Source: a virus. From it: 64,000 nucleotides of DNA. Below, piece by piece: positions 1 to 64,000 of this stretch (the stretch's first letter is position 1; each line of letters opens with the position of its first letter). The position numbers and the translations under genes were made by a program. The notes beneath the pieces are model-generated. The model saw nothing but the letters and a program-made list of their open reading frames with translations. It had not been told where the DNA came from and did no database searches. The stretch lies in IMG/VR virus record IMGVR_UViG_3300045988_177154, positions 96,001-160,000 of that record. One strand, written 5' to 3'.

Positions 1-54
1 GGACTGTAAATCCGCCCTCTTTCGAGTTCGGGGGTTCAAATCCCTCGGGGCCCA
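1..54 (+). tRNA. tRNA-Tyr(GUA), 5' part cut by window edge
   Basis: Anticodon loop ctGTAaa at 4-10; long variable arm; T-arm ggggg-ttcaaat-ccctc; 3' acceptor strand ggggccc plus discriminator A54. No encoded CCA. Confidence 0.75.
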
Positions 55-78
55 TTTTTATTTTATATTAACTATTTA

Positions 79-150
79 TCGGGGTTCGACTAGTGGTTAG
101 GTCACAGCTCTTTCACAGCTGTAGCGCGGGTTCAAATCCCGTACCCCGAA
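79..150 (+). tRNA. tRNA-Glu(UUC) copy 1
   Basis: Acceptor tcggggt/accccga fully paired; D-arm gac-tagtggttag-gtc; anticodon arm cagct-ctTTCac-agctg; T-arm gcggg-ttcaaat-cccgt. No CCA. Confidence 0.85.
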
Positions 151-169
151 TTACAAAAGGAATTATATT

Positions 170-277
170 ATGAATGAATTATTACTTGAAGAATTACTAG
201 AACAATTAGAAAATAAAGGAATTGATATATCCAAGTTAAATATTCAAGAAATAACTGATGAAGATGATTTCTTTTAA
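170..277 (+). CDS. small acidic hypothetical protein (35 aa, MNELLLEELLEQLENKGIDISKLNIQEITDEDDFF)
   Basis: ATG 170 preceded by aaaagg. Open to TAA 275-277. Lies between the two tRNA-Glu genes. Below the ORF-track cutoff. Confidence 0.3.
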   Translation: MNELLLEELLEQLENKGIDISKLNIQEITDEDDFF

Positions 278-286
278 TAAAATTTA

Positions 287-358
287 ACACCGTTCGTCTA
301 GCGGTTAGGACGCTGCCCTTTCACGGCGGAAACACGGGTTCGAGTCCCGTACGGTGTA
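287..358 (+). tRNA. tRNA-Glu(UUC) copy 2
   Basis: Acceptor acaccgt/acggtgt; D-arm gtc-tagcggttag-gac; anticodon arm ctgcc-ctTTCac-ggcgg; T-arm acggg-ttcgagt-cccgt; discriminator A358. No CCA. Confidence 0.85.
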
Positions 359-690
359 TTGGCATTTAGTAGGAGTTGTAAATGACTTCTATGATAAGGA
401 AAGGGTCAAACTAAGCACGTGAATGATTGTTTGAGGCTCGGTAAAATAATGGATTTAAAATTCCAGTTGCAAATGGAAATTTAAAAAAGTTATTGCGCTA
501 AATGGTGAGTTTAAATCTCCCAATGCCTGTTATTTAAGATAAGATTTATCTTATCCTAAATATAAAAATGACAGTTAAGACATTTTAAATACCTATATGG
601 GTAATCTTGATATAAAATTTAACGAGTCACAAAGAATAAATACGATTTGATTGGCTTGCAAATCATTACAATTTAGGAGTTATTTTATTT

Positions 691-1590
691 ATGAATAAAA
701 TTAAATTATTAAGTGTTTTAACTTTATCTACCGTAGTTTTGGGTGCCTGTTCTTTGTTACCTAAATCAACAGAAAATAAAACTGAAACAACTGAACAAGT
801 AACAACTACTAGTAAAGAAGATTCAGTTAAAGAGAAAGTCACAAAGGATGCTACAGTTCTTTTAGATTCTGTCTTAACTACAGATAATGCTAAATTTAAG
901 AAAGTTTATGGGGAAACCTATGACAAATGGACTGATGCAATTATTGCCGTTCAAACTAGTGAAAAAATTAAGGAAGATGGTCTTACTCCAGCTTCTGAAT
1001 ATTCTGTACAATGGGTAAAAGATTTTCCAATTGAAACACCAGAAGAAACAATTTCTAACTTCCTTAAAGTAAGACGAAATCTCTTTCAGAAAATTGTAAA
1101 TTACAATATTAAAGATGTTGTAATTGATGATTCGGGAAATACTGCAACTGTTACATTTACATCTAAGAAGTTACATTCTCTTGGTTTAGCCTCATCAGTA
1201 AGAACAGTTCTAACTGAACTAATTGGGGGAATTGATAACCTCGGTAAATATAACCAAGCAGGTTCTTCTGAAACCGTTAAACGTTATCAAAACTTACTTT
1301 CTTATTGGATTTTCCGTCACTTATACAAACATGACTTTGCCATTTACTCTAATGTTGATGCTAACTTATCTCATGTTCCATTTACAAAAGGTGAATTTGA
1401 CACTGAGATTAAACTCACAAAGGATAAAGATGGCAATTGGGTGATTTCTCAAGATGATTATAAGACTTTGCTATCAGAATTGGTAGATAGAACTGAAGGC
1501 TATGATACAATAGACCGTTCAGGACTTCCTAATAAGAAAGCAACTGACTCATCTGAAACATCTACAGACAAAGATAAATCAAAAATTTAA
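691..1590 (+). CDS. putative lipoprotein
   Basis: 299-aa ORF with aggag upstream. Signal peptide with lipobox LGAC (MNKIKLLSVLTLSTVVLGAC-S). No catalytic motif recognised. Confidence 0.8.
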   Translation: MNKIKLLSVLTLSTVVLGACSLLPKSTENKTETTEQVTTTSKEDSVKEKVTKDATVLLDSVLTTDNAKFKKVYGETYDKWTDAIIAVQTSEKIKEDGLTPASEYSVQWVKDFPIETPEETISNFLKVRRNLFQKIVNYNIKDVVIDDSGNTATVTFTSKKLHSLGLASSVRTVLTELIGGIDNLGKYNQAGSSETVKRYQNLLSYWIFRHLYKHDFAIYSNVDANLSHVPFTKGEFDTEIKLTKDKDGNWVISQDDYKTLLSELVDRTEGYDTIDRSGLPNKKATDSSETSTDKDKSKI

Positions 1591-1641
1591 TTTAAAAATT
1601 ATAGAGAGTAGAACATCTTAAAAGATGTTTCCTCTCACTTT

Positions 1642-1730
1642 GGAGCGGTACCCAAGTGGCTAAAAGGGGGCGGTCTTGAAAACCGTTAGGTCGTTAATTC
1701 GGCGCGTGGGTTCGAATCCCACCCGCTCCG
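1642..1730 (+). tRNA. tRNA-Ser(UGA)
   Basis: Acceptor ggagcgg/ccgctcc; anticodon loop ctTGAaa; long variable arm; T-arm gtggg-ttcgaat-cccac; discriminator G1730. No CCA. Confidence 0.9.
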
Positions 1731-2577
1731 TTATATAGGAAGCTTGTAGTTGTCTGTGACCATCAAGCACAAACCGGCGTTACTCAAAAGGGAACGTTTG
1801 TAGTAATGTGAAAAGCATTACGATAGGTTTGGTACTATAATTAAATATAAATCCAAAAGTGCATTTTTCCGTTGGTTTGATGCCTGGCGTTATACAGTTC
1901 GCTTGCAGGTGTAAGAATGAACGAATGATTCAGAAAATAACTTGTTATTGGACGGAATCATCACGTTGGGAATTGAAAACTTAGTCGTGATGCTATAGTA
2001 ATATAGCTATAAAACGGATATGAATGGCTGGTTCGCTAAAGACTAGAATAGGAAATCTAAACAGTCCTTACGGTTGTGTGGTAACAGTCCACACCAATTC
2101 ATAAAGGTTATTGTCGGCCAACAATAATCGAATTGTCGCATAATAAATCTTGACTATATTAAGTTGTAGGTGGTGTCCTACTTTATGGCGGAATAAGTTC
2201 ATCGGCTTAACGCATGATAGCATGACATTCAAAAGATGTTCTGAGAGGCGATTGCTTCAAAGTGTTATCAGTACTTATATAGGTAGAGATTAGTGCAAGT
2301 CTAGGATTCTAATACAGAGAACGAATTGCATATGAGTGTAATTCCAAGCTCAAGTGTTGAATGAGGTTGATGTCATGAAAGTGACTATAAGAATTTGCTA
2401 GACAAACGCTGTAAGAAATCCTCACGCAGTAAAAGATATGGTATCTTTGATGATAAAGATATTAAATTTACTGACCAAGATGTGGTGAACCTTTGGGGTA
2501 TCAATCCTCACTTCGTGACTGAATATGGACGTTTAATTGTAGTTGTCAGTAAAAACTAAATCTGGCCCTATATTTTA
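1731..2577 (+). ncRNA. large ORF-free structured RNA candidate A (GOLLD/ROOL-class ornate RNA or novel)
   Basis: 847 nt exactly filling the gap between tRNA-Ser and tRNA-Thr. No ORF of 60 aa or more on either strand. Visibly more G+C than flanks. GNRA-capped hairpins at 1992-2007 (gtaa) and 2372-2385 (gaaa); other helices at 1803-1821, 2076-2094, 2108-2127 and 2166-2181. The ends can pair (1733-1739 atatagg with 2567-2573 cctatat). Confidence 0.5.
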
Positions 2578-2650
2578 GCTGGAGTAGCTCAATTGGTAGA
2601 GCACCCGCCTTGTAAGCGGAAGGTTGCAGGTTCGAAGCCTGTCTCCAGCA
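2578..2650 (+). tRNA. tRNA-Thr(UGU)
   Basis: Acceptor gctggag/ctccagc; D-arm gctc-aattggta-gagc; anticodon loop ctTGTaa; T-arm gcagg-ttcgaag-cctgt; discriminator A. No CCA. Confidence 0.8.
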
Positions 2651-3060
2651 TACTCTATAATAGATGTAATTATAAGAGTTCCTGAAAAATCAATGACTCA
2701 TGTAGGTTGTCATGAATTTACATGAATAGATTTCAATGTTGGTTTATCTGTAATCCGAAGCATGAATAAAACAGATTGTGGTCTTTGCTTTACCATATTA
2801 TTGTAAAGGTCAAAGCTTATCAGAAGTAATTCTGTAAAAAGTTGTTTCGATTGGAATTAGTGACTCCAATCTTTATCCATGAAATAACAAAAAATCATAA
2901 CTATTAAAGTTATGTGGCAGTTACGTTAGAGTATTGCTTGAAGTGTTGAAAATTAGAAGTTAGTGCCGAATTTCTAATCGTACTTCATTGATAGGGTTTT
3001 CGGTGGACACCGCGGGGCATAAGAAAACCGGCCAGTGAAATAAATGGTGTAATTAAAGAA
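2651..3060 (+). ncRNA. ORF-free structured RNA candidate B
   Basis: About 410 nt after tRNA-Thr with no ORF. Hairpins at 2652-2680, 2849-2871 and 2896-2914. Helix ggttttc/gaaaacc (2995-3029) encloses ggtggacaccgcgggg. The 3' boundary is uncertain; an AT-rich tract and a promoter follow. Confidence 0.4.
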
Positions 3061-3125
3061 ATTCTAAGATATGGCTTATAATTTCAAAAATTACTTAAAT
3101 TTTTTAAAAAATTTTAATTTTGATA

Positions 3126-3153
3126 TTGACAATAACTCAAATTTTGATATAAT
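3126..3153 (+). promoter_or_regulatory. sigma-A type promoter inside the tRNA island
   Basis: TTGACA 3126-3131, 16-nt spacer, TG-extended TATAAT 3148-3153 (ttTGaTATAAT). AT-rich UP-like tract upstream. Confidence 0.7.
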
Positions 3154-3287
3154 AGATACATAAAAACTTATAGGTTCTTAGTTTACCGAGAAAAATAAGG
3201 GTCTCCAAAACCTTAGAAATCAGTGCAAGTCTGATAGAGCCTGTTACAAATAAAAATTATTAAAAGAAAAAAGGAAGGTACGTAATC

Positions 3288-3410
3288 ATGACAACATTTA
3301 CAGTCGCACAAGATATTCATATGATTATTGATATGCAGCCGGCAGCCGGTACTGTAGTGCTTCGTCAAGCAAAAAATACCTTACAATCTAATAGTAGGAT
3401 TATAAGTTAG
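3288..3410 (+). CDS. small ORF / possible leader peptide (40 aa, MTTFTVAQDIHMIIDMQPAAGTVVLRQAKNTLQSNSRIIS)
   Basis: RBS aaggaagg 7-8 nt before ATG 3288; stop TAG 3408-3410. Its 3' part contains a copy of the downstream terminator arm. Confidence 0.35.
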   Translation: MTTFTVAQDIHMIIDMQPAAGTVVLRQAKNTLQSNSRIIS

Positions 3411-3438
3411 CATTCAGCTCAGCTTAATAAATCAAACT

Positions 3439-3470
3439 AAGATTGTAAGAAATTCCTTACAATCTTTTTC
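3439..3470 (+). terminator. intrinsic terminator / attenuator upstream of tRNA-Ala
   Basis: 11-bp stem aagattgtaag (3439-3449) / cttacaatctt (3456-3466), followed by a T-run. Arm sequence ccttacaatct is duplicated at 3379-3389, which allows an alternative pairing. Confidence 0.65.
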
Positions 3471-3479
3471 TAGCTATAT

Positions 3480-3550
3480 GGGGCATTAGTTTAATGGGAA
3501 AACACTACCCTTGCAAGGTAACGTTAGGAGTTCGATTCTCCTATGCTCCA
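3480..3550 (+). tRNA. tRNA-Ala(UGC)
   Basis: Acceptor ggggcat/atgctcc with G3:U70 (Ala identity pair); anticodon loop ctTGCaa; T-arm aggag-ttcgatt-ctcct; discriminator A. No CCA. Confidence 0.9.
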
Positions 3551-3575
3551 TTTCCATTAAGGAAATCATCATTAA

Positions 3576-3646
3576 GTGGACATAGTATAAGGGTAGTATG
3601 ACGGGCTTCCAACCCGTTGGTGCGAGTTCGAATCTCGTTGTCCATA
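3576..3646 (+). tRNA. tRNA-Gly(UCC)
   Basis: Acceptor gtggaca/tgtccat; anticodon arm acggg-ctTCCaa-cccgt; T-arm gcgag-ttcgaat-ctcgt. No CCA. Confidence 0.85.
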
Positions 3647-3649
3647 TAA

Positions 3650-3720
3650 GGCGAGGTAGTGAAAAGGTATAACGTTGGGCTCATAACCCAAAATTGTCGG
3701 TTCGAATCCGACCTTCGCAA
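3650..3720 (+). tRNA. tRNA-Met(CAU); initiator-like features, Ile2 not excluded
   Basis: Anticodon arm ttggg-ctCATaa-cccaa, with three G:C pairs next to the loop. 1:72 is a G.A mismatch (ggcgagg/cttcgca). T-arm gtcgg-ttcgaat-ccgac. U11:A24 is elongator-like, so the subtype is ambiguous. Confidence 0.8.
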
Positions 3721-3730
3721 TTTTAAATTA

Positions 3731-3804
3731 CTAGGTGTAGCGCAGTTTGGTAGCGCACGTGCTTTGGGAGCACGGGGCCGCAGGTTCGAATCCTGTCACC
3801 TAGA
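3731..3804 (+). tRNA. tRNA-Pro(UGG)
   Basis: Acceptor ctaggtg/cacctag with C1:G72; D-arm gcgc-agtttggta-gcgc; anticodon arm cgtgc-ttTGGga-gcacg; discriminator A. No CCA. Confidence 0.9.
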
Positions 3805-3845
3805 TAAAGCAATGATGAATTGCTTAAAGGAAAGGTTTTTATATT

Positions 3846-4025
3846 ATGACTAATTTGAAAAAATATATCTTATCTTTGATTATAGCATTTGTAATTACCA
3901 TTCCTATTGCAAGTGTTATTCTTACAATTATTTATGATACAGTAATCTTCTTGATTATCTCAACAATTATTTATTTTATTGTAATGACTTTAGTTATTAA
4001 AGGATTTAATTATGATAAAGATTAG
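3846..4025 (+). CDS. small hydrophobic membrane protein (59 aa, two predicted TM helices)
   Basis: RBS aaaggaaagg upstream of ATG 3846; stop TAG 4023-4025 abuts tRNA-Ile. Sequence MTNLKKYILSLIIAFVITIPIASVILTIIYDTVIFLIISTIIYFIVMTLVIKGFNYDKD. Confidence 0.5.
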   Translation: MTNLKKYILSLIIAFVITIPIASVILTIIYDTVIFLIISTIIYFIVMTLVIKGFNYDKD

Positions 4026-4096
4026 TGTCCGATGGTGAAATGGTATCACAAGCTGCTGATAACGGCTAGTTACAAGTTCAATTCTTGTTCGGACAA
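4026..4096 (+). tRNA. tRNA-Ile(GAU)
   Basis: Acceptor tgtccga/tcggaca fully paired; D-arm gtga-aatggta-tcac; anticodon loop ctGATaa; T-arm acaag-ttcaatt-cttgt. No CCA. Confidence 0.9.
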
Positions 4097-4107
4097 TACA
4101 ATATAAA

Positions 4108-4179
4108 TGCTTCTTAGTTTAATGGATATGACGCCGGACTACGAATCCGGAGATAAAGGTTCAATTCCTTTAGGAGCAA
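4108..4179 (+). tRNA. tRNA-Arg(ACG)
   Basis: Acceptor tgcttct/aggagca; anticodon arm ccgga-ctACGaa-tccgg; T-arm aaagg-ttcaatt-ccttt. No CCA. Confidence 0.85.
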
Positions 4180-4184
4180 TATAT

Positions 4185-4258
4185 TGGAGTATAGACAAAT
4201 TGGTAAAGTCACTGGACTTTGAATCCAGGTTTTGCTGGTTCGAATCCAGCTACTCCAG
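4185..4258 (+). tRNA. tRNA-Gln(UUG)
   Basis: Acceptor tggagta/tactcca with U1:A72; discriminator G; anticodon arm ctgga-ctTTGaa-tccag; T-arm gctgg-ttcgaat-ccagc. No CCA. Confidence 0.9.
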
Positions 4259-4270
4259 TTAATAAAATAT

Positions 4271-4343
4271 GGCTTCGTAGCAAAGTGGTTATTGCGCTGG
4301 CTTGTCACGCCAGAGGTCGGGGGTTCGATTCCCCTCGGGGCCG
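4271..4343 (+). tRNA. tRNA-Asp(GUC)
   Basis: Acceptor ggcttcg/cggggcc; anticodon arm ctggc-ttGTCac-gccag; T-arm ggggg-ttcgatt-cccct; discriminator G. No CCA. Confidence 0.9.
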
Positions 4344-4755
4344 TAACCCTGCCTAGGGGTAATACATAGTAGTAATACTATGAAAGGAAGTTTGACAAAC
4401 TTTCGCCTGTCTTATGATGGGTTAACTAGGCAATACATTTTCAAGTTGCTCAAAAGGCACATTATATAAGCATAATCAGTGAGAAACCTTGAGATAGTTT
4501 CAGGCATGGAATTGCTAACTTCTTGTGCTAGCTAATGGAAGTTAGATGTGCGAAATATAAGGAGAATGTAAGGATTAACAGTTAGAGTCTTAGCGGATAA
4601 TAGCGTAATCCATAACAATATTCATATGGTTGGCAAATCATTGTAAGTATTGTTGAATTTCAAAATCTTAGCGGATAGAGAAGTAATAAATTGGCGAGGA
4701 GCATTCCTTAGAACAAAATTTTATGGAACTCCGAGGCATAGCTCGTCAATGTCAA
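4344..4755 (+). ncRNA. ORF-free structured RNA candidate C
   Basis: 412 nt between tRNA-Asp and the tRNA-like gene, with no ORF. GNRA hairpin catagta-gtaa-tactatg (4365-4382). 8-bp helix ctaacttc/gaagttag (4515-4545). Internal 12-nt direct repeat tcttagcggata at 4588-4599 and 4666-4677. Confidence 0.4.
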
Positions 4756-4829
4756 AGGTGATTAGCTCATTTGGTAGAGCATATATTTTGAGGAATATAG
4801 GGTAATGGGTTCGATTCCCATATTACTAA
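4756..4829 (+). tRNA. non-canonical tRNA-like gene with 8-nt anticodon loop (identity undetermined)
   Basis: Canonical D-arm gctc-atttggta-gagc and T-arm atggg-ttcgatt-cccat; 5-nt variable loop. Acceptor aggtgat/attacta is weak (A1.A72 plus two G.U). Anticodon stem tatat/atata encloses the 8-nt loop tttgagga (4787-4794). Confidence 0.5.
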
Positions 4830-5179
4830 CGAAGCGAAAGTCTATGTCAGACTTAGAAAAAAAGAGCATTAACTCCATACAGATTTATTCTGAATATGGA
4901 AACAATAGAAGCTCGCAAGCAACTATTGTTTTAATCCAATGATTTCCGCAAACTTGAGCCGTACAACTTAGGTCTAACGAAATCGGGTTGAGTATCGCTA
5001 AGTCTTAATGGTAAAAGTATCGCCAGCAGGTTTGTAACTGCGAAAGATGAATGCTTAAGAGATACGATTAGGAATAATCGTGGATAAACAACTAAACAAT
5101 AAGGTTGTTAAAGACTCTTATTTAACGCTATAATCTCAGGCCGTTAACTTCTTATAGGGGAAGAGAAATCCTATTTTAT
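4830..5179 (+). ncRNA. ORF-free structured RNA candidate D
   Basis: 350 nt before tRNA-Val with no ORF. Helices tccata/tatgga (4874-4900) and aacaatag/ctattgtt (4901-4930, around a gcaa loop). GNRA hairpin acgatta-ggaa-taatcgt (5064-5081). Confidence 0.4.
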
Positions 5180-5251
5180 GCTCTGTTAGCTCAGGGGGAG
5201 AGCACTAGTCTTACAAACTAGATGTCATTGGTTCAAATCCAATACAGAGCA
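5180..5251 (+). tRNA. tRNA-Val(UAC)
   Basis: Acceptor gctctgt/acagagc; D-arm gctc-aggggga-gagc; anticodon arm ctagt-ctTACaa-actag; T-arm attgg-ttcaaat-ccaat. No CCA. Confidence 0.9.
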
Positions 5252-5306
5252 TTTCCTACATAAAACGCAAAATCGTTTATTGTAGTGCTTACGATGTAAG
5301 CATCTA

Positions 5307-5389
5307 GCGCCCGTGGTGGAATGGCAGACACGCTAGGCTTAGACCCTAGTGTCCGAAAGGACGTGAGAGTTCGAGTCTCTCCGAGTGCA
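5307..5389 (+). tRNA. tRNA-Leu(UAG)
   Basis: Anticodon arm ctagg-ctTAGac-cctag; long variable arm gtcc-gaaa-ggac; T-arm gagag-ttcgagt-ctctc; discriminator A. One C.A mismatch in the acceptor stem. No CCA. Confidence 0.85.
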
Positions 5390-5390
5390 T

Positions 5391-5464
5391 CTTGTCTTAG
5401 TGTTAATAGGTTAGCATATCTCACTGTGACTGAGAAGGTACGGGTTCGAGTCCCGTAGGCATGA
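5391..5464 (+). tRNA. tRNA-His(GUG) without encoded G-1, discriminator A73
   Basis: Anticodon arm tctca-ctGTGac-tgaga; T-arm acggg-ttcgagt-cccgt; acceptor cttgtct/aggcatg with a U2.U71 mismatch. Position -1 is T5390 (it could pair with A5464) and directly follows the tRNA-Leu discriminator. No CCA. Confidence 0.75.
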
Positions 5465-5471
5465 TTAGGAA

Positions 5472-5500
5472 AGGGAACAATAATTGTTCTCTTTATTTAT
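5472..5500 (+). terminator. intrinsic terminator closing the tRNA island
   Basis: Hairpin gaacaa-taa-ttgttc followed by ctctttatttat. Confidence 0.55.
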
Positions 5501-5515
5501 TTTTAGAGGTGTTTA

Positions 5516-5635
5516 ATGAATAAAGAACTTGATAGAATTGTTGCTAATTCACCTGATGGGTTAAAGAACAATCCAATCTTCAAAGAGTTAGTAAATGAAA
5601 TAACAAAAAATAAAGAAAAGGAGAATCAAAAGTGA
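5516..5635 (+). CDS. small hypothetical protein (39 aa, MNKELDRIVANSPDGLKNNPIFKELVNEITKNKEKENQK)
   Basis: RBS gaggtg 6 nt before ATG 5516; stop TGA 5633-5635 lies inside the terminator hairpin. Confidence 0.35.
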   Translation: MNKELDRIVANSPDGLKNNPIFKELVNEITKNKEKENQK

Positions 5636-5647
5636 TTCTCTTTTTTT
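5621..5647 (+). terminator. intrinsic terminator
   Basis: gagaatca-aaag-tgattctc followed by a T7 run. Confidence 0.75.
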
Positions 5648-5651
5648 GCTA

Positions 5652-5680
5652 TTGACTAGTTATATTATTTGTTATATAAT
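5652..5680 (+). promoter_or_regulatory. sigma-A type promoter
   Basis: TTGACT 5652-5657, 17-nt spacer, TATAAT 5675-5680. Confidence 0.7.
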
Positions 5681-5714
5681 GGTAATAACATTTATTGAAA
5701 GGTAAAGTAATTAA

Positions 5715-6221
5715 ATGGAAAATTCAATCCTAGAAAAAGAAGATAAGTATATTAAAGATGGCTATAAACAAATCTATCCAAATGATAAAGATATTAAAGT
5801 TACTCTATTGAATGGGGTTTCAGATTGGATATGGATTTGTAGCTCTTTTCAAACCAGAAAATTATCATTAAGAGAAGCTTTCAAAAATAAGGGTAGCAAA
5901 TTTCTTGATGTTGAAGCTGATTATGAAGGCAATTCACATATTCAATTACGATTAACCAAAAACTCTCAAAAACAGATTTATAGTATTTCGGATATTTTTA
6001 TAACTAGTGATGATGAAAAGTTAATTCGCTTAACAGAAAAAACAGCTGAAGATTATGAGGGTTTTGTTCAAAAGATTGATAAAATATATTTCGATATAAA
6101 CGAAGGTCGATTACTTATTTTTCTTGATAAGAATTTTGTAAGTAAAAAAGGAGCGAAAGCTATTGCTAAGAAAGCAAAAGAAGATGAAGTCAAAAAATCA
6201 ATCTCTGAGTTATTTGAATAA
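5715..6221 (+). CDS. hypothetical protein, tandem paralog family A member 1 of 9
   Basis: 168-aa ORF. Family motifs: N-terminal DGYKQIYPN, KIDKIYF, LIFLDKNFVSKK, K/E-rich linker, C-terminal SISELFE. Confidence 0.8.
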   Translation: MENSILEKEDKYIKDGYKQIYPNDKDIKVTLLNGVSDWIWICSSFQTRKLSLREAFKNKGSKFLDVEADYEGNSHIQLRLTKNSQKQIYSISDIFITSDDEKLIRLTEKTAEDYEGFVQKIDKIYFDINEGRLLIFLDKNFVSKKGAKAIAKKAKEDEVKKSISELFE

Positions 6222-6242
6222 AAATAGAAAGACAAATAAGAA

Positions 6243-6746
6243 ATGGAAAATGCAATACTTATAGAAGATAAACAAATAGAAAAGGGCTTTAAACAAATAT
6301 ACCCAAATAACAATGATGTGGAAATAAGTCTGAAATCGTGGCGTGATGGTTGGCCTTGGATTAGCAAAGGTTGGGAAACTAGAAGATTAACTATTTATGA
6401 AAACATTAAGGAATGGAATAAAAATTTTTTTAAAGTTGATGTTGATTATACAGATGATTACAGTGTCAAGTTGTATCTCACTAAATCTTTTCGAACTAAA
6501 ACTTATGGAGTAGATAAGATTTATATAAAAAATGGTGATGATGAGCCCCTGTGTTTAACTAAAGTAAATTCAAAAGATTACAAAATCATAGCAAAGAAAA
6601 TAGATAAAATATATTTCAATATAAATGAACATAGTTTACTTATTCTTACTGATAAGAATTTTATCAGCAAAAAAGAGAAAAAACTCTTAAAAGAAAAATC
6701 AATAACGGAAGCCGCTAACAATTCAATTGAAGAATTATTCAACTAA
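6243..6746 (+). CDS. hypothetical protein, family A member 2
   Basis: 167 aa. Motifs KGFKQIYPN, KIDKIYF, LILTDKNFISKKEKK, C-terminal SIEELFN. Clearly alignable to 5715..6221. Confidence 0.8.
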   Translation: MENAILIEDKQIEKGFKQIYPNNNDVEISLKSWRDGWPWISKGWETRRLTIYENIKEWNKNFFKVDVDYTDDYSVKLYLTKSFRTKTYGVDKIYIKNGDDEPLCLTKVNSKDYKIIAKKIDKIYFNINEHSLLILTDKNFISKKEKKLLKEKSITEAANNSIEELFN

Positions 6747-6775
6747 AGAAAGCTTAAAACTTTCTTTTTTATTTT
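6745..6775 (+). terminator. intrinsic terminator
   Basis: aaagaaag-cttaaaa-ctttcttt plus a T-run. Confidence 0.75.
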
Positions 6776-6785
6776 TATTTTGTTG

Positions 6786-6814
6786 TTGACAAAGGGTAAA
6801 ATCTATTGTATAAT
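6786..6814 (+). promoter_or_regulatory. sigma-A type promoter
   Basis: TTGACA 6786-6791, 17-nt spacer, TATAAT 6809-6814. Confidence 0.75.
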
Positions 6815-6846
6815 AAATTTAGAAATTAAGGAAAAGGTGATAAACA

Positions 6847-7992
6847 ATGAAATTAACAATAAAAGAAACAAAGAAAGCAATCAAAAATAATCAAACTGTT
6901 AAATTTACTCTTGAGCTTAATAATGCAAGAGAACTTGCAACTAATAAGAAATATTACAAACGCTATGTAAAAGCAGTTGTGAAAAGAGTTAAATCTTTTT
7001 ATCCAACATTGGACTCATCTTATATTTTATCTGAATTAGAACGTTATGAAATCTTACCAAACGTTTCACGATTTGATGAAGAAGGTTACTTAATTCGCTA
7101 TGGTAAACAAAGATACGTTACAGCACAAACGTTTGAAGTGAATGATAATAAAATCTATTGGGTTGATTTTGATTACAATGCCAATTACTTCATCGTAGAC
7201 CAAGAATTAGGAATGAAATTAGATTCTGATGTTGCTGTATCTGATTCATTCTCAAATCACTTTGCAATATTAGTAAGCGACCCAAGCAGATTATTTCATG
7301 TTACAGATGAAGAATTACCATTATTCTTAAAATTATCAAAGACAGCACAAGGTTCTTTCAATATTGCAGTTGATGAAAATGTTTTTGCTGGAACAAAATC
7401 TAAACTTGTAAATCTTGATAAACAAAAAATTACTCGTAAAGCATATGAAGAAGAATTAAAAAATATTAGAACTAAAATTGTTGAAGTAAATAGAGTAATC
7501 TCCCCTATTTATGAAGAATTGACTACAAAATTCAATGATAAAGTAATCAAATCACAAAAAGTTGTTTCTAGTAAAATTGTTCGTGATTCATTCCGTGAAG
7601 TAAGTCAAAAATTCAATGAATTTATTGCTAAGAAATTAGGTTTACGTTGCGATTATAATTCTATTGCATTAAGTTCTGAAATTCGTTGGCCACAAGAAGG
7701 TGAATACGGTGGAGCATTATATCGTGAATATGATGGTACAATGTGTGTTCAACCAGATTTAGCAGACCGATACATTGAAAAGAATTACTCTAAAGAAATT
7801 AAAGCAATTAAAACTGAAATTGAAAAATTAAACAAGAAATTGGGCTCAAAATCACCAATTCAATTTGAAATTGGTTACGGTGTTTCTGTCGGTGATAAAA
7901 CTTCTAACATTTATGCAGCTATTTCATTAAAGAAATTGCCAGAAACAATTGTCGCTAAATACTTCAACAAAATGGAAAATCTATTTAAATAA
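6847..7992 (+). CDS. hypothetical protein (381 aa)
   Basis: Long ORF with RBS aaggaaaaggtg upstream. No recognisable motif. Has its own promoter and terminator. Confidence 0.8.
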   Translation: MKLTIKETKKAIKNNQTVKFTLELNNARELATNKKYYKRYVKAVVKRVKSFYPTLDSSYILSELERYEILPNVSRFDEEGYLIRYGKQRYVTAQTFEVNDNKIYWVDFDYNANYFIVDQELGMKLDSDVAVSDSFSNHFAILVSDPSRLFHVTDEELPLFLKLSKTAQGSFNIAVDENVFAGTKSKLVNLDKQKITRKAYEEELKNIRTKIVEVNRVISPIYEELTTKFNDKVIKSQKVVSSKIVRDSFREVSQKFNEFIAKKLGLRCDYNSIALSSEIRWPQEGEYGGALYREYDGTMCVQPDLADRYIEKNYSKEIKAIKTEIEKLNKKLGSKSPIQFEIGYGVSVGDKTSNIYAAISLKKLPETIVAKYFNKMENLFK

Positions 7993-8002
7993 AATAAAGA
8001 TT

Positions 8003-8033
8003 AAGAAAGTCAATTTTTGACTTTCTTATTTTT
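8003..8033 (+). terminator. intrinsic terminator
   Basis: aagaaagtca-attttt-tgactttctt plus a T-run. Confidence 0.8.
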
Positions 8034-8034
8034 G

Positions 8035-8063
8035 TTGATTTTTTGTGAATTTTATTATATAAT
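8035..8063 (+). promoter_or_regulatory. sigma-A type promoter
   Basis: TTGATT 8035-8040, 17-nt spacer, TATAAT 8058-8063. Confidence 0.65.
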
Positions 8064-8093
8064 ATAACAAAACGATACTGAAAGGTTGAAACA

Positions 8094-8648
8094 ATGAACA
8101 CTATTGTAGAAAATAAAAGTAAATTAGATAAATTAGTACAAGATGGGTATAAAATTATTTATCCTAATTCTATTGATGGATTGGATTTTGAAGTTATTAC
8201 TGAAGAATGGTTTACAACAGCAGGTCTTATGGAAACTCATTATGTGATTGAAAAAAGTTTAAATTGTTCAGCATTAAGTTTATATGAAAAATTCTTCAAA
8301 TACAAAAATGATTTATTCCTTAATTTCAGCACTCTCATTACATCAAAATTTGGTGATTGTTCTGATAAGAAACATATATTAAGATTCGGAAAAAGTGATG
8401 CTAAAAAAGAGTTCAAAATACGAAAATTACTAATTGTTTCAGACAGTATGGAATTTAAACTTGGAGATTATCCAAAATTTCAAGAAAAGATTAACTTTAT
8501 TCTGTTCGACCCTAAAAATCTTTACTTAGTATTCTATATTGATGATAAATTCAAATCAAAGGAAGCTCAAAAAGAAGATTTAGAAAAGAATAAAAAACAA
8601 AATCTTGAAAATGAATTAGAAGAAGATTTGCAATCGCTATTTGATTAA
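8094..8648 (+). CDS. hypothetical protein, family A member 3
   Basis: 184 aa. Motifs DGYKIIYPN, KINFILF, YIDDKFKSKEAQK, C-terminal LQSLFD. Confidence 0.8.
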   Translation: MNTIVENKSKLDKLVQDGYKIIYPNSIDGLDFEVITEEWFTTAGLMETHYVIEKSLNCSALSLYEKFFKYKNDLFLNFSTLITSKFGDCSDKKHILRFGKSDAKKEFKIRKLLIVSDSMEFKLGDYPKFQEKINFILFDPKNLYLVFYIDDKFKSKEAQKEDLEKNKKQNLENELEEDLQSLFD

Positions 8649-8752
8649 CACTCCAGCTCTAAGCTGTTTTGTTAAATGAATGATAAATGCTATTAAAAAC
8701 GATGTGAACTGACTTAGAGTTGCTTAGACTGTAATGTAGTATCACTTAAAAT
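8649..8752 (-). repeat. dispersed intergenic repeat, copy 1 (degenerate)
   Basis: Starts ctaagctgtttt and ends cttaaaatgaaag, like copy 2. The central palindromes are decayed. Confidence 0.5.
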
Positions 8753-8771
8753 GAAAGGAACAAATAAAACT

Positions 8772-9278
8772 ATGAATCATATTGTAGAAGAAGAAAAGAA
8801 AGATATTTTAGCGCCTCATATTGAAGATGGATATAAAGTTATCTATCCTAATAAAAACGTAAAAATTGAATTAGTAAATATTTATAAAAAACGGGCTTCT
8901 CAGCATATTAAAATTGGGTTAATTTGTTCAGGCCTGAAGTTATGGGATAGACTTTCTACTTATAAAAAAGATTTATTCTTGAAGCCGGGTAACTTTGAAA
9001 AGGGGGAGAATAAATTAACAATTAGTAGAGATGGAGCAGAAGCTACATTTAATTTAGAAAGAAATATTTTTATTTATGATTTAAATAATAAATATTTTGG
9101 CTCAGAAGCAAAGTTCCCCGAAAAGATTGAATATATTTTACTTAAGCAAAATTTCAACACAACTCATTTGCGAATTATAATAGATGATAAGTTTAAAACA
9201 AAAGCTGCTCAAAAACATTACCGAATCCAAAATGAAAAGAGAAAACTTGAAGAAGAATTAGACTTGAACCTAAGTTAG
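8772..9278 (+). CDS. hypothetical protein, family A member 4
   Basis: Start moved to ATG 8772 (MNHIVEEE; aaagga upstream), because ATG 8751 lies inside the repeat and has no RBS. Motifs DGYKVIYPN and IIIDDKFKTKAAQK. Confidence 0.75.
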   Translation: MNHIVEEEKKDILAPHIEDGYKVIYPNKNVKIELVNIYKKRASQHIKIGLICSGLKLWDRLSTYKKDLFLKPGNFEKGENKLTISRDGAEATFNLERNIFIYDLNNKYFGSEAKFPEKIEYILLKQNFNTTHLRIIIDDKFKTKAAQKHYRIQNEKRKLEEELDLNLS

Positions 9279-9388
9279 TATAAGCGTTTCTAAACTGTTT
9301 TTTCGTAAAGTCGATACATTTATCGAAAATCAGTTTTAACAGTTTTAGAATTGCTTATATGACGATATAATAACCCTTAAAATGAAAG
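9279..9388 (-). repeat. dispersed intergenic repeat, copy 2
   Basis: Its reverse complement matches copies 3, 7 and 9. It contains tcgatacatttatcga and ttatatgacgatataa. Confidence 0.8.
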
Positions 9389-9403
9389 TGAGTAATTGTA
9401 AAA

Positions 9404-9898
9404 ATGAATGAAATTGTTTCAGTGAAAGATGAAAATAATTTAGATGAAAATTATAAATTAGTTTATCCTAATAATAAAGGATTAGCAGTAAGACTGTATG
9501 AAAGCAACACATCTTTATTAACTCATTCATCTGACAGTTGTTTTTTGAGTTTTTTTGAAGTTTTGTTTAATATAAATGATTTGTTTATTGAAAAAACAAA
9601 GTATCAAAAAATCGTGTCTGAGTATAGGCCATGGTTTAGATTGGTATTTACATCTTTTAAAAATGACTCCTTTAAAGATGAGTACAATATTAAGAATGTA
9701 AAAGTTCTAAATGAACAACATAAATCAATAGAAATAAAATATCCCAAGAAAATTAAAGAGATTTATTTTAGTACAGAAAATAATACAGTTGCTATTGTTA
9801 TTGACTCTAATTTCTGTTCTAAGCATGAGAAAAAGCAGACAGCTGAATTGAAAGAAAAAGAAAATCTTTCAAATAGTGTTAAAGATTTATTGAATTAG
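9404..9898 (+). CDS. hypothetical protein, family A member 5
   Basis: 164 aa. Motifs ENYKLVYPN, KIKEIYF, IVIDSNFCSKHEKK, C-terminal SVKDLLN. Confidence 0.8.
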   Translation: MNEIVSVKDENNLDENYKLVYPNNKGLAVRLYESNTSLLTHSSDSCFLSFFEVLFNINDLFIEKTKYQKIVSEYRPWFRLVFTSFKNDSFKDEYNIKNVKVLNEQHKSIEIKYPKKIKEIYFSTENNTVAIVIDSNFCSKHEKKQTAELKEKENLSNSVKDLLN

Positions 9899-9910
9899 AA
9901 AGGTACACAA

Positions 9911-10447
9911 ATGAATGAAATAGTTTCAATAAAAAATAAAAATTTTTTAGATGGGTATAAGCTCGTTTATCCCACCAACAACAAAGATTTAAAAGTTAAT
10001 ATTTTAGATGATAATGGTGATGGGCAACTTCATATCGGGATAAGTAATCTTGATTTAAACATGCTTGAAGAGGTGCTTTATTTCAACAAATTGTTTATTA
10101 GTAAATATAGCAAATTGATTTTGGAGAACCATATAGAAAATTTTAGCTCTGGAGTTACATTATTGTTTACTTCAAAAGAGGGTAAAGAAATAAAAGGCTT
10201 TGCAATAAAATCTTTGAAAATAACAGATTCTCACGGGGAGAAAGTTGATTTTACTCATCTTGAGTTAATTAAAGAAATTTATTTTAATGCAGATACTGGA
10301 GCTGTTATTATTGTTACAGATGAAAAATTCTGCTCTGCTAAAGAGAAGAAATACATCAAAGAGCAGAAAGTAAAAAATCATGAAAAAGCAATAAAAGAAC
10401 AGAAAGAGAAAGCATTATTAAATAGTGTTGAAAATTTATTGAATTAG
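9911..10447 (+). CDS. hypothetical protein, family A member 6
   Basis: 178 aa. Motifs DGYKLVYPT, IKEIYF, IIVTDEKFCSAKEKK, C-terminal SVENLLN. Confidence 0.8.
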   Translation: MNEIVSIKNKNFLDGYKLVYPTNNKDLKVNILDDNGDGQLHIGISNLDLNMLEEVLYFNKLFISKYSKLILENHIENFSSGVTLLFTSKEGKEIKGFAIKSLKITDSHGEKVDFTHLELIKEIYFNADTGAVIIVTDEKFCSAKEKKYIKEQKVKNHEKAIKEQKEKALLNSVENLLN

Positions 10448-10459
10448 AAAGGCTCAAAA

Positions 10460-10987
10460 ATGAATGAAATTGTTTCAACAAATAATGAATTACAAGATTA
10501 TAAGTTAATTTATCCTAATGATAAAAAGTTAAGAGTTAATCTTTCAGATGGATTAACAAGTGCTAGTCTTAAATTTGGAAGTGAAACTGATAAACTGAAC
10601 TTTTTTGAAAGATTTCTTAACTTTAACAATTTGTTCATTTCTAAATATGATTATCAAGCTTTTATGAAAGCTCCTGAGTTTAATACTAGGGCTTTGTCTT
10701 TGCGTTTCCTTTCAAATGAGGGCGAACTTGTGAGAATTTTCAGATTATCTCATATAAAAATAGTAAATTCTCAATATGAAGAAGTGCCAATTTCTCATAT
10801 TAAACAAATAAAAGAAATTTACTTTAGTGATGAGCTTGGCTCTGTTATTATTGTTATAGATGAAAATTTCTGCTCAATGCGTGAGAGAAAAGATTTAAGA
10901 GATGAAATGAAAGCAAAAAATGAATTACTTGCCAAAGAGACTAGACAAGAAACTCTATTAAAAGAAGTAAATGATTTGTTGAATTAG
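10460..10987 (+). CDS. hypothetical protein, family A member 7
   Basis: 175 aa. Motifs QDYKLIYPN, IKEIYF, IIVIDENFCSMRERK, C-terminal VNDLLN. Confidence 0.8.
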   Translation: MNEIVSTNNELQDYKLIYPNDKKLRVNLSDGLTSASLKFGSETDKLNFFERFLNFNNLFISKYDYQAFMKAPEFNTRALSLRFLSNEGELVRIFRLSHIKIVNSQYEEVPISHIKQIKEIYFSDELGSVIIVIDENFCSMRERKDLRDEMKAKNELLAKETRQETLLKEVNDLLN

Positions 10988-11003
10988 AAAGGATTGAATC
11001 AAG

Positions 11004-11510
11004 ATGAATGAACTTGTTTCAAATGACTATAAAGAGGATTTGCTCAAAGACAATTACAAACTGATTTATCCAAATGATTTGGGCTTGATTGTAACTATGA
11101 ACAAAGGTGATACTAAAATTATTTTCAAAAGAGGATTTGACAAAAAGTTAGGACTGTTGGGCGCGTTTGAAAATAGTAATAAACTATTTGTTTCTTACCA
11201 CATTTTTGATACAGCTAGACGATTAAACTCAAATTCTCATGAAAAATTAACATTAGAGTTTAAAGAGCTTAACAAATCAGAAATTAAAGAAATTCCTATT
11301 GTAAATATTAAAATTCTTGATGAACAAGGTGAGGAGTATTTAAATAACACATGGAGTAGACGAATTAAGAAAATCTATTTGAATACTGAAAAAGCTGCTC
11401 TTATAATTGTAATTGATGAAAGTTTTCAATTCCCAGAGCAATTAAAAGAACTTAAATTAAAGCAAAAAGCAGAAAAATTAGAGAATAAAATCAACTCATT
11501 GTTAAAATAA
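11004..11510 (+). CDS. hypothetical protein, family A member 8
   Basis: 168 aa. Motifs DNYKLIYPN, IKKIYL, IIVIDESF, C-terminal INSLLK. Confidence 0.8.
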   Translation: MNELVSNDYKEDLLKDNYKLIYPNDLGLIVTMNKGDTKIIFKRGFDKKLGLLGAFENSNKLFVSYHIFDTARRLNSNSHEKLTLEFKELNKSEIKEIPIVNIKILDEQGEEYLNNTWSRRIKKIYLNTEKAALIIVIDESFQFPEQLKELKLKQKAEKLENKINSLLK

Positions 11511-11524
11511 AAGGAGAGAACTAT

Positions 11525-11827
11525 ATGCTATTCAAATTGAAAGATACAGAAGTAAATGAAATTACACCAATTTATAAAGATGAACACTATGAAGAAGGCT
11601 GGTGTGAAACTTGTGGTGGCGAATGGGTAGATGCTGAAATTGAAATCGAAATTGTTTTTGGTGATTCAACTTCATATATTTATAGAAACAATAACAATGC
11701 TGAAATTAAATCAATTACTACAGTTATTAACTATCTATTTACACATTTAAACGAATTTCCTAACATGACGAAAGATGAGTTTATTAGCCATCTTAAGCAC
11801 CAGCTTGATGAAGATTTCAAAGATTAG
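11525..11827 (+). CDS. small acidic hypothetical protein (100 aa)
   Basis: RBS aaggagag upstream. D/E-rich, with a single CETCGG motif. Inserted between family A members 8 and 9. Confidence 0.7.
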   Translation: MLFKLKDTEVNEITPIYKDEHYEEGWCETCGGEWVDAEIEIEIVFGDSTSYIYRNNNNAEIKSITTVINYLFTHLNEFPNMTKDEFISHLKHQLDEDFKD

Positions 11828-11839
11828 AAAGAGTAAAAA

Positions 11840-12331
11840 ATGAATAACATTACTCAAAATTTCAAAGAAAATTTATTAGCTAATAACTATAAATTGATTT
11901 ATCCTAACTCTAAAAAAATAGAGATTAGGATATTTGCTAAAAAACTCTTTAGCTTAACCAAAAAAGCACAAGATATAGAACAATTGACTCCAATTCAAAA
12001 AATTCTTTATTGGGGCCAATTGTTTTTGAATGAAGAAAGATACAAATTCATAAGAGAATTAAAGAAAGATGAGCTTTTGATTAAATTTTTTAATAAAACT
12101 GGTATTGAAGAAAAATTTATCTTTTCAACTGTTAAGATTTATGATGAAAATGGCTCTCCATATTACTCATTATATCCTAAGAAAATTAAAGAAATTTATT
12201 TGAATTTTAGCTCAAAAAGTGTTATAATTGTCATAGATGAAAGATTCAAGACTAAAAAAGAAAAAGCTTGGATTAAAAAAGAAAAAAAGAAAGGAAACTT
12301 TACAAAGAATTTAGAATCTTTGATAAGTTAA
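11840..12331 (+). CDS. hypothetical protein, family A member 9
   Basis: 163 aa. Motifs NNYKLIYPN, KIKEIYL, IIVIDERFKTKKEK, C-terminal LESLIS. Confidence 0.8.
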   Translation: MNNITQNFKENLLANNYKLIYPNSKKIEIRIFAKKLFSLTKKAQDIEQLTPIQKILYWGQLFLNEERYKFIRELKKDELLIKFFNKTGIEEKFIFSTVKIYDENGSPYYSLYPKKIKEIYLNFSSKSVIIVIDERFKTKKEKAWIKKEKKKGNFTKNLESLIS

Positions 12332-12352
12332 ACAGTGAAAGGAATGCCTCTA

Positions 12353-13081
12353 ATGAAACTAGATAATAACATTTATGATAACAATTCAGTATTTGATACG
12401 AATGAAAAAGAAATCTTTAATGGTAATTTTAAGGAACTTAAAGAGTTCATGTCAAATACTTTCAATTTTAAATTGACTGATAATGAAAATATGGAAGTTT
12501 ATGAGGATTTTAATGGTCGTGACTTTAAAATTCAAATGGGAATCCACATTGACCCAGAATTTCTAAAACAATTAGAAGCAACGGCTAGTGCAGAAGCAAA
12601 ACTTGAAGAAATCTATAACAAAGTTTTTGGCAAATTCTCAATTAAAGAAATGTTAGAAATGATTAAATCTAAAAAAATTCTAAATTTCATGGAACAATTT
12701 ATGAATGAAGTACCACTTGGTTTTGACAATCCTTATGAAGCAAATTACTTTATCTTTGAAACTGTAGAAGATTTTATTGAAGCAATGATTGCTCAACTTT
12801 ACTACAAATACAAAGAATCTGGTATTATGATTTCATTTTGTCCTAATACTAACATTACTACTGATGAATTTATGTTCACAACTGAATTATTTGCTACTCA
12901 AGAAAATGGTGAATATTATATTTTTGAACGAATTAGTGGCCAAGGCGAAACATTCTATCATATTTACAATATTAAAGATGGTAAATTATCAGCTAATGTT
13001 TGGAGAGAAACTATTGAATATAGCAGAGCTCTAAACGCATTGAATGAAGTATATAAGGAGAGAATCAATGAAGCAAATTAA
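12353..13081 (+). CDS. hypothetical protein
   Basis: ORF 12335..13081. Start placed at ATG 12353, 9 nt after aaagga. Confidence 0.7.
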   Translation: MKLDNNIYDNNSVFDTNEKEIFNGNFKELKEFMSNTFNFKLTDNENMEVYEDFNGRDFKIQMGIHIDPEFLKQLEATASAEAKLEEIYNKVFGKFSIKEMLEMIKSKKILNFMEQFMNEVPLGFDNPYEANYFIFETVEDFIEAMIAQLYYKYKESGIMISFCPNTNITTDEFMFTTELFATQENGEYYIFERISGQGETFYHIYNIKDGKLSANVWRETIEYSRALNALNEVYKERINEAN

Positions 13082-13631
13082 AAGTTATGTTTTTGAAGCT
13101 GGAGATACTCTCTATTATGTAGATAAAGAAGGTGAAGTTTATTCTTTTGAAGTAACAGAAGATTTACTTAAACCTCAATCTGAAATGCCCACTTCATTCC
13201 TTGATAATTATGTTCTCAAACCATATACTCCAGTAACTGTTTATGACGATTTTGGACGATTGTGGTTATGGTCAGCTAAGGGGCAATGGACTGGTGCTGG
13301 TATGGCTTCAAGTTTTAATGTGGAATATTCAAGTAAAGTTGCTGATGTTTTTATTACTGAAGAGGAAGCATTTGAATTTAGTAAAGCTCGTAAGAAGCAC
13401 AATGAAGAAAATGAATTTTTTGATTCTTATGCAACAATTCATATTAAGCATGCAGTATCAAATAGAGTGTTAGAATCATTAGCATTTACAAAATATTCAT
13501 TAGTTGAGCTCATTAAATTAGTTAATATTTATAGAACAGAAAATACTCCAATTAAAATTTCTGTTTTGGATTATGAGGGGAATGAGTTCGCTTATTCTCA
13601 AATCGAAAAAGAACTAGAAAGATTTTATTAG
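13068..13631 (+). CDS. hypothetical protein
   Basis: Start placed at ATG 13068, after aaggag. Overlaps the upstream gene by 14 nt. Confidence 0.7.
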   Translation: MKQIKSYVFEAGDTLYYVDKEGEVYSFEVTEDLLKPQSEMPTSFLDNYVLKPYTPVTVYDDFGRLWLWSAKGQWTGAGMASSFNVEYSSKVADVFITEEEAFEFSKARKKHNEENEFFDSYATIHIKHAVSNRVLESLAFTKYSLVELIKLVNIYRTENTPIKISVLDYEGNEFAYSQIEKELERFY

Positions 13632-13632
13632 A

Positions 13633-14382
13633 ATGAATTATTTAAGTATATGTCAAGAATTAGACAAAGTGAAGAATAGCATCAAGTATCATGAAAGAGA
13701 AATTGAAAAAGATAAATCTAAAGTTGAACAACTAGAAGAATACAAGAAGTTGCTTGAAAATGGTGCTAAACCAGTTTATGTTGAAGCTAAAGAGTTTGTT
13801 AAACCTGTAAATCCTATATTTATTCTCCTTAAAAGCAAATTGTACTTTGAAGAATTAAAGAACGTTTTGTTGTACGATTACAAATCATTAGAGAAAAATC
13901 CAGTAACACTTATCCAAGATGAATGGCATGCTTTCAAGCTTAAGTGGCATTCAACATATACTCGCTCTGATGAAAGTAAAGTTACTTTTCATAAGGATTT
14001 GACAGAGGATTATTACTCAGAATTACTTTTGGAACTAAATAAAATAGATGATTTAAATATTGAAAGAACAGCACAAAGTCTTTCTATAATTCAAAACGGT
14101 CAATTTCCAACTCGTAAACATTCTGGTCAATTTGATTATGGAGTATTAAAGGATATTGTTAGTTTTAAAGTGGAAAAATTTGAAAAAGTTTTACAACTAC
14201 TTAACTTCCCAAAAGAAATAGAAATTTCTCTAGGACGAGTGCTGTATGTTCTTAATGAAGATACTAAGGAATATGAATTACAATTTTTAAACTTGAAAGA
14301 TGAGTTGCCAATAAAGGGGGATTTATGTGGTGATAACAACATTAAAAAACAATGGCCAAATAAAATTTTTACTGAAGATTGA
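13633..14382 (+). CDS. hypothetical protein, paralog family B member 1
   Basis: 249 aa. Alignable to 14867..15622 through an N-terminal coiled-coil (EKxKxEQLEEYKK / KAKLQEEYEK) and the LLNFPKEIEI / LLNFPEQIVI motif. Confidence 0.75.
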   Translation: MNYLSICQELDKVKNSIKYHEREIEKDKSKVEQLEEYKKLLENGAKPVYVEAKEFVKPVNPIFILLKSKLYFEELKNVLLYDYKSLEKNPVTLIQDEWHAFKLKWHSTYTRSDESKVTFHKDLTEDYYSELLLELNKIDDLNIERTAQSLSIIQNGQFPTRKHSGQFDYGVLKDIVSFKVEKFEKVLQLLNFPKEIEISLGRVLYVLNEDTKEYELQFLNLKDELPIKGDLCGDNNIKKQWPNKIFTED

Positions 14383-14788
14383 TGAAGAAAATGACTTGCT
14401 TACAAATAGTTGGGTTGATGAAAGTTTTGAATATCTAGCTAGGGCCGCAAACAAAAAAGATACAGATAGAGATTTAATCTTAACTATCCGAAAAGGATTA
14501 GGACAATTAGAGTACAATATTAAAAAATTAACTTATGAATATAAGGGTCAAGGCAAAAATATTAAAGTTAAGGAATTAGAATTAAGTGATAACTCTAATA
14601 GCGAAACTGAATTAAAAGTCATTTTTGAAAGAAGCTTCGCTATACAAGAAAAGATTTATAACTATCTAAAAGCTCAAATAAACCATGCTCTAAAATCCTA
14701 TAAAGATAAGAGAGCAGAGCTAAAACGTTTTAATCAGCAAGAACTTGAAAATTTAATTAAAAATAACACAAAAGAAAAGAAAGATTAG
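14327..14788 (+). CDS. hypothetical protein
   Basis: GTG start 6 nt after aaaggggg. Overlaps the previous gene by 56 nt in another frame. K/E-rich coiled-coil. Confidence 0.55.
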   Translation: MVITTLKNNGQIKFLLKIDEENDLLTNSWVDESFEYLARAANKKDTDRDLILTIRKGLGQLEYNIKKLTYEYKGQGKNIKVKELELSDNSNSETELKVIFERSFAIQEKIYNYLKAQINHALKSYKDKRAELKRFNQQELENLIKNNTKEKKD

Positions 14789-14808
14789 TTAAAATCTTTC
14801 TTTTTTAT
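14776..14808 (+). terminator. intrinsic terminator
   Basis: aagaaagatt-agttaa-aatctttctt plus a T-run. Confidence 0.7.
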
Positions 14809-14837
14809 TTGACACTTTAATACTTTTATAATACAAT
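14809..14837 (+). promoter_or_regulatory. sigma-A type promoter
   Basis: TTGACA 14809-14814, 17-nt spacer, TACAAT 14832-14837. Confidence 0.65.
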
Positions 14838-14866
14838 AGAAATATAAAGAAAAGAGGGATAAAACA

Positions 14867-15622
14867 ATGAAAAACTATATGGATATTGTAAATTTAGAAA
14901 ATGAGTTGCTTAATAAAAAAGCTAAACTACAAGAAGAATATGAAAAAGAAATGAATGCTATCAATAAAAGATTAGCTGAATATGAAGATTATAAAAATGA
15001 TTTCAAGAATGGAAATGCTGAATTAGTTTTAGCTAAGGAATATGTTGAGCAATATAGACGATTTAACATTTTACTTTACTTTGCTCTTTATATGAATGAC
15101 TTGAAGAAAGTGCTAAAAGAAGATTGGAAAGTACTTCTTGAAAAGAATTTACAATTGCAAGATAATGCTTATGGTGGAGATTGGACTAAATATACTCTAC
15201 TTGTTCAAAAAGGTTATGGAACAAATTATCACCCTAATTTAGGTTCAATTGAATTTTCAAAAAATACACCGTCTGAATATTTTGATACTCTTTATATGGA
15301 GCTAGAAGATAAAGTGATTAAAAATTTAGAAACTGTTAAAGGTAGTGAATATAATTACGCCAATCGGTTCCCTAACAATGACCCGTTCACTTATTTCAAA
15401 TGGTTAGATTATAAATTTGCTTTTAAACTTAAAACAGATGATTATGACTATACTAAATTATTTAAATTGCTTAACTTTCCAGAGCAAATTGTTATCCAAA
15501 ATGATGGACGTAAAGCTATGTATAAGCTAATTGATGATGTTTACGCTTTCCACACTTGGAATTGTGCTACTGAAGAATGGGTAAATGAATATGAAGAATA
15601 TTTGAAAATGAAAGGTAAATAA
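14867..15622 (+). CDS. hypothetical protein, paralog family B member 2
   Basis: 251 aa; RBS agaggga upstream. Paralog of 13633..14382. Confidence 0.8.
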   Translation: MKNYMDIVNLENELLNKKAKLQEEYEKEMNAINKRLAEYEDYKNDFKNGNAELVLAKEYVEQYRRFNILLYFALYMNDLKKVLKEDWKVLLEKNLQLQDNAYGGDWTKYTLLVQKGYGTNYHPNLGSIEFSKNTPSEYFDTLYMELEDKVIKNLETVKGSEYNYANRFPNNDPFTYFKWLDYKFAFKLKTDDYDYTKLFKLLNFPEQIVIQNDGRKAMYKLIDDVYAFHTWNCATEEWVNEYEEYLKMKGK

Positions 15623-15623
15623 A

Positions 15624-15950
15624 ATGATTGAATCATACTTAACAAAAGATGAACAAAATGAGCTAAGACTTGAAGAAATTCCAATTTTAGACAGACCTGA
15701 AACTATAAAATTTGAATTTACTAAAGATAGTACAATCTTTTTACCAGATGAAACAGAATTAAAGATTGAAAAAGTTAATGGTAAATATAAGCCAATTGAT
15801 TTTGATTGGTACTTATCACCAGAAGAAATTACTAATAAAAATATTATGGAACCAAAATATGGTGGAACTTGGATTGATAACAAATTTATTGAAAATAAAG
15901 AATATAAATACTTTATTACTGAACTTGCAGCTCTAGTTGATAGTCTATAA
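15624..15950 (+). CDS. hypothetical protein (108 aa)
   Basis: ATG 1 nt after the upstream stop. Confidence 0.7.
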   Translation: MIESYLTKDEQNELRLEEIPILDRPETIKFEFTKDSTIFLPDETELKIEKVNGKYKPIDFDWYLSPEEITNKNIMEPKYGGTWIDNKFIENKEYKYFITELAALVDSL

Positions 15951-15967
15951 AGAAAGAGAAGTGGAAT

Positions 15968-16909
15968 ATGAAATATAGCAACATGGAAGAATTGAAAGAC
16001 ATTCTTACTCAAAATAAATTCATTAAAGAACCTTATAAAGTAAATTTTAATTTTGATGAAGAGTTTGAAGAAGTAACAATCAAAATCAGTAATAATGATA
16101 AAATGGTTTATGATAAATCTTGTCATATTACTGGTATGTCTGCTCTTCTTAAAAATATTGAAGAAGAAGGCTACCCTATCCTTATTAAAAAATTAAAAGG
16201 CTATGATTCAACATTACCATTAGAAAACATTGGTAAAATCAAATTGAAAGAAGAAGTTATCTTTACCGACCCTTGCTATACGCCAAATGAAGCAAAAGAT
16301 AATAAAGTAAAGATTAAACCAGGTACTTGGAATGTTGCTTATGCACAACTTGGTATTTTCTCAAGTCGGCCTGAATATTTAATTTTATTCCATGAATCAT
16401 TTAACGAAACTCCCAAACGACTAACAAAATTACCTTTTACAATTGGAGTTGATTCTGGGCAACTTGGAATTACTAATGTTTCTGAATATGAGGATATTTA
16501 TAGCCGTAACGCAGAAAGATGGTATGACTACATCTGTGAAAAAACATATAGACACGTTGAAAAGGAACTTCCCCCAGGTTATAAAAAATTAACAAGAAAA
16601 TACAAAGCTACAGATGTATTGTTTTCACGACTTATTGCTATGCAAGATAAAGAATTACTTAGTTCAATTGATAAACTACGTAAGCAAATAAAGGAAATGG
16701 AATTAGAATTGAGAGACTTCTATCCAAATATTCCATACTACACTCATTTGTTTAATGATAACAACAATTATCTCGATTTATCCTTTGAACCTTATGTAAC
16801 TCATAATGCTGTTTGGTCTAGCACAGCATATGGAGATGGTGTTTACCCAGTAAAAGTAGCAAGAAATAAAGATAAAGAAATTATTTATATTAAAGTAGAC
16901 ATGAAATAA
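15968..16909 (+). CDS. hypothetical protein (possible DUF4241-like C-terminal GDGxYP motif)
   Basis: 313 aa. Contains TDPCY, GVDSGQLGI and AYGDGVYPV. The family assignment is from memory only. Confidence 0.7.
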   Translation: MKYSNMEELKDILTQNKFIKEPYKVNFNFDEEFEEVTIKISNNDKMVYDKSCHITGMSALLKNIEEEGYPILIKKLKGYDSTLPLENIGKIKLKEEVIFTDPCYTPNEAKDNKVKIKPGTWNVAYAQLGIFSSRPEYLILFHESFNETPKRLTKLPFTIGVDSGQLGITNVSEYEDIYSRNAERWYDYICEKTYRHVEKELPPGYKKLTRKYKATDVLFSRLIAMQDKELLSSIDKLRKQIKEMELELRDFYPNIPYYTHLFNDNNNYLDLSFEPYVTHNAVWSSTAYGDGVYPVKVARNKDKEIIYIKVDMK

Positions 16910-16927
16910 AATAGGAGATTATAGAAT

Positions 16928-17416
16928 ATGACAAAAAATTTACAAATGACTCAAGCAGAGTATCATTCATTAGAAGAAAAACTTGAAGAACTAAAATTAG
17001 TTAAACGACCTGAAATTATCGAGCGTATCAAAATTGCTCGTAGTTACGGTGACTTATCTGAAAACTCTGAATATGAATCAGCTAAAGATGAGCAAGCATT
17101 CCTTGATACAGAAATTGCTAAATTAGAAGAACGACTACGCTCTGCCCAAATTATTAACATTACTGACACTCAAGAAAATATTGTAAGTATTGGACGAACA
17201 GTAAGAGTATTAGAATCAGATACCAATAAGGAAGTAACTTACAAAATCGTGGGTATTTCTCATGCTGATGCTTTTGAAATGAAGATTACTCAAGAGTCAC
17301 CAATCGGGAAGGCTTTGTTCGGACATACTATTGGAGATACAGTTCATGTATATACTCCAGTACCACAAGAAAGCTATGATTTAACTATTCTTGATGTAAC
17401 TTACTCAAAAGACTAA
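16928..17416 (+). CDS. greA: transcription elongation (transcript cleavage) factor GreA homolog
   Basis: 162 aa. N-terminal coiled-coil with the conserved acidic tip (RSYGDLSENSEYESAKDEQAF) and a C-terminal FKBP-like domain (VSIGRTVRV, ITQESPIGKALFGHTIGDTV). Confidence 0.85.
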   Translation: MTKNLQMTQAEYHSLEEKLEELKLVKRPEIIERIKIARSYGDLSENSEYESAKDEQAFLDTEIAKLEERLRSAQIINITDTQENIVSIGRTVRVLESDTNKEVTYKIVGISHADAFEMKITQESPIGKALFGHTIGDTVHVYTPVPQESYDLTILDVTYSKD

Positions 17417-17527
17417 AACTGATTTTGAACGTTGTTATATCGTCATATAAGCAACGCTAAGACTGTAAAAACTGGATTTCGATAAATGTATCGACTTTAC
17501 GAAAAAACAGCTTAGAGTTGCTTATTT
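17416..17527 (+). repeat. dispersed intergenic repeat, copy 3
   Basis: Contains gttgttatatcgtcatataagcaacgctaa and the palindrome tcgataaatgtatcga (17479-17494). Several aaaac(a/t)g motifs. Confidence 0.85.
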
Positions 17528-17553
17528 TTCCATATAGAAAAGGAGTTTAAAAA

Positions 17554-18645
17554 TTGGAAAAAAGCAGAAAAGAAAAAACGACAGATAAAAAATTGCTTCT
17601 AAAGCGATTTCTCATAGTACTTTTAATCATTCTATCGTGTGGAATGGCTTATTCTTATTACTTAGTAAAAAATGCTGAATCTAAATTGGAAGTAACTTAT
17701 AAACCAATAGAAAATCATGAAGAAAATAAAGTTATCGAAGCTACTAAATCAATGTCTATTCTTTTAATGGGAGTAGATACTGGAAATAGTGAAAGAACAG
17801 AAACATGGGCTGGTAATAGTGATAGCATGCTTGTTATGACTATCAATCCTAAAACAAAGAAAACAACAATTACAAGCTTAGAACGAGATATACTTACAGA
17901 AATTGAACATGATGGAGAAACAATTCAAGCTAAATTAAATGCAGCTTATCAAATGGGTGGAGTTGATTTAGCAATTCCTACTATTGAAAAAATGCTAAAT
18001 ATGAAGTTTGACCATTACTTGTTAATCAATATGAATGGCTTAGCTAAATTAGTCGATGCTGTTGGTGGAGTTGATGTTGAAAATAAATTAGGATTTCCTA
18101 TTACTATCCAAGACCAAGAAGTAGATAATCAAATTGTAATTGGAACAGGTAAACAACACTTAAATGGCGAGGAAGCATTAGTTTATTCAAGAATGAGATA
18201 CCAAGACCCAGAGGGTGATTATGGACGACAAAAACGCCAACGTGAAGTTATCCAAGCTATTATTTCTAAAATGATTTCATTTGATAGCTTAGGTAATTAT
18301 TCTGAAATTCTTGAAGCAATAAGTACTAATATTCAAACAGATATTCCGTTAAATTCAAGCAATGTGATGAATTTATTAGGCTATAAGAGTAGCTTGAACA
18401 ATATTGAACAATTCCAACTTGAAGGTGATGATGCTACTATTGCAGGCATTAGTTATCAAATCGCTAAAGCAGATAGTTTATTAGAAATTCAAAATAGAAT
18501 TAGAGAAGAACTTGGCGAAGATAAAGTAACTAAATTAAAGACAAATGCAGTTATAAATGGAAGTACAAGTCATAAAGATTCAGATGAACCTAAAAGTGTA
18601 AATAATGATGATGATTCATATTTTACTTACAAGAAAGAAGAATAA
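17554..18645 (+). CDS. LytR-CpsA-Psr (LCP) family cell-wall glycopolymer ligase homolog
   Basis: TTG start after aaaggag. N-terminal TM helix. LCP core ILLMGVDTG...SDSMLVMTINP...TSLERD...VYSRMRYQDPEGDYGRQKRQREV. Confidence 0.85.
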   Translation: MEKSRKEKTTDKKLLLKRFLIVLLIILSCGMAYSYYLVKNAESKLEVTYKPIENHEENKVIEATKSMSILLMGVDTGNSERTETWAGNSDSMLVMTINPKTKKTTITSLERDILTEIEHDGETIQAKLNAAYQMGGVDLAIPTIEKMLNMKFDHYLLINMNGLAKLVDAVGGVDVENKLGFPITIQDQEVDNQIVIGTGKQHLNGEEALVYSRMRYQDPEGDYGRQKRQREVIQAIISKMISFDSLGNYSEILEAISTNIQTDIPLNSSNVMNLLGYKSSLNNIEQFQLEGDDATIAGISYQIAKADSLLEIQNRIREELGEDKVTKLKTNAVINGSTSHKDSDEPKSVNNDDDSYFTYKKEE

Positions 18646-18647
18646 GA

Positions 18648-19055
18648 ATGATTTTACGATTTCAAGTACTTGAACATGAAAAAAGACCAAAAGTTATAGA
18701 TTTTGAATTTGATAGCATTAGCAAAGCACTTGATTTTCTTATGAAAGGGCGACCATTATCTGATTTTAATTTTGATGTAAGTCAATACTTGCTTTACACA
18801 AGAGGCAATATTGATAGTATTGTTTATCAAGTAACTCTATTAGATAAAGAGAGTGGAAAGAATATTGCTTTAGAAGATTTGACTTTCGAAGTGATTACTA
18901 GATATATTGATATGCAAGAATTTATTGAAAAGGTTTGTTTAGAAGATGAGTTGGAAGCTTATGCAGAAGAAGCCAAAGAATTATATCCGGGCTCAGCTTC
19001 ACTACTTATGCCAATTCATACTTACAATGGATTACCAACAGAAAGAGTGGTTTAG
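18648..19055 (+). CDS. hypothetical acidic protein (135 aa)
   Basis: Tightly follows the LCP gene. No motif recognised. Confidence 0.7.
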   Translation: MILRFQVLEHEKRPKVIDFEFDSISKALDFLMKGRPLSDFNFDVSQYLLYTRGNIDSIVYQVTLLDKESGKNIALEDLTFEVITRYIDMQEFIEKVCLEDELEAYAEEAKELYPGSASLLMPIHTYNGLPTERVV

Positions 19056-19068
19056 ACCACTCTTATTT
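19041..19068 (+). terminator. intrinsic terminator
   Basis: agagtggt-tta-gaccactct plus tatttt. Confidence 0.65.
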
Positions 19069-19076
19069 TGTTATGG

Positions 19077-19105
19077 TTGACTTTTCATAAATCTTGTTAT
19101 ATAAT
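19077..19105 (+). promoter_or_regulatory. sigma-A type promoter
   Basis: TTGACT 19077-19082, 17-nt spacer, TATAAT 19100-19105. Confidence 0.75.
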
Positions 19106-19139
19106 ACAATAGAAATGAAAGAATAAAGGAGTTTTTAAT

Positions 19140-20102
19140 TTGAAGAAATATTTTATTTTAGGCGCTATGTTATTTAACTTTACTCATACAACAGTTCATG
19201 CAGATTCACCAACTATTCAAGATTCTGCTAAAGGAGAACTATTGTCTGATACTTCTGTTTCAACATTAACAGAATACAAAGAAAAAATTGCTAAACTATC
19301 AGAACTTACAACAAAAGAAAAAGAAGATTTCTTTAAGGAGCTTTATGCAGCTTCATCTAAAAATGATTTTGAAAAAGTTCTAAAAAAAGCTAATTCAAAA
19401 AACAATCAACACGTTATCGAAAGACAACAAAAAGAAAAAATTGCCAAAGAAAAAGTAAAATCAGAAAATGATAAAAAACCTATGCAAGTATTTGAATTGA
19501 CTGCTATTTATGAATCTGGCAATCGTAACCCTGGAGCTATTTTAGGAACACTTGAAGATGGTGCTGGAATGAATTATGGCACATATTCATTAACTCAAAA
19601 ATATACAATGAAACCATATTTAGAATTTTTAAGTAAAAATTATCCTGAGCTACGCTCTCAATTAACAGGTGAAATTAACTCTGATGAATTTAATGCTTCA
19701 TGGAAAGCTTTGGGAGAAACAGAAACAGAAAAATTTAAAGCTTCTCAAGCACAATATATTTTTGAAACTAATATTATGCCCGTATTAGAAAAACTTAAAA
19801 AAGAGACTGGAGTAGATTTCCTAGACGGAACTCACTCAATTGGTTCTATTGGAATGATTTCAGGTATGATTCATAATGCTGGTCACGCATGGTACTCAAT
19901 TATTAAAGAAGCTGCTATTACAACTAAAAATGAATCATCACAATTTAATGATAAAGCATTTGTTGAACGTATTGGCGGTTGGGTAAGAGATAACTACTCT
20001 GGAGTATACTCACAATCAATCCGTAACCGATACTCTAAACAAACACCTCAAGAAAAAGAACGTACAGAACTATTCACTTACACTAAGAAAGAAAATCTAT
20101 AA
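19140..20102 (+). CDS. secreted protein, possible lysozyme-fold (GH46/chitosanase-like) glycoside hydrolase
   Basis: TTG start after aaaggag. Signal peptide MKKYFILGAMLFNFTHTTVHA. The IYESGN...EDGAGMNYGTYSL segment resembles the E-x-S...DG-G-x-T-x-G catalytic region of GH46-type enzymes (a weak, by-eye match). Confidence 0.4.
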   Translation: MKKYFILGAMLFNFTHTTVHADSPTIQDSAKGELLSDTSVSTLTEYKEKIAKLSELTTKEKEDFFKELYAASSKNDFEKVLKKANSKNNQHVIERQQKEKIAKEKVKSENDKKPMQVFELTAIYESGNRNPGAILGTLEDGAGMNYGTYSLTQKYTMKPYLEFLSKNYPELRSQLTGEINSDEFNASWKALGETETEKFKASQAQYIFETNIMPVLEKLKKETGVDFLDGTHSIGSIGMISGMIHNAGHAWYSIIKEAAITTKNESSQFNDKAFVERIGGWVRDNYSGVYSQSIRNRYSKQTPQEKERTELFTYTKKENL

Positions 20103-20116
20103 AAGGAGCTTTAATT

Positions 20117-21103
20117 ATGCTAAAACAAAAAGATAATAAATTTTACATTGGAAAAGAAGAAGTAACACTATTTGCTATTTATTTACCAGATTTATTTACA
20201 GATGTTCCAAGTGATTACTATTTCTATTTTAATCCAAAGAACAATAAATTTGAAATGGCTAGCGATAATAGTTTTGCTTATTGGGCTTCTCAAGTCTTTT
20301 ATGATAGTAGTTTTATTGTTCTTGCTCAATATAAAAAATCAGAACGAATTGATTTAATTAACGATAAAACATTCTTATTTAAGTATTTTTCTGACACAAT
20401 GGATAATGACGAAGACCGCCAAATCTTTTTGGAACATGGTAAAGAAGAAATTGATAAGATTCATGCTTCATATGAAAATATGAAAAGACTTCTTGCTGGA
20501 GTAGGTGCTGGATTATTTGACTCAGAAAAATATATTGTCCAATGGCTGCAGAAAGAATACGGGGAAAATTTAATCTTTAGTATTACTCCAAATGACTATG
20601 GCTATCTATTAAAAATTCATGAATATAATAAAGTTGCACAATATTTACATAAATCTAATTTCAATAAAGACTGGGGAAAGAAAAGAGTCAAAACCGAGTT
20701 AAACAATTTAAAATATGAATTAGCTTTTCAAAGAGCAATTACTCGTTCACTTGAAAGTGTAAAGGAATACGAAAAAGAAATAATCAAAGAAAAAGCTAAA
20801 AATATTTTATCAGATTGCAATATTGGTAAAATCGATAGCATTACAAGTAGAATTGAGAACAACGAAATTATTATGATGGCAAGACTTATCTTATTTAGTG
20901 GTGATTATCTTACTATTCACTTTGCTAAGGATTTTACTATAACACGAATTGCAAAATCAATTAAAGACAAAGGCCAGGAAGAAATTATTGATGGTATTAC
21001 TTATATAAAACCAGGCTCTTTTACAGAAACATTTGCTAATATTAGTACAAAAATCAACTTGGAAGAAACTGATAAATGGTTACCAATTTTGGATAACTTA
21101 TAA
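20117..21103 (+). CDS. hypothetical protein (328 aa)
   Basis: RBS aaaggag upstream. No motif recognised. Confidence 0.75.
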   Translation: MLKQKDNKFYIGKEEVTLFAIYLPDLFTDVPSDYYFYFNPKNNKFEMASDNSFAYWASQVFYDSSFIVLAQYKKSERIDLINDKTFLFKYFSDTMDNDEDRQIFLEHGKEEIDKIHASYENMKRLLAGVGAGLFDSEKYIVQWLQKEYGENLIFSITPNDYGYLLKIHEYNKVAQYLHKSNFNKDWGKKRVKTELNNLKYELAFQRAITRSLESVKEYEKEIIKEKAKNILSDCNIGKIDSITSRIENNEIIMMARLILFSGDYLTIHFAKDFTITRIAKSIKDKGQEEIIDGITYIKPGSFTETFANISTKINLEETDKWLPILDNL

Positions 21104-21122
21104 AAACTTATCTCATTCCTTG

Positions 21123-21151
21123 TTGACAAATCAGTTACTTTATTATATAAT
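21123..21151 (+). promoter_or_regulatory. sigma-A type promoter
   Basis: TTGACA 21123-21128, 17-nt spacer, TATAAT 21146-21151. Confidence 0.75.
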
Positions 21152-21181
21152 ATAACTACAAATCACAAAGGAATGAAAACT

Positions 21182-22351
21182 ATGAACTTATTAGAACAAT
21201 ACAAACAGTTACAGAAAACAAACTTATCAAAAGATGGCGATATGCAGCTAGGTATCGCTTACAAAAAAGAAAATGGATTGACTACAGTAAAATACCTTCA
21301 TGGTGGAGTAGATTTTAATAATCCTTTATATAGACAAGCTCGTGGATTAACACTAGACTTGAATGGAAAAGTAATTTTACGAGGATTTGAAAAATTCTTT
21401 AACTGGAAACAATTAACAGAATATGAAAATTATTCAAAGGAATTTAAAAAAGTATACTCAGAAGTAGAATATATCCCTAATCATAAATATAATTTCTATG
21501 AAAAGTTGGATGGTTCACTAATTCTCTTAGCAGAGTATAAGAATCGTTTTGTAGCTGCAACTACTTCATCATCTTATAATCCATATACTCAAACTGCTCT
21601 TAAATGGTTCCACCAAAAAGAAAACCATAGAGAATTGCTTAACTATCTAAGAGCTAAAAATATTACATTAGCATTTGAATACATTTCAATCAAAAACCCA
21701 ATCGTAATTCATTATACTCATACTGATTACGTTTTAATTGGAGCTCATGAAAACAAAACAGGTAAACGCTACTCACAAGAACAATTAAACAAAATTGCTA
21801 AACGTTTTGGATTTAACCAACCTAAAGTTTTCCAATATACTTTTGAAGAAATTCAAGAAGTTATGAGCAATGCTAAAGATATTGAAGGCTTCGTGCTAGA
21901 AAATACTTATGGAAAACTTATTAAATTTAAAACTGACGAATGGTTCCGCTTGAAAGATTACTACGGTATCTTCTTCGGACCACTAACAAATTCAAAAATT
22001 TCTACAATTATTGAAAGCTATCTTGCTGATGAAATTGATGACCTAATCGCTGTTGAACAACAACACGAACATTACAAACATTTAGGATTGCTTGACACTA
22101 CTCTAACTCATGCTAAATATTTTGAAGATGAAGTTCTAAAAGCTTATAAAGTTACAAAACATTTATCAGACAAAGAACTTGGCTTGAATTGGAAAGATTA
22201 TATGGAATCATATGCTTTGCCATGTGTATTTAATATAAGAAAAGGTGTTGATTGGAGAATACAAAGAAAAGGTGAAGGCCCAGTTACATTAGCATTATTA
22301 GTTCAAACAAAAGTAAAACAAGAAAGAGAGGAAGAATTATTAAATGGATAA
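21182..22351 (+). CDS. RNA ligase-like nucleotidyltransferase (covalent lysine-adenylate superfamily)
   Basis: Start placed at ATG 21182, 9 nt after aaagga. Motif I YEKLDGS, EGFVLE, and motif V-like KLIKFKTDEW. Confidence 0.6.
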   Translation: MNLLEQYKQLQKTNLSKDGDMQLGIAYKKENGLTTVKYLHGGVDFNNPLYRQARGLTLDLNGKVILRGFEKFFNWKQLTEYENYSKEFKKVYSEVEYIPNHKYNFYEKLDGSLILLAEYKNRFVAATTSSSYNPYTQTALKWFHQKENHRELLNYLRAKNITLAFEYISIKNPIVIHYTHTDYVLIGAHENKTGKRYSQEQLNKIAKRFGFNQPKVFQYTFEEIQEVMSNAKDIEGFVLENTYGKLIKFKTDEWFRLKDYYGIFFGPLTNSKISTIIESYLADEIDDLIAVEQQHEHYKHLGLLDTTLTHAKYFEDEVLKAYKVTKHLSDKELGLNWKDYMESYALPCVFNIRKGVDWRIQRKGEGPVTLALLVQTKVKQEREEELLNG

Positions 22352-22841
22352 GATTATTAACAATATGAGATACACTGACACTCATGTTTATTTCTTTACG
22401 GACCAAGCTCCGTTTTCAAACTTTTATAAAACAAGATTTTATTATAAGGGATATAACTTGCAATTTTCTGAGCAAGGATTTATGATTGAGAAAGCATTGT
22501 TATTTGATAATAGCAAAGCGAGTTTAATCGCTTATGAAAAACACCCTTATCAAGTTAAAATGCTTGGCCGTAAAGTGAGAAATTACAATGAAGCAAAATG
22601 GAATGAAGTACGTTATGATAAAATGGTAGAAGTGCTTCGTGCTAAATTTTCTCAAAATGAAGATTTGAAACAAATCTTACTTGAAACAGGTGACCGTATT
22701 CTAGTCGAAGGCTCTCCTTATGATAAGATTTGGGGCGTAAAAATCGACTGGAAAGATGATAAAATTCTTGACGAAAAGAATTATAAAGGAATGAACTTGT
22801 TAGGTAAGGCACTTATGCAAGTCAGAAGCGAGCTTAAATAG
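22344..22841 (+). CDS. NADAR (YbiA/DUF1768) family ADP-ribose-processing protein
   Basis: Motifs FFTDQAPFSNFY, FSEQGFMIEKA, MLGRKVRNYNEAKW, LVEGSPYDKIWGV. The start overlaps the ligase stop by 8 nt. Confidence 0.85.
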   Translation: MDKIINNMRYTDTHVYFFTDQAPFSNFYKTRFYYKGYNLQFSEQGFMIEKALLFDNSKASLIAYEKHPYQVKMLGRKVRNYNEAKWNEVRYDKMVEVLRAKFSQNEDLKQILLETGDRILVEGSPYDKIWGVKIDWKDDKILDEKNYKGMNLLGKALMQVRSELK

Positions 22842-22945
22842 ATTTTGAGGGTCGATATATCGTCACTAGCGAAACGCTAAGATAGTTAAAACTGAATTTC
22901 GATAAATGTATCGACTTAACGAAAAAACAGCTCAGAAACAGTTTT
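22841..22945 (+). repeat. dispersed intergenic repeat, copy 4
   Basis: Contains atatatcgtcactagcgaaacgctaa and tcgataaatgtatcga. Followed by a terminator. Confidence 0.8.
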
Positions 22946-22946
22946 A

Positions 22947-22980
22947 AAGAGAGTTACTAAATAGAGCAACTCTCTTTTTC
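22947..22980 (+). terminator. intrinsic terminator
   Basis: agagagtt-actaaatagagc-aactctct plus a T-run. Confidence 0.75.
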
Positions 22981-22982
22981 AT

Positions 22983-23011
22983 TTGACTTTTTAGGTAAGA
23001 TATTGTAAAAT
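22983..23011 (+). promoter_or_regulatory. sigma-A type promoter
   Basis: TTGACT 22983-22988, 17-nt spacer, TG-adjacent TAAAAT 23006-23011. Confidence 0.6.
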
Positions 23012-23048
23012 AAAGATTACAATAAAAATAAAATAGTAAGGGATAAAT

Positions 23049-24263
23049 ATGAAAGATAATAAAACTGAAATTGAACAACTATCTCGGAGAGAAGTTTTTA
23101 AAATGACTCAAGAAACAAAACGAAAAAAACGTAGTAAAAGAACAAGACTTCTAATTACACTTATTACTGTTGGAATTATTGGTGGAATTGCTATTGAGGG
23201 TGTAAATCTTTTATCAATCTATAATAGTAGTAAGGCTTGGCAAAAACAATCTAAAACGCCTATTGCTTCATTAGAACCTTATATGCTCTATCTAAGCCAA
23301 GAGGATATGGATAATCTTTCAGAATATACTTCAAGATTAAGTGTTATCTATGATAGTAATAAAGGTGTATTTGCTGAGGGAGTTACTCAAAAGGATTTAG
23401 ATGAGTTACAAAAAGAATTTGAAAAATTAGCGCCCTCACTCAAAGAAAAAGAAGAAGCTAAATATAAATTAGTAAGTAATATGTGGAGTATGAAATCTGA
23501 CTATGATGCAATGTGGAATAAAGAACATACTGCATTATTAGACTCTACTACACCTAAAACAGTAAGTGATTATGTGGATAAACACTGGAAAATCATGGAT
23601 TCATATTTAGAAGATGATTCTATTCAAAAAGAATGGCTGATTAACACTTATAATGAATTAAATAAATTAAAAGATGATACTGCTACAATCTCTGCTTTGT
23701 TCAATATGTTTAATTCAACTTTTGATGTATCTGACAAAAAGATTATTGTTAAGAAAGATGTAAGTTCATCATCTATTGCAGAATGGAGTAAAGTTAAAGC
23801 AAATCTTAACTTCAGTTGGCCTATCGTTTCTAATTACATGACTGAAATTATTAACAACTCAACTAAGATTTTAGAAAAACATGATAAAGCTATCAATCTT
23901 TATACAGAATATAGTGGAGCTGCAGAAAGTAAAAATGCTTTTGACACTTGGAGTAAAACATATTCACAATATAATAACAGTATGATTAACTTGCCGAACT
24001 TTGTTGGAAAAGACATTGAAACTGTAAAATCTTGGGCTAAAGAAAATGGAATTACACTCATTATCAATAAAGTAGAAGATTCTGCTAAGAAAGATACAGT
24101 AATTTCACAAAATCCAACTAATTCTGATTATGCTAAAATTCTAAAAGGTAGTGCATTTACTGTTAATATTGCTAAAGAAAAAACAACTACTACTGAAACA
24201 AAAGATAAAGACAAAGAAAATAAAAAAGAAACAACAGAAGCAACAACTAAGGAGAATAACTAA
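23049..24263 (+). CDS. membrane-anchored protein with C-terminal PASTA domain
   Basis: TM helix LLITLITVGIIGGIAI after a basic stretch. C-terminal LPNFVGKDIETVKSWAKENGITLIINKVEDSAKKDTVISQNP...FTVNIAK is PASTA-like. Confidence 0.7.
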   Translation: MKDNKTEIEQLSRREVFKMTQETKRKKRSKRTRLLITLITVGIIGGIAIEGVNLLSIYNSSKAWQKQSKTPIASLEPYMLYLSQEDMDNLSEYTSRLSVIYDSNKGVFAEGVTQKDLDELQKEFEKLAPSLKEKEEAKYKLVSNMWSMKSDYDAMWNKEHTALLDSTTPKTVSDYVDKHWKIMDSYLEDDSIQKEWLINTYNELNKLKDDTATISALFNMFNSTFDVSDKKIIVKKDVSSSSIAEWSKVKANLNFSWPIVSNYMTEIINNSTKILEKHDKAINLYTEYSGAAESKNAFDTWSKTYSQYNNSMINLPNFVGKDIETVKSWAKENGITLIINKVEDSAKKDTVISQNPTNSDYAKILKGSAFTVNIAKEKTTTTETKDKDKENKKETTEATTKENN

Positions 24264-26497
24264 TGAAGATTTTAAAAAAGATTATGAAATTTATTTTAAA
24301 GCTCTTTAAATGGAGTTTAATATTAGGATTTATCCTTGCTCTTGTTGGTTTCTTAGCTGGAACAATTTATAGTGCAGGTGTAATCAAACAAACTCCTAAA
24401 ATTACTGAAGAAATGATTACAAAAGCAACAGGTGGAACTACAAATATGTACGATTCAACTGGCCAAGTAATCTATTCTGATACTGAGCATAGACGAGATT
24501 ATATTCGTTATGATGAAATTCCAAATAAATATATTGAGCTATTACTTGCAACTGAAAATAAGAATTATTGGAATGAAAAAGGTTGGTCATTTGAAGCTAT
24601 CCTAGCTGCAATTAAAAGCAAAGGTGCTCGTGGTGGTTCTACTATTGAACAACAACTTATTAAAAATCTTGTTTTCTCAAGTGACATTAAAGACAGAACG
24701 ATTGACCGTAAGATTAAAGAAATCTGGCTCGCTTCACAAATGGATTTAAACTTTGACAAGAAACAAATCTTGGAATGGTATATTAACTTAATCAATATGG
24801 GTGAGGGCTCTTATGGAGCAAATACTATTGCTATTACTTATTACGGTCAAAGTTTGAAAGATTTAACTGGTGATGATGCAGTAACATTATCTAAATTAGC
24901 TACAATCGCTGGATTAGGACAAGCTCCATCAGCTTACAATCTATATGATAACCCCGAATTAGTAGAAGAACGAAGAAATATTGTTTTACTAAGTGCTCTT
25001 AATAATAATAAGATTACTGAAGAACAATATGAAGAAGCTAAAAAAGTTCCAATTCAAGAGGGCTTGAAAGAGCGTTATTGGAGAAATGGAACAGTGTTAG
25101 CACAAACAAAAGAACATAATGCTTATGTAACTTCTGCTCTTAAACAAGTTCAAGAATTGGGCTATGATTTAGAAAAAACACCAATGCAAATCTATACTGC
25201 TTTAGACCCAAATGTTAACTCACAAGTAAAATCTACCTTTGATAATTTTTCTGGTTATAAAGATGATGAAGAACAAATGGCAGCTACTGTTATTGACCCT
25301 AATACAGGTTATGTATTAGCACAATATGGGGGAAGAAATACAGAAGCATTTGGTTTGAATAGAGCAACACAACAAACACGTAGTTCAGGTTCGTCTATTA
25401 AACCATTTGAAGATTATGGTCCCGCTATTGAATATAATGGACTAGGAACAAATTATATTTTAGATTCAAGTAATTATCTTTACCCAGGTACAAATGTAGT
25501 AGCACATAACTTTGGTGGCGCAACTTATGGAAATGTAACTATGGCATTCGCTCTTAAAATGTCATTAAACACTCCAGCTATTCGTATCTTGAATAATGTT
25601 GTTGGTTCAAACAATGCTAAGAAATTCCTAGCTGGAATGAACTTAGATACAGAAGAAACCTATGGAGATTCAACAGCTTTAGGATTGAATGTTTCAACTG
25701 AACAAATGGCAGCTGCTTCTGCTACTCTTGCTAATAAAGGAATGTATAAGAAACCACAATATATTACTAAATTGGTATTTAATGATGGTTCAGAAAAAGA
25801 AATTAAATTTAATCCAACAAGAGCTATGAAAGAAAGTACTGCATATATCTTATTGAAGATGATGGCAGAAGTCCCTAAACCTACTGGTACAGCTACTGAT
25901 GCTATTATCAATCACTATAAGAGTTATTCTGTTAAAACAGGTACTGTAGGATACGGTCCCGAAGTTGGTTGGGCAACAAGTAATGATGCTTCTGATACTT
26001 GGGTAGTTGGAACAACTAAGAATGTTTCTATTGCTATTTGGAATGGCTATGATTCCCCTAATGAATACGGACATAGTGTTGATGTTTATGCTCACTCACA
26101 ACAACGAGTATTTAAACAATTGATGTTAGCAATGAATGAAGGCAAAGATGTTAGCGATTGGGAAAAACCAGATACTGTAACAAGTTCTGACCCTAACAAC
26201 ATGAAACCAACTGATGTTGATGTTAACTCATCTTATATTGATAAATTCCCAGAGCCATATTTCACATTATCAGACACTAGTGTTAATAATAGTATCAATG
26301 CTTATTACAAAAAAGATAAATTATTAAAAGTGGAAGATGCTGGAGTAGAAAAATACAAAGTTCCAAGTGATTATAAAGAAGTTATTGATTGGCAATCAAA
26401 AGCAAATGCAGATATGCTAAGATTATTCAATGCTTATCCAAACAATCCTTTATACCCAGCACTTATCAACAATAATGCTTATTATCAAGAACCATAA
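24263..26497 (+). CDS. class A penicillin-binding protein (bifunctional glycosyltransferase/transpeptidase, PBP1A-like)
   Basis: N-terminal TM helix. GT51 motifs ATENKNYW, RGGSTIEQQLIKN, RKIKEIW. Transpeptidase motifs SSGSSIKPF (SxxK) and VKTGTVG (KTG). The ATG overlaps the upstream stop by 1 nt. Confidence 0.9.
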   Translation: MKILKKIMKFILKLFKWSLILGFILALVGFLAGTIYSAGVIKQTPKITEEMITKATGGTTNMYDSTGQVIYSDTEHRRDYIRYDEIPNKYIELLLATENKNYWNEKGWSFEAILAAIKSKGARGGSTIEQQLIKNLVFSSDIKDRTIDRKIKEIWLASQMDLNFDKKQILEWYINLINMGEGSYGANTIAITYYGQSLKDLTGDDAVTLSKLATIAGLGQAPSAYNLYDNPELVEERRNIVLLSALNNNKITEEQYEEAKKVPIQEGLKERYWRNGTVLAQTKEHNAYVTSALKQVQELGYDLEKTPMQIYTALDPNVNSQVKSTFDNFSGYKDDEEQMAATVIDPNTGYVLAQYGGRNTEAFGLNRATQQTRSSGSSIKPFEDYGPAIEYNGLGTNYILDSSNYLYPGTNVVAHNFGGATYGNVTMAFALKMSLNTPAIRILNNVVGSNNAKKFLAGMNLDTEETYGDSTALGLNVSTEQMAAASATLANKGMYKKPQYITKLVFNDGSEKEIKFNPTRAMKESTAYILLKMMAEVPKPTGTATDAIINHYKSYSVKTGTVGYGPEVGWATSNDASDTWVVGTTKNVSIAIWNGYDSPNEYGHSVDVYAHSQQRVFKQLMLAMNEGKDVSDWEKPDTVTSSDPNNMKPTDVDVNSSYIDKFPEPYFTLSDTSVNNSINAYYKKDKLLKVEDAGVEKYKVPSDYKEVIDWQSKANADMLRLFNAYPNNPLYPALINNNAYYQEP

Positions 26498-26502
26498 AAA
26501 AT

Positions 26503-26529
26503 AAAGGTAGCAATCAAATTGCTACCTTT
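26503..26529. terminator. bidirectional intrinsic terminator between convergent genes
   Basis: aaaggtagcaat-caa-attgctaccttt, flanked by an A-run and a T-run. Confidence 0.8.
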
Positions 26530-27522
26530 TTATAAGTTATCTCCTAATATAATTTCTTTTTTCTTTACTTCTATATTCTCACCAATATTATCATTCATTA
26601 AGAAGAAACAACTGGAACTAGGAAGCATGCCCTCTGTTGTGAATATATAATATTGATTATCATATTCATAAAATGATTTAATTTCACTTATTCTATTTTT
26701 ATAAACTACAAATAAGTTATAACATTCTAACTCTTGATTATATTGTAATCTTTCAAATGGCAAATTATCAATATTAACAAAATAATAATAAGATTGATTA
26801 GGTATTTTAGTTATAATTTTAAGCTCTAATCTTTTTAGTAACCTTTCTAATTCAATCTTTTTCAAATGTAATTTAACAATTTTCTTTTTCTCTTTATATA
26901 TACTTCTTGATTCACTGTCAAATTTTCTTAATATTTCTTTATAATTATTAAGTGCTTCATTTTCCTTTTTGGAAAATTCTATTAAATCATTAGTATATTC
27001 ATGAGTAAATCTTTCTATATGTTTTGATTTTAGATATGCCGGCACTTGATTGTATTTTCCATTCAATATGCTATCAATAGTCAAGCTGCCTGCTGTAATT
27101 TTCAAATTTGAAATTTTTCTAATATGACTAGCTAATTTTGCTTTGTGAGCTATGATAAGCACTCTCTTTTCATTCAATACATTTTCATATAATTTAGCAG
27201 CTTCTTGTCTAGCAAGCCATTCCTTTGAATGAAAATAACCCTTGACATAATTTTCATGTTTTTTTATAATAGTATCAATGGTAATTATTTTTTGCTCTAA
27301 ATCATTTATTTTATTTTTGAGTGATGTATATTCTTTTAAATCTTCATCATAACAATTAGTATAACCTAATTTCTCAAAAATAGTATCTTTGAAATATAGC
27401 AAATAAAATTTAGCTTCGGAATAAGAAGAAAAAAGAATATTATTAAAGACTAAATCATTATCAACTGAGTCTTTATAGATTTTAATGAGATTAGATTGTT
27501 TTTCTATGTAGTATTTATTCAT
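26530..27522 (-). CDS. hypothetical coiled-coil protein (330 aa)
   Basis: One of only three minus-strand genes. RBS aggagaag upstream on the minus strand. K/E-rich heptad-like segments. Confidence 0.7.
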   Translation of the reverse strand: MNKYYIEKQSNLIKIYKDSVDNDLVFNNILFSSYSEAKFYLLYFKDTIFEKLGYTNCYDEDLKEYTSLKNKINDLEQKIITIDTIIKKHENYVKGYFHSKEWLARQEAAKLYENVLNEKRVLIIAHKAKLASHIRKISNLKITAGSLTIDSILNGKYNQVPAYLKSKHIERFTHEYTNDLIEFSKKENEALNNYKEILRKFDSESRSIYKEKKKIVKLHLKKIELERLLKRLELKIITKIPNQSYYYFVNIDNLPFERLQYNQELECYNLFVVYKNRISEIKSFYEYDNQYYIFTTEGMLPSSSCFFLMNDNIGENIEVKKKEIILGDNL

Positions 27523-27622
27523 TCTATATTCTTCTCCTATAAAAAATGTTCATTAAGTTTGATATAATGTGTGATAACTGTAACAAAAAATCATAAAATC
27601 CAATAAAAAAGGAGGTGAAATT

Positions 27623-28840
27623 ATGTACTTAACTGAAAAAGAGATTATCTATTCAACTGATGAAAGATTTAACTTGATTAAAGATTTGTGCCATTTAAGC
27701 AAAAATCTTTATAATGCAAGTCTTTATGATGTTAGACAATATTACTTTGAAACTAAATCATACAGAACTTGGCAATCACAAGTGCCAATTTTTACTAAAA
27801 CTAAAAATACTGATTATTATGCACTTCAATCTCATGTTGCTAGTGAAGTGATAAAGCAAGTTGGTAGACAATTTATTAGTTTTTTCAATAATAAATCTAA
27901 CAAAAAGAAACGAATCCCTAAATACAAAGATAAAAATGGTTATAACGTTGTTACTTTCAATAATCGTGCAATTTCTAGGAAGATTGAGTTTGATGAGGAT
28001 AAACAACTTTATACTCATACTCTATGTAAGAAAAGTTATAATCTTAAAATTCAATCAACTAAATCAAATATTAAAATGGTAAAATTTGTTTATGATGAAG
28101 TTAATGACTTAATCAAGTGTTACAAGATTTATGAAGTTGAACAACCTAAGTTGAAAAATGATAATTCACGGTATTTCTCAATTGACCCAGGGTTAAATAA
28201 TATTGTTGCTATTTACAATAACATTGGAATCAGACCGTTATTATACAATGGCAGACCAATCAAAAGTATTAACCAATATTACAATAAAACAACTGCTAAA
28301 TTGAGGTCAGAATTGCCCACTAATATTAAATCATCTAAAAGATTAAAACAACTATCTTTAAAGAGAAATAACAAAATTGATTATGAGATGCACAAAATTT
28401 CAACTCATATTATCAATGAAGCCGTAAAAAACAACATTTCAAAAATCTTTATTGGCAATAACATTGGTTGGAAAAATGAAATTAACATTGGCAGAAGAAA
28501 TAACCAAAATTTTGTTAATATTCCTCATACAAAACTATTCAATCAATTGCTATATAAAGGGTCATTAAATGACATTGAAGTTATCTTTACAGAAGAGAGT
28601 TACACTTCAAGAGCAAGTTTCTTTGATAAAGATGAATTACCTATTTATGATGAAACTAGCAAGTATAAATTCTCTGGTAGAAGAATAAAACGTGGCTTAT
28701 ATAAAGATAGTAAAGGCAATATATGGAATGCTGATTTAAATGGAGCAGCCAATATTATGAGAAAATGTTCAGACAAAGCCTATAAAGGTATAAGAAAAAC
28801 CAAAGAAATGATGCGACAGCCAATTCTTATAACATTATAA
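27623..28840 (+). CDS. tnpB: TnpB-like RNA-guided endonuclease (IS605 OrfB family, cysteine-less zinc-finger variant)
   Basis: 405 aa; RBS aaggaggtg upstream. RuvC-I SIDPGLNN, RuvC-II FTEESYTS, RuvC-III NADLNGAANI. The segment between II and III (RASFFDKDEL...RIKRGLY) lacks the CxxC pairs. Confidence 0.85.
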   Translation: MYLTEKEIIYSTDERFNLIKDLCHLSKNLYNASLYDVRQYYFETKSYRTWQSQVPIFTKTKNTDYYALQSHVASEVIKQVGRQFISFFNNKSNKKKRIPKYKDKNGYNVVTFNNRAISRKIEFDEDKQLYTHTLCKKSYNLKIQSTKSNIKMVKFVYDEVNDLIKCYKIYEVEQPKLKNDNSRYFSIDPGLNNIVAIYNNIGIRPLLYNGRPIKSINQYYNKTTAKLRSELPTNIKSSKRLKQLSLKRNNKIDYEMHKISTHIINEAVKNNISKIFIGNNIGWKNEINIGRRNNQNFVNIPHTKLFNQLLYKGSLNDIEVIFTEESYTSRASFFDKDELPIYDETSKYKFSGRRIKRGLYKDSKGNIWNADLNGAANIMRKCSDKAYKGIRKTKEMMRQPILITL

Positions 28841-28960
28841 GTAGCACTCAATTTAATATAATGAGAGTGTAGAGGCATTTGTAGGTATGCCATTATGAGA
28901 AGTTAAATCTTAATTTAACGAGTCTATAAAAATCAAATCATATTTGATTAACCTATAAAG
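28841..28960 (+). ncRNA. putative omega/reRNA scaffold - IS right-end region
   Basis: Four consecutive hairpins directly after the tnpB stop: cactc/gagtg, ggcat/atgcc, gttaaat/atttaac and aatcaaat/atttgatt. Confidence 0.35.
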
Positions 28961-28986
28961 AATATCTAAAAAAGCGAGGAAAATAA

Positions 28987-29748
28987 ATGAAAAATAAGAA
29001 AAAAGCTGATTGGCTGGACTGGCTATTAAGAATTGCAATTGTACTAGGAATTATTGGAACAATTTATTTTAGCTATAGTCCAGCAAAAAATTATTTAACT
29101 GCTAAGCAAGAAGAAGCAAAGATTGAAGAAGTTGCTAAGAAAGTAGTAGAAAACACACACGATTACCCAGATGTAAAAGAAATTAAGAAATCAACAAATG
29201 AAGATGTAGTTGGTTGGATTAGAGTACCTGGTACTAATATTGATGAACCAATTTTACAAACTACTGACAATGAATTTTACTTAAATCACTCTTTAACTAA
29301 GGAAGAGTTAGATGTTGGAAGTATTTTCCTAGATGCTAAAGCAAATTCTAATTACGATAACAACTTGAATTTCGTATTCGGCCACAATACTTACATTGAT
29401 AATAAATTTACTCAATTAAGAAAATTCTCTGACCCAGAATTTAATAAAGCTAATAAAACTTTCTATATCTTTACTGATAAGAATGAAAAGATTACTTACA
29501 GAATTATCGGACAAGGTTTAATTCCACCAGTATTTCCTCTTTATACCGAAGATAATGTGAAATTAACCGTAGATAATTTAACCGAATACCAAAAACACCT
29601 GAAAGAATTTACAGATATTACTCAAGAAGATATTGAGGATATTCATGTTGACTCTAAACTTGCAATCTTAACTACTTGTTTATCTTACAACAATTCTGAC
29701 GGGCGACAAATTGTAGTAGGATTAGAAGTAAGTCGTGAAAAATATTAA
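28987..29748 (+). CDS. srtB: class B sortase
   Basis: N-terminal TM helix. Motifs VVGWIRVPGTNIDEPILQTTDNEFYLNH, FGHN, and the catalytic LAILTTC. Confidence 0.85.
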   Translation: MKNKKKADWLDWLLRIAIVLGIIGTIYFSYSPAKNYLTAKQEEAKIEEVAKKVVENTHDYPDVKEIKKSTNEDVVGWIRVPGTNIDEPILQTTDNEFYLNHSLTKEELDVGSIFLDAKANSNYDNNLNFVFGHNTYIDNKFTQLRKFSDPEFNKANKTFYIFTDKNEKITYRIIGQGLIPPVFPLYTEDNVKLTVDNLTEYQKHLKEFTDITQEDIEDIHVDSKLAILTTCLSYNNSDGRQIVVGLEVSREKY

Positions 29749-29764
29749 ATAAAACAAGAAAAAT

Positions 29765-29800
29765 AAAAAGAAGTAAAATTCTTTTTATTTTTTTTATTTT
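29765..29800 (+). terminator. intrinsic terminator
   Basis: aaaaagaa-gtaaaa-ttcttttt plus a long T-run. Confidence 0.65.
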
Positions 29801-29804
29801 TGTG

Positions 29805-29833
29805 TTGACAAACCAAAAATTTTCTTGTATAAT
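29805..29833 (+). promoter_or_regulatory. sigma-A type promoter (first of a tandem pair)
   Basis: TTGACA 29805-29810, 17-nt spacer, TATAAT 29828-29833. Confidence 0.7.
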
Positions 29834-29871
29834 ATGACTATAAAATAAAAAATAAAAATTAAATTTATGTG

Positions 29872-29900
29872 TTGACAAAACGAAATAAATGGTATATCAT
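29872..29900 (+). promoter_or_regulatory. sigma-A type promoter (second of a tandem pair)
   Basis: TTGACA 29872-29877, 17-nt spacer, TATCAT 29895-29900. Confidence 0.6.
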
Positions 29901-29930
29901 ATACTTAGAAAAAGAAATGAGGAATTAAAC

Positions 29931-30158
29931 ATGACAGAAAACACAAAGAAAGTAACAGAATTACTAGAAGAATTGGAGAAAGAAGGCTATGTAATTGAAG
30001 AAATCGGAGATAAATTTAGCCCTGGCTATTTTATCTATGACGGAAATCTAATTGTAGCTGAAATTTATAATAGCGGTACATATATTGTTTCTGATAAAGC
30101 TGCAGACGGATTACTAGACTTTATCGCTAAGAAATTTAAAAAAGTAGTAGACAAATAA
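29931..30158 (+). CDS. hypothetical protein (75 aa)
   Basis: Start placed at ATG 29931, after aaatgaggaa. The longer ORF-track start lies inside the promoter. Confidence 0.65.
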   Translation: MTENTKKVTELLEELEKEGYVIEEIGDKFSPGYFIYDGNLIVAEIYNSGTYIVSDKAADGLLDFIAKKFKKVVDK

Positions 30159-30181
30159 AAAGAAAAACAGAAAAAGAAAGA

Positions 30182-30850
30182 GTGAATAAAATTATGAAAA
30201 TGAAAATTAACGTAAAAGCAGTAAAAGATACATTTAACAAATATTCATTGAATGAATTAGCAGAAGTATTGGGCATTCATCGCTCAACAATCAGTTATTA
30301 CCGTAGTGGTCGTGACTTTACGAAAAATCTTACATTGAAGCAATTGTCTATCTTGACTTCAATGAGTAATATTGAAGATGAAGAAACTATTGAAATTGAT
30401 TCAGATATGGTTAAACTATTCCATATTAACTTCAAAAATCATAGTGACTTCTATCGTAGTCGTAATCTAACAGGTTATCAAGTAACAGCTAAGGAATACA
30501 AATTACTTGTTGAAGCTTCTAATCTATCAATTGAAGATTTTACTTTGCCAATGTATCATGAAGTTATTAAGGCTGCTGAATTTTATCAATTCATTTTAAG
30601 TCTTGACCAAGATAAGATTTTGGAAAATCTAGTTCATCTTGCTTCATTGACTGGAAAAACGTACGGTGACTTGGCTGAAGAATACAATAAATCTAAAAAT
30701 TACTTGCCAGGTATCATGACTCGTCACAATCAAGGCCGTTACATTACTACAATCACTCCAAAAACTATGGAATTGCTTTCTAAAATGCTTGGATTTTCTG
30801 ATGTTGAAGATTTCAAACATGAGCTTTTCAAACAAGAAGATGTTGCTTAG
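30182..30850 (+). CDS. helix-turn-helix DNA-binding protein
   Basis: N-terminal HTH LNELAEVLGIHRSTISYYRSG. Start uncertain (GTG 30182, ATG 30194 or ATG 30200). Confidence 0.65.
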   Translation: MNKIMKMKINVKAVKDTFNKYSLNELAEVLGIHRSTISYYRSGRDFTKNLTLKQLSILTSMSNIEDEETIEIDSDMVKLFHINFKNHSDFYRSRNLTGYQVTAKEYKLLVEASNLSIEDFTLPMYHEVIKAAEFYQFILSLDQDKILENLVHLASLTGKTYGDLAEEYNKSKNYLPGIMTRHNQGRYITTITPKTMELLSKMLGFSDVEDFKHELFKQEDVA

Positions 30851-30853
30851 TTA

Positions 30854-30882
30854 TTGACTTTAAAATTTAAAGTTGATATAAT
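30854..30882 (+). promoter_or_regulatory. sigma-A type promoter
   Basis: TTGACT 30854-30859, 17-nt spacer, TG-extended TATAAT 30877-30882. Confidence 0.75.
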
Positions 30883-30909
30883 AGTCTTACCAATAGAAAG
30901 AGGTAAATT

Positions 30910-31122
30910 ATGAAGAAATATCCTATGCCTGAAGATAAGAAGGTTGACCCTACTAACGTTTCGGTTGCTTGCATTTTCTGTAACGACCGTTTCGAGGTGG
31001 AAGTTAATGCTTCTGATTTGATGAAGTGGAAGATGGGCGAATACATTCAAAATGCTATTCCTTATCAGAGTGCTGATGCACGGGAACTTCTGATTTCTCG
31101 TATTTGTCCTAAATGTTTCTAA
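30910..31122 (+). CDS. small zinc-ribbon protein (70 aa)
   Basis: RBS agaggt upstream. Two cysteine pairs: CIFCN and CPKC. Confidence 0.7.
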   Translation: MKKYPMPEDKKVDPTNVSVACIFCNDRFEVEVNASDLMKWKMGEYIQNAIPYQSADARELLISRICPKCF

Positions 31123-31143
31123 GGGTTTATAAAAACCCTTTTA
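31121..31143 (+). terminator. hairpin/terminator before tRNA-Cys
   Basis: aagggttt-ataa-aaaccctt plus tt. Confidence 0.5.
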
Positions 31144-31144
31144 A

Positions 31145-31218
31145 GGCCCCATAGCCAAGTTGGTTTAAGGCATTGGACTGCAAATCCAAGAACGTGGGTT
31201 CGAATCCCATTGGGGTCT
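31145..31218 (+). tRNA. tRNA-Cys(GCA)
   Basis: Acceptor ggcccca/tggggtc; anticodon arm ttgga-ctGCAaa-tccaa; T-arm gtggg-ttcgaat-cccat; discriminator U (Cys identity). No CCA. Confidence 0.9.
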
Positions 31219-31247
31219 TTTTATTTAAAAAAGAAAGTTGGTTAATT

Positions 31248-31778
31248 ATGGATTTTGAAAAACAAAAATCAAAGAACTTTGATAAATTGATGAAAGACTC
31301 AAAGAGTTTTATTGTCGCTCATACCGAATATTATAAACCTGAATATGGTGTCGGTGGCGTATCTGCAGCTCTTATCATTCCCGAAGATTATTTTAAAGTT
31401 GAAAATCCTATTACTGAATTAGATTTTTATGAGATTGAGGGAAAACATTCATGTGTTACTCTTGATGTCTATACTAAGCGTGGCCTCTCATTTGAAAAAG
31501 CACTTGAATTATATAAAGGTTTTTCTGATACAGAATTTAATGACTCTTTGTGGGATTATTATTTAGAAAAAGCTGAAGTAATAGCTGCTGAATATGATGA
31601 GCGCTCTATGTGGGATTCTCTTTATGAATTTCAAAAAGAAATTGATAAAATGCCCACAAAAGAAGTTTCAATTGTAGAAGAAGCAATTGTGCGTCTTAAA
31701 GCTGAAAATCTAGCTGACGACACTCAACACAATAAAGATGTTCTTACTTTGATTAAATATATTACTGAACAACTTTAA
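31248..31778 (+). CDS. hypothetical protein (176 aa)
   Basis: Start moved to ATG 31248 (MDFEKQ), because the ORF-track start at 31173 lies inside tRNA-Cys. Confidence 0.7.
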   Translation: MDFEKQKSKNFDKLMKDSKSFIVAHTEYYKPEYGVGGVSAALIIPEDYFKVENPITELDFYEIEGKHSCVTLDVYTKRGLSFEKALELYKGFSDTEFNDSLWDYYLEKAEVIAAEYDERSMWDSLYEFQKEIDKMPTKEVSIVEEAIVRLKAENLADDTQHNKDVLTLIKYITEQL

Positions 31779-31794
31779 AAAGAAGATTAACGAA

Positions 31795-31824
31795 AAAGAG
31801 CTATTCTTATAGCTCTTTTATTTT
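31795..31824 (+). terminator. intrinsic terminator
   Basis: aaagagctat-tctt-atagctcttt plus tatttt. Confidence 0.7.
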
Positions 31825-31834
31825 GGAGTAAACT

Positions 31835-32581
31835 ATGAATGAAATATTAACAATACCAAATTTAATTATTATTGTAACAACTATCATTATCTATCTAGTT
31901 GTAGATAATATATTCCAAAAAATTATAATTAAACACAATAATATAACAAATACTTTTTTAGCTAACACTTCTAAGATTATAGTAATTCTCATAGGTATTT
32001 TTGTTTTTTGCTCACAATATCCTGTATTTGAGAAAAGTTTAAATTCTCTATTCACAAATAGTGCTTTGATTGTAGCAGTTTTAGGATTTATACTACAAAA
32101 CACAATCAAGAATATTATAGCAGGCTTAATGCTTTTATCTGCTGAAACTTTTAAAATTGGGGATAGAATAAGAATGCCCGCTCAAGATATTACTGGAACA
32201 ATAGAAGAAATGACTTTAAGACATACAACTTTAAAACTTGTTACTAATGAAAGAGCAATTATTCCTAACTCAATTATGAATGATTCTATAATAGTAAACA
32301 ATGATATAAAAGAGTCAATAACAAGCTACCCTATATCTCTCCAAGTTAAAATTGATAAAGATATAAGCCTTGCTAAACAAATATTAGAAGAAGCAATAGA
32401 AGCTAATCAAAATCTATTAAATAAAGAAAATTCAAAAGTGACTATATCTCATGTAACTGAAACAATAGTAGAATTGAAAGCTCTTATATGGACCAAGGAT
32501 ATTGAAACAAGCTTTGAAGAATTATCTAATTTAAAATTAGAAGTTATCAAAAAATTTCAAGAAAATAACTTATATGACTAA
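31835..32581 (+). CDS. mscS: small-conductance mechanosensitive channel (MscS family)
   Basis: Three N-terminal TM helices. Pore helix plus beta-domain IKNIIAGLMLLSAETFKIGDRIRM...GTIEEMTLRHTTLK...NERAIIPNS. Confidence 0.8.
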   Translation: MNEILTIPNLIIIVTTIIIYLVVDNIFQKIIIKHNNITNTFLANTSKIIVILIGIFVFCSQYPVFEKSLNSLFTNSALIVAVLGFILQNTIKNIIAGLMLLSAETFKIGDRIRMPAQDITGTIEEMTLRHTTLKLVTNERAIIPNSIMNDSIIVNNDIKESITSYPISLQVKIDKDISLAKQILEEAIEANQNLLNKENSKVTISHVTETIVELKALIWTKDIETSFEELSNLKLEVIKKFQENNLYD

Positions 32582-32619
32582 TAAAAAGGAATAATATAAC
32601 TATGAATATAATTTTTATA

Positions 32620-32753
32620 TTCAATAAGTAATTTTGGAGATTCCGAGCCTCACTGGAAGTTTTATATTTTGGAGATTCCGTGCCTTACTGGAGATAAATA
32701 TGCCTGAGCCAGGTAATACAGAATAACTTAGGAGTAATCCTAAGTTATTTTTT
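32620..32753 (+). ncRNA. candidate small RNA or structured 3' UTR with tandem 28-nt units
   Basis: Two units ttttggagattccg(a/t)gcct(c/t)actgga at 32632-32659 and 32667-32694, a third related hairpin cctg-agc-cagg, then the terminator at 32723-32753. Many GGA/GGAG motifs. Confidence 0.3.
32723..32753 (+). terminator. intrinsic terminator
   Basis: ataacttagga-gtaa-tcctaagttat plus a T-run. Confidence 0.8.
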
Positions 32754-32915
32754 AGCATTCAAATACTATTATAAAACAAAAACGTTTTTATAATTTGTCT
32801 TATAATAGTTTAGCTCTTAGAGTATCAAGGAAGTAGAATAATATAACTAGATATGATATAATAAACGAAAAGGGTTACATTTTTGGTAACTCAAAAGAAA
32901 ACGAGGTGCTTTTTA

Positions 32916-35216
32916 ATGAAAAAAGTTATTGATGAAGCAATTTATAGTAAAGCTTGGGAAGGCTTTAAAGGAAATGCTTGGAAAGAATCGACTAGTGTTG
33001 CTAAATTCGTCCAAGATAATTATACTCCATATGATGGTGATAAAAGTTTCCTAGAAGAAGCAACAGAACGAACTTTACATATTAAACATATTATGGACTC
33101 AACTAGAGCCGAATATGAAAAAACAAGATTTCCGATGGATACTCGTCCAACTTCTATTGCTGATATTCCAGCAGGCTATATTGACAAAGAAAATGAACTT
33201 ATCTATGGACTTCAAAATGATGAATTATTCAAATTGAATTTTATGCCAAAAGGTGGTTTAAGAACAGCTGAAACCGCATTGAAAGAACACGGCTTTGAAC
33301 CCGACCCAGTTGTTCACGATTTCTACTCTAAGAATGTTGTTACAGTTAATGACGGTATCTTTAAAGCATATACACAAGACATTAGACGAGCTCGTCATTC
33401 TCACTTAATTAGTGGTTTGCCAGATGCTTATTCTCGTGGTCGTATTATTGGTGTTTATGCTAGATTGGCTCTATATGGAGCAGAATACCTAAAAGAAGAA
33501 AAGAATAGAGATTGGCAAGCAATTACTTCAACTGATGATGAATCAATCAGATTAAAAGAAGAAATCTTTAACCAATATAAAGCTCTTGATGAAATTATTA
33601 GATTAGGAGATTTGTATGGTGTTGATGTTCGTAGACCAGCATTTGATACTAAAGAAGCTATTCAATGGACTAATATTGCTTTCATGGCTGCTTGTCGTGT
33701 AATCAATGGGGCTGCTACTTCTATCGGACGCTTACCAATTGTTCTTGATGTATTTGCTGAACGTGACTTAGAACGTGGAACTTATACTGAAAAAGAAATT
33801 CAAGAGTTTGTTGATGATTTTGTAATCAAATTAAGAACAGTTAAATTTGCAAGACAAAAAGCATTTGATGAAATCTATTCAGGTGACCCAACATTTATCA
33901 CAATCTCAATGGGTGGTATGGGTAACGATGGCCGTCATAGAGTTACTAAAATGGACTATCGTTTCTTACACACTTTAGATAATATTGGAAATGCACCAGA
34001 ACCAAACTTAACTGTTCTTTGGACTGATAGATTACCTTATAACTTTAGACACTATTGTATGGAAATGAGTCACAAACACTCTTCAATCCAATACGAAGGT
34101 GTTACAACAATGGCTAAAGATGGATACGGTGAAATGAGCTGTATCTCATGTTGTGTATCTCCACTTGACCCAGAAAATGAAGAATGCCATGCAAATATTC
34201 AATACTTCGGAGCTCGTATTAACGTATTGAAAGCATTACTTACTGGATTAAATGGTGGCTATGATGATGTTCACCGTGATTACAAAGTATTTGATGTAAC
34301 AGAACCAATCACCTCTGAATATTTAGATTTTGATGAAGTATTAGACAACTTTGACAAAGCTTTAGAATGGACTACTAAGAATTATGTTGATGCTTTAAAT
34401 ATTATCCATTATATGACAGATAAATATAATTATGAAGCTGCTCAAATGGCATTGCTACCATCTAAGATTGGAATTAACATGGGATTTGGTATTTGTGGAT
34501 TTGCTAATTTAGTAGATTCATTATGTGCTATTAAATATGCTAAAGTTAAAACAATTCGTGATGAAAATGGCTATATTTATGATTATGAAGTTGAGGGTGA
34601 GTTCCCACGTTATGGTGAAGATGACCCACGCTCAAATGAAATGGCAGAATGGTTGTTAGAAACTTATTACCACAAACTTGCTAAACATAAATTGTATAAG
34701 AATGCTCGTGCTACAGTATCTATCCTTACAATTACTTCAAACGTAGCATATTCTAAACAAACTGGTAATTCACCTGTTCACAAAGGTATTTATCTAAATG
34801 AAGATGGTTCAGTAAATTACTCTAAAGTAGAGTTCTTCTCACCAGGTGCTAACCCATCTAACAAAGCAAAAGGTGGATGGCTACAAAATCTAAACTCATT
34901 ATCAAAACTTGATTTCAAATATGCTAATGACGGTATTTCATTAACAACGCAAGTTGCTCCTAAAGCATTAGGTAAAACTTATGAAGAACAAGTTGATAAC
35001 TTAGTAAGTATTCTTGATGGTTATTTTGAAAAAGGTGGTCAACACGTTAACTTAAACGTAATGCAACTTGAAGATGTTTACGAAAAGATTATGAGTGGTG
35101 AAGATGTCATAGTGAGAATCAGCGGATACTGCGTAAATACAAAATATTTAACTAAAGAACAAAAAACAGAATTAACTCAACGTGTATTCCATGAAATTTT
35201 AAATGGAGTAGAATAA
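32916..35216 (+). CDS. pflB: pyruvate formate-lyase (formate C-acetyltransferase, glycyl-radical enzyme)
   Basis: Start placed at ATG 32916, after gaggtg. Active-site CC in [13 protein letters not shown]-terminal glycyl-radical motif [10 protein letters not shown]. Full-length similarity to PflB is recognisable ([27 protein letters not shown]). Confidence 0.9.
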
Positions 35217-35223
35217 AAAAATT

Positions 35224-35255
35224 AGAGAGCATAGATTAAATTATGCTCTCTTTTT
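35224..35255 (+). terminator. intrinsic terminator
   Basis: agagagcata-gattaaat-tatgctctct plus a T-run. Confidence 0.8.
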
Positions 35256-35370
35256 AGCGTCAGTTTAAGCAACGCTAAACTGTTTTATTGAAAACATGAA
35301 GAATGAATCGAAAGTTATGCTAAGCTGTTTTAGAGCGCTGTTAGTGACAGTGTAGCAATGTCTAAAACAA
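35256..35370. repeat. dispersed intergenic repeat, copy 5 (degenerate/mosaic)
   Basis: Contains aagcaacgctaaa and taagctgtttt segments. The palindromes are decayed. Confidence 0.45.
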
Positions 35371-35393
35371 AATTGGAATAAAATATTTTTTGA

Positions 35394-35422
35394 TTTACTT
35401 TTTTGAAAGATTTTGTTACAAT
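35394..35422 (+). promoter_or_regulatory. sigma-A type promoter
   Basis: TTTACT 35394-35399, 17-nt spacer, TG-extended TACAAT 35417-35422. Confidence 0.5.
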
Positions 35423-35458
35423 AGATGAAATAAAAATAAAAAAGAAAAGAGATTCTAT

Positions 35459-36025
35459 ATGATAGATTCAAAACTATTAAAACCTCGTAGTGGCACTAAC
35501 AAGTGCAAGTTATTTATTAAAGGTGACTGGAATGATGCTGATTATATTACAGAAGATACCTCTTTGACTATTGACCAACTGAAAGAACTATTGCCCTATT
35601 TTAGTATTTTGTTGGATTTATTCAAATTTGACAATAATTATAGACGCAAAACTCGTGATTACAGAATAGATATTAGAGATGAGTTTAATAGTGCTTTAGC
35701 TTTTTATCTTGGCTACAATAAGAACTTCTACCCACAACTTTTAGAGTTAAAGAAAAATAAAGAAATCCTTTCAGATAGACTAATTGATTTAGATGAAGAT
35801 AATTTTGAAGATGTGTATTATACAGTACTTCTGAATATTAAGGACTTTAGTTATGACGAATTTTTGCCTTATTATGAAGGTTGGGGCATTCATAACATTG
35901 TGGATATGTATATTGATTACAAAGGTAATAAATATGATGTGTTACCAGGCAAATCATTAGAAGCTTTTGCAGAACTTATGGATATGGAGTATGACAACTT
36001 CTCTTGGAGCCATGAAGATGAATAA
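35459..36025 (+). CDS. hypothetical protein (188 aa)
   Basis: RBS aaaagagat upstream. Acidic, with no motif recognised. Its stop overlaps the downstream HTH gene. Confidence 0.7.
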   Translation: MIDSKLLKPRSGTNKCKLFIKGDWNDADYITEDTSLTIDQLKELLPYFSILLDLFKFDNNYRRKTRDYRIDIRDEFNSALAFYLGYNKNFYPQLLELKKNKEILSDRLIDLDEDNFEDVYYTVLLNIKDFSYDEFLPYYEGWGIHNIVDMYIDYKGNKYDVLPGKSLEAFAELMDMEYDNFSWSHEDE

Positions 36026-36353
36026 AGAAATAGGAAATCGAATAAAAACAATGAGAGAAAATGCTTCATTAACTCAAGATGAAGTTGCTAAATATCTTGG
36101 TATAAGCAAAGATAAATATGCTGGAATAGAATTAGGAATATTTACACCAACGTTAGTAATTCTAAATCAATTATCTAAGCTCTTTAAAGTTTCGGTAGAA
36201 ACACTAACAGAAAATAGTAAAGAATCAAATTATGCTGATTTTAATATAACAAAAGAAACAAAAGATAAACTTGATATGATTGACTTATTTTATGCTAACA
36301 AAAATTTATATAAAAAATTGATTTATCAGAAGCAAGGAAAAGGAGTAAACTAA
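36018..36353 (+). CDS. XRE-family helix-turn-helix transcriptional regulator
   Basis: IGNRIKTMRENASLTQDEVAKYLGISKDKYAGIELG. Start at ATG 36018, 8 nt after ggag (ATG 36012 is also possible). Overlaps the upstream gene by 8 nt. Confidence 0.8.
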   Translation: MNKEIGNRIKTMRENASLTQDEVAKYLGISKDKYAGIELGIFTPTLVILNQLSKLFKVSVETLTENSKESNYADFNITKETKDKLDMIDLFYANKNLYKKLIYQKQGKGVN

Positions 36354-36371
36354 AACATTTACTCCTTTTTC
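36341..36371 (+). terminator. intrinsic terminator
   Basis: aggagtaaa-ctaaaaca-tttactcct plus tttt. Spans the stop codon. Confidence 0.65.
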
Positions 36372-36379
36372 TTAGTGTT

Positions 36380-36495
36380 AAAATAAGCAACTCTAAGCTG
36401 TTTTATTGAATGGTCGATACATTTATAGAAAATCAGTTTTGACTGTATTACTGTTTCACTAGTGACGATATAACGACATTCAAAATCAGTTTCAG
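36380..36495 (-). repeat. dispersed intergenic repeat, copy 6
   Basis: taagctgttttattgaatggtcgatacatttat...gacgatataacgac...aaaatcagttt. Its reverse complement matches copy 4. Confidence 0.75.
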
Positions 36496-36502
36496 TATAT
36501 AG

Positions 36503-36530
36503 AAAAAGAGAGCAAATTGCTCTCTTTTAT
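36503..36530. terminator. bidirectional terminator (serves the minus-strand cca gene)
   Basis: agagagc-aaat-tgctctct, flanked by an A-run and a T-run. Confidence 0.75.
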
Positions 36531-37699
36531 TTTGTCAGTGATTCAATAAATTCTTTTTTAGATTTTCCTTGGCAAGCAAGTTTTTTAGATTGCAAAATCA
36601 GTTCACCAAATTCTTTTGATGGTTTAAATCCAAGTTGAATTAACTCTTGACCTGTAATGAATTGTGTTGAAATTATTTCTTGACTCACTTTAAACATAGA
36701 AGTCAATAATTTAATTTCAAATGTTGGCAAACCTAGCTTAATACCTTGAACAAGAATTGAGAATAAAGCAAATTCTTTAAATTTGATTTGCTCTGTTTTG
36801 AAAACAAATTCTCCAACTGTTTTTGAATCTTTAATAAATGATGAAGTAACTTCAGCCAAGAATTTGAATGATTTAATCATTTCAACAATTTCTGTTTGAT
36901 TTGTGATTGTTAATTCAGAACTTTCAAAGATGAAAGCAATAACAATTTCTGTTACTTTCTCTGGGCATAATTCCTTTGTAGCTTGAGTTAATTTATCAAT
37001 CAATTCAAGTTTTAAAGATGTTGGGAAGAAATCTGTAAGCACTCCCATTTTTTCTAATTTCTTAAAGAATACAGATGGTTTTTCTGATTTAGTAATTGCT
37101 TTGTGAGTTTCTTCAAAAATTCGTTCCATTGGAAGAATAGAGCAATCAAGAGTTTTAGAAATTTCAATTGTTTCAGGTGCAATTTCAAATCCAAAGCGAG
37201 AAGCAAATTGAGCTGCACGAAATACTCGTAATGAATCTTCAGCAAATTTTTCAGTACAATGTCTAATGACACCAGTTTCTAAATCTTTCATTCCACCAAA
37301 GAAGTCAAGAATTTTACCTGTTTGTGTGTCTTTCATTAGAGCGTTGATTGTAAAATCTCGGCGTTCAGCAGCTTTTGCTTCACCAATAAATGGGTCAACA
37401 ACAATTTCAAAGTCAGTATGTTTTTCTCCAATTTGTTTTTCTGTACGAGGGAAACTAAAGTCGAAATCAGTTCCGTCCATGAAAGCTTTGTAAACGCCAA
37501 ATGACTTGCCCACAAAGTCAATTTTAATACCAAGAGATTTAGCAACAGAAATAAAATCATCTTCTGTAATAAAATGAATTTCAATGTCAATGTCTTTGTT
37601 AGTTTTGCCTAACACTTCATCTCGGACACAACCACCTACATAATAAGTTTTTGCTCCCTTTTCTGATAATTTTTTAAGTAGTGTTTTTAATTTAGTCAT
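36527..37699 (-). CDS. cca: tRNA nucleotidyltransferase (CCA-adding enzyme)
   Basis: Pol-beta head YYVGGCVRDEVLGKTNKDIDIEIH; RRDFTINAL; EDSLRVFRAAQFASRFGF. Confidence 0.85.
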   Translation of the reverse strand: MTKLKTLLKKLSEKGAKTYYVGGCVRDEVLGKTNKDIDIEIHFITEDDFISVAKSLGIKIDFVGKSFGVYKAFMDGTDFDFSFPRTEKQIGEKHTDFEIVVDPFIGEAKAAERRDFTINALMKDTQTGKILDFFGGMKDLETGVIRHCTEKFAEDSLRVFRAAQFASRFGFEIAPETIEISKTLDCSILPMERIFEETHKAITKSEKPSVFFKKLEKMGVLTDFFPTSLKLELIDKLTQATKELCPEKVTEIVIAFIFESSELTITNQTEIVEMIKSFKFLAEVTSSFIKDSKTVGEFVFKTEQIKFKEFALFSILVQGIKLGLPTFEIKLLTSMFKVSQEIISTQFITGQELIQLGFKPSKEFGELILQSKKLACQGKSKKEFIESLTK

Positions 37700-37730
37700 A
37701 AGTTTTTCCTCTTTCGTTTTCTATATTTAT

Positions 37731-37759
37731 ATGATACAACAAAAATTTCACTTTGTCAA
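37731..37759 (-). promoter_or_regulatory. sigma-A type promoter for cca (minus strand)
   Basis: On the minus strand: TTGACA (plus-strand 37754-37759), 17-nt spacer, TATCAT (plus-strand 37731-37736). Confidence 0.65.
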
Positions 37760-37776
37760 CAATAAAATAAAAAATA

Positions 37777-37805
37777 TTTACATTTTTAAAATTTTTTGTT
37801 ATAAT
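37777..37805 (+). promoter_or_regulatory. sigma-A type promoter (divergent from the cca promoter)
   Basis: TTTACA 37777-37782, 17-nt spacer, TG-extended TATAAT 37800-37805. Confidence 0.65.
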
Positions 37806-37868
37806 GAATTTGTTCTCAAAAGGTGCTTAAAAAATTTGAATAAAATAAAATAAATTGGAGAACACAAA

Positions 37869-38663
37869 ATGAAAACACAAGATGTTATTGGAAACAAATA
37901 TAAAGCCTTGGAAAAGGAATATAGAGCAAAATTTGAAAGCAATAAATATTTAATTCTTAGATTAGATGGTAAAGCTTTCCACTCATTCACAAAAGGAATG
38001 AAAAAGCCATTTGATGAAAGATTATATGAAATCTTCAAAGAAACTTTGAAATACTTATGTGAAAATGTCGATGGCGTGAAAATTGGCTATTATCAATCAG
38101 ACGAAATCTCTTTGGTCTTATTTAATGATAGCCCTAAAATCAATAAACAATATTGGTTTGATAACAAAGTAGAAAAAATCCTTACTATTGCTACATCAAT
38201 CTGTACTGCTAAATTTAATTCTGAATATAACAAATTCGGACAATTTGGAGCTAAAGAGTTTGGCTTCTTCGATGCAAGAGGATTTGTAGTAGATACACTT
38301 GATGAAGTACAAGAATATTTAGAATGGAGAGTTAATGACTCTGTTAAAAATTCTGTTTATTTATATGCTTTTGATAAAGTGAAAGATAATAGCAATCCTA
38401 CTAAAGCTTTGATGAATATGTCTGTTAAAGAAAAGATTGATTTGTTAAAGAATGAATATGGAGTAGATTATTACAACTTTGAATCAAAATATAGAAAAGG
38501 AATTTTTTACTCTAAAGAGTATACTACATTCGTAGTTAAAAAAGAACAATACCCACAACATTTGAAAGAAGATAAGATTGTCACTAGAAGAAAATTCAAA
38601 TTACATGAAACTTTTGATAATGTTGCAGATATTGTTGACCATTTTAGAACGAAAGGTGAATAA
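37869..38663 (+). CDS. Thg1-like protein (tRNA-His guanylyltransferase / 3'-5' RNA polymerase family)
   Basis: Motifs LILRLDGKAFHSFTKG, YYQSDEISLV, FFDARGF, YLEWRVNDSVKNS. These match the Thg1/TLP palm-domain signatures. Confidence 0.8.
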   Translation: MKTQDVIGNKYKALEKEYRAKFESNKYLILRLDGKAFHSFTKGMKKPFDERLYEIFKETLKYLCENVDGVKIGYYQSDEISLVLFNDSPKINKQYWFDNKVEKILTIATSICTAKFNSEYNKFGQFGAKEFGFFDARGFVVDTLDEVQEYLEWRVNDSVKNSVYLYAFDKVKDNSNPTKALMNMSVKEKIDLLKNEYGVDYYNFESKYRKGIFYSKEYTTFVVKKEQYPQHLKEDKIVTRRKFKLHETFDNVADIVDHFRTKGE

Positions 38664-38665
38664 TT

Positions 38666-39421
38666 ATGAGTAATAATCAGATTATTACTAGTTATAATAA
38701 AATTGCTTTTTTAGGTGACTTGCATGGAAATACAAATAATGCTTATAAGTTAATTGATTACATTATGGAACAAGATAATCCCGATTTGTTAATTCAAGTT
38801 GGAGATATGGGAGTAATGGGGGAGCTGTTTGAAAAATACCTAAATAAGCTAAATAAAAAATTGGAATCTTATAATATAGAGCTTTGGTTTATTGACGGCA
38901 ATCATGAGAATTTCAATTGGTTACTAAACAAAGTTAAAAATCCTCATGGACTCAATTCTATTACTTCTAAAATTAAATATATTCCTAGAGGAACAATGCT
39001 AACACTAGGAAAGAAAAACTTTTATTTTTGTGGTGGAGCCTTCTCTATTGATAAATTCATGAGAACTATTTATAAGAGTTGGTGGCCACAAGAAACTTTA
39101 TCCAAAGAAGAAACTGAAGAGCTAATCAATTATTACAATGAGAATTATAGTAATTATAAAATTGACTATTTTATCTCACATGATACTCCATTGTTTGACC
39201 ATTATCAAGATGATTCTATCTTTAGGAGTCAGGCAGATTTTTATGAAGATTACTTCCATAAGATGAATTTAAGTAAATTGTATGAACTAACTAAAGCTCC
39301 AAAAATTATTCATGGGCATTATCATACTTATAATAAATTTGAAAAAGATGGTATTGAAAATATTACTCTTAATTGTGATAGCTCTCCATTTGAAGAACAA
39401 TATATTATTGTGGAAGTGTAA
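38666..39421 (+). CDS. calcineurin-like metallophosphoesterase
   Basis: Motifs FLGDLHGN, QVGDMG, IDGNHENF, SHDTP, GHYH. Confidence 0.8.
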   Translation: MSNNQIITSYNKIAFLGDLHGNTNNAYKLIDYIMEQDNPDLLIQVGDMGVMGELFEKYLNKLNKKLESYNIELWFIDGNHENFNWLLNKVKNPHGLNSITSKIKYIPRGTMLTLGKKNFYFCGGAFSIDKFMRTIYKSWWPQETLSKEETEELINYYNENYSNYKIDYFISHDTPLFDHYQDDSIFRSQADFYEDYFHKMNLSKLYELTKAPKIIHGHYHTYNKFEKDGIENITLNCDSSPFEEQYIIVEV

Positions 39422-39488
39422 CTCAGAGTTGACTTTTTATTGATTTTATGATAGAATGGAAGAAAATAAATTTTAAAAGGGTGAAGAA

Positions 39489-40496
39489 ATGACAATAGAT
39501 AAAAAAGCTTTAGAATATAGAAATGAAGCAATTCAACTAAGAGAAGAATATGAACAAAGAGCTAAAGAATTAAAGAATTTAGATAATACAACAAAAGAAT
39601 GGTTTGATGGAATTGATGAAAATAGAAGATTTTTCTTTAAAGCTCTTTTGCCTGAATACAAATTCTTAAGTTATCTGAATGATGAACAATTAGCGAAATT
39701 TACTGAACATCGTATGGGTAAACCAAGAAAAGAAAATCCTAATTATAACTTTCACCCAGAGATTACTGACTATAACAGAAGTAATTGCTTAAATCTTATG
39801 AGTGCTATTTCAGGTAAAACAATTGAACAAATTATTAAAGTTAGAGATAAACTTGAAAATATGACTGAATTAGAAGCTTATCGCTATATTATGGAACGTA
39901 TTCCATTACGAACTGATAAGCCAATTGTTGCTTTGGATTTAGAAGCCGCTTCACCTAGTCTTCGGGATATGAATAATAAATTTGACTTTGGTCCTCGTAC
40001 AGAAATTATTGAAGTTGGTTATATTAAAGTTTGGCCTGATGGTAAAGTTAAGAAATTCTCTAAATTATTTGGTGTAGACCCAAATTTACTTAAAACTAAT
40101 GGAACTGGTAGAGAAGATATTCACAATATTTCCCCGAACGACATTAAAGATTTACCTAGATTTGTTGATGATTTAGAAGCTCAAAAAGAAATCTATAATG
40201 ATTTGAAAGATTCTATTTTATTGGCTCATAATGCTCGTTATGAAAAGGGGCAACTATCTCATTCATTGAGGGGCTTTAATAAACTTATGAAAGAGAATAG
40301 ATTAGAAGTTATTGATACAATGCACTTATCTCAATTCTTTATGCCTCAAAATGAAAATAATACTAACGAAGCTTTTGTTACTAATACTGGTGGAAAATAT
40401 GAAGAAGCTCATAGAGCCTTTGCTGATGCACTAATGTCATTAAATGCTTTTATGAGATATTTTAAAAAACCAGAAATTAAAATCAAAAAGGATTAG
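39489..40496 (+). CDS. DEDDh (DnaQ-like) 3'-5' exonuclease with N-terminal extension
   Basis: ExoI VALDLEAA; ExoII LAHNARYEKGQL; ExoIII HRAFADALMS. Confidence 0.7.
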   Translation: MTIDKKALEYRNEAIQLREEYEQRAKELKNLDNTTKEWFDGIDENRRFFFKALLPEYKFLSYLNDEQLAKFTEHRMGKPRKENPNYNFHPEITDYNRSNCLNLMSAISGKTIEQIIKVRDKLENMTELEAYRYIMERIPLRTDKPIVALDLEAASPSLRDMNNKFDFGPRTEIIEVGYIKVWPDGKVKKFSKLFGVDPNLLKTNGTGREDIHNISPNDIKDLPRFVDDLEAQKEIYNDLKDSILLAHNARYEKGQLSHSLRGFNKLMKENRLEVIDTMHLSQFFMPQNENNTNEAFVTNTGGKYEEAHRAFADALMSLNAFMRYFKKPEIKIKKD

Positions 40497-40498
40497 TT

Positions 40499-40993
40499 AT
40501 GAACAAAAGAAAAATTATTGCCATATGGGCAGAAGATGAAAATGGCTTAATTGGTAAAGACAATGGTTTACCATGGAAAAAGCCCGAAGATTTAAAACAT
40601 TTTAAAGAAACAACTATCAATAAAACAATTGTAATGGGTAGTAAGACTTTTGAAGGTCTTGGAAAGAAAACACTTCCTAACAGAACTACAATTATCCTTA
40701 CTAGAGATTTAAATTATGAGGCTAACGGAGCGATTGTTTGTAATTCTATTGATGAAGTTTTAAATAGTACAAATGATAATTTGTATATTGTTGGTGGGAA
40801 AGAAGTTTATAAATCTTTCTTTCCTTACCTTACTGATTTAATTAAAACTGAAATTAAAGGAACTTATGAGGGCGATACTTATATTGATAATACGTTTAAT
40901 TATCTACAATTTAAGCTAGACTCAATTAAACAGCTTTCTGATGATGTGCTTGTAAAATATTTCAAGAGGGTATCTGATGAAGATTATCAATAA
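40499..40993 (+). CDS. folA: dihydrofolate reductase
   Basis: IIAIWAEDENGLIGKDNGLPWKKPEDLKHFKETT...IVMGSKTFEGLG...LPNRTTIILTRD. Confidence 0.9.
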   Translation: MNKRKIIAIWAEDENGLIGKDNGLPWKKPEDLKHFKETTINKTIVMGSKTFEGLGKKTLPNRTTIILTRDLNYEANGAIVCNSIDEVLNSTNDNLYIVGGKEVYKSFFPYLTDLIKTEIKGTYEGDTYIDNTFNYLQFKLDSIKQLSDDVLVKYFKRVSDEDYQ

Positions 40994-41411
40994 AGATATA
41001 ACAACTCTCAAAAAAGGCATTTTACTTCAACAAGTCAATTGTCAAAATACAATGGGCTCTGGAGTAGCAAAAGCTATTTATTTAAAATGGCCTATCGTCA
41101 AGAAAGAATACCACAAATTTTCTCAAAACAAAACCCCTAATGATTTGCTTGGTCTAATCCAAGAAATAAAAATCAATGAAGATTTATTAGTAGTAAATTC
41201 CTTTACTCAATTAACTTATGGAAGAACTGGAAAACATACCAATGAAGATTTACTAATCAAAAATATTAAAGAAATTGCTAATAAATATAGCAATCAAACA
41301 ATAGTTATTCCTTACTTAATTGGGTGTGGATTAGGTGGTGGAAATTGGGATTACATTTTTAAAAATATAAAAAATATAAACAATCTTTTAATCTGTAAAT
41401 ATGAGGGATAA
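40977..41411 (+). CDS. macro-domain protein (ADP-ribose binding/hydrolase)
   Basis: Motifs LLQQVNCQNTMGSGVAKAI and IPYLIGCGLGGGNW. Overlaps folA by 17 nt. Confidence 0.75.
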   Translation: MKIINKDITTLKKGILLQQVNCQNTMGSGVAKAIYLKWPIVKKEYHKFSQNKTPNDLLGLIQEIKINEDLLVVNSFTQLTYGRTGKHTNEDLLIKNIKEIANKYSNQTIVIPYLIGCGLGGGNWDYIFKNIKNINNLLICKYEG

Positions 41412-41413
41412 TT

Positions 41414-41773
41414 ATGAAAGACTTGAAATTAAATGTCAAAGAATCACGTTACAAAGGCTTTAAAGTAGGACAAGGAGTACAATTTACTTATTTCACAAAA
41501 GATGATTTAGAAGTTATTAGAGTAGCATTTCTAACTTTAGGAAATGTCCGAACTAAATTCCAACGTGTTATTAAAAAGAAACCAGAGTTAGAAAAAGGTT
41601 TGGAAGAGCTTAAACATATTATCTATAAACGAACTAACTTTGTGCCAAGTGATAAGAACGATAAAGAATTTTTAGATTGGTGCAATAACATTGTCAAAGA
41701 AGGCTCAGTTGATTATTATAAAACATTGTTAAACAAAACTAAGAAAGAATTAGAAGAAGAAAAAGGAGAATAA
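41414..41773 (+). CDS. hypothetical protein (119 aa)
   Basis: Tightly packed in the operon. No motif recognised. Confidence 0.7.
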   Translation: MKDLKLNVKESRYKGFKVGQGVQFTYFTKDDLEVIRVAFLTLGNVRTKFQRVIKKKPELEKGLEELKHIIYKRTNFVPSDKNDKEFLDWCNNIVKEGSVDYYKTLLNKTKKELEEEKGE

Positions 41774-41775
41774 AT

Positions 41776-42267
41776 ATGACTACAATTAAAGAAAAAATTA
41801 CAGCTATGACAAAAGAAGCATTACTTGCTAATAAAGCTGCTTCAATGGATGGAGTAAAAGGAACTCCTAAAGAAAAAGAATTAAAAGAAGCAATTAAACC
41901 AAAACTTACTACATTACGTTCAATTGAAGCTGCTATTCACAATAAAGAAATTGAGAAAAAAGCTAAATTAACTGAAGATGAAATTGTTGGTGTGCTTAAA
42001 TCTGCTCAAAAAGTTCGTCTTGCAGAAAAAGAAGCTTTAGCAAATGCTGGAAGAGATACAGAAAAACTTGATGTTCAATTAGCAATTATCGAAACTCTAT
42101 TACCAGCTCAAATGTCTTATGATGAAGTTGTAGCAAAAGTAAAAGAAATTATTGCTAACGCAGAAGTAAAAGACCGTAAACTTATCGGAATTGCACAAAA
42201 AGAACTTAAAGGTAAGGCAGACGGAAAACTTATTACTCAAATTGTGAATGAGGAATTAAATAAATGA
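41776..42267 (+). CDS. GatB/YqeY-domain protein
   Basis: 163 aa, alpha-helical, with a YqeY-like layout (IKEKITAMTKEALLANK...LRSIEAAIHNKEIE...GKADGKLITQIVNEELNK). Confidence 0.65.
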   Translation: MTTIKEKITAMTKEALLANKAASMDGVKGTPKEKELKEAIKPKLTTLRSIEAAIHNKEIEKKAKLTEDEIVGVLKSAQKVRLAEKEALANAGRDTEKLDVQLAIIETLLPAQMSYDEVVAKVKEIIANAEVKDRKLIGIAQKELKGKADGKLITQIVNEELNK

Positions 42268-42863
42268 ATCCAGCTATATTAGCAGCTAATAAGAAACAAG
42301 GTAGAGGAAAATTTGACTTCACAAATTTTCTTCTCCTATTTTCAATCTTATTCATTATTACACGAGTATTCTTTTGGGGTACTTATAAAGTAGAAGGTCA
42401 TTCAATGGACCCTACTCTCAAAGGTGGAAATTACTTAGTATCAATAAATTATTTCACACCTGAAAGGGGCGATTTAGTAACAGCTAAAGAAGATGATAGA
42501 GTTATCATAAAAAGAATTATAGGCTTACCAAATGATACTATTGAATTTAAAAACGATAAACTATATATAAATGAAGTAGAACAAGATGAGTCTTACTTAA
42601 ATACTTTTAAAGAAGCATTTACTAAAGACAGACTTCATGAAATATATTCTTACAACGAGAACTATCAAATAAGAGCTGCACAAATGACACATTTTACTCT
42701 TGATAATGAGGGTAGAAGTGAATTTAAAATTACTCTAAAAGACAATGAATATTATCTATTAGGCGATAATCGACCAGTTTCAAAAGATAGTAGAGAAGTA
42801 GGGGCTTTTACTAGAAATCAAATTAATGGAAAAGTTATCATTAAAAACATTAACCCATTTTAA
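42264..42863 (+). CDS. lepB: signal peptidase I
   Basis: TM helix. Catalytic Ser box VEGHSMDPTL, Lys box KRIIGLPNDTIE, and GDNRPVSKDSR. Confidence 0.9.
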   Translation: MNPAILAANKKQGRGKFDFTNFLLLFSILFIITRVFFWGTYKVEGHSMDPTLKGGNYLVSINYFTPERGDLVTAKEDDRVIIKRIIGLPNDTIEFKNDKLYINEVEQDESYLNTFKEAFTKDRLHEIYSYNENYQIRAAQMTHFTLDNEGRSEFKITLKDNEYYLLGDNRPVSKDSREVGAFTRNQINGKVIIKNINPF

Positions 42864-42868
42864 AGTTG

Positions 42869-42898
42869 AAAACGGTTGAAAAACCGTTTTTCTTTTTT
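42869..42898 (+). terminator. intrinsic terminator
   Basis: aaaacggtt-gaaa-aaccgtttt plus a T-run. Confidence 0.8.
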
Positions 42899-42941
42899 GA
42901 TATGATTATTGTAAACAAAAATAAAAAAGGAGACTTTTGCT

Positions 42942-43193
42942 ATGACAAATTTAGTAGAAATAGCAAGAGCTTGGAGAGATAAACAACTAACTAAAGATGA
43001 ATTACTACAACATCTAAAACGAGTTAAAATATATAGACCAAATACAGATAGAGATAGCTCAGAAGAGCTTATCTACTTCATTGGGGATAAAAATAGTTTA
43101 TTTGAAGTCGAAGAATATATTTTCCCATTAGAAGAAGATAAACCCTCTTTTAACGAGTTTCAAACTTTGGTTAATTCTTCAAGTATCGCATAA
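42942..43193 (+). CDS. hypothetical protein (83 aa)
   Basis: RBS aaaggagac upstream. Confidence 0.7.
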   Translation: MTNLVEIARAWRDKQLTKDELLQHLKRVKIYRPNTDRDSSEELIYFIGDKNSLFEVEEYIFPLEEDKPSFNEFQTLVNSSSIA

Positions 43194-43200
43194 CAGAGTA

Positions 43201-43225
43201 AAGCCGGATTACGATTCGGCTTTTT
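43201..43225 (+). terminator. intrinsic terminator
   Basis: aagccg-gattacgat-tcggctt plus ttt. Confidence 0.6.
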
Positions 43226-43292
43226 CACGTTTGCAAAATACTCCATTTTTTGATAGAATATATTATAAAACAAAAAGAAAGAGGTGAACTAT

Positions 43293-43823
43293 ATGAACTT
43301 AGAAATGCTTATTACTTTTTCAATTATCTTCTTTCTGAATTTGATTACTTCAGCATTAAGCCAATTGAAATATGTACTTGCTAATAAATCAAAGAGTTGG
43401 GAAATGTACGCTCTTATTGGAATTGATACTCTATTCTATTTGTGGTCTTTAAAATTAGTTATGAAAGATACATCACTTTGGGGTGTAGTTGTTCTAACAA
43501 TTGGTAAATTATTAGGTATTACATTAGCTAACTTTATTGAAGATAAACTAATCAGAAAAATCTACCTTTATCAAATTTATTTATCAGATTATGAATTTGT
43601 TTTAGATTTAGAAAAAGCAGCTCATGAAAATAATATTTCAGTTACTACAGTAAAAGGTCACTCAAATGGCATTGAGCGATTCATTATTTCTGCTCATTTA
43701 ACTTCAAAACAAGCAAAATGGTTATTTACTTACTTAAAAGAGCATGGAATTAAAGACCCGACAGCAGATGCTTTTGAATTATCAAAGACTTTTGGAAATA
43801 TTAAGAATAGATTAGATTTTTAA
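43293..43823 (+). CDS. UPF0316/DUF2179-family membrane protein
   Basis: Start at ATG 43293, after aaagagg. Three TM helices, then a soluble C-terminal domain, as in the UPF0316 family. Confidence 0.5.
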   Translation: MNLEMLITFSIIFFLNLITSALSQLKYVLANKSKSWEMYALIGIDTLFYLWSLKLVMKDTSLWGVVVLTIGKLLGITLANFIEDKLIRKIYLYQIYLSDYEFVLDLEKAAHENNISVTTVKGHSNGIERFIISAHLTSKQAKWLFTYLKEHGIKDPTADAFELSKTFGNIKNRLDF

Positions 43824-43842
43824 AAATATTTTTAAATAGTTG

Positions 43843-43871
43843 TTGACAATTTTGGTAAAATCGTATATAAT
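43843..43871 (+). promoter_or_regulatory. sigma-A type promoter
   Basis: TTGACA 43843-43848, 17-nt spacer, TATAAT 43866-43871. Confidence 0.75.
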
Positions 43872-43901
43872 AGACTCATAAAAAGAAATGAGGATAAAAA
43901 T

Positions 43902-44015
43902 ATGTTTTACATTTTGCTAATTTCAATTCTACCAATTGCTTATGCTATGTGTTCAGAAGTTGATGAAAAAGTATTGCTTGAAAATGGTGTTATGCCATAT
44001 AAAAAGGGGAAATAA
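43902..44015 (+). CDS. small hydrophobic peptide (37 aa, MFYILLISILPIAYAMCSEVDEKVLLENGVMPYKKGK)
   Basis: RBS gagga 7 nt upstream. Stop TAA 44013-44015 lies just before the next ATG. Confidence 0.45.
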   Translation: MFYILLISILPIAYAMCSEVDEKVLLENGVMPYKKGK

Positions 44016-44016
44016 T

Positions 44017-44232
44017 ATGGTAAATGAAATTCTATTAGAAGTTATCAAAGAAGAACTTGCAGAAAAAGGACAAGTTAAAATTGTCAAAGGTTCAAAAGTA
44101 TTTGTAATGAAAGATTTACTCTATGTGGGGGCTCGTGATGATTACCAATTATCAGAGCAACCATTTGCACAAGACAAAGTTTGGCTTAAAGATTTCCAAA
44201 AGAATTGGGATTTTGACGCTATTGCTATTTAA
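44017..44232 (+). CDS. hypothetical protein (71 aa)
   Basis: Start placed at ATG 44017, after aaaagggga. The longer ORF-track start has no RBS. Confidence 0.65.
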   Translation: MVNEILLEVIKEELAEKGQVKIVKGSKVFVMKDLLYVGARDDYQLSEQPFAQDKVWLKDFQKNWDFDAIAI

Positions 44233-44258
44233 AACTTATCATTTTTGATAAGTTTTTT
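44231..44258 (+). terminator. intrinsic terminator
   Basis: aaaacttatca-ttttt-gataagtttt plus a T-run. Confidence 0.8.
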
Positions 44259-44265
44259 ATTTTTG

Positions 44266-44294
44266 TTGACAAATTTCATTCCTTATTGTATAAT
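44266..44294 (+). promoter_or_regulatory. sigma-A type promoter
   Basis: TTGACA 44266-44271, 17-nt spacer, TATAAT 44289-44294. Confidence 0.75.
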
Positions 44295-44324
44295 AAATAT
44301 ATAAGAACAAAAGGAGCATGAAGA

Positions 44325-45179
44325 ATGACAGCATTAACAGAATTAAAAGAAATTGTAAATATTGAAAGTTTGCAATCAGCATATTATCAAGATAAATTCA
44401 AGCTTAATCTTGAAGAAACTTTAAATCTGCTAGATAAACTTGAAATTGAACAAATGATTAAGGAATTAACTTTCTATGGAAAGGGCTTTAAAATTATTGT
44501 TATCTCTAATGATGAAGATTACACTTATTTTGAATATGTATCTACAAAAGCTCCCAAAGTTAAAACAGAATATACTCCACTCTCATTATGGAAATCTGAT
44601 TTGACTTATTCAAATGAATTTAAAACTTCTGTACCATTTAAAACTCAAAAAATGCTTAAAGAGGAAGAAGAGTTAAGAATTAAGGAAGAAGCAGATGCTA
44701 AAGAAAGACAAGAAAAAGAATTAAATGAAGTAAAAGAAAACATTACTACATGGAAAGAAGAAATTGAAAGAGATTGTACTCCAATTACAGATATTACTTC
44801 TTTTACAATGATTGACCACAAAAGAAATCGTTTTAGTGCTTATCTTGTTGTTCCATATTTGCCAAAGAATTATATGTACAGAATTTCTGATGAAAACTTT
44901 TTGACTGAGAAAGAACGCTATGCTTTTGATTGGATTGGATATGGAACAATTGAAGATGGTAAGTTACAACTTGTAGGTAAGGGTATGGCTTATGTTACTA
45001 AAGCTTATAATGACATTTATCAAAATGCAGTTGAAGAATTATTAAAGAAGCAGTTAATTATTCCTATTCTTGGTATCTCACCTAAGCGTTTGCGTTTGAC
45101 TGGATTTGAAATAAGTGAATGCTCTACTAAGGAATACATTAACATAGTTTTACCAGATATTAAGAATTATTATAAGTAA
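44325..45179 (+). CDS. hypothetical protein (284 aa)
   Basis: RBS aaaggagc upstream. Central E/K coiled-coil. Confidence 0.75.
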   Translation: MTALTELKEIVNIESLQSAYYQDKFKLNLEETLNLLDKLEIEQMIKELTFYGKGFKIIVISNDEDYTYFEYVSTKAPKVKTEYTPLSLWKSDLTYSNEFKTSVPFKTQKMLKEEEELRIKEEADAKERQEKELNEVKENITTWKEEIERDCTPITDITSFTMIDHKRNRFSAYLVVPYLPKNYMYRISDENFLTEKERYAFDWIGYGTIEDGKLQLVGKGMAYVTKAYNDIYQNAVEELLKKQLIIPILGISPKRLRLTGFEISECSTKEYINIVLPDIKNYYK

Positions 45180-45200
45180 GAAAATGAAAGGGAAATAAAA

Positions 45201-45413
45201 ATGAATAAATTTGTTGAGATTATTATTTGGAAACAAGGTTATGATGAACAAGTAATCATCAATGTTGATGATATTGCTAGGCTGAGTGAGGGACCAAATA
45301 TTCTCACACTAAAAACACCCTTTGCAGATGGGAGTTTTGATAGAAGTATATCCTCTGAAACTGCTGATAAACTAAGGAAAATATTAAATATAGAAACAAT
45401 TGATGCTATGTAA
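45201..45413 (+). CDS. hypothetical protein (70 aa)
   Basis: RBS aaagggaa upstream. Confidence 0.65.
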   Translation: MNKFVEIIIWKQGYDEQVIINVDDIARLSEGPNILTLKTPFADGSFDRSISSETADKLRKILNIETIDAM

Positions 45414-45438
45414 AATCACTTTTTGAATAATGAAAATG

Positions 45439-45467
45439 AAAGAGTTATGAAAATAACTCTTTTTTTG
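45439..45467 (+). terminator. intrinsic terminator
   Basis: aaagagttat-gaaa-ataactcttt plus a T-run. Confidence 0.8.
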
Positions 45468-45496
45468 TTGACTTTTTTAGAAAATTTTAATACAAT
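45468..45496 (+). promoter_or_regulatory. sigma-A type promoter
   Basis: TTGACT 45468-45473, 17-nt spacer, TACAAT 45491-45496. Confidence 0.65.
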
Positions 45497-45586
45497 GAAT
45501 ATAGGTAAATATATATAAATTAAGTGACAGTTAATTATTATATATTTTTAGATATAAAATATAAAAAAGAGAGGTTAGCAAAAGAA

Positions 45587-46039
45587 ATGACAACTGTATT
45601 ATCCAAGCTCATTTTCAAAAATGAATATGTAGTAATACTTAAAAATGACGAAGCAATTGGTGTAGATAAAGTTTCAGGCTTCGCAGGCAAAGTTATTATT
45701 TTGAAAAATGGTAGTAAATACAATGAAGATACTCTAACAAGTAGGACTGATGAAACTAGAATTGTACCATATTATACTTTGACTGCTCATAGAACTCTAT
45801 CTGCTTGGGAAAAAGAAAATAAAATCAAGAAATTTAGACATAGAGTTTTATTTAAATTATTTAAAGAATTTGCTTTGCGATTTACATTTGATACTTGTTC
45901 GCAACTGACACAAGAAAAATCAAAATTAACTCCAATTAAATACGTCATTACTCCACTTGAGCTTGAACAGACTGTCAGTGAAAAAGTTGCTGAGCTCTAT
46001 AAAGGAGAATATTATGACCGTGAACCCGTACAAAATTGA
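45587..46039 (+). CDS. hypothetical protein (150 aa)
   Basis: Start placed at ATG 45587, after agagagg. Confidence 0.65.
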   Translation: MTTVLSKLIFKNEYVVILKNDEAIGVDKVSGFAGKVIILKNGSKYNEDTLTSRTDETRIVPYYTLTAHRTLSAWEKENKIKKFRHRVLFKLFKEFALRFTFDTCSQLTQEKSKLTPIKYVITPLELEQTVSEKVAELYKGEYYDREPVQN

Positions 46040-46202
46040 GTATCAAAATTTACTCAAAGAATTAGCAGAGGATAGAGATGAATCCTTAAAAGTGCTAGAG
46101 GAAGGAGTTGATTCCGAAACACATATAGAACTTAAAAAAGAAGTTTATGTTTTGAATAGCATAGTAGCAAGAATGGAAAGTTTTTTGAGGGAAGAACCGT
46201 GA
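46014..46202 (+). CDS. hypothetical protein (62 aa)
   Basis: Start at ATG 46014, after aaaggag. Overlaps the upstream gene by 26 nt. Confidence 0.55.
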   Translation: MTVNPYKIEYQNLLKELAEDRDESLKVLEEGVDSETHIELKKEVYVLNSIVARMESFLREEP

Positions 46203-46543
46203 AAATATTTTTGGACGATTTAAGACCAGTACCAGATGAATTTGATTTAGTATTTAGAAGCGGTAAAGCATTACTGAAATACTTAAAAGAAAATCCTAAT
46301 CAACATTATGAGTTAATCTCATTTGACCATGATTTAGGAGAAAACACTTTAACTGGCTATGATGTAGTAAAAGAAATTGTAGATGATTTAGACATTAACT
46401 TTACTTTTGATAGATTTCAATTTCACACTGCCAATGTAGTTGGATTTAGGAATATGTATTATTACTTAGTAAATGCTCAAATTTATGATTTATTCCCACC
46501 TGGTATTATAGATAAAAATTTAAAGACTTACACAAGTGTATAA
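46199..46543 (+). CDS. receiver-like domain protein (resembles the cyclic-phosphate-processing REC-like domain of RNA-repair contexts)
   Basis: GTG start overlapping the upstream stop. Motifs MKIFLDDLRPVP...ISFDHDLGENTLTGYDV. The family assignment is from memory. Confidence 0.35.
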   Translation: MKIFLDDLRPVPDEFDLVFRSGKALLKYLKENPNQHYELISFDHDLGENTLTGYDVVKEIVDDLDINFTFDRFQFHTANVVGFRNMYYYLVNAQIYDLFPPGIIDKNLKTYTSV

Positions 46544-46650
46544 CTGATTTTGAGGGTTGTTATATCGTCATATAAGCAACGCTAAAACAGTTAAAACTGA
46601 TTTTCGATAAATGTATCGAAAGTCTACAAAAGCAGCTTAAAACAGCTTAA
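46543..46650 (+). repeat. dispersed intergenic repeat, copy 7
   Basis: aactgattttgagggttgttatatcgtcatataagcaacgctaaaacagttaaaactgattttcgataaatgtatcga...cagcttaaaacagcttaaaa. Confidence 0.85.
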
Positions 46651-46718
46651 AATTACATTAGCAAATTTGCCAAAAAACTATATAAAGGAATAAAATTAGA
46701 AAGACAAAAGGCAACAAA

Positions 46719-47345
46719 ATGACTACGTTTAAAGAACTTACTAAAAAATATAACTGTACAGCAAAATGTCAATCACTTTTAGAGCGACTTGATATGGTAG
46801 AAGAAAAATTTGAGCAATTCAGTAACAAACATCAAATTGATGAACACTATGGATTAGACTTTGACTTTCTTTATGGGGACTTTACTTGGAAACCTAAATT
46901 AACTCAAAAACGCACTATTCAAGAGCATTTAGTAACTAATCACGAATTGATTGAAGAATTGAAAAATCTCTCTGATGAAGATTTTATTAAAGTGATGTCT
47001 ACTATGGAAAGTGATTTGCTAAAAGCATTTGCTTATCACATTGTTAATATTACTGGCCTGGCTATTTATTACAATTGCTTATTCAAAATAGACCAATTAA
47101 GAAATGTTAACCAAGACTTTAAAGAAACGATAAATTACAAGGACGAAGATATTACTATTTCAAAAACATATGATTACTTTGTTATGAATTACAAAGATTA
47201 TTTATGTATTCATTATTTTAAAAATGATAGAATGTTTTCATTTTCAAATCCAAGCCTCAAAACTAATGAGATTGAATGTCTTAAAGATTTTGAAGAGCAG
47301 GTTGAAAAAGATGTGGAGTTCTTGATTGAATTTTTGAATAGTTAA
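46719..47345 (+). CDS. hypothetical protein, paralog family C member 1 (short form)
   Basis: 208 aa. N-terminal MTTFKEL and C-terminal FLIEFLNS are shared with 47426..48715. Confidence 0.75.
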   Translation: MTTFKELTKKYNCTAKCQSLLERLDMVEEKFEQFSNKHQIDEHYGLDFDFLYGDFTWKPKLTQKRTIQEHLVTNHELIEELKNLSDEDFIKVMSTMESDLLKAFAYHIVNITGLAIYYNCLFKIDQLRNVNQDFKETINYKDEDITISKTYDYFVMNYKDYLCIHYFKNDRMFSFSNPSLKTNEIECLKDFEEQVEKDVEFLIEFLNS

Positions 47346-47372
47346 AGATAGCACTTTATGTGCTATTTTTAG
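47346..47372 (+). terminator. intrinsic terminator
   Basis: atagcac-tttat-gtgctat plus a T-run. Confidence 0.7.
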
Positions 47373-47425
47373 TTACTTTTTCAGAAAAAATATTATATAA
47401 TACAATAAAGAAAAGGAGTAAAAAT

Positions 47426-48715
47426 ATGACTACATTTACAGAATTACTTAGAGAAGCAAAAGATGAACCAAAAATAAAGATTAAAGAGCGGCCAATAAAT
47501 TTAGACTTACAAAAGACTATTGATTCATTAAATAAAATGTTTAATGAAAATTGGACTCCATTATTTGATGAAAATAAAGAATATGAATTATGGGATAAGT
47601 ATAATTCTCACATTTATTTTGGCAAAGATTATAAATATGTATTACTAGCAGGCAAAACACCAATCAACAAAGTTGAATTATTACCTGTAAATTGGCTTTT
47701 TATTAAGAAATTTCCTTACTCAACAAAGATTTTATATGTTATTGTTTTAAGAGAATTGGTACAACAAAAATTGAGTGCAAAATTTAGTGAAGCTATCTCA
47801 GTCTCTGGTTTAGCTGAAATCTTTGATGATGTACAAGATTTAGATTATTTAATAAAGAGCATGAATAATGTTTTAGGTGAGAATACACTTATTGAAAAAG
47901 ATAATAGTATTAAATTCAAAAATGAAATAATTTCAGTACCTAACTTACAACTAATGAAAGATTGTTATAATGTTAAAAATGAAGAGCTTTTTGATGCCAT
48001 TACTTCAAAACATTATGAAGAAATAAATTTAGATTTATTTAATATGCTCAATACACATGAGAAGATTTATCCTACTCTTATTAAATTACTTAACAAATTG
48101 AAAACTCTATATCTTGATGAAGTACACACTTATTACAAAGATGAATGTATTAAATATGCTGAAGCTGAATTTGAAATACTTTGTGAGGATTATTCTATCA
48201 ATCCAAACCATTATGTTTTATGTCCAGTTATCTTTAAGAATAAATTAACTTGGGATATAAGGTCTAAAAATAGACTTAAGCTTCCTACTTTTTATCTATT
48301 GAATCATTGGAGCACTCATAAAGCTATGAAATCAATTTCTGAATCTGCTTTTCGTGAAAGCTTGGGTTCTATGGTAAAACCTATTGAAGATGAAGCTCTG
48401 CGTTTAGAATGTAATTCTACAGTTGATAAGATTGTTAATGAATCATTAAAACCAATTAAGAAGCTTAATTTATCAATGAGAGATTTAGATAATGAAATTG
48501 ATTTTAACAGTTGTAAAATAAATGTAAAGACCAAAGACGGCAAACTTACTCTAAAATACAAAGACTATACTTTCCATGTACCTTATTACTCTCCAAATAG
48601 TGTTCACACTTATTTTGAAAAAGAAAATGGAATTGAAGATAATAAAATTTGGGCAAAAACAAAAGAAGATATTCAAACAGTTGCTGATTTGTTCATTGAA
48701 TTTTTAAATAGTTAA
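47426..48715 (+). CDS. hypothetical protein, paralog family C member 2
   Basis: Start at ATG 47426, after aaaaggag. Contains WTPLFDENKEYELW and C-terminal LFIEFLNS. Confidence 0.8.
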   Translation: MTTFTELLREAKDEPKIKIKERPINLDLQKTIDSLNKMFNENWTPLFDENKEYELWDKYNSHIYFGKDYKYVLLAGKTPINKVELLPVNWLFIKKFPYSTKILYVIVLRELVQQKLSAKFSEAISVSGLAEIFDDVQDLDYLIKSMNNVLGENTLIEKDNSIKFKNEIISVPNLQLMKDCYNVKNEELFDAITSKHYEEINLDLFNMLNTHEKIYPTLIKLLNKLKTLYLDEVHTYYKDECIKYAEAEFEILCEDYSINPNHYVLCPVIFKNKLTWDIRSKNRLKLPTFYLLNHWSTHKAMKSISESAFRESLGSMVKPIEDEALRLECNSTVDKIVNESLKPIKKLNLSMRDLDNEIDFNSCKINVKTKDGKLTLKYKDYTFHVPYYSPNSVHTYFEKENGIEDNKIWAKTKEDIQTVADLFIEFLNS

Positions 48716-48748
48716 AAGATAGCACAAATTTGTGCTATTTTTTATTTT
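48716..48748 (+). terminator. intrinsic terminator
   Basis: atagcacaaa-tt-tgtgctat plus a T-run. Confidence 0.75.
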
Positions 48749-48752
48749 TCTA

Positions 48753-48781
48753 TTGACAAACTAAAAATTATATAATATAAT
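48753..48781 (+). promoter_or_regulatory. sigma-A type promoter
   Basis: TTGACA 48753-48758, 17-nt spacer, TATAAT 48776-48781. Confidence 0.7.
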
Positions 48782-48810
48782 AGACTTATACAATGAAAGG
48801 AAGATAAAAA

Positions 48811-49176
48811 ATGGAAAGATTACATAGAACTATTTACTTAATCGAAGAAAACCCACTTGTAAAAAGCTTTGGAAACGTTGAAGATGTTTTGAAAAGTATT
48901 TATGGTGGGCGAAAAGTTAAAACAATTACAACAAAAAGAACTGATAAGAATTTTGATTTTGGCCATGGTGGAAGAAATCAATCTTATTATCTAACAGACC
49001 AAGAAACTCGCACATACGAAATTGCTGTTACTCCAACTGATAATTATATTATTAAAGTAACAGGTTACAATCTTCAAACTTGTGACCGTCATTTTAAGGT
49101 GGACGAATTTGAAGTACTTGGTATGTCAATAGTTAAAGTGTTAAAACGTTCAATGAAAACTGCTGGAATCGTTTAA
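48811..49176 (+). CDS. hypothetical protein (121 aa)
   Basis: RBS aaaggaag upstream. Confidence 0.7.
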   Translation: MERLHRTIYLIEENPLVKSFGNVEDVLKSIYGGRKVKTITTKRTDKNFDFGHGGRNQSYYLTDQETRTYEIAVTPTDNYIIKVTGYNLQTCDRHFKVDEFEVLGMSIVKVLKRSMKTAGIV

Positions 49177-49218
49177 AACATTACTTAATTAAATTTTAAA
49201 AATAGAAAGAATAAAGAA

Positions 49219-50562
49219 ATGAAAACATTAAAAGAACAACAAGTAACATCACTATCAGAATTGCTAAAAAATGCTAAAAAAGCAGAACAAACAGTTGAAC
49301 AAGATAATAATAAAGAAACTGCTGTTGACAGAGCAGCTAAAAATCTCAACTCATTGTTTAAAAAATATTGGACGCCCTTGTTTGATGAAAATAAAGAATA
49401 TCCAATGTGGAATGATGGTATCTTAATTTATTTTGGACAAGGAATGAACGATTATTTCAGGGTTAAACAAACTTCTATTAACAAAATAGTACTTGTTAAA
49501 TGCCCTGCAAGTAACAGAGTGACTTACCCAGATACAATAGCTAAATCTTACAATAAAATTCTTTTGATGATTATTACTCTTCATATGTACAAAGACTTTA
49601 AAAAGGAAGTTGATTTTTGTGAAATTCTCAAAGAGAGAAATATTAGGCATGCTATCAACAGTTTTCAAGATTTAATTGACCTAATTGGATTTGTTTCTTA
49701 TGAAACACTTAATGAAAATCATAAAAACAATACTATTGAAATTAAAAATTATAAGATTAAAATTTCTCCAACATTAGACTTCGCTAAGAATTATTATTAT
49801 AAATTATATTCTAGTAATATAAAGAATATTCGACAATATGTGAATGAAAATAGTGATTTTTCTGAAATTCTATTTGAGCGTTTAATGACTCACCAAGATA
49901 ATTTTGCAGAACTTAAAGAAACTATTAACCAGTTAGTTCAAGTTTATTCAGAAATGTGTGATATGCTTTTACCAAAATCAGATATTCAACAAATTAAAAA
50001 ACAATTTGATGTTCTCTGTAAAAAATATGATTTAGATAGCAATAATTATCGTGTTGCAGTAACTAACTGGCATAATTATAAATTTATCTTTTCTGTTGCA
50101 GAACGAGGTAAATGGGAATATGGAACTTTTGAGGAATACTTAAAAAATAATTCTAATTACCGTACTTTAAAAGCTAAAGAAAAAGGGAATACTACTTTTG
50201 ATTATCAAGATTTAGAAAACAAAATCAAAGCTCAAGCTTTTGAAAATTATGCAAAAGAATTTGCTCAAAAATTTTACGAAAAAAATAAATCTGAAATAGA
50301 AGAGCTTAAAAAAGTAAAATTTCTTCATAAGAGAAATTTAAAATTCAAAAATGAAGAACTCAGCATTTTTATTAACCAAGAATACTCTAGACTTCAAATT
50401 ACTTATAACAATTTTAAATTTTATAGAGTTGCTGGTAATATATACAATTTTACAATTGACTCTTTCACTGTTCATGATAAAATAATGGAATTATCATTTG
50501 AGGAAATTCAAAAACGCTTAGAATCTTCTGCTGAAGTAATTGAGAAATTTATAAATAGTTAA
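49219..50562 (+). CDS. hypothetical protein, paralog family C member 3
   Basis: 447 aa. Contains WTPLFDENKEYPMW and C-terminal VIEKFINS. Confidence 0.8.
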   Translation: MKTLKEQQVTSLSELLKNAKKAEQTVEQDNNKETAVDRAAKNLNSLFKKYWTPLFDENKEYPMWNDGILIYFGQGMNDYFRVKQTSINKIVLVKCPASNRVTYPDTIAKSYNKILLMIITLHMYKDFKKEVDFCEILKERNIRHAINSFQDLIDLIGFVSYETLNENHKNNTIEIKNYKIKISPTLDFAKNYYYKLYSSNIKNIRQYVNENSDFSEILFERLMTHQDNFAELKETINQLVQVYSEMCDMLLPKSDIQQIKKQFDVLCKKYDLDSNNYRVAVTNWHNYKFIFSVAERGKWEYGTFEEYLKNNSNYRTLKAKEKGNTTFDYQDLENKIKAQAFENYAKEFAQKFYEKNKSEIEELKKVKFLHKRNLKFKNEELSIFINQEYSRLQITYNNFKFYRVAGNIYNFTIDSFTVHDKIMELSFEEIQKRLESSAEVIEKFINS

Positions 50563-50577
50563 AAGGAAAGATAAATC

Positions 50578-51399
50578 ATGAACAGAACTATAAAAGATTG
50601 TGTTTATGGCCTTGCTGTTGGGGACGCTTTAGGAGTCCCCTTTGAATTTAGGCCTAGAGATTCATTTAATGCAACAACTATGACTTCAGGTGGTGTTTGG
50701 AACCAACCTATTGGAACTTGGTCAGATGATACTAGTATGACCATTGCTACTTGTGATGCTCTTAAAGAAAACAATAAAAAGATTGATTTAAAAGCAATTC
50801 AACGAAACTTTGTTATTTGGAAAGACTACGATTCTTATACAGCTCATAACAATACTTTTGATGTGGGCAATACAACTTCACAAGCTTTAGATAGAAGAGT
50901 TGGATTGGACGATTTATATTCTAATGGTAATGGAAGTCTAATGAGAATTGCTCCTTTAATATTTGTTGATTGTACAGATGAAGAAATTGCTCAAGTAAGT
51001 GCTATTACTCATGCTCATCAATACTCAATCGAAGCTTGTATCTTATATGTGAAAATAGGTAAAGAACTACTTAAAGGAAAAGATTTAAAGACAATACTAG
51101 ATGAATTAGATTGCTCAGACACTTTTGCCAGATTAAACAATCTCAAAAATTTAGATAGGGACTCTATCCAATCTGGTGGTTATGTTGTTCATACCTTGGA
51201 AGCTTCCTTATGGTGCATTTTAAACACTGCTACATACAGTAGTGCTGTGCTCACTGCAGTTAATCTTGGTGATGATACAGATACAACGGCTGCTGTTACA
51301 GGCGCTCTAGCTGGACTTATTTACGGGTACGAATCAATACCAAAAGAATGGATTGACACTTTAGCCAACAAAGAGTTAATTGATTCTTGCTTGTTTTAA
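50578..51399 (+). CDS. ADP-ribosylglycohydrolase (ARH/DraG family)
   Basis: Motifs GLAVGDALGVPFEF, WSDDTSM, GGYVVHTLEASLW, GDDTDTTAAVTGALAG. Confidence 0.85.
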   Translation: MNRTIKDCVYGLAVGDALGVPFEFRPRDSFNATTMTSGGVWNQPIGTWSDDTSMTIATCDALKENNKKIDLKAIQRNFVIWKDYDSYTAHNNTFDVGNTTSQALDRRVGLDDLYSNGNGSLMRIAPLIFVDCTDEEIAQVSAITHAHQYSIEACILYVKIGKELLKGKDLKTILDELDCSDTFARLNNLKNLDRDSIQSGGYVVHTLEASLWCILNTATYSSAVLTAVNLGDDTDTTAAVTGALAGLIYGYESIPKEWIDTLANKELIDSCLF

Positions 51400-51409
51400 A
51401 CAAAAAGAA

Positions 51410-51440
51410 AAAGATTTAGCACTATCTATGCTAAATCTTT
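51410..51440. terminator. bidirectional terminator between convergent genes
   Basis: aaagatttagc-actatctat-gctaaatcttt, flanked by an A-run and a T-run. Confidence 0.8.
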
Positions 51441-51441
51441 T

Positions 51442-51849
51442 TTAAGTAAATTCTATTAAATTTATTTTATAAGCAAGTTCTACAACTAATTGTTGCCCTA
51501 ATGACAATTCATTAAACTTCTTATCTTCCATTTTTTCAAGTTCATTTTTATATTTTGCTCTAATTTCTAACTTTCTTATTTCTTTTTCATATTCTGCTCT
51601 GTTACTAACTTGTTCAGCAACAATTTCTTTTACTTCATCTGAAATTGTGATTTTAACTTCATTATCTAGCAATCCATAAGCATAGCAAAACTTAATCAAT
51701 TCTTTTTCATCTTTAATAATGAAATGCTTTCTTTTATATCCTTTGGGTAATTTATCAAAATTGCTTATAGGGAACTTGTCATTCCTTGAATTTGCCCAAC
51801 GTGGAACAAGTCTACTTTGTCTTTTTAAATAACTTTCTTTATAATTCAT
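51442..51849 (-). CDS. hypothetical protein (135 aa)
   Basis: Minus-strand ORF with agagag upstream. K/E-rich. Confidence 0.65.
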   Translation of the reverse strand: MNYKESYLKRQSRLVPRWANSRNDKFPISNFDKLPKGYKRKHFIIKDEKELIKFCYAYGLLDNEVKITISDEVKEIVAEQVSNRAEYEKEIRKLEIRAKYKNELEKMEDKKFNELSLGQQLVVELAYKINLIEFT

Positions 51850-51920
51850 TTTACAAACTCTCTTTCTTATGTTACAATAGATATGTATAAATTATTATTC
51901 TAAAAATAAGAGGTATAAAC

Positions 51921-52187
51921 ATGACTATTTTAATTATCGGAATTGCTGTATTAGTAGGTATTTTCATTTTGGGCTATCTTTATAAAAATAGAAAAAAGAA
52001 TGAATCCAGCCAAGATAATCTTGAAGATTTTTCATTCACACCAGGTGTAGAATTAACTACTAATGTGAAGAAAAAATCTGAATTGACTCCAATGGAAAAA
52101 TCTACAGCTATTAAAACTTTGGAGAAATTGGGGTATAACAAAGCAGAAATCATTGGCTTGCTAGGAGAAGAAGTTTATGACAATTAA
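51921..52187 (+). CDS. small membrane protein (88 aa, single N-terminal TM helix)
   Basis: RBS aagaggt upstream. N-terminus MTILIIGIAVLVGIFILGYLY. Confidence 0.65.
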   Translation: MTILIIGIAVLVGIFILGYLYKNRKKNESSQDNLEDFSFTPGVELTTNVKKKSELTPMEKSTAIKTLEKLGYNKAEIIGLLGEEVYDN

Positions 52188-53439
52188 AATCGGCTTAATC
52201 CAAGGTAATGGAAAGGATTTAGTTGGTGGCGGTTCAATTCAATTAGAGTATAATCTATGGGCTGACTCACAAAATGACATTGAATTAACGAATTTTGTAG
52301 CAGTACCAAATGATGAAAAAACTAATTTCTATAATGAAAAAGAAATTTCAGGTAGAACATTAAAAAATGTAGTTGAATTTAATAATTCTTCACCAAATAC
52401 AATCTTTGACAACATGGATAAGTTGATTGTGCTAACTTATCCTTTTGCTGATTCTTTGGAAAATAAAGAAGAAACAGCTAATTGGTATAAAAACACTTTA
52501 AAACAATTTAAATCTAATAAAGATAAATGGCTAGGCGTTATTTGTTATGACTACAAAAAAGAAGTTGTTTTGAATAATCTTGGAGCACTTCATGTGGAGT
52601 TATATGAAATGGCTGACAAGATTTGGGTAAATAACAAATCAAATCCATTAGTTAATTATTTACTTGAAAATAGTAAAGTAACAATGAACCAATTTCATTT
52701 TACTTGCCCACAATTCATGAATGAAACCAAATTGGAATGGAAAAATCCTAAAGATAAAAAAATGAATTGGCTTTATTATCAAGGAAGAGCATTAGCTTGG
52801 AAAGGTTGGGATGCTTTACCTCATTTATCTCAATATTTAAAAGATTATTACTTAATCTTTAATGGAATGGGTACTATTAAAGGAGAATTTGACTCAATCT
52901 TTACAACAAGTTATGTTGAAGCAACTTATGATGTTAACTTAGCTGATAAAGACCGCATGGAATTTAATGCTATGTATGAGAAATACTTTGTAAGAAAAGA
53001 GAAAGAAACTTCAAAAGTTGAAATGTATGGTTTTTATGACCCGAAAACTGCTAATGAAATAACTTCTACTGCTGGATTTGCTATGTATTATACAATCTTA
53101 AATCCAGACCACAATTTCTTCCCCGAATACGCTCTTATTGATGCGATTAGAAATGGTACTGTTGTTATCTTGCCAAGTTGGTATTTCGACCCAGATAATT
53201 TTCTTGAACTTAGTGATTCGTTAAATAAATATACTAAAACTAGAATTATTAACGGAACACCTGAAGAAACAGGTTTCTTAACTTATGATTACAAGAACAA
53301 TGATTACTGGCAACTGCAACAAAAACTTGATGAATTACGTTCTAATCCTAATCTATATGAGCAATATAGAGAAAGAGCTTATAATTACATGATTAAAGAA
53401 CATGGAGCCAATAAGAAAATTAGAGAGTTTTTGAAGTAG
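52177..53439 (+). CDS. possible GT-B fold glycosyltransferase
   Basis: 420 aa. The C-terminal half (YYQGRALAWKGWD...FPEYALIDAIRNGTVVILPSWYF) resembles the nucleotide-sugar-binding half of GT1/GT4 enzymes. This is a weak, by-eye match. Confidence 0.35.
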   Translation: MTIKIGLIQGNGKDLVGGGSIQLEYNLWADSQNDIELTNFVAVPNDEKTNFYNEKEISGRTLKNVVEFNNSSPNTIFDNMDKLIVLTYPFADSLENKEETANWYKNTLKQFKSNKDKWLGVICYDYKKEVVLNNLGALHVELYEMADKIWVNNKSNPLVNYLLENSKVTMNQFHFTCPQFMNETKLEWKNPKDKKMNWLYYQGRALAWKGWDALPHLSQYLKDYYLIFNGMGTIKGEFDSIFTTSYVEATYDVNLADKDRMEFNAMYEKYFVRKEKETSKVEMYGFYDPKTANEITSTAGFAMYYTILNPDHNFFPEYALIDAIRNGTVVILPSWYFDPDNFLELSDSLNKYTKTRIINGTPEETGFLTYDYKNNDYWQLQQKLDELRSNPNLYEQYRERAYNYMIKEHGANKKIREFLK

Positions 53440-53454
53440 AAAGGAACTAATATA

Positions 53455-54330
53455 GTGGAAATAAATACAAAAACAGAATTATTAAGAGAAATTGAAGCAT
53501 TTACTAAAGCTCTTTATGAATATAGAAATATTGGCCCACTAATAATTTCTGAAAAAGAATATAATCCTTATTATGTTGAGAATGGTTATTTGAAACGAGC
53601 TGATTATAGTGGTGTTATTCTTGATGAAAATGCTTTCCTGGCTTTTTATGCAGTATTTTTTGATTCAATCAAATTAGATTCTAATGCAGGGAAAGTTTCT
53701 GATAGTGATTACTTCAATACTCTTTATTTTAAATATAAAGCAAAATATGAAAAAGAATCAAGTAATTTAGACCCATTTATGCAGATTGTCAGAAGTAATC
53801 AAGAAGATAAAAATAAATCAGTTGAAGATGAAGAAGCATATAGTGCAGTTGAAGGTTTTTTAGACCTTGTACTTAGACGAAAAATTCGTAAAAACATCAA
53901 ATCCAAAACTTCAAAAGATAAATCTCTGGCTCAAATAGTAAAAAAGGAAGATGATAACAAAGATTACAGGACAATAAGTTTTGTGGTAAGTTCTTTGTTA
54001 TCTTTCTCAACTGTAGTTTTGTGGACGTTTACTGGCTTTAATCCAATGACTGTAGCTTTTATCATTGTTATTGTTTTATGTTTATCCTCTTATACTATCT
54101 CTTGTTTTACTGTAAATAAATTAAGTAAATCAGAAAAAGAAGAATTAAAACAACTACCTAAAGATTTTAAAAAATATATCCTTGGTGATTACACTACTTT
54201 TAACGAAGAATTTTTCTCATATCAAATCTCAAGTTATATTGATAGTTTCTTCAAAGATAGTGTAGTTTACCATTATGTAAAAGAAAAATATACAAAAATA
54301 GAAAGTGGAAACAGTATTACAAATGAATAA
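53455..54330 (+). CDS. membrane protein, paralog family D member 1
   Basis: GTG start after gaaagga. N-terminal ELLREIEAFTKAL, two central TM helices, C-terminal YHYVKEKYTKIESGNSITNE. Confidence 0.75.
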   Translation: MEINTKTELLREIEAFTKALYEYRNIGPLIISEKEYNPYYVENGYLKRADYSGVILDENAFLAFYAVFFDSIKLDSNAGKVSDSDYFNTLYFKYKAKYEKESSNLDPFMQIVRSNQEDKNKSVEDEEAYSAVEGFLDLVLRRKIRKNIKSKTSKDKSLAQIVKKEDDNKDYRTISFVVSSLLSFSTVVLWTFTGFNPMTVAFIIVIVLCLSSYTISCFTVNKLSKSEKEELKQLPKDFKKYILGDYTTFNEEFFSYQISSYIDSFFKDSVVYHYVKEKYTKIESGNSITNE

Positions 54331-55180
54331 AAGAGAATTACTTTACGAAATTGATAAGTTTGATGAAGCATTACAAACTCATAAATACACTGAAGAGTTG
54401 ATTCCAATAGACAAGTATTATCCTTACAAGCTAGATGAAAGAGTTCTTGTAAGAAGTGATTTTGAAAGCAGTATCTGGGTTGAGGATTCATTCCTTATGT
54501 TTTATCAAACATTTTTTGATAAAATCAAGCTGAATGAAAATGCTCAACAAGTATCAAAGAGTAAATATTTTAATACGCTTTATCATGATTATCTTAAAGA
54601 AATAAAACAAGATACGTTTTTACAGTCACTTGGCGAAAACAAAAAGAATAAAAATGAAGCTCAGCCACTTGTAATTTTAAACTTCTTTTCCAATTTGCTT
54701 ATGTACAAAGGTCATGAAATTCAAGAAAAGTTAAAAAGTAAAGCTTCTCCTAAAAAACAATTGTTCAAAGTGATAAGTAGAAAGTATAATTATGAGGAAA
54801 CTATGCAACTAATTGGAATGATTGATGTTGCAATGTTAATAGCAATTTTTCTAACAATGTTAGTAAACATTGCTAATAAAGATAATTTTCTTGAATGGCT
54901 AGTACCAGTAACATTTATGGCTGTTATTCCTATAAATTTAGGGCTCCTTATATATTGGTTTACACATAAAACAACTAAAGAGGAAAATAACGAATTAAAA
55001 GACTTACCTGCTAATTTTAAATCATATGTTCACGGTGGGTTAATAATAACTAGTGAAGATTTCTTCAGTCCTATTACTTTTGATTATCTCGATTCATTCT
55101 TTAATGATAGTGAAGTTTATTTGTACTTGAAAAAGAAATACACCAAAATTGAAAGAAAGGATAATATAGCAAATGAATAA
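54323..55180 (+). CDS. membrane protein, paralog family D member 2
   Basis: ATG 54323 lies in the overlap AAATGAATAA with the upstream stop. ELLYEIDKFDEAL, two TM helices, YLYLKKKYTKIERKDNIANE. Confidence 0.75.
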   Translation: MNKRELLYEIDKFDEALQTHKYTEELIPIDKYYPYKLDERVLVRSDFESSIWVEDSFLMFYQTFFDKIKLNENAQQVSKSKYFNTLYHDYLKEIKQDTFLQSLGENKKNKNEAQPLVILNFFSNLLMYKGHEIQEKLKSKASPKKQLFKVISRKYNYEETMQLIGMIDVAMLIAIFLTMLVNIANKDNFLEWLVPVTFMAVIPINLGLLIYWFTHKTTKEENNELKDLPANFKSYVHGGLIITSEDFFSPITFDYLDSFFNDSEVYLYLKKKYTKIERKDNIANE

Positions 55181-56012
55181 GAATGAATTGATTAGCGAAA
55201 TATATGAATTTGAAAAAGAATTAGCACGAAATTATGATAGGAAATTATCCACTAGAGATAAATTCTCACCTTATTTTATAAATAAAGGCGTATTAGTTAG
55301 ACAAGTGTTTGATGGCCATGAAAATGTAGAAATAAATGCTAGAGATTTAAAAACAACTGAAGAGTTAATAACTTTTTATGAGAATTTCTTTAAATTAGTA
55401 GATAATGTGTATGAGAACACCTATAAATCATTAAAGGATAATTGTCAAAACTCAGATAGTAAATATTTCAACAAATTATCGTGCTTCTTAGCAGGCGGTT
55501 ATGACTCTTTTGAGAGAATCTATAACAATCATAACTCAGGTCAGACAGACTCATTATCTTTCATATTCAAAAAAAGATTTCAAAATGATTTTATTTATGA
55601 AGTAGATATAAAAGGGAAGACTTTGAGTAATTGGTATAAATTTGAATATAATAAATATTTTATAGCGTTTATGGGCGGTCTCATAGGTTTTATTGTGACT
55701 GGATTTTTCTATTTCTTATTTAATAATTTGATTGGAACATTAGTTTCAGGTGGTGTCTTTTCTTTTATTGTTGCTTTTGACATTATAAAAGCACAATACA
55801 CACTTAGAACCCATCATATAACTAAAATTGAAGAAGAGTTCTTTAGTAAAATTCATGACATATCTTCACAAGAACTTCTTAAATATATTAAACTTTGCAA
55901 ATACGAAAAGTATTTCAATGATTATTTTAAAGGTGATGTTCTGTATGAAGAATTAAAACGAAGATATAATATTAGCACTACTAATTCTGAAAATGAAATT
56001 GTAAATGGTTAG
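55173..56012 (+). CDS. membrane protein, paralog family D member 3
   Basis: Same AAATGAATAA overlap junction. ELISEIYEFEKEL, TM helices, YEELKRRYNISTTNSENEIVNG. Confidence 0.75.
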   Translation: MNKNELISEIYEFEKELARNYDRKLSTRDKFSPYFINKGVLVRQVFDGHENVEINARDLKTTEELITFYENFFKLVDNVYENTYKSLKDNCQNSDSKYFNKLSCFLAGGYDSFERIYNNHNSGQTDSLSFIFKKRFQNDFIYEVDIKGKTLSNWYKFEYNKYFIAFMGGLIGFIVTGFFYFLFNNLIGTLVSGGVFSFIVAFDIIKAQYTLRTHHITKIEEEFFSKIHDISSQELLKYIKLCKYEKYFNDYFKGDVLYEELKRRYNISTTNSENEIVNG

Positions 56013-56018
56013 AACTTA

Positions 56019-56047
56019 TTGACTTTATTTCAGCTTTAATATATAAT
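56019..56047 (+). promoter_or_regulatory. sigma-A type promoter
   Basis: TTGACT 56019-56024, 17-nt spacer, TATAAT 56042-56047. Confidence 0.7.
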
Positions 56048-56090
56048 ATAAACTATAGAAGTTAACAAGAAAGTAGGATTAAGGTGTTAA

Positions 56091-56891
56091 ATGAATAAAA
56101 GTGAATTGATTCATGAAATATATGAATTTGATAAAGAATTAACAGATTATGGACTGAAGAAAGAAATTAAATTACATAACAATTATTATTTGTGCTTTGG
56201 AACGTTACACCGTAAAATTGGTAATAATACAATCTTTGTTTCAGATTTGACCACATATAATAAAGAAAAAGAATTGTTAGCTTTTTATGAAACTTTTTTC
56301 CATGATTTAGATACATTAGATGAATACCGTGATGGAAGTTCTTACTTTGAGAAAGTGCTCAATTATATCAAAAGGAAAACATCTTATGATAAATTTGAAT
56401 TAGTTCATTCTGGCTTTGATAGTAGAAATGATTACAATAGCATTGAGTATCACTTCCAAGATAGCTACAATAAAGAATTTTTACCAGAAAGCAAAACTCA
56501 AAAAGAGGCATTAGAAAATAGACACAAATTATTCAAATTATACAATATTCTCTATTGGTCAGTTCTTGCAATTTTTGTTGCTTCGTGCGTTGTAGTAATC
56601 ACTTTTCTTTTTGGAAATATAAATGTTTTCTACAATCCATTCTTTACATTACTATTGATTTTGGGGATTTCATTGAAAATTTCTAGCAATCATGTCTATG
56701 AAAAGGTTGAAAAATATAGAACTATAGCTGACGATATAACTTATAAAATTGGAGATTTTGCAAAATTAAATCAAAGAGATTATTATAAAGACATTTATCA
56801 ATTCTATAAAGATGATTTATTCTTCAAAGAACTTCAAAAACAATATAATATAACTACAACACCAACAGGTAATCAAATCATAGGAGATTAA
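56091..56891 (+). CDS. membrane protein, paralog family D member 4
   Basis: ELIHEIYEFDKEL, two TM helices, FKELQKQYNITTTPTGNQIIGD. Confidence 0.75.
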   Translation: MNKSELIHEIYEFDKELTDYGLKKEIKLHNNYYLCFGTLHRKIGNNTIFVSDLTTYNKEKELLAFYETFFHDLDTLDEYRDGSSYFEKVLNYIKRKTSYDKFELVHSGFDSRNDYNSIEYHFQDSYNKEFLPESKTQKEALENRHKLFKLYNILYWSVLAIFVASCVVVITFLFGNINVFYNPFFTLLLILGISLKISSNHVYEKVEKYRTIADDITYKIGDFAKLNQRDYYKDIYQFYKDDLFFKELQKQYNITTTPTGNQIIGD

Positions 56892-56893
56892 AA

Positions 56894-57946
56894 ATGAACA
56901 GAACTTTAAAAAACACATACAAAAATAAAAAAGTATTTATTACTGGTATTACTGGGTTTAAAGGAAGTTGGCTTGCACTACTATTACATAGATTAGGAGC
57001 TGAAGTTAAGGGCCTTGGATTAGAACAATCAGAGAAAAATACTATTTTCTATAAAGGCGAAATTGAAAAAATTGCTAAGGTTTATATTCAAGACTTACGA
57101 GAAGAATTTTCAGATGAGTTAATTTCTGACATTCAAGAAGCAGATTATATTTTCCATTTAGCTGCACAACCAATCGTATCAGAAGGCTATCGTGACCCTT
57201 ATGGAACATTTAATACAAATGTTATGGGTACTGTTAAAATGCTAGAACTTGTTAAAAATTCTACTCATGAAGTGTCTTTTCTTAGCGTAGCAAGTGACCG
57301 AGTTTATGCTTCAGTTCCACACCCTCATGTTGAAACAGATTCAATGGCTGGATTTGAACCTTATTCATTATCTAAAGTATTTGATAATATGCTTGTAGAT
57401 ATGTATAGCCAAATGGACGGTGTGTCTGATAAAGTTAAATTTATTAACGCTCGTGCTTCAAATGTGCTTGGTGGCGGAGATAAAGGAATTAACCGTATTG
57501 TAACTTCAATTATGGATGCTGTTGAAAAAGGCGAAACACTCAAACTTAGAAACCCAGCATTTGTTCGTCCTTATCTTTATGTGTTAGATTGTCTTTCACA
57601 ATACTTGATTATTGCTTCTTATGGAACATATAATGCTTACAATATTGGTGCAGGTGAACATACAAGTGTTTCTGTACAAGAGCTTGTGGAGTCATTTATC
57701 AAACAAAGCTATCACAATTTGAAATGGAATAATACTGGAGAGCAATTTGGATTTGAAGGTAATACATTACTTGTAAATACTGACAGATTCCACAATGAGT
57801 TCCCTAAAGTAAATTCTGTATGTGATACTATTGATGATGTTGTTAATCGTATCTTGCTAATCAATAATGAATCAGACAAAGAACTTGCTAAACAAAAAGC
57901 AAATACTCTTATTGATGAAGCAATCTCTGTATATAATGAGTTTTAA
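56894..57946 (+). CDS. NAD-dependent sugar-nucleotide 4,6-dehydratase (CDP-glucose 4,6-dehydratase-like SDR)
   Basis: Rossmann motif VFITGITGFKGSWLALLL; catalytic YxxxK in PYSLSKVFD. Confidence 0.75.
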   Translation: MNRTLKNTYKNKKVFITGITGFKGSWLALLLHRLGAEVKGLGLEQSEKNTIFYKGEIEKIAKVYIQDLREEFSDELISDIQEADYIFHLAAQPIVSEGYRDPYGTFNTNVMGTVKMLELVKNSTHEVSFLSVASDRVYASVPHPHVETDSMAGFEPYSLSKVFDNMLVDMYSQMDGVSDKVKFINARASNVLGGGDKGINRIVTSIMDAVEKGETLKLRNPAFVRPYLYVLDCLSQYLIIASYGTYNAYNIGAGEHTSVSVQELVESFIKQSYHNLKWNNTGEQFGFEGNTLLVNTDRFHNEFPKVNSVCDTIDDVVNRILLINNESDKELAKQKANTLIDEAISVYNEF

Positions 57947-57958
57947 GGTATATTAACT

Positions 57959-58321
57959 ATGGATAAAATTTTAATTGAAATTTATAATTGTTATGGTAGT
58001 GATTGTAAAATTACTAAAAAAGTAAAAAGTTTGGTTATTGATTCTATTGAAGAACTTAAAAGTGGATTGGAATCTATTGGATATGATTGGATTTTAGAAG
58101 AAGTTTATAATGACTATGATTGGCTTGATGTTGACGAAAAAAGTGATTATGAGGACTTCATTAAAGGCAATACTTCATTTCTTTTAATAGAATGTGATGG
58201 TGATTGGGACGACCCGTTAGGTTGTAAATTAGTCCGTTACTCTTATGATGAAAAGATGAAAGAGCTTGATGAAGCTTATAAAACTCAAAAAGATGAAATA
58301 AATTTATTGTTTAGGGGTTGA
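57959..58321 (+). CDS. small acidic protein, paralog family E member 1
   Basis: 120 aa. Motifs ILIEIYN, SDYEDFIKGNT, GDWDDP, YSYDEKMKELDEAYKTQKDEINLLF. Confidence 0.7.
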   Translation: MDKILIEIYNCYGSDCKITKKVKSLVIDSIEELKSGLESIGYDWILEEVYNDYDWLDVDEKSDYEDFIKGNTSFLLIECDGDWDDPLGCKLVRYSYDEKMKELDEAYKTQKDEINLLFRG

Positions 58322-58346
58322 CAGTTCATTAAATATTTGATATAAT
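58318..58346 (+). promoter_or_regulatory. sigma-A type promoter
   Basis: TTGACA 58318-58323 (overlaps the upstream stop), 17-nt spacer, TG-extended TATAAT 58341-58346. Confidence 0.7.
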
Positions 58347-58377
58347 AAATTCATCAAATGAAAAGGTGGATTTAAAA

Positions 58378-58704
58378 ATGAAAAAATATTTAATTGAAAT
58401 TGCAGACGTAGTTTGTTATGATGAAGAAACAGAAATTGATAGTTTTGCTGTAAACTCACTTGAAGAAGTTGAAGCAGAATTATTAAAACGTGATTTGGAA
58501 TATATTTACCGTTACGGTAAAAAATCAGATTTACAAAAATTCATTAACGGGGAAACTACTGTTGCAACATTCCCTAAAAAACGTAATAGTGATGTATCTG
58601 AATTTTATTCAATTACTTGCTATTCCTACCAAGAGAAATTAGAAGAACTTGAACGAATATTCCAATTCGGAAAAGACAAATTAAACAAATTATTTGAAAT
58701 TTAA
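58378..58704 (+). CDS. small acidic protein, paralog family E member 2
   Basis: Start at ATG 58378, after aaaaggtgg. Motifs KKYLIEI, SDLQKFINGETTVATFP, YSYQEKLEELE. Confidence 0.7.
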   Translation: MKKYLIEIADVVCYDEETEIDSFAVNSLEEVEAELLKRDLEYIYRYGKKSDLQKFINGETTVATFPKKRNSDVSEFYSITCYSYQEKLEELERIFQFGKDKLNKLFEI

Positions 58705-58727
58705 ATTATAAGAAAGGCTGTTTAAAT

Positions 58728-59051
58728 ATGGAAAAATATCTGATTGAAATTTTTGGAATCTATGGTAAAGGTGACGCTGATAAAGAAGTAGAAAGCTTTG
58801 TTATAAATTCCATTGATGAACTTGAAGAAACTATGGAAGGTTATGAATGGCTTTGTAGTGATGGCGGTAAATCTGATTACCAAAGATTCGTTAAAGGAGA
58901 AATCACAACTGCCACATTCCCTCACTATGGTGATTGGGACGAACCTGACGACTATGAAATTGTTCGAACTTCATACAAAGAAAAACTAGAACAAATTGAA
59001 AAAGAGTACAAAGATAAAAAAGAAGAATTGAATAAACGCTTTGGAAACTAA
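58728..59051 (+). CDS. small acidic protein, paralog family E member 3
   Basis: Motifs MEKYLIEIFG, SDYQRFVKGEITTATFP, GDWDEP, TSYKEKLEQIEKEY. Confidence 0.7.
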   Translation: MEKYLIEIFGIYGKGDADKEVESFVINSIDELEETMEGYEWLCSDGGKSDYQRFVKGEITTATFPHYGDWDEPDDYEIVRTSYKEKLEQIEKEYKDKKEELNKRFGN

Positions 59052-59085
59052 AGGAAGAAAGATAAAACTTTCTTCCCTTTCTTTT
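59051..59085 (+). terminator. intrinsic terminator
   Basis: aaggaagaaag-ataaaa-ctttcttcc, then ctttctttt. Confidence 0.7.
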
Positions 59086-59131
59086 GATTGATATATAAAT
59101 AAAAATTTTAAAATAAAAGAGGCTTTTTACT

Positions 59132-59830
59132 ATGAAAACTTTTGATTTTAAAGGGAACGCAATCACAAATAATTATACTTTAAGTGATTACTTCTCTACC
59201 ATCTATACTAAGATGTTTATTGGCTTGATTATTACAGCCTTAGTATCTTATATGCTTCCATTAGCATTGCCAGGATTGTTTGTTACAATCGTACACAATT
59301 ATAAAATCGTAGCAATACTTTCATTATTTGTTGAATTAGGAGTAATATTCTATATTGCAAAAGCTATGAAAGATAATACTAAGAATTTGACTCCATGGTT
59401 CTATTTCTATTCATTCGTGAATGGAATTACAATGAGTGTTATCTTAGCATTTTCTAATCCAGTTACAGTAGCTGTTACTTTCTTAATTACTGCAGTTCTA
59501 TTTGGAACACTTGCTTTCATTGGAAGAACAACTAAGAAAGATTTATCTGGTATTGGTAAATTTGCTATTGCAACATTGCTTGGTTTAATCATTGCTACAT
59601 TAGTTAATATTTTCTTACATAATACTATGTTAGATTATATTATTACTTATCTTGGTGTAATTGTTTTCTCTGCTTTGATTGCTTATGACAATCAAAAAAT
59701 TCAAAAAGGATTTGCAAGAGTAAATCAAGATAATTATAATAATGTTACTACTTGGCATGCTCTTGATTTATACCTAGACTTTATCAACCTATTCTTATAC
59801 ATTTTAAGAATTTTGGGCAAAAACAAATAA
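59132..59830 (+). CDS. BAX inhibitor-1 / YccA family membrane protein
   Basis: Seven TM segments and the C-terminal signature ALDLYLDFINLFLYILRILG. Confidence 0.85.
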   Translation: MKTFDFKGNAITNNYTLSDYFSTIYTKMFIGLIITALVSYMLPLALPGLFVTIVHNYKIVAILSLFVELGVIFYIAKAMKDNTKNLTPWFYFYSFVNGITMSVILAFSNPVTVAVTFLITAVLFGTLAFIGRTTKKDLSGIGKFAIATLLGLIIATLVNIFLHNTMLDYIITYLGVIVFSALIAYDNQKIQKGFARVNQDNYNNVTTWHALDLYLDFINLFLYILRILGKNK

Positions 59831-59945
59831 ACTGCAGTCTGAGCTGTTTTATCAATGGTTAGGGTTAACTATCAAAAATAACTCCAAACTGTTGCTAAAA
59901 CAGCTTTTCAGCGTTTAGCAACAATACTAATAACGATATACAAAA
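59831..59945 (-). repeat. dispersed intergenic repeat, copy 8 (degenerate)
   Basis: Starts gagctgttttatcaatgg and ends aacgatatacaaaat, like copy 6. The centre is diverged. Confidence 0.5.
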
Positions 59946-59970
59946 TAAAAATTTCAAAGAGGTATTTTTA

Positions 59971-60909
59971 ATGAGTCAAATGCACATTGGAAGTAGAGGT
60001 GTGCCTATGAAATGTGTGGCACAACCAGGCAAATGCCCGAAAGCACCAGGTATTGGGCACTTTGAGAAAGTGGAACAAGCTCAAGAATTTGCAGACCGCT
60101 TAAACGAATTAGAAGCGAACGGGTTTACTTATAAAGATGTTCCAAAAGAAGATATTAGCAAGCTTGATAATGCACAACTAATCCTTGTTCAAAAGGAATT
60201 GAATGCTCACAAATCGGAATATGAAGATTACAAGCAACGTATCAAATGGCGTAAGGAAGTTAGGTCAAAAGCCCAACGTGAAATGAAATCTATTATTGAT
60301 GATAATAATAGTCAAATTGCAAGAGTAGTACAAGCTAATAATTTAACTGCACAAGCTCGTAGAGCATGGAAAAATGCAGAGGGTGAAGAAAGAAAAGCTG
60401 CTTATACTCAATATAAAGAAGCATTAGCAAATAGTAATGCTATCTATCAAGAAGCAAGTGAAATCACAAAAACTAATCAAGAAAATTTTGCTAAATTAGT
60501 AGATAAGAAAGAGAAAGCAGAAACAGAGCTACAAGAATTTATGGAAGCAAGAGCTGTTCAATCAAGTGAAAAGAATTATGCTATTAACGTAGATGCTGAA
60601 GTAGATAAACGTGAAATGGAGAAAATTGAAGGCTCAGTGGAATCGTCTAAAGAGGAAGCTCCTAAAAGTAGCCAAAGTAGCAGAGTGCTTAATGAGAAAC
60701 AAATGAAATTAGTAAGCAGATTGCTAGAAACAGCAGGGCTTGACAAAAAATTAGCAAAAGGATTACAAGAAAATTCTACAAAAGATGCTCCATTACACAA
60801 TCGAGCTGGAAAACATATTGGTCATGAATATGTTTACGAAATGCCAGATTATACTGCAGTCATTCAAGTAGATAAGAAAAATACTATCCAAGATTTCATG
60901 TACTATTAA
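59971..60909 (+). CDS. hypothetical protein (312 aa; Cys-containing N-terminus, long coiled-coil)
   Basis: RBS aaagaggt upstream. N-terminus GVPMKCVAQPGKCPKAPGIGHF. Confidence 0.75.
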   Translation: MSQMHIGSRGVPMKCVAQPGKCPKAPGIGHFEKVEQAQEFADRLNELEANGFTYKDVPKEDISKLDNAQLILVQKELNAHKSEYEDYKQRIKWRKEVRSKAQREMKSIIDDNNSQIARVVQANNLTAQARRAWKNAEGEERKAAYTQYKEALANSNAIYQEASEITKTNQENFAKLVDKKEKAETELQEFMEARAVQSSEKNYAINVDAEVDKREMEKIEGSVESSKEEAPKSSQSSRVLNEKQMKLVSRLLETAGLDKKLAKGLQENSTKDAPLHNRAGKHIGHEYVYEMPDYTAVIQVDKKNTIQDFMYY

Positions 60910-60938
60910 AAGAGGTGTTTTCACCTCTTTTATTTTTT
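60908..60938 (+). terminator. intrinsic terminator
   Basis: aaagaggtg-tttt-cacctcttt plus a T-run. Confidence 0.8.
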
Positions 60939-61028
60939 GGAATAATATAACTATAAGAGTTGAAAAAGATATTTAAACTCATTAAATCATGCTTAAGAAA
61001 TTAAGCTATATTAAAGGAGAAAAAGATT

Positions 61029-61925
61029 ATGCCCTTTTTTATAATTTTTTTAATTATTGCTATTGCAGTACTTGCATTTTTCTTCTCAACTTACTACATT
61101 GTACCACAAGGAAGTGTAGCAATTGTTGAAAGATTAGGTAAATACCACAAAACTTCAACAGCTGGTTTACATTTCTGTTTGCCTTTAGGAATTGATAAAG
61201 TTGCTATTAAATTACCACTTCGTATGCAACAAGAAGAAATGGCAGTAGAAACAAAAACTAAAGATAATGTGTTCGTAGTTATGGCTATTGCTACACAATA
61301 CAGAGTTTCAGAAAATAATGTAACAGATGCTTTCTATAAATTGCTTCGTCCTAAAGCACAAATTCAATCTTACATTGAAGATGCTTTAAGAAACGCTGTT
61401 CCAAAATTAACTCTTGATGAACTTTTTGAAAAGAAAGATGAAATCGCTCTTGAAGTTCAAAAACAAGTTGCTGAAGAAATGTCAACATACGGTTACATAA
61501 TTGTTAAAACACTTATTACAAGAGTTGAACCTGACGCTGAAGTTAAACAATCAATGAACGAAATCAACGCAGCTCAACGTAAAAGAATGGCTGCTCAAGA
61601 ATTAGCAGAAGCAGATAAAATTAAAATTGTTACTGCAGCTGAAGCAGAAGCAGAAAAAGATAGATTACATGGTGTTGGTATTGCGAACCAACGTAAAGCT
61701 ATTGTTGATGGTTTAGCAGAATCTGTAAAAGAATTAAAAGACTCTAATATGCAATTAACTGAAGAATCAATTATGAGTATTCTATTAGTCAACCAATACT
61801 TAGACAGTTTAAATAATTTTGCCAAAGGAAATAACAGTACTATCTTCTTACCTTCAAATCCTACTGGAATTGAAGATATTAGAACTCAAATGCTAAGTGC
61901 ATTAGCAACAGATAAAAATAAATAA
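61029..61925 (+). CDS. SPFH / band-7 (stomatin-prohibitin-flotillin-HflK/C) domain protein
   Basis: N-terminal TM helix. YIVPQGSVAIVERLGKY, then an A/E-rich coiled-coil AAQELAEADKIKIVTAAEAEAEKDRL. Confidence 0.85.
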   Translation: MPFFIIFLIIAIAVLAFFFSTYYIVPQGSVAIVERLGKYHKTSTAGLHFCLPLGIDKVAIKLPLRMQQEEMAVETKTKDNVFVVMAIATQYRVSENNVTDAFYKLLRPKAQIQSYIEDALRNAVPKLTLDELFEKKDEIALEVQKQVAEEMSTYGYIIVKTLITRVEPDAEVKQSMNEINAAQRKRMAAQELAEADKIKIVTAAEAEAEKDRLHGVGIANQRKAIVDGLAESVKELKDSNMQLTEESIMSILLVNQYLDSLNNFAKGNNSTIFLPSNPTGIEDIRTQMLSALATDKNK

Positions 61926-61934
61926 AATTTTAGA

Positions 61935-61962
61935 AAAAGCACAAAAAATTGTGCTTTTTTCT
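61935..61962 (+). terminator. intrinsic terminator
   Basis: aaaagcacaa-aaaa-ttgtgctttt plus tt. Confidence 0.75.
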
Positions 61963-62025
61963 TAGTTTAGCTTAGAAAGTGGAATAATATATAATAAAGA
62001 ACTCAAAATAGAAAGAATTGGTAAT

Positions 62026-62985
62026 ATGAAAAATTATAAATTATTCCAACAATTAACTGAAGAACAAAAGACTAAATATGTAGTAACTTCAAAATCTACG
62101 GACAATTATCCACATTTGTATAGTCCATCAAATTCTTCTTCACAATCAAGATATTTCTCTGAACGTATTGAAGGTGGGATGGGTGCAACTTTAAAAAGGG
62201 ATATTTGCCGTTATGCTATTTTCTTAACTCGAGGAAAATGTGCTTATTGTGGAGATACACTTATCAATTTAAAAAATGGTGAGAAATATGGAAGTAAAGA
62301 TTTGAATTGGGACCATATTAAACCAGCTTCAAAATGTAACATTCTAACTTATGGAAATGTATTGCTTTCATGTTCCGATTGTAACATTAAGAAAAGTGAT
62401 AAAGATACATTAACTTGGTTCAAAGAACAATTAGACAATGATGAGTTCCCTAATGCTTTGTTTACTTATAAAGAATTTGAAACTCTATTAAAACAAGAAT
62501 TTGAACAATATGCAAAAGATTATCCTTGGGCTAAATTAGTCAACTCAGACTACTTCCACAGCCCAAAAAACAATGATGAAAGAGATTTGACTCTTATAGC
62601 AATTCTTCAAGGAATGGGAATTTCCATTTTCCCTCCAATTTCTGTAAACAATTACAGGTGTTCAGCTGTCTTTAAGAATGAGCTTAATATTTTAATTGAA
62701 AAAGTTCCAGAGATTGCCAAACCTGAAAATTTCAAACTTGCAGAAAGATATTTCTTCAACAATTTTGGATATACTGAAACATTTCTGAAAGAAGATTTAA
62801 TCGACTCATTATTAGATTATAATAATTTTATTTTTGCATTTGAAGTGTTTCTTTCAAATCTTAATCAACACACTTATTCTAAAGTAAAAAAATTTGCTGA
62901 AACTATTATCGAATATTACTTCAAAAAAGATTATAAATTTCCAAGTTATAAAAAACGAATTATTTATTTGAAAGACATTGATTAA
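62026..62985 (+). CDS. HNH endonuclease with long C-terminal extension
   Basis: Motifs CAYCGDTL, NWDHIKPASK, CSDCNIKKSDK. Confidence 0.8.
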   Translation: MKNYKLFQQLTEEQKTKYVVTSKSTDNYPHLYSPSNSSSQSRYFSERIEGGMGATLKRDICRYAIFLTRGKCAYCGDTLINLKNGEKYGSKDLNWDHIKPASKCNILTYGNVLLSCSDCNIKKSDKDTLTWFKEQLDNDEFPNALFTYKEFETLLKQEFEQYAKDYPWAKLVNSDYFHSPKNNDERDLTLIAILQGMGISIFPPISVNNYRCSAVFKNELNILIEKVPEIAKPENFKLAERYFFNNFGYTETFLKEDLIDSLLDYNNFIFAFEVFLSNLNQHTYSKVKKFAETIIEYYFKKDYKFPSYKKRIIYLKDID

Positions 62986-63016
62986 GAGTACTTATATAAG
63001 TGCTCTTTTCTCTTTT
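62986..63016 (+). terminator. intrinsic terminator
   Basis: agagtactt-atat-aagtgctct plus tttctctttt. Confidence 0.65.
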
Positions 63017-63018
63017 AT

Positions 63019-63047
63019 TTGACTATTTAAGAAAAATATTGTATAAT
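63019..63047 (+). promoter_or_regulatory. sigma-A type promoter
   Basis: TTGACT 63019-63024, 17-nt spacer, TATAAT 63042-63047. Confidence 0.75.
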
Positions 63048-63076
63048 AACTTAAATAACCTTTAGAAAGGGTAACA

Positions 63077-63430
63077 ATGGACGATAAAAACATTTTACTT
63101 ATAGAGATTATAAGTACTTTATTCGTGGCTAAACTCGTTGAACAAAAAATGTTAAATAGAACAGAGATTAAAGATTCATTTGAAGCTTTAGTTGATTATC
63201 AAAATGAATTATATGGAGCAGATTATGAAATTATATTAGATGAAAAAGATTGCTCGTTAAATCTACATTCATATTTAGATAGCATTAAAATCACTGCTAG
63301 ACTCATCAACCAGTTAATTCCCTTAACTCAAAAAGAAGAAGATAAGCACTTCCTTAGACAAATTAAATGGAATTTTGCTGACGAAGTTAAGTTTATTAAA
63401 AGCACCTTAAAAAATCAATTGGGTGAATAA
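63077..63430 (+). CDS. hypothetical protein (117 aa)
   Basis: RBS aaagggt upstream. Confidence 0.7.
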   Translation: MDDKNILLIEIISTLFVAKLVEQKMLNRTEIKDSFEALVDYQNELYGADYEIILDEKDCSLNLHSYLDSIKITARLINQLIPLTQKEEDKHFLRQIKWNFADEVKFIKSTLKNQLGE

Positions 63431-63545
63431 CGCTAAATCAGTTTAAGGGTTGTTATATCGTCATATAAGCAACGCTAAAACAGTTAAAATTAACTTTCGA
63501 TACATTTATCGACTTTGAAGTAAAACAGCTCAAAACAGCTTAAAC
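63431..63545 (+). repeat. dispersed intergenic repeat, copy 9
   Basis: Contains gttgttatatcgtcatataagcaacgctaaaacagttaaaa, tcgatacatttatcga and cagctcaaaacagcttaaa. Confidence 0.85.
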
Positions 63546-63566
63546 TTAAATAGAAAAGAGAATAAA

Positions 63567-64000
63567 ATGAAAAAACAAATTGCAGCCTTTTTTGACATTG
63601 ACGGAACAATTTATAGAGACTCATTAGTAACAGAGCTTTATAAAAAATTGCTTAAATATGAAATCATTCCACAAGAGGAATATATTAAACAAGTTAAAGA
63701 ACCATTAACTGCTTGGAAAAATCGCCAAGTTAGTTATGAAGATTATTTAGAAGCACTTACTGAAAACTTCTCAACAACAATTAAAGGATTAACTAAGGCT
63801 CAGATTGATTTTGTTACTGACCAAGTAATGAAATTAAGCTCAGATAAAGTTTATACTTATACTCGTGATAAAATCAATAATCATAAAGAACAAGGACATA
63901 TGGTTATCTTTATTTCAGGTTCGCCAGATTTTATTGTATCACGCATGGGAGAAAAATATAATGCTGATTTGGCAATTGGCTCTGGTTATGAATTTAAGAA
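63567..64000 (+). CDS. HAD-superfamily hydrolase (subfamily IB / SerB-like), 3' end beyond the window
   Basis: Motif I IAAFFDIDGTIYRDS, followed by a cap-domain-like helical segment. The ORF is open to the window end. Confidence 0.75.
   Translation, partial: MKKQIAAFFDIDGTIYRDSLVTELYKKLLKYEIIPQEEYIKQVKEPLTAWKNRQVSYEDYLEALTENFSTTIKGLTKAQIDFVTDQVMKLSSDKVYTYTRDKINNHKEQGHMVIFISGSPDFIVSRMGEKYNADLAIGSGYEFK

Follow-up and report, generated by a model that had tools for sequence, protein, structure and literature searches.

A 64,000-nucleotide stretch of DNA catalogued as viral (IMGVR_UViG_3300045988_177154:96001-160000; hereafter, the window) carries a series of genes for the assembly of the Gram-positive cell envelope, raising the question of what kind of element maintains such genes and what they accomplish for it. 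A preliminary description proposed that the carrier is phage-like and may remodel the envelope of its host during infection. Here, we present evidence that the window is probably part of a circular, conjugative-plasmid-like giant extrachromosomal element of ~325 kb from oral Lactobacillales, most likely Streptococcus, of the kind termed Inocle, and that the envelope genes would constitute a core toolkit of this element.

All of the open reading frames (ORFs) listed in the preliminary description are present at their assigned positions (Table 1). The identity of the LCP ligase was borne out by matches above cut-off to PF03816 (E = 7e-47, 159.7 bits) and TIGR00350 (148.1 bits), and by a membrane anchor at approximately residues 13-40. 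Among NCBIfam models, streptococcal LytR fits it best, scoring 418.8 bits, just short of the cut-off of 450; the protein is also 56% identical to the BrpA-type LCP protein of PDB entry 8QTY. The proposed secreted, lysozyme-fold-like protein indeed possesses a signal peptide and a T6SS_VgrG3-like_C domain (E = 2e-14, above cut-off), with a weak PDB match to 4NOO (VgrG3-C). The lipoprotein assignment was likewise upheld by the lipobox; the single domain match of this protein, DUF5105, is sub-threshold. The type I signal peptidase was confirmed by TIGR02227 (114.6 bits against a cut-off of 47) and by the Ser/Lys dyad motifs GHSMDPT and KRIIG, which align to SpsB. Its start overlaps the end of an upstream YqeY-like gene, and the gene therefore lies inside an operon.

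Table 1. Envelope genes and associated features of the window.
Feature	Coordinates	Strand	Basis or remark
Predicted lipoprotein, within tRNA array	691-1590	+	Signal peptide and lipobox LGAC
Copy of ~100-nt intergenic repeat	17431-17530	+	Fills the greA-LCP gene spacer
LCP (LytR-CpsA-Psr) glycopolymer-peptidoglycan ligase	17554-18645	+	PF03816; N-terminal TM anchor
Secreted protein: signal peptide, GA module, VgrG3-C-like (lysozyme-type) domain	19140-20102	+	Domain search
Sigma-A-type promoter of PASTA-PBP pair, TTGACT-17-TAAAAT	22983-23011	+	
Membrane-anchored PASTA protein, PBP partner	23049-24263	+	TM anchor and one C-terminal PASTA domain
Class A PBP, PBP1A family (GT51 and transpeptidase)	24263-26497	+	N-terminal TM anchor
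TnpB (IS605 OrfB) insertion, between PBP and sortase	27623-28840	+	
Class-B-like sortase	28987-29748	+	Carries the catalytic His, Cys and Arg; N-terminal TM anchor
MscS-type mechanosensitive channel, also an envelope gene	31835-32581	+	
Type I signal peptidase (S26)	42264-42863	+	Ser/Lys dyad motifs
Bax1-I/YccA-like protein, membrane homeostasis	59132-59830	+	
Band_7/HflK-like protein, membrane homeostasis	61029-61925	+	

The PASTA protein (domain score 31.3 bits, cut-off 23.2) and the predicted class A penicillin-binding protein (PBP; Transgly, 5e-42; Transpeptidase, 4e-20) form a cassette. The reported overlap of the stop codon of the former with the start codon of the latter was verified: it reads TAATG and is preceded by the Shine-Dalgarno sequence AAGGAG, and the two genes are predicted to be translationally coupled. 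This coupling is kept in a lineage whose PBP is 56% identical to that of the window, and the same arrangement occurs on a different giant element with a PASTA ortholog of 33% identity. The PBP had been described as motif-intact. This holds for the catalytic residues E98 and E153 and for the SxxK (S377xxK380), SxN (S434xN436) and KTG (K558TG) motifs, none of which varies among 121 homologs. It does not hold for GT51 motif 1, which is ENxxYxxExG here (D to N, F to Y, H to E), or for motif 2, GGSTIEQQ (T to E). In searches of a phage collection and PLSDB, the PBP is ~30-36% identical to any PBP from a cultured organism or plasmid. The first named homolog, from Dellaglioa (46%), ranks 103rd, below a large, metagenome-only PBP1A clade that resides on contigs of 200-430 kb and has its own GT51 motif signature.

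The assignment of the sortase to class B is favored by its best model (TIGR03064), by the 15 PDB matches listed, all of which are sortase B-type and most of which are named sortase B, and by the presence of the catalytic His, Cys (within TTC) and Arg, but the TIGR03064 score of 118.5 bits falls under the cut-off of 153.75. No C-terminal sorting signal was found in any ORF of the window and no substrate adjoins the sortase gene, in agreement with the earlier observation that LPXTG- and NPQTN-type substrates are missing from the window. Proteins with sorting signals are encoded elsewhere on the element: an antigen I/II adhesin bearing LPNTG, and others bearing IPTTG and LPVTN. Additional envelope enzymes encoded elsewhere on the element are SecA, a second S26 peptidase, and CHAP and SLT hydrolases. 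The envelope genes are intact and, with dN/dS of 0.05-0.09 at dS of 0.25-0.8, under strong purifying selection (secreted protein, 0.08; PASTA protein, 0.09; PBP, 0.05-0.06; sortase, 0.07-0.09).

It had also been suggested that these genes share early-type promoters. What precedes the secreted hydrolase gene (19077-19105) and the PASTA-PBP pair is in each case a host-type sigma-A promoter close to the consensus (TTGACA-17-TATAAT), and the spacers upstream of the LCP and sortase genes lack one.

What, then, is the carrier? The element to which the window belongs is a circle of ~324.9 kb with a GC content of ~30% (29.8% across the 254 kb of loci that were sampled, some of which overlap). Two contigs assembled independently, 324,805 and 324,989 bp long, represent it with different breakpoints; the ends of contig k119_149838 overlap by ~119 nt, and the window crosses those ends. 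Hundreds of contigs of 300-352 kb bear exact window proteins, and one source run, ERR589724, comes from a public human metagenome. Most ORFs of the element are orphans lacking a Pfam or PHROG match. Eighteen tRNAs were counted, and an array of 17 has a GOLLD RNA embedded in it. TnpB-type and other transposases, GreA, a sigma factor, exonucleases and a glutaredoxin/NrdH-like protein are also encoded. The host is most likely Streptococcus, as judged indirectly from the similarity of the LCP ligase to BrpA-type and LytR proteins, from strep_PBP1A as the best NCBIfam model of the PBP, and from the antigen I/II type of the adhesin. Among GTDB species representatives (185,579 genomes for the PBP), neither the PBP nor the adhesin has a close relative.

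Plasmid-like genes, among them a Gram-positive conjugation module, were read from IMG/VR contigs bearing a PBP 96-97% identical to that of the window. These contigs encode a VirD4/T4CP coupling protein of 755 amino acids (TraG-D_C, 8e-11; TrwB, 1e-9), TcpE together with an AAA_10 (VirB4/TcpF-type) ATPase on one locus (L155), two VirB6/TrbL-like proteins (TrbL/VirB6 score of 28.5 bits, above cut-off), and a TM-CHAP hydrolase and SSB. Matches of a 461-residue protein to TraC/VirB4 and of another to NikA are weak and below the Pfam cut-offs; one element protein is named "putative transfer protein" by JGI. The element also encodes a ParA-like ATPase and a bacterial-type replisome comprising DnaB, DnaG, Pol III alpha, clamp loader, GyrA/GyrB, ligase and RecA, and near-identical copies of it additionally encode SecA, a second signal peptidase and the LPNTG antigen I/II adhesin.

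Conjugative plasmids of Firmicutes include the pCF10 type, with LPXTG aggregation adhesins, and the Tcp-type systems of pCW3. The element shares with such plasmids a T4CP, TcpE/AAA_10, VirB6-like proteins, a CHAP/lysin hydrolase and an LPXTG adhesin adjoining the transfer genes. Class A PBPs also occur in PLSDB on plasmids of 137-520 kb, among them Lactobacillus and Bacillus mycoides megaplasmids (PBP1A). The element differs from these plasmids in that its coupling protein is at most 28%, and its PBP ~35%, identical to any plasmid protein in PLSDB. We know of no plasmid that combines such genes with a 17-tRNA array, GOLLD RNA, RNA-repair enzymes and a full replisome.

A closer counterpart is offered by Inocle, a group of giant, plasmid-like extrachromosomal elements of oral Streptococcus that are circular, 245-395 kb in size and low in GC, averaging 32% in one group and 24% in another (Kiguchi et al., Nat Commun 2025, PMC12340149). 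A conserved bifunctional transglycosylase has already been reported from Inocle elements, as have a sortase, LPXTG-like proteins and a signal peptidase of family S26 (PMC12340149). Compared by description, the element shares with them circularity, the size range, low GC, richness in IS elements, tRNAs, mostly orphan genes and, probably, occurrence in human oral metagenomes. Also common to both are VirB4/VirD4-type genes, Pol III, gyrase, exonucleases, a sigma factor and a glutaredoxin/NrdH-like protein, as well as the bifunctional transglycosylase (the PBP), sortase, S26 signal peptidase and LPXTG-like surface proteins. The element differs in its GC content of 29.8%, in a sortase that is class B-like here and called sortase A there, and in its LCP ligase and PASTA partner, which go unmentioned (PMC12340149). 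The marker of Inocle is the single-copy InoC, a protein of ~454 amino acids with an N-terminal replication-relaxation domain, PF13814 (PMC12340149). InoC/PF13814 was not found in Pfam scans or tables covering roughly two-thirds of the element, so that membership in Inocle, likened by published description, is probable and not proven.

Several ORFs of suitable size were considered as InoC. A 450-residue ORF at a strand switch was rejected as a multi-copy TnpB-like protein; a 425-residue ORF adjoining VirD4 matches no Pfam family and has identity tiers at odds with InoC. InoC-sized ORFs of the window (429/451 and 447 amino acids) have no domain matches.

Alternatively, the element could be a true jumbo phage or a phage-plasmid, with virion genes that have diverged past recognition or lie in the remaining third and with envelope enzymes that act in infection or lysogeny. 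It is catalogued in GenBank as "Siphoviridae sp. ctHip2" (Caudoviricetes) and in IMG/VR as viral contigs (UViGs), and it resembles phages of >200 kb in size, low GC, near-unidirectional gene arrays, tRNA cluster and GOLLD RNA, and in its predominance of orphan ORFs. Also phage-like are its T4-type RNA ligase, Thg1 and CCA-adding enzyme, its ADP-ribose-processing enzymes (NADAR, ADP-ribosylglycohydrolase, PARG), and its alpha-glucosyltransferase-like, thymidylate-synthase-like and dUTPase genes; a distant PBP-bearing relative carries rIIB. Since most ORFs are orphans and about two-thirds of the element was read, divergent virion genes could hide. Unlike jumbo phages, however, the element has conjugation and partition genes, and Pfam and PHROGs searches of ~235 kb, roughly two-thirds of it, detected no capsid, portal, terminase, tail, baseplate or packaging family. 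The sole portal and TerL genes encountered, on an 8-kb contig (L057), are not the element's, being confined to siphophages of 35-45 kb and found on no giant contig. The window has no megablast match among INPHARED phages. Among the matches listed, INPHARED genes annotated as PBP or transglycosylase belong to Microcystis, Klebsiella and Acinetobacter phage records; the remaining PBP and LCP matches, in unannotated multi-contig records, are probably host contamination. Published sister elements are 16-fold richer in the cell pellet than in the 0.45-µm filtrate (PMC12340149). We therefore regard a phage carrier as unlikely, and the roles proposed for one, receptor masking, wall maintenance and display of phage proteins, as similarly doubtful. 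The preliminary description would have been contradicted by a plasmid segment in place of a phage, and this is largely what emerges from the type IV secretion module, ParA, the replisome, the Inocle-like gene set and the lack of virion genes in two-thirds of the element; superinfection exclusion or a long lytic cycle is accordingly not supported.

Two other readings were considered. The envelope genes might be recent passengers from a host, redundant with functions of the chromosome and without a role particular to the element, as would be consistent with an LCP ligase 56% identical to streptococcal BrpA-type proteins, with the class A PBPs of Lactobacillus and B. mycoides megaplasmids, and with the redundancy of the Inocle transglycosylase and sortase with Streptococcus chromosomes noted by the authors (PMC12340149). 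The distance of the PBP from its counterparts in cultured organisms, plasmids and the 185,579 species-representative genomes, the motif signature of its metagenome-only clade, the retention of the PASTA-PBP cassette across lineages and the strong purifying selection make this very unlikely. That the window is a chromid or fragment from an uncultivated Gram-positive bacterium with a reduced genome, and not a mobile element, would accommodate the bacterial-type replisome, SecA, GreA, sigma factor and many tRNAs, but appears extremely improbable: the ~325-kb circle closes, its genes are mostly orphan, it has IS elements and genes for conjugation, the window yielded no rRNA, and no ribosomal-protein family occurs in any sampled table.

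We thus favor an Inocle-like mobile element whose envelope genes are long-retained core genes forming a self-contained surface toolkit. Of the earlier proposal of envelope remodeling, what stands is a mobile element that encodes intact enzymes for wall building, protein anchoring and secretion; the phage carrier and the setting of infection do not. Such an element probably remodels the surface of its host, including by display of its own secreted proteins, a suggestion of the preliminary description to which the LPNTG, IPTTG and LPVTN proteins lend support. Host RNA polymerase probably transcribes the envelope genes from the consensus sigma-A promoters. SecA and the signal peptidases would export and then mature element-encoded surface proteins, of which those with non-canonical signals may be anchored by the element's sortase B-like enzyme and the LPNTG adhesin by host sortase A. 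PBP1A, guided by its PASTA partner, may supply extra capacity for peptidoglycan polymerization and cross-linking, and the LCP ligase would attach glycopolymers. The net outcome would be an altered cell surface favoring adhesion and colonization, as opposed to a phage infection program, and one that plausibly aids mating-pair formation for the type IV secretion system of the element. The gene set itself was already reported for Inocle elements (PMC12340149); new here are the LCP ligase, the conserved PASTA-PBP cassette, a sortase that resembles class B and not A, and a large clade of PBP1A proteins, known from metagenomes only, in which GT51 motifs are altered.

Two further features mark the intergenic regions of the locus. 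The ~100-nt repeat upstream of the LCP gene is present in six copies in the window, another of which (~22882-22980) precedes the PASTA-PBP promoter; it contains the invariant palindrome TCGATAAATGTATCGA, and its 20-mer was counted 47 times in IMG/VR. The TnpB gene between the PBP and sortase genes is missing at the same site in three related IMG/VR contigs.

The replicon that contains the window, which bears the deposited name Siphoviridae sp. ctHip2, appears to be a giant conjugative plasmid of the type of the Inocles, the giant extrachromosomal elements of oral Streptococcus, and its Siphoviridae label is an apparent mislabelling. Two independent contigs, 324,805 and 324,989 bp long, encode the penicillin-binding protein (PBP) of the window. 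Because the window crosses the ends of the latter contig, which share an overlap of ~119 nt, the element is circular or circularly permuted, with a size of ~324.9 kb. In NCBI nr, exact copies of the window and flank proteins bear the name 'MAG TPA ... Siphoviridae sp. ctHip2' and belong to a 324,997-bp contig (taxid 2827830), and cluster mates are entered under 'Bacteriophage sp.' or 'Caudoviricetes sp.' Hundreds of contigs of 300-352 kb contain window and flank proteins, and the PBP is 96-97% identical on IMG/VR contigs of 261-315 kb. The rest of the element was read using a 20-mer probe from the window repeat in IMG/VR, one protein-based IMG/VR scan, and loci with precomputed Pfam annotation; by overlap reckoning, the coverage is roughly 235 kb, or about two-thirds of the element.

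The window has a GC content of 29%, carries almost all of its genes on the + strand, and includes 18 tRNA genes, of which 17 lie at 79-5465 and the last at 31144. Every envelope gene named in the preliminary description is present (Table). The top NCBIfam model for the LCP, the streptococcal LytR equivalog, scores 418.8 bits, short of its cut-off of 450, and the protein shares 56% identity with the BrpA-type LCP of PDB 8QTY over 278 residues. The sortase possesses the catalytic His, Cys, and Arg, with a score under the TIGR03064 cut-off. A single N-terminal membrane anchor is present in each of the LCP, PASTA protein, PBP, sortase, and signal peptidase. The TAA stop of the PASTA gene and the ATG of the PBP gene have one A in common, with an AAGGAG Shine-Dalgarno sequence close upstream. 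A full-length PFL-like glycyl-radical enzyme is also encoded in the window; no activase was noticed near its gene, and NrdD is found instead on a distant relative of the element (L059).

Table. Features of the window and of further loci (L numbers; mostly other parts of the same element)
Feature	Location	Strand	Remarks
Lipobox-bearing ORF	691-1590	+	
GOLLD RNA	4689-5142	+	RF02032, 156.3 bits (gathering 150), E 7e-42; contains an odd ARAGORN 'tRNA-???' call at 4756-4830
Tandem array of ~ten paralogous orphan genes	5715-12331	+	100-184 aa, 25-41% identical to one another; ORFs of ~160 aa form similar runs in L157
LCP ligase	17554-18645	+	PF03816, 7e-47
Secreted hydrolase-like protein	19140-20102	+	Signal peptide, GA module, VgrG3-C-like lysozyme-type domain
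Membrane-anchored PASTA protein	23049-24263	+	Single C-terminal PASTA domain
Class A PBP	24263-26497	+	Transgly 5e-42, Transpeptidase 4e-20; top model strep_PBP1A
TnpB (IS605 OrfB)	27623-28840	+	Between PBP and sortase
Sortase	28987-29748	+	Sortase B-type by top model and by all 15 listed PDB matches
PFL-like glycyl-radical enzyme	32883-35216	+	PF02901, 9e-155, plus Gly_radical
Type I signal peptidase	42264-42863	+	Over TIGR02227 cut-off; Ser/Lys dyad present
~100-nt intergenic repeat	17431-17530, ~22882-22980, 46556-46650, 63449-63545	+	Invariant palindrome TCGATAAATGTATCGA
~100-nt intergenic repeat, further copies	9270-9374, 36350-36500	-	Six window copies in total
SecA homolog	L155:19760-20867		
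Second S26 signal peptidase	L154:9517-10011		164 aa, shorter
Glucosyltransferase/thymidylate-synthase set	52177-53439 (+); L155:16385-17551 (-); L157:16701-17588 (-); L155:11503-13089		Three T4-type alpha-glucosyltransferase-like genes (PHROG 2888/Pfam TAGT); long thymidylate-synthase-family gene (528 aa)
RNA-repair/ADP-ribose toolkit	21173-22841, 36527-39421, 50578-51399; L064:6608-7393		CCA-adding enzyme on - strand; metallophosphatase among members; PARG directly upstream of window
Cysteine-motif orphan family	59971-60909; L152:3913-5049; L152:8207-9397 (-); L153:16194-17333		312-396 aa; N-terminal M..(Y/F/M)HI...G....C.A....CP

The PBP had been described as motif-intact, which is correct for its catalytic residues but not for the whole of its glycosyltransferase signature. 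Both GT51 catalytic glutamates and the transpeptidase SxxK, SxN, and KTG motifs are kept and are invariant across 121 homologs. GT51 motifs 1 and 2, in contrast, are altered, reading ENxxYxxExG and GGSTIEQQ, respectively. The T-to-E change in motif 2 is present in most of the PBP family, and most family members have D, N, or E in place of the motif 1 histidine; a D-to-N substitution in the same motif is found only in the lineage of this PBP. The relatives of the protein form a deep, metagenome-only clade on contigs of 200-430 kb; the first named cellular homolog, at 46% identity, ranks 103 in the homolog list, and no close relative is present in the GTDB species representatives. This clade may be carried by many elements of that size range whose GC content differs, and that would therefore presumably reside in different hosts. 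The PASTA-PBP cassette is also present on a different giant element (contigs of 365-426 kb, local GC 26%) with the same TAATG overlap, its PBPs being 56% and its PASTA partners 33% identical to those of the window. When the window was compared with three IMG/VR contigs bearing the same region (dS 0.25-0.8), dN/dS was 0.05-0.06 for the PBP, 0.07-0.09 for the sortase, 0.09 for the PASTA protein, and 0.08 for the secreted hydrolase-like protein; as judged from these sequence comparisons, the envelope genes are kept up, not decaying. The TnpB gene is absent from all three related contigs and is therefore a strain-specific IS insertion.

The preliminary description placed all of these genes under the same early-type promoters. 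The promoters are in fact near-perfect ones of host sigma-A type (TTGACA-17-TATAAT), lie downstream of terminator hairpins, and serve the secreted-hydrolase gene (19077) and the PASTA-PBP pair (22983); the spacers before the LCP and sortase genes contain none. The spacer before the LCP gene is taken up by the ~100-nt repeat, the spacer before the sortase gene comes after the TnpB insertion, and the signal peptidase gene is internal to an operon, since the gene before it ends within its first codons. A 20-mer of the repeat occurs 47 times in IMG/VR, nearly always within contigs of this element family. That the repeat is a structured RNA, or a riboregulator shared by the LCP and PBP genes, was rejected: RNAalifold on 46 copies yielded just an invariant 6-bp hairpin without covariation, and an Rfam search gave no match at the gathering score. 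The repeat may instead be a DNA-level, protein-binding site or a MITE-like element.

Beyond the window, the same IMG/VR contigs that bear the PBP contain a conjugation-type module encoding, in order, a primase, a VirD4-type coupling protein (755 aa), an orphan ORF, a weak TraC/VirB4-like protein, a weak NikA-like protein, TrbL/VirB6 (934 aa, over the Pfam cut-off), SSB, a membrane-anchored CHAP hydrolase, and a sigma factor. Near this module are genes for SbcC, a second VirB6-like protein (~1,380 aa), RecA, DnaB, and a 1,132-aa lysin-domain protein with the JGI name 'putative transfer protein', and farther along are those for a helicase, Pol III alpha with an intein, clamp loader, GyrA, thymidylate synthase, TcpE, an AAA_10 (VirB4/TcpF-type) ATPase, and a ParA-like ATPase. 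The second S26 signal peptidase is set among the replisome genes. As the preliminary description had noted, no window ORF ends in a C-terminal cell-wall sorting signal; other parts of the element encode an LPNTG-anchored antigen I/II adhesin (up to ~1,800 aa), whose gene lies with that of GyrB upstream of the primase, as well as proteins ending in IPTTG and LPVTN. The adhesin has no close relative in the GTDB species representatives. Such a pairing of an LPXTG adhesin with neighbouring transfer genes is reminiscent of enterococcal conjugative plasmids and their aggregation substances.

The preliminary description treated the carrier as a phage-like element, public catalogues label it a virus, and several of its features are in keeping with a phage: a GOLLD RNA embedded in the tRNA array, a T4-type RNA ligase, Thg1, CCA-adding enzyme, NADAR, ADP-ribosylglycohydrolase and PARG, and genes resembling alpha-glucosyltransferases. 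The latter, together with the thymidylate-synthase-family gene, dUTPase, DHFR, and a faint dNMP-kinase match, suggest possible DNA hypermodification, a phage-like trait. We nevertheless regard a phage as improbable, given the conjugation module, the ParA-like ATPase, and the fact that the annotation of ~235 kb contains no family of capsid, portal, terminase, tail, or baseplate proteins, a screen that spans about two-thirds of an element in which many ORFs are orphans. Megablast of the region against INPHARED gave no match. In tblastn searches of the PBP and LCP against phages, annotated PBP/transglycosylase genes were found in Microcystis, Klebsiella, and Acinetobacter phage records; the remaining listed matches are to unannotated multi-contig 'Listeria/Enterococcus/Staphylococcus phage' and 'Bacteriophage sp.' records, which are probably host contamination and are thus uninformative on true phages. 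One short contig (L057, IMG/VR UViG_3300007736_000189, 8,037 bp) joins a siphophage TerL and portal to part of the adhesin gene; the C-terminal 860 residues of its 1,453-aa ORF are 98% identical to the element's adhesin, and it bears one copy of the ~100-nt repeat. The family of this portal is confined to contigs no longer than ~45 kb, with 35-45 kb the usual length among the larger of these, and is absent from giant contigs. We rejected the portal and terminase as genes of the element, assigning them to 35-45 kb oral siphophages; the contig could be a chimeric assembly, a real recombinant, or unrelated to the element, and is treated here as chimeric or unrelated.

Because the carrier looks like a giant conjugative plasmid, the wall-building genes of the window are no example of phage-borne wall synthesis, and the phage-infection scenarios proposed for them are not needed. 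The enzymes are intact, anchored, and conserved, and envelope remodelling itself stays plausible; its attribution to a phage is not supported.

Inocles are circular, plasmid-like elements of the human mouth, 245-395 kb in size and low in GC; they are rich in IS elements and carry tRNA genes, most of their genes are orphans, and one of them was assigned to Streptococcus salivarius (Kiguchi et al., Nat Commun 2025, PMC12340149). They are enriched 16-fold in cell pellets over filtrate, all encode VirB4 and VirD4, and they carry genes for Pol III, gyrase, exonucleases, 'RpoS', and NrdH (PMC12340149). A bifunctional transglycosylase and a sortase are conserved in all Inocle taxa and an S26 signal peptidase in three of the four; LPXTG-like proteins are encoded, and transcripts of the cell-wall genes were detected in saliva (PMC12340149). 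By this published description, the element and the Inocles have the same cell-wall gene set and match in size, shape, and content. The defining Inocle marker, InoC, is a protein of ~454 aa with PF13814 (PMC12340149). It was not found among the 429/451-aa and 447-aa ORFs of the window, the neighbours of VirD4, or ten other mid-sized ORFs; a 425-aa candidate adjoining VirD4 is without a Pfam domain, and a 450-aa ORF at a strand switch was rejected as a multi-copy TnpB-like protein. Membership of the element in the Inocles is therefore only probable, the comparison being one of description, not of sequence.

The finding is essentially accounted for by the 2025 Inocle paper (PMC12340149), and the envelope genes would be part of a plasmid-borne surface toolkit already described in outline. 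What our annotation would add is the LCP and the coupled, conserved PASTA-PBP1A cassette (neither the LCP nor the PASTA protein is mentioned for Inocles), the probable assignment of the sortase to class B rather than the 'A' of that paper, SecA, the second signal peptidase, and a large uncultured PBP clade on giant contigs. These additions provide concrete handles on how such elements alter streptococcal surfaces. The corrected label also concerns virome studies, in which this very common human oral element is now tallied as phage; a gastric-cancer virome paper of 2025 (PMC12345221) already counts 'Siphoviridae sp. ctHip2' in this way.

We propose that SecA and the signal peptidases would export and mature element-encoded proteins, that the element's sortase would take non-canonical sorting signals while host sortase A takes the LPNTG adhesin, that PBP1A would be positioned or regulated by its PASTA partner, and that the LCP would join glycopolymers to the wall. 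The net result would be an altered cell surface that aids adhesion and, plausibly, mating contacts. A bolder reading, which we put forward tentatively as possible but less than even in likelihood, is that the element is a hybrid replicon combining a conjugative giant plasmid, a jumbo-phage-like toolkit, and a complete private envelope pathway. The toolkit may comprise the tRNA array, GOLLD RNA, RNA repair, and possible DNA glucosylation, and the pathway SecA, two signal peptidases, sortase B, LCP, and the PASTA-PBP1A cassette, its PBP1A perhaps lying in a deep element-specific clade with an altered GT51 active-site signature. If the element is such a hybrid, the pathway would build an element-specific surface coat or mating junction, going beyond the duplication of host functions.

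Finally, several further families of TnpB-like proteins, 419-552 aa long, are dispersed across the element along with transposases, and one 450-aa TnpB-like protein has thousands of metagenomic variants at 90-93% identity.

Follow-up and report, generated by a model that had tools for sequence, protein, structure and literature searches.

A dispersed 116-bp repeat in the intergenic DNA of jumbo phages

The intergenic regions of one clade of jumbo phages carry a dispersed repeat of 116 bp, parts of which appear from sequence comparison to be held by purifying selection at each site. We tentatively propose, with a confidence that falls a little short of even, that the element is a cis-acting double-stranded-DNA site of fixed geometry, to which protein would bind at several positions. 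The repeat was traced in the window (the whole 64,000-nt stretch of viral DNA analyzed here) with an nhmmer profile built from six copies, which returned six strong matches (E 1e-35 to 1e-40) and two degenerate but still significant minus-strand ones (E 3e-7 and 2e-5). Unguided repeat finding in the window led to the same family, in both orientations and at 70-87% identity over 104-142 nt. The original prediction of a dispersed intergenic repeat in both orientations is therefore real, although its length is 116 nt rather than about 110 nt, and the nine copies then listed resolve into six strong ones, two that are degenerate but significant, and one (59831-59945) that is not significant in the window with the six-copy profile (E 0.24). 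The two degenerate minus-strand copies correspond to a site that had been called a mosaic (35256-35370) and to one placed at 8649-8752. A 30-mer reported as verbatim in three copies has three exact occurrences in the window and one more with three mismatches, against 0 expected by chance.

Copies of the element in the window, with nhmmer E values
9275-9390, minus strand: fills the gap between two plus-strand tandem paralogous genes; E 7e-36
17415-17530, plus strand: between a GreA homologue (Pfam), whose stop codon falls within the copy, and the LCP/LytR gene; E 1.6e-40
22835-22950, plus strand: after the NADAR gene; E 8e-36
36378-36493, minus strand: between the convergent XRE-type HTH gene (35967-36353) and CCA-adding enzyme gene (36527-37699, minus strand) (Pfam); E 3e-36
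46540-46655, plus strand: the copy under study, with an orthologous copy in L104; E 3e-37
63433-63548, plus strand: 2 nt past the stop of ORF 63077-63430; E 5e-35
35263-35370 (profile match 35246-35363), minus strand: degenerate copy after the NrdD gene; E 3e-7
8653-8756, minus strand: degenerate copy after a tandem paralogue; E 2e-5 (six-copy model), E 0.014 (family model)
59831-59945, minus strand: doubtful relic, sequence read by eye; E 0.24 over 19 nt

Parts of the copy under study
46541-46543: TAA stop of the upstream cREC_REC gene, inside the element
46559-46570: block B, GTTATATCGTCA
46571-46578: variable spacer
46579-46599: block C
46604-46619: palindrome, TCGATAAATGTATCGA
46629-46652: the AAAGCAGCTTAAAACAGCTTAAAA block

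Orthologous copies were found in related loci (L numbers) for the other strong copies as well: in L055 and L089 for 9275-9390, in L002, L089 and the more distant L130 for 17415-17530, and in L104, L005 and L073 for 36378-36493, which has a terminator hairpin on either side. The copy at 22835-22950, in which the TAG stop of the NADAR gene stands in for the CTG of the AAACTGATTTT block, has orthologues in L025, L084 and L130, and in L133 one that has diverged; downstream of the window copy lie a terminator hairpin and a sigma-70-like promoter. The degenerate copy beside NrdD is common to relatives and is better kept in L005 (L005:6237-6344, E 3.5e-9), and the relic at 59831-59945 retains B-, C- and E-like blocks in the correct order. 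A unit of gene plus element is apparently duplicated at 8094-8756 and 8751-9390, and the copy at 8653-8756 probably arose by such a duplication.

Anatomy of the element

An alignment of 65-70 distinct copies gave a constant length of 116 +/- 2 nt with almost no indels, and resolved the element into ten parts, in which the spacers between blocks have a fixed length and a sequence that is free to change.

Parts of the element, in order
1: (T)GCTCAAACTGATTTT
2: variable heptamer
3: block B, GTTATATCGTCA, nearly invariant
4: V1, hypervariable octamer
5: block C, ACGCTAAAACAGTTAAAACTG
6: block D, TTTCGATAAATGTATCGAC, which holds the perfect palindrome
7: V2, second hypervariable octamer
8: block E, AAAACAGCTTAGA
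9: V3, three variable bases
10: block F, GCTTA

The whole can be described as two diverged direct half-repeats, each about 52 bp long, or some five helical turns, with AAACTGATTTT at positions 6 and 59, TATCG at 28 and 79, and AAACAG at 50 and 95; the internal repeat and the phasing of its halves carry a p of about 0.02. Both half-units contain AAACTGATTTT and AAAACAG(C)TT, with a TATCG half-site between them; the second has this half-site in doubled form, as the perfect palindrome TCGATA-AATG-TATCGA, and the terminus of the element reads GCTTA-N5-GCTTA.

The palindrome TCGATA-N4-TATCGA, part of the original description, is present in all six strong window copies, with a single mismatch in one of them. 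Across 565 kb of family DNA the 16-bp palindrome occurs 74 times within elements and 0 times elsewhere, and the idea of a separate operator outside the elements was dropped, none having been found in those 565 kb. In 63 copies its center reads AATG, and in four it reads CATT, the exact reverse complement. These four lie at four different sites, and their orthologues carry AATG; one is the window copy at 63433-63548, whose L087 orthologue has AATG. Single-change intermediates of the center were absent, even though the search pattern would have allowed them, and in L047 a central segment of 23 nt is inverted. From the CATT centers at four sites, the missing intermediates and the L047 inversion, we conclude that the palindrome center flips repeatedly and independently, and that its direction is immaterial. 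Two other ideas were set aside: TCGA is not unusual (0.74 of expectation), which removes a restriction-site explanation, and the stop codons of small ORFs within the element are not conserved.

Distribution and probable host

Scanned for the core TTTCKATAMATKTATCGA, IMG/VR yielded at least 106 loci, with a full element in about 72 of the matches listed. The full elements among the matches listed all fall in one group of related large phage contigs (260-324 kb) and fragments, with at least 21 copies in a contig of 280,646 bp; the window is collinear with related contigs at 85-93% identity. Genes for a DNA polymerase, a helicase and a type II topoisomerase are present in relatives. When the 19-mer core was searched in 185,579 bacterial species genomes, it turned up 19 times, each a single hit in an unrelated bacterium that we read as chance; these genomes contained 0 full elements, and no Streptococcus among them had the 19-mer. 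The element was likewise unmatched in INPHARED cultured phages, PLSDB plasmids and Rfam. Because it is absent from bacteria, cultured phages and plasmids and confined to related contigs, the element is specific to one clade of jumbo phages, contrary to the concern raised at the outset that it might be a known repeat of the host, carried along passively.

The host of these phages is probably an oral Streptococcus, as judged from two features of their sequence. Among cellular genes, the closest homologues of LCP in the window come from Streptococcus peroris (57% identity) and S. anginosus (53%), and GATC sites number 0 in the 64-kb window against 145 expected, and 0 in the more distant relatives L130-L135. 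The absence of GATC suggests escape from a GATC-specific host restriction system.

Several other features of the window are of note in their own right. Host-like envelope and transcription genes occupy 16928-29748, namely those for GreA, LCP/LytR (57% identical to Streptococcus), a PASTA-domain protein, a class A penicillin-binding protein and a sortase, and in distant relatives extra glycosyltransferase, GbpC-like and CatAgl genes are inserted in this block. A set of genes for RNA repair and tRNA maintenance (T4-type RNA ligase, NADAR, CCA-adding enzyme, Thg1-like enzyme and cREC_REC, the last a cyclic-phosphate-processing receiver domain) lies at 21173-22841, 36527-38663 and 46199-46543. A full-length GOLLD RNA (RF02032, 156 bits) lies at 4689-5142 inside a 17-gene tRNA cluster (79-5465) and includes an insert resembling a tRNA (4756-4830), for which the anticodon call has 4 bases; another tRNA gene, for tRNA-Cys, is found at 31144. 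Tandem paralogous families of unknown function extend over 5715-11510, 47360-50562 and 53455-56891.

Genomic context and orientation

The elements are always intergenic, and often touch or contain a stop codon at -7 to +2, or otherwise follow a terminator hairpin. In the window, the prediction that copies lie directly after stop codons holds for five of the six strong ones, which touch or contain the stop of a neighbor; the sixth lies between two convergent terminators. Among 68 copies scored against their flanking genes, 37 are co-oriented, 18 opposite, 13 convergent and 0 divergent, and manual grouping of these into about 25 distinct sites gave counts of about 11, 10, 4 and 0, respectively. 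Orientation relative to flanking genes is about even, and no polarity along the genome was seen in the three large contigs (262, 281 and 315 kb), all of which are mixed. Elements also occupy polycistronic gaps, in either orientation and without obvious effect on the neighboring genes. Reading of the copies and RNAalifold revealed neither a conserved promoter (-35/-10) nor a GC-rich hairpin with a T-run inside the element.

A separate motif, (T/A)GGAATAATATAACTA(T)A, is highly conserved, with 49 sites in the family loci and occurrences at 32588, 32835 and 60939 of the window. It usually lies just past a terminator and lacks a -35 box, and looks like a phage-specific class of promoter. Coupling between the element and the promoter-like motif GGAATAATATAACTA was considered and rejected, as most of the 49 motifs are not beside an element and only three or four adjoin one.

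Conservation of the element across genomes

In the syntenic stretches of the window, the six strong copies are all common to three or four genomes, as is one degenerate copy. Selection was assessed in 14 independent orthologous pairs whose flanks have diverged by 14.3%. In these pairs block B changed at 3 of 168 positions (1.8%, P 2e-8), block E at 10 of 182 (P 1e-4) and block F at 2 of 70, whereas the V1 and V2 spacers each changed at 39 of 112 (35%). Block C, at 18%, is not more conserved than the flanks, and the value for block D (4 of 266) is biased since that block was used to fetch the copies. For the same reason, the conservation of the palindrome among relatives is partly a matter of sample selection; the palindrome is nonetheless intact or nearly so in 6/6 strong window copies. 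The contrast of conserved blocks with free spacers indicates, at the level of sequence, purifying selection on specific blocks at each site after genome divergence, unlike what would be expected of decaying or purely selfish copies. Frequent gene conversion could inflate this apparent conservation.

Deeper relatives, among them L130 and L133, were reached through LCP homologues that are 74% and 63% identical. The CCA-adding enzyme, tried as another route to distant relatives, reached only an unrelated phage of 44% GC. L130 has elements at two of the window's sites, after GreA and after NADAR. The elements of L133 have diverged: a changed left half is common to two copies, indicating concerted change, and the half-site is the imperfect TATCAA. 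L133 carries an element after LCP, at a site that is empty in both the window and L130, and has none directly after GreA. A scan of IMG/VR with the L133-type core found nothing.

Recombination at the element

An alternative to protein binding is that the element serves mainly as a recombination module, similar to the PeSLs of T4-type phages, and is kept for cassette swaps between genome positions and co-infecting relatives. The flanks of L015 and L090 are 99.3% identical, yet 10 differences fall within 35 nt of the element, and the L090 version of that tract best matches a paralogous copy; such a tract in near-identical flanks, with a paralogue match, is the signature of gene conversion, and sequence comparison thus indicates that copies exchange short patches in this way. 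Close orthologues show 116 differences where 57 would be expected from their flanks, or twice expectation. Several differences in gene content also begin at or within about 20 nt of element edges. For example, a 5.4-kb glycosyltransferase block in L130, which the window lacks, starts within about 20 nt of an element, an 86-codon ORF sits right after the NADAR element of L130, the window gene at 46719-47345 lies right after the copy under study and is missing from L104, and between L130 and L133 homology resumes inside an element, placing the breakpoint within it. Synteny breaks were 2.4 times commoner beside elements than at control points 0.9-1.5 kb away, an enrichment to be read with the reservation that the controls were not limited to intergenic DNA and the comparisons are not independent.

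The proposal that the elements are recombination hotspots is thus partly supported, by a clear conversion tract and by breakpoints at element edges. As the main function, however, we consider recombination unlikely. The element, unlike PeSLs, has neither promoter nor terminator, and recombination alone leaves unexplained why some blocks are invariant while the spacers run free. Any part that it plays in cassette exchange is most simply explained as a side effect of dispersed homology, and as such would be compatible with the protein-binding explanation.

A signal at the RNA level

The element might instead act in RNA, as a processing, stability or termination signal at gene ends in the manner of REP, ERIC or Correia sequences, or as a small RNA gene. 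Its placement is what one would expect of such a signal, in that it is always downstream of at least one gene end and falls between divergent genes in 0 of 68 cases. In addition, the central hairpin could form on either strand, and single copies fold better than shuffled sequences in four of six cases (z -3 to -4.5). The consensus obtained with RNAalifold, however, contains only the 6-bp AT-rich palindrome hairpin (-4.3 kcal/mol) and 0 compensatory changes; changes in the half-sites are uncompensated, as in the TATCAA of L133. This hairpin is not followed by a T-run, the element holds no conserved promoter, and orientation relative to transcription is about even. In the variable segments, complementarity within a copy is no higher than between copies over all pairs. 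Rfam gave no match at the gathering threshold or at E up to 10, only noise from neighboring terminators. The 10-bp hairpin GTTGTTATAT/ATATAAGCAAC that had been assigned to the consensus belongs to one subfamily only, and in 65 distinct copies 65.1% of cells pair, against 65.3% after shuffling, without covariation. With no covariation, a weak sole common hairpin, random orientation and no Rfam match, the suggested role in RNA processing or stability is not supported, and we judge an RNA-level function to be quite improbable. A signal read by its sequence in single-stranded DNA or RNA would likewise be compatible with conservation that lacks covariation.

A mobile element

A further possibility is that the family is a selfish non-autonomous transposable element (a MITE or PATE), either still moving or mobile until recently, in which case the blocks would be transposase sites. 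The family is multi-copy, about 116 nt long, without an ORF, present in both orientations and strictly intergenic, and its copies abut or supply stop codons. The site after LCP is occupied only in L133, where the GreA junction is without an element, and MITEs do occur in viruses, though rarely (PMC11602168), in one survey in 0.01% of viral sequences (PMC11602168). The same genomes also harbor an element that is demonstrably mobile, a TnpB-only insertion sequence of the IS200/IS605 type. It lies at 27545-28953 of the window, is absent from that position in IMG/VR 3300007220_000167 and occupies other sites in relatives, and this polymorphism of position points to recent movement within these phage genomes.

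Other observations speak against mobility of the repeat itself. Target-site duplications, which the original prediction had proposed as a check, were found at no offset (offsets -12 to +12, k 2 to 9, 32 site representatives), the only matches being to internal conserved ATTTT. The ends of the consensus, at first described as MITE-like inverted repeats, are not significantly so (local score 8 vs 5.96 +/- 1.2 in shuffles, p about 0.10). Every site for which both flanks were found in another relative was filled, with a gap of 113-119 nt, although this comparison is biased towards filled sites as the loci were fetched by element presence; empty sites were not seen in the close clade, and differences appear only with the distant L133. 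Neither solo halves nor a longer element with the same ends occurred in the 565 kb of family DNA and the window. A PATE-like link to the resident TnpB insertion sequence was rejected because its ends are not similar to the element. Moreover, the repeat is absent from host-range genomes, and purifying selection per site after divergence would be unexpected for dead or selfish copies. With its sites filled, and with no target-site duplications, significant terminal repeats or partner, the repeat does not look like a mobile element now spreading in this genome, as had been suggested, and we regard present or recent mobility as quite improbable. A transposon-like origin of the family is nevertheless plausible.

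A putative binding site for phage proteins

We return, then, to protein binding, which is the best supported of the four roles originally listed, the binding protein itself being putative. Sites for protein are favored by the combination of block-wise selection, fixed spacing, independence of orientation, a perfect palindrome that occurs only in elements, and absence from hosts. We postulate that one or more sequence-specific proteins would bind the conserved blocks, perhaps with a dimer on the palindrome, while the iterated AAAAC(A/T)G and GCTTA motifs would take additional protomers or another protein, and that these contacts would be held in helical register. A defined nucleoprotein complex would thereby form at about 20-30 intergenic positions in the genome. 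Such complexes may take part in genome organization or segregation, in replication or topoisomerase action, or in global control of expression; a function of this kind is inferred from selection alone, as the elements lie in gaps without obvious effect on their neighbors. The elements were probably established by an ancient, transposon-like (MITE-like) spread into short gaps beside stop codons and are now fixed in position. As the main dispersed homology of the genome, the copies would also give rise, as a by-product, to patches of gene conversion and to cassette junctions.

Two candidates for a reader of the element can be named. The XRE-type HTH gene at 35967-36353 lies between a degenerate element (35263-35370) and an intact one (36378-36493), and on this circumstantial ground its product is a candidate for reading the palindrome. 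The type II topoisomerase of these phages is a candidate element-binding protein as well.

It is tempting to go further, and to speculate that the 20-30 composite sites form a genome-wide platform for a dedicated phage protein or complex, one that co-evolves with its sites between lineages, with the sites doubling as junctions for host-derived cassettes. We consider this possible but doubtful. If true, such a platform would serve to organize, segregate or replicate a genome of about 300 kb, or to regulate it globally, and would represent a new kind of viral cis-acting system. Dispersed repeats are rare in phages, and those that are understood, such as stoperators and PeSLs, have revealed control or reshuffling of whole genomes. 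The present family is confined to a single clade of uncultured phages with genomes of about 300 kb, shows measurable selection at each site, and belongs to phages that are probably common in the human mouth. Its 16-bp palindrome and fixed flanking blocks offer a handle for finding the trans-acting factor, and the element allows a test of whether huge phages need dedicated sites for genome organization. It also marks points at which host-like cell-wall genes are gained and lost.

Comparison with known repeats and cis-acting sites

The element invites comparison with several known families. Like the Correia elements of Neisseria and the RUP elements of S. pneumoniae, it belongs to the size range of about 100-150 nt, lacks an ORF, and is dispersed in intergenic copies of both orientations, often by gene ends. 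It differs from these MITEs in having no target-site duplications, significant terminal repeats, insertion polymorphism in the close clade or partner insertion sequence, and in being absent from bacterial genomes and under block-wise selection at each site. The streptococcal repeats BOX, RUP and SPRITE are set apart by the missing 19-mer in Streptococcus, rather than by a comparison of their consensus sequences.

The REP/BIME and ERIC sequences of enterobacteria are extragenic palindromic units that bind gyrase and IHF and stabilize mRNA. The element is similarly extragenic, multi-copy, partly palindromic and placed after genes, and may be a DNA site for protein as they are, although its binding is putative. 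It differs in that its only common palindrome is short and AT-rich (6+6 bp), in that its conserved sequence is mostly non-palindromic, and in that it is phage-borne rather than chromosomal; a RAYT-type gene was not seen in the sequence examined. Integron attC sites were rejected, given the mixed orientation, a density of about one element per 8-13 kb, and the lack of a GTTRRRY/RYYYAAC pair at the consensus ends as read by eye. Resemblances to CodY, CiaR and WalR sites, parS, DnaA boxes, the plasmid ssoA CS-6 motif, attC and the type II-A CRISPR repeat/tracrRNA were, on reading of the sequences, partial, in variable segments or of chance length.

Among mobile genomes, the phage-plasmid N15 has four centromere sites and RK2 has KorB operators, in each case dispersed palindromic sites with one dimeric reader protein. 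The element likewise places a palindrome of roughly 16 bp at separate points of a mobile genome. Its palindrome, however, sits in a much larger conserved array, its copy number is higher, and any counterpart of ParB or KorB is putative.

Closer in setting are two systems of phages. Stoperators are about 13 bp long and oriented with transcription. In Cluster A mycobacteriophages they form many copies of one protein-binding sequence across intergenic regions, as short asymmetric sites for the immunity repressor (PMC9283540, PMC6550527). The element shares with them its many dispersed sites in a phage genome, and differs in being 116 bp long, composite and independent of orientation, with a reader protein that is putative. 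The PeSLs of T4-type phages, which combine an early promoter with a stem-loop terminator, flank variable genes (PMC2839356, PMC4122927). Our element is likewise a repeated intergenic motif of a large phage at junctions of insertion, deletion and replacement, but is without a promoter or terminator. The element resembles MITEs, REP/BIME sequences, stoperators and PeSLs without the defining features of any one of them, and we therefore class it as a dispersed intergenic repeat or cis-acting site.
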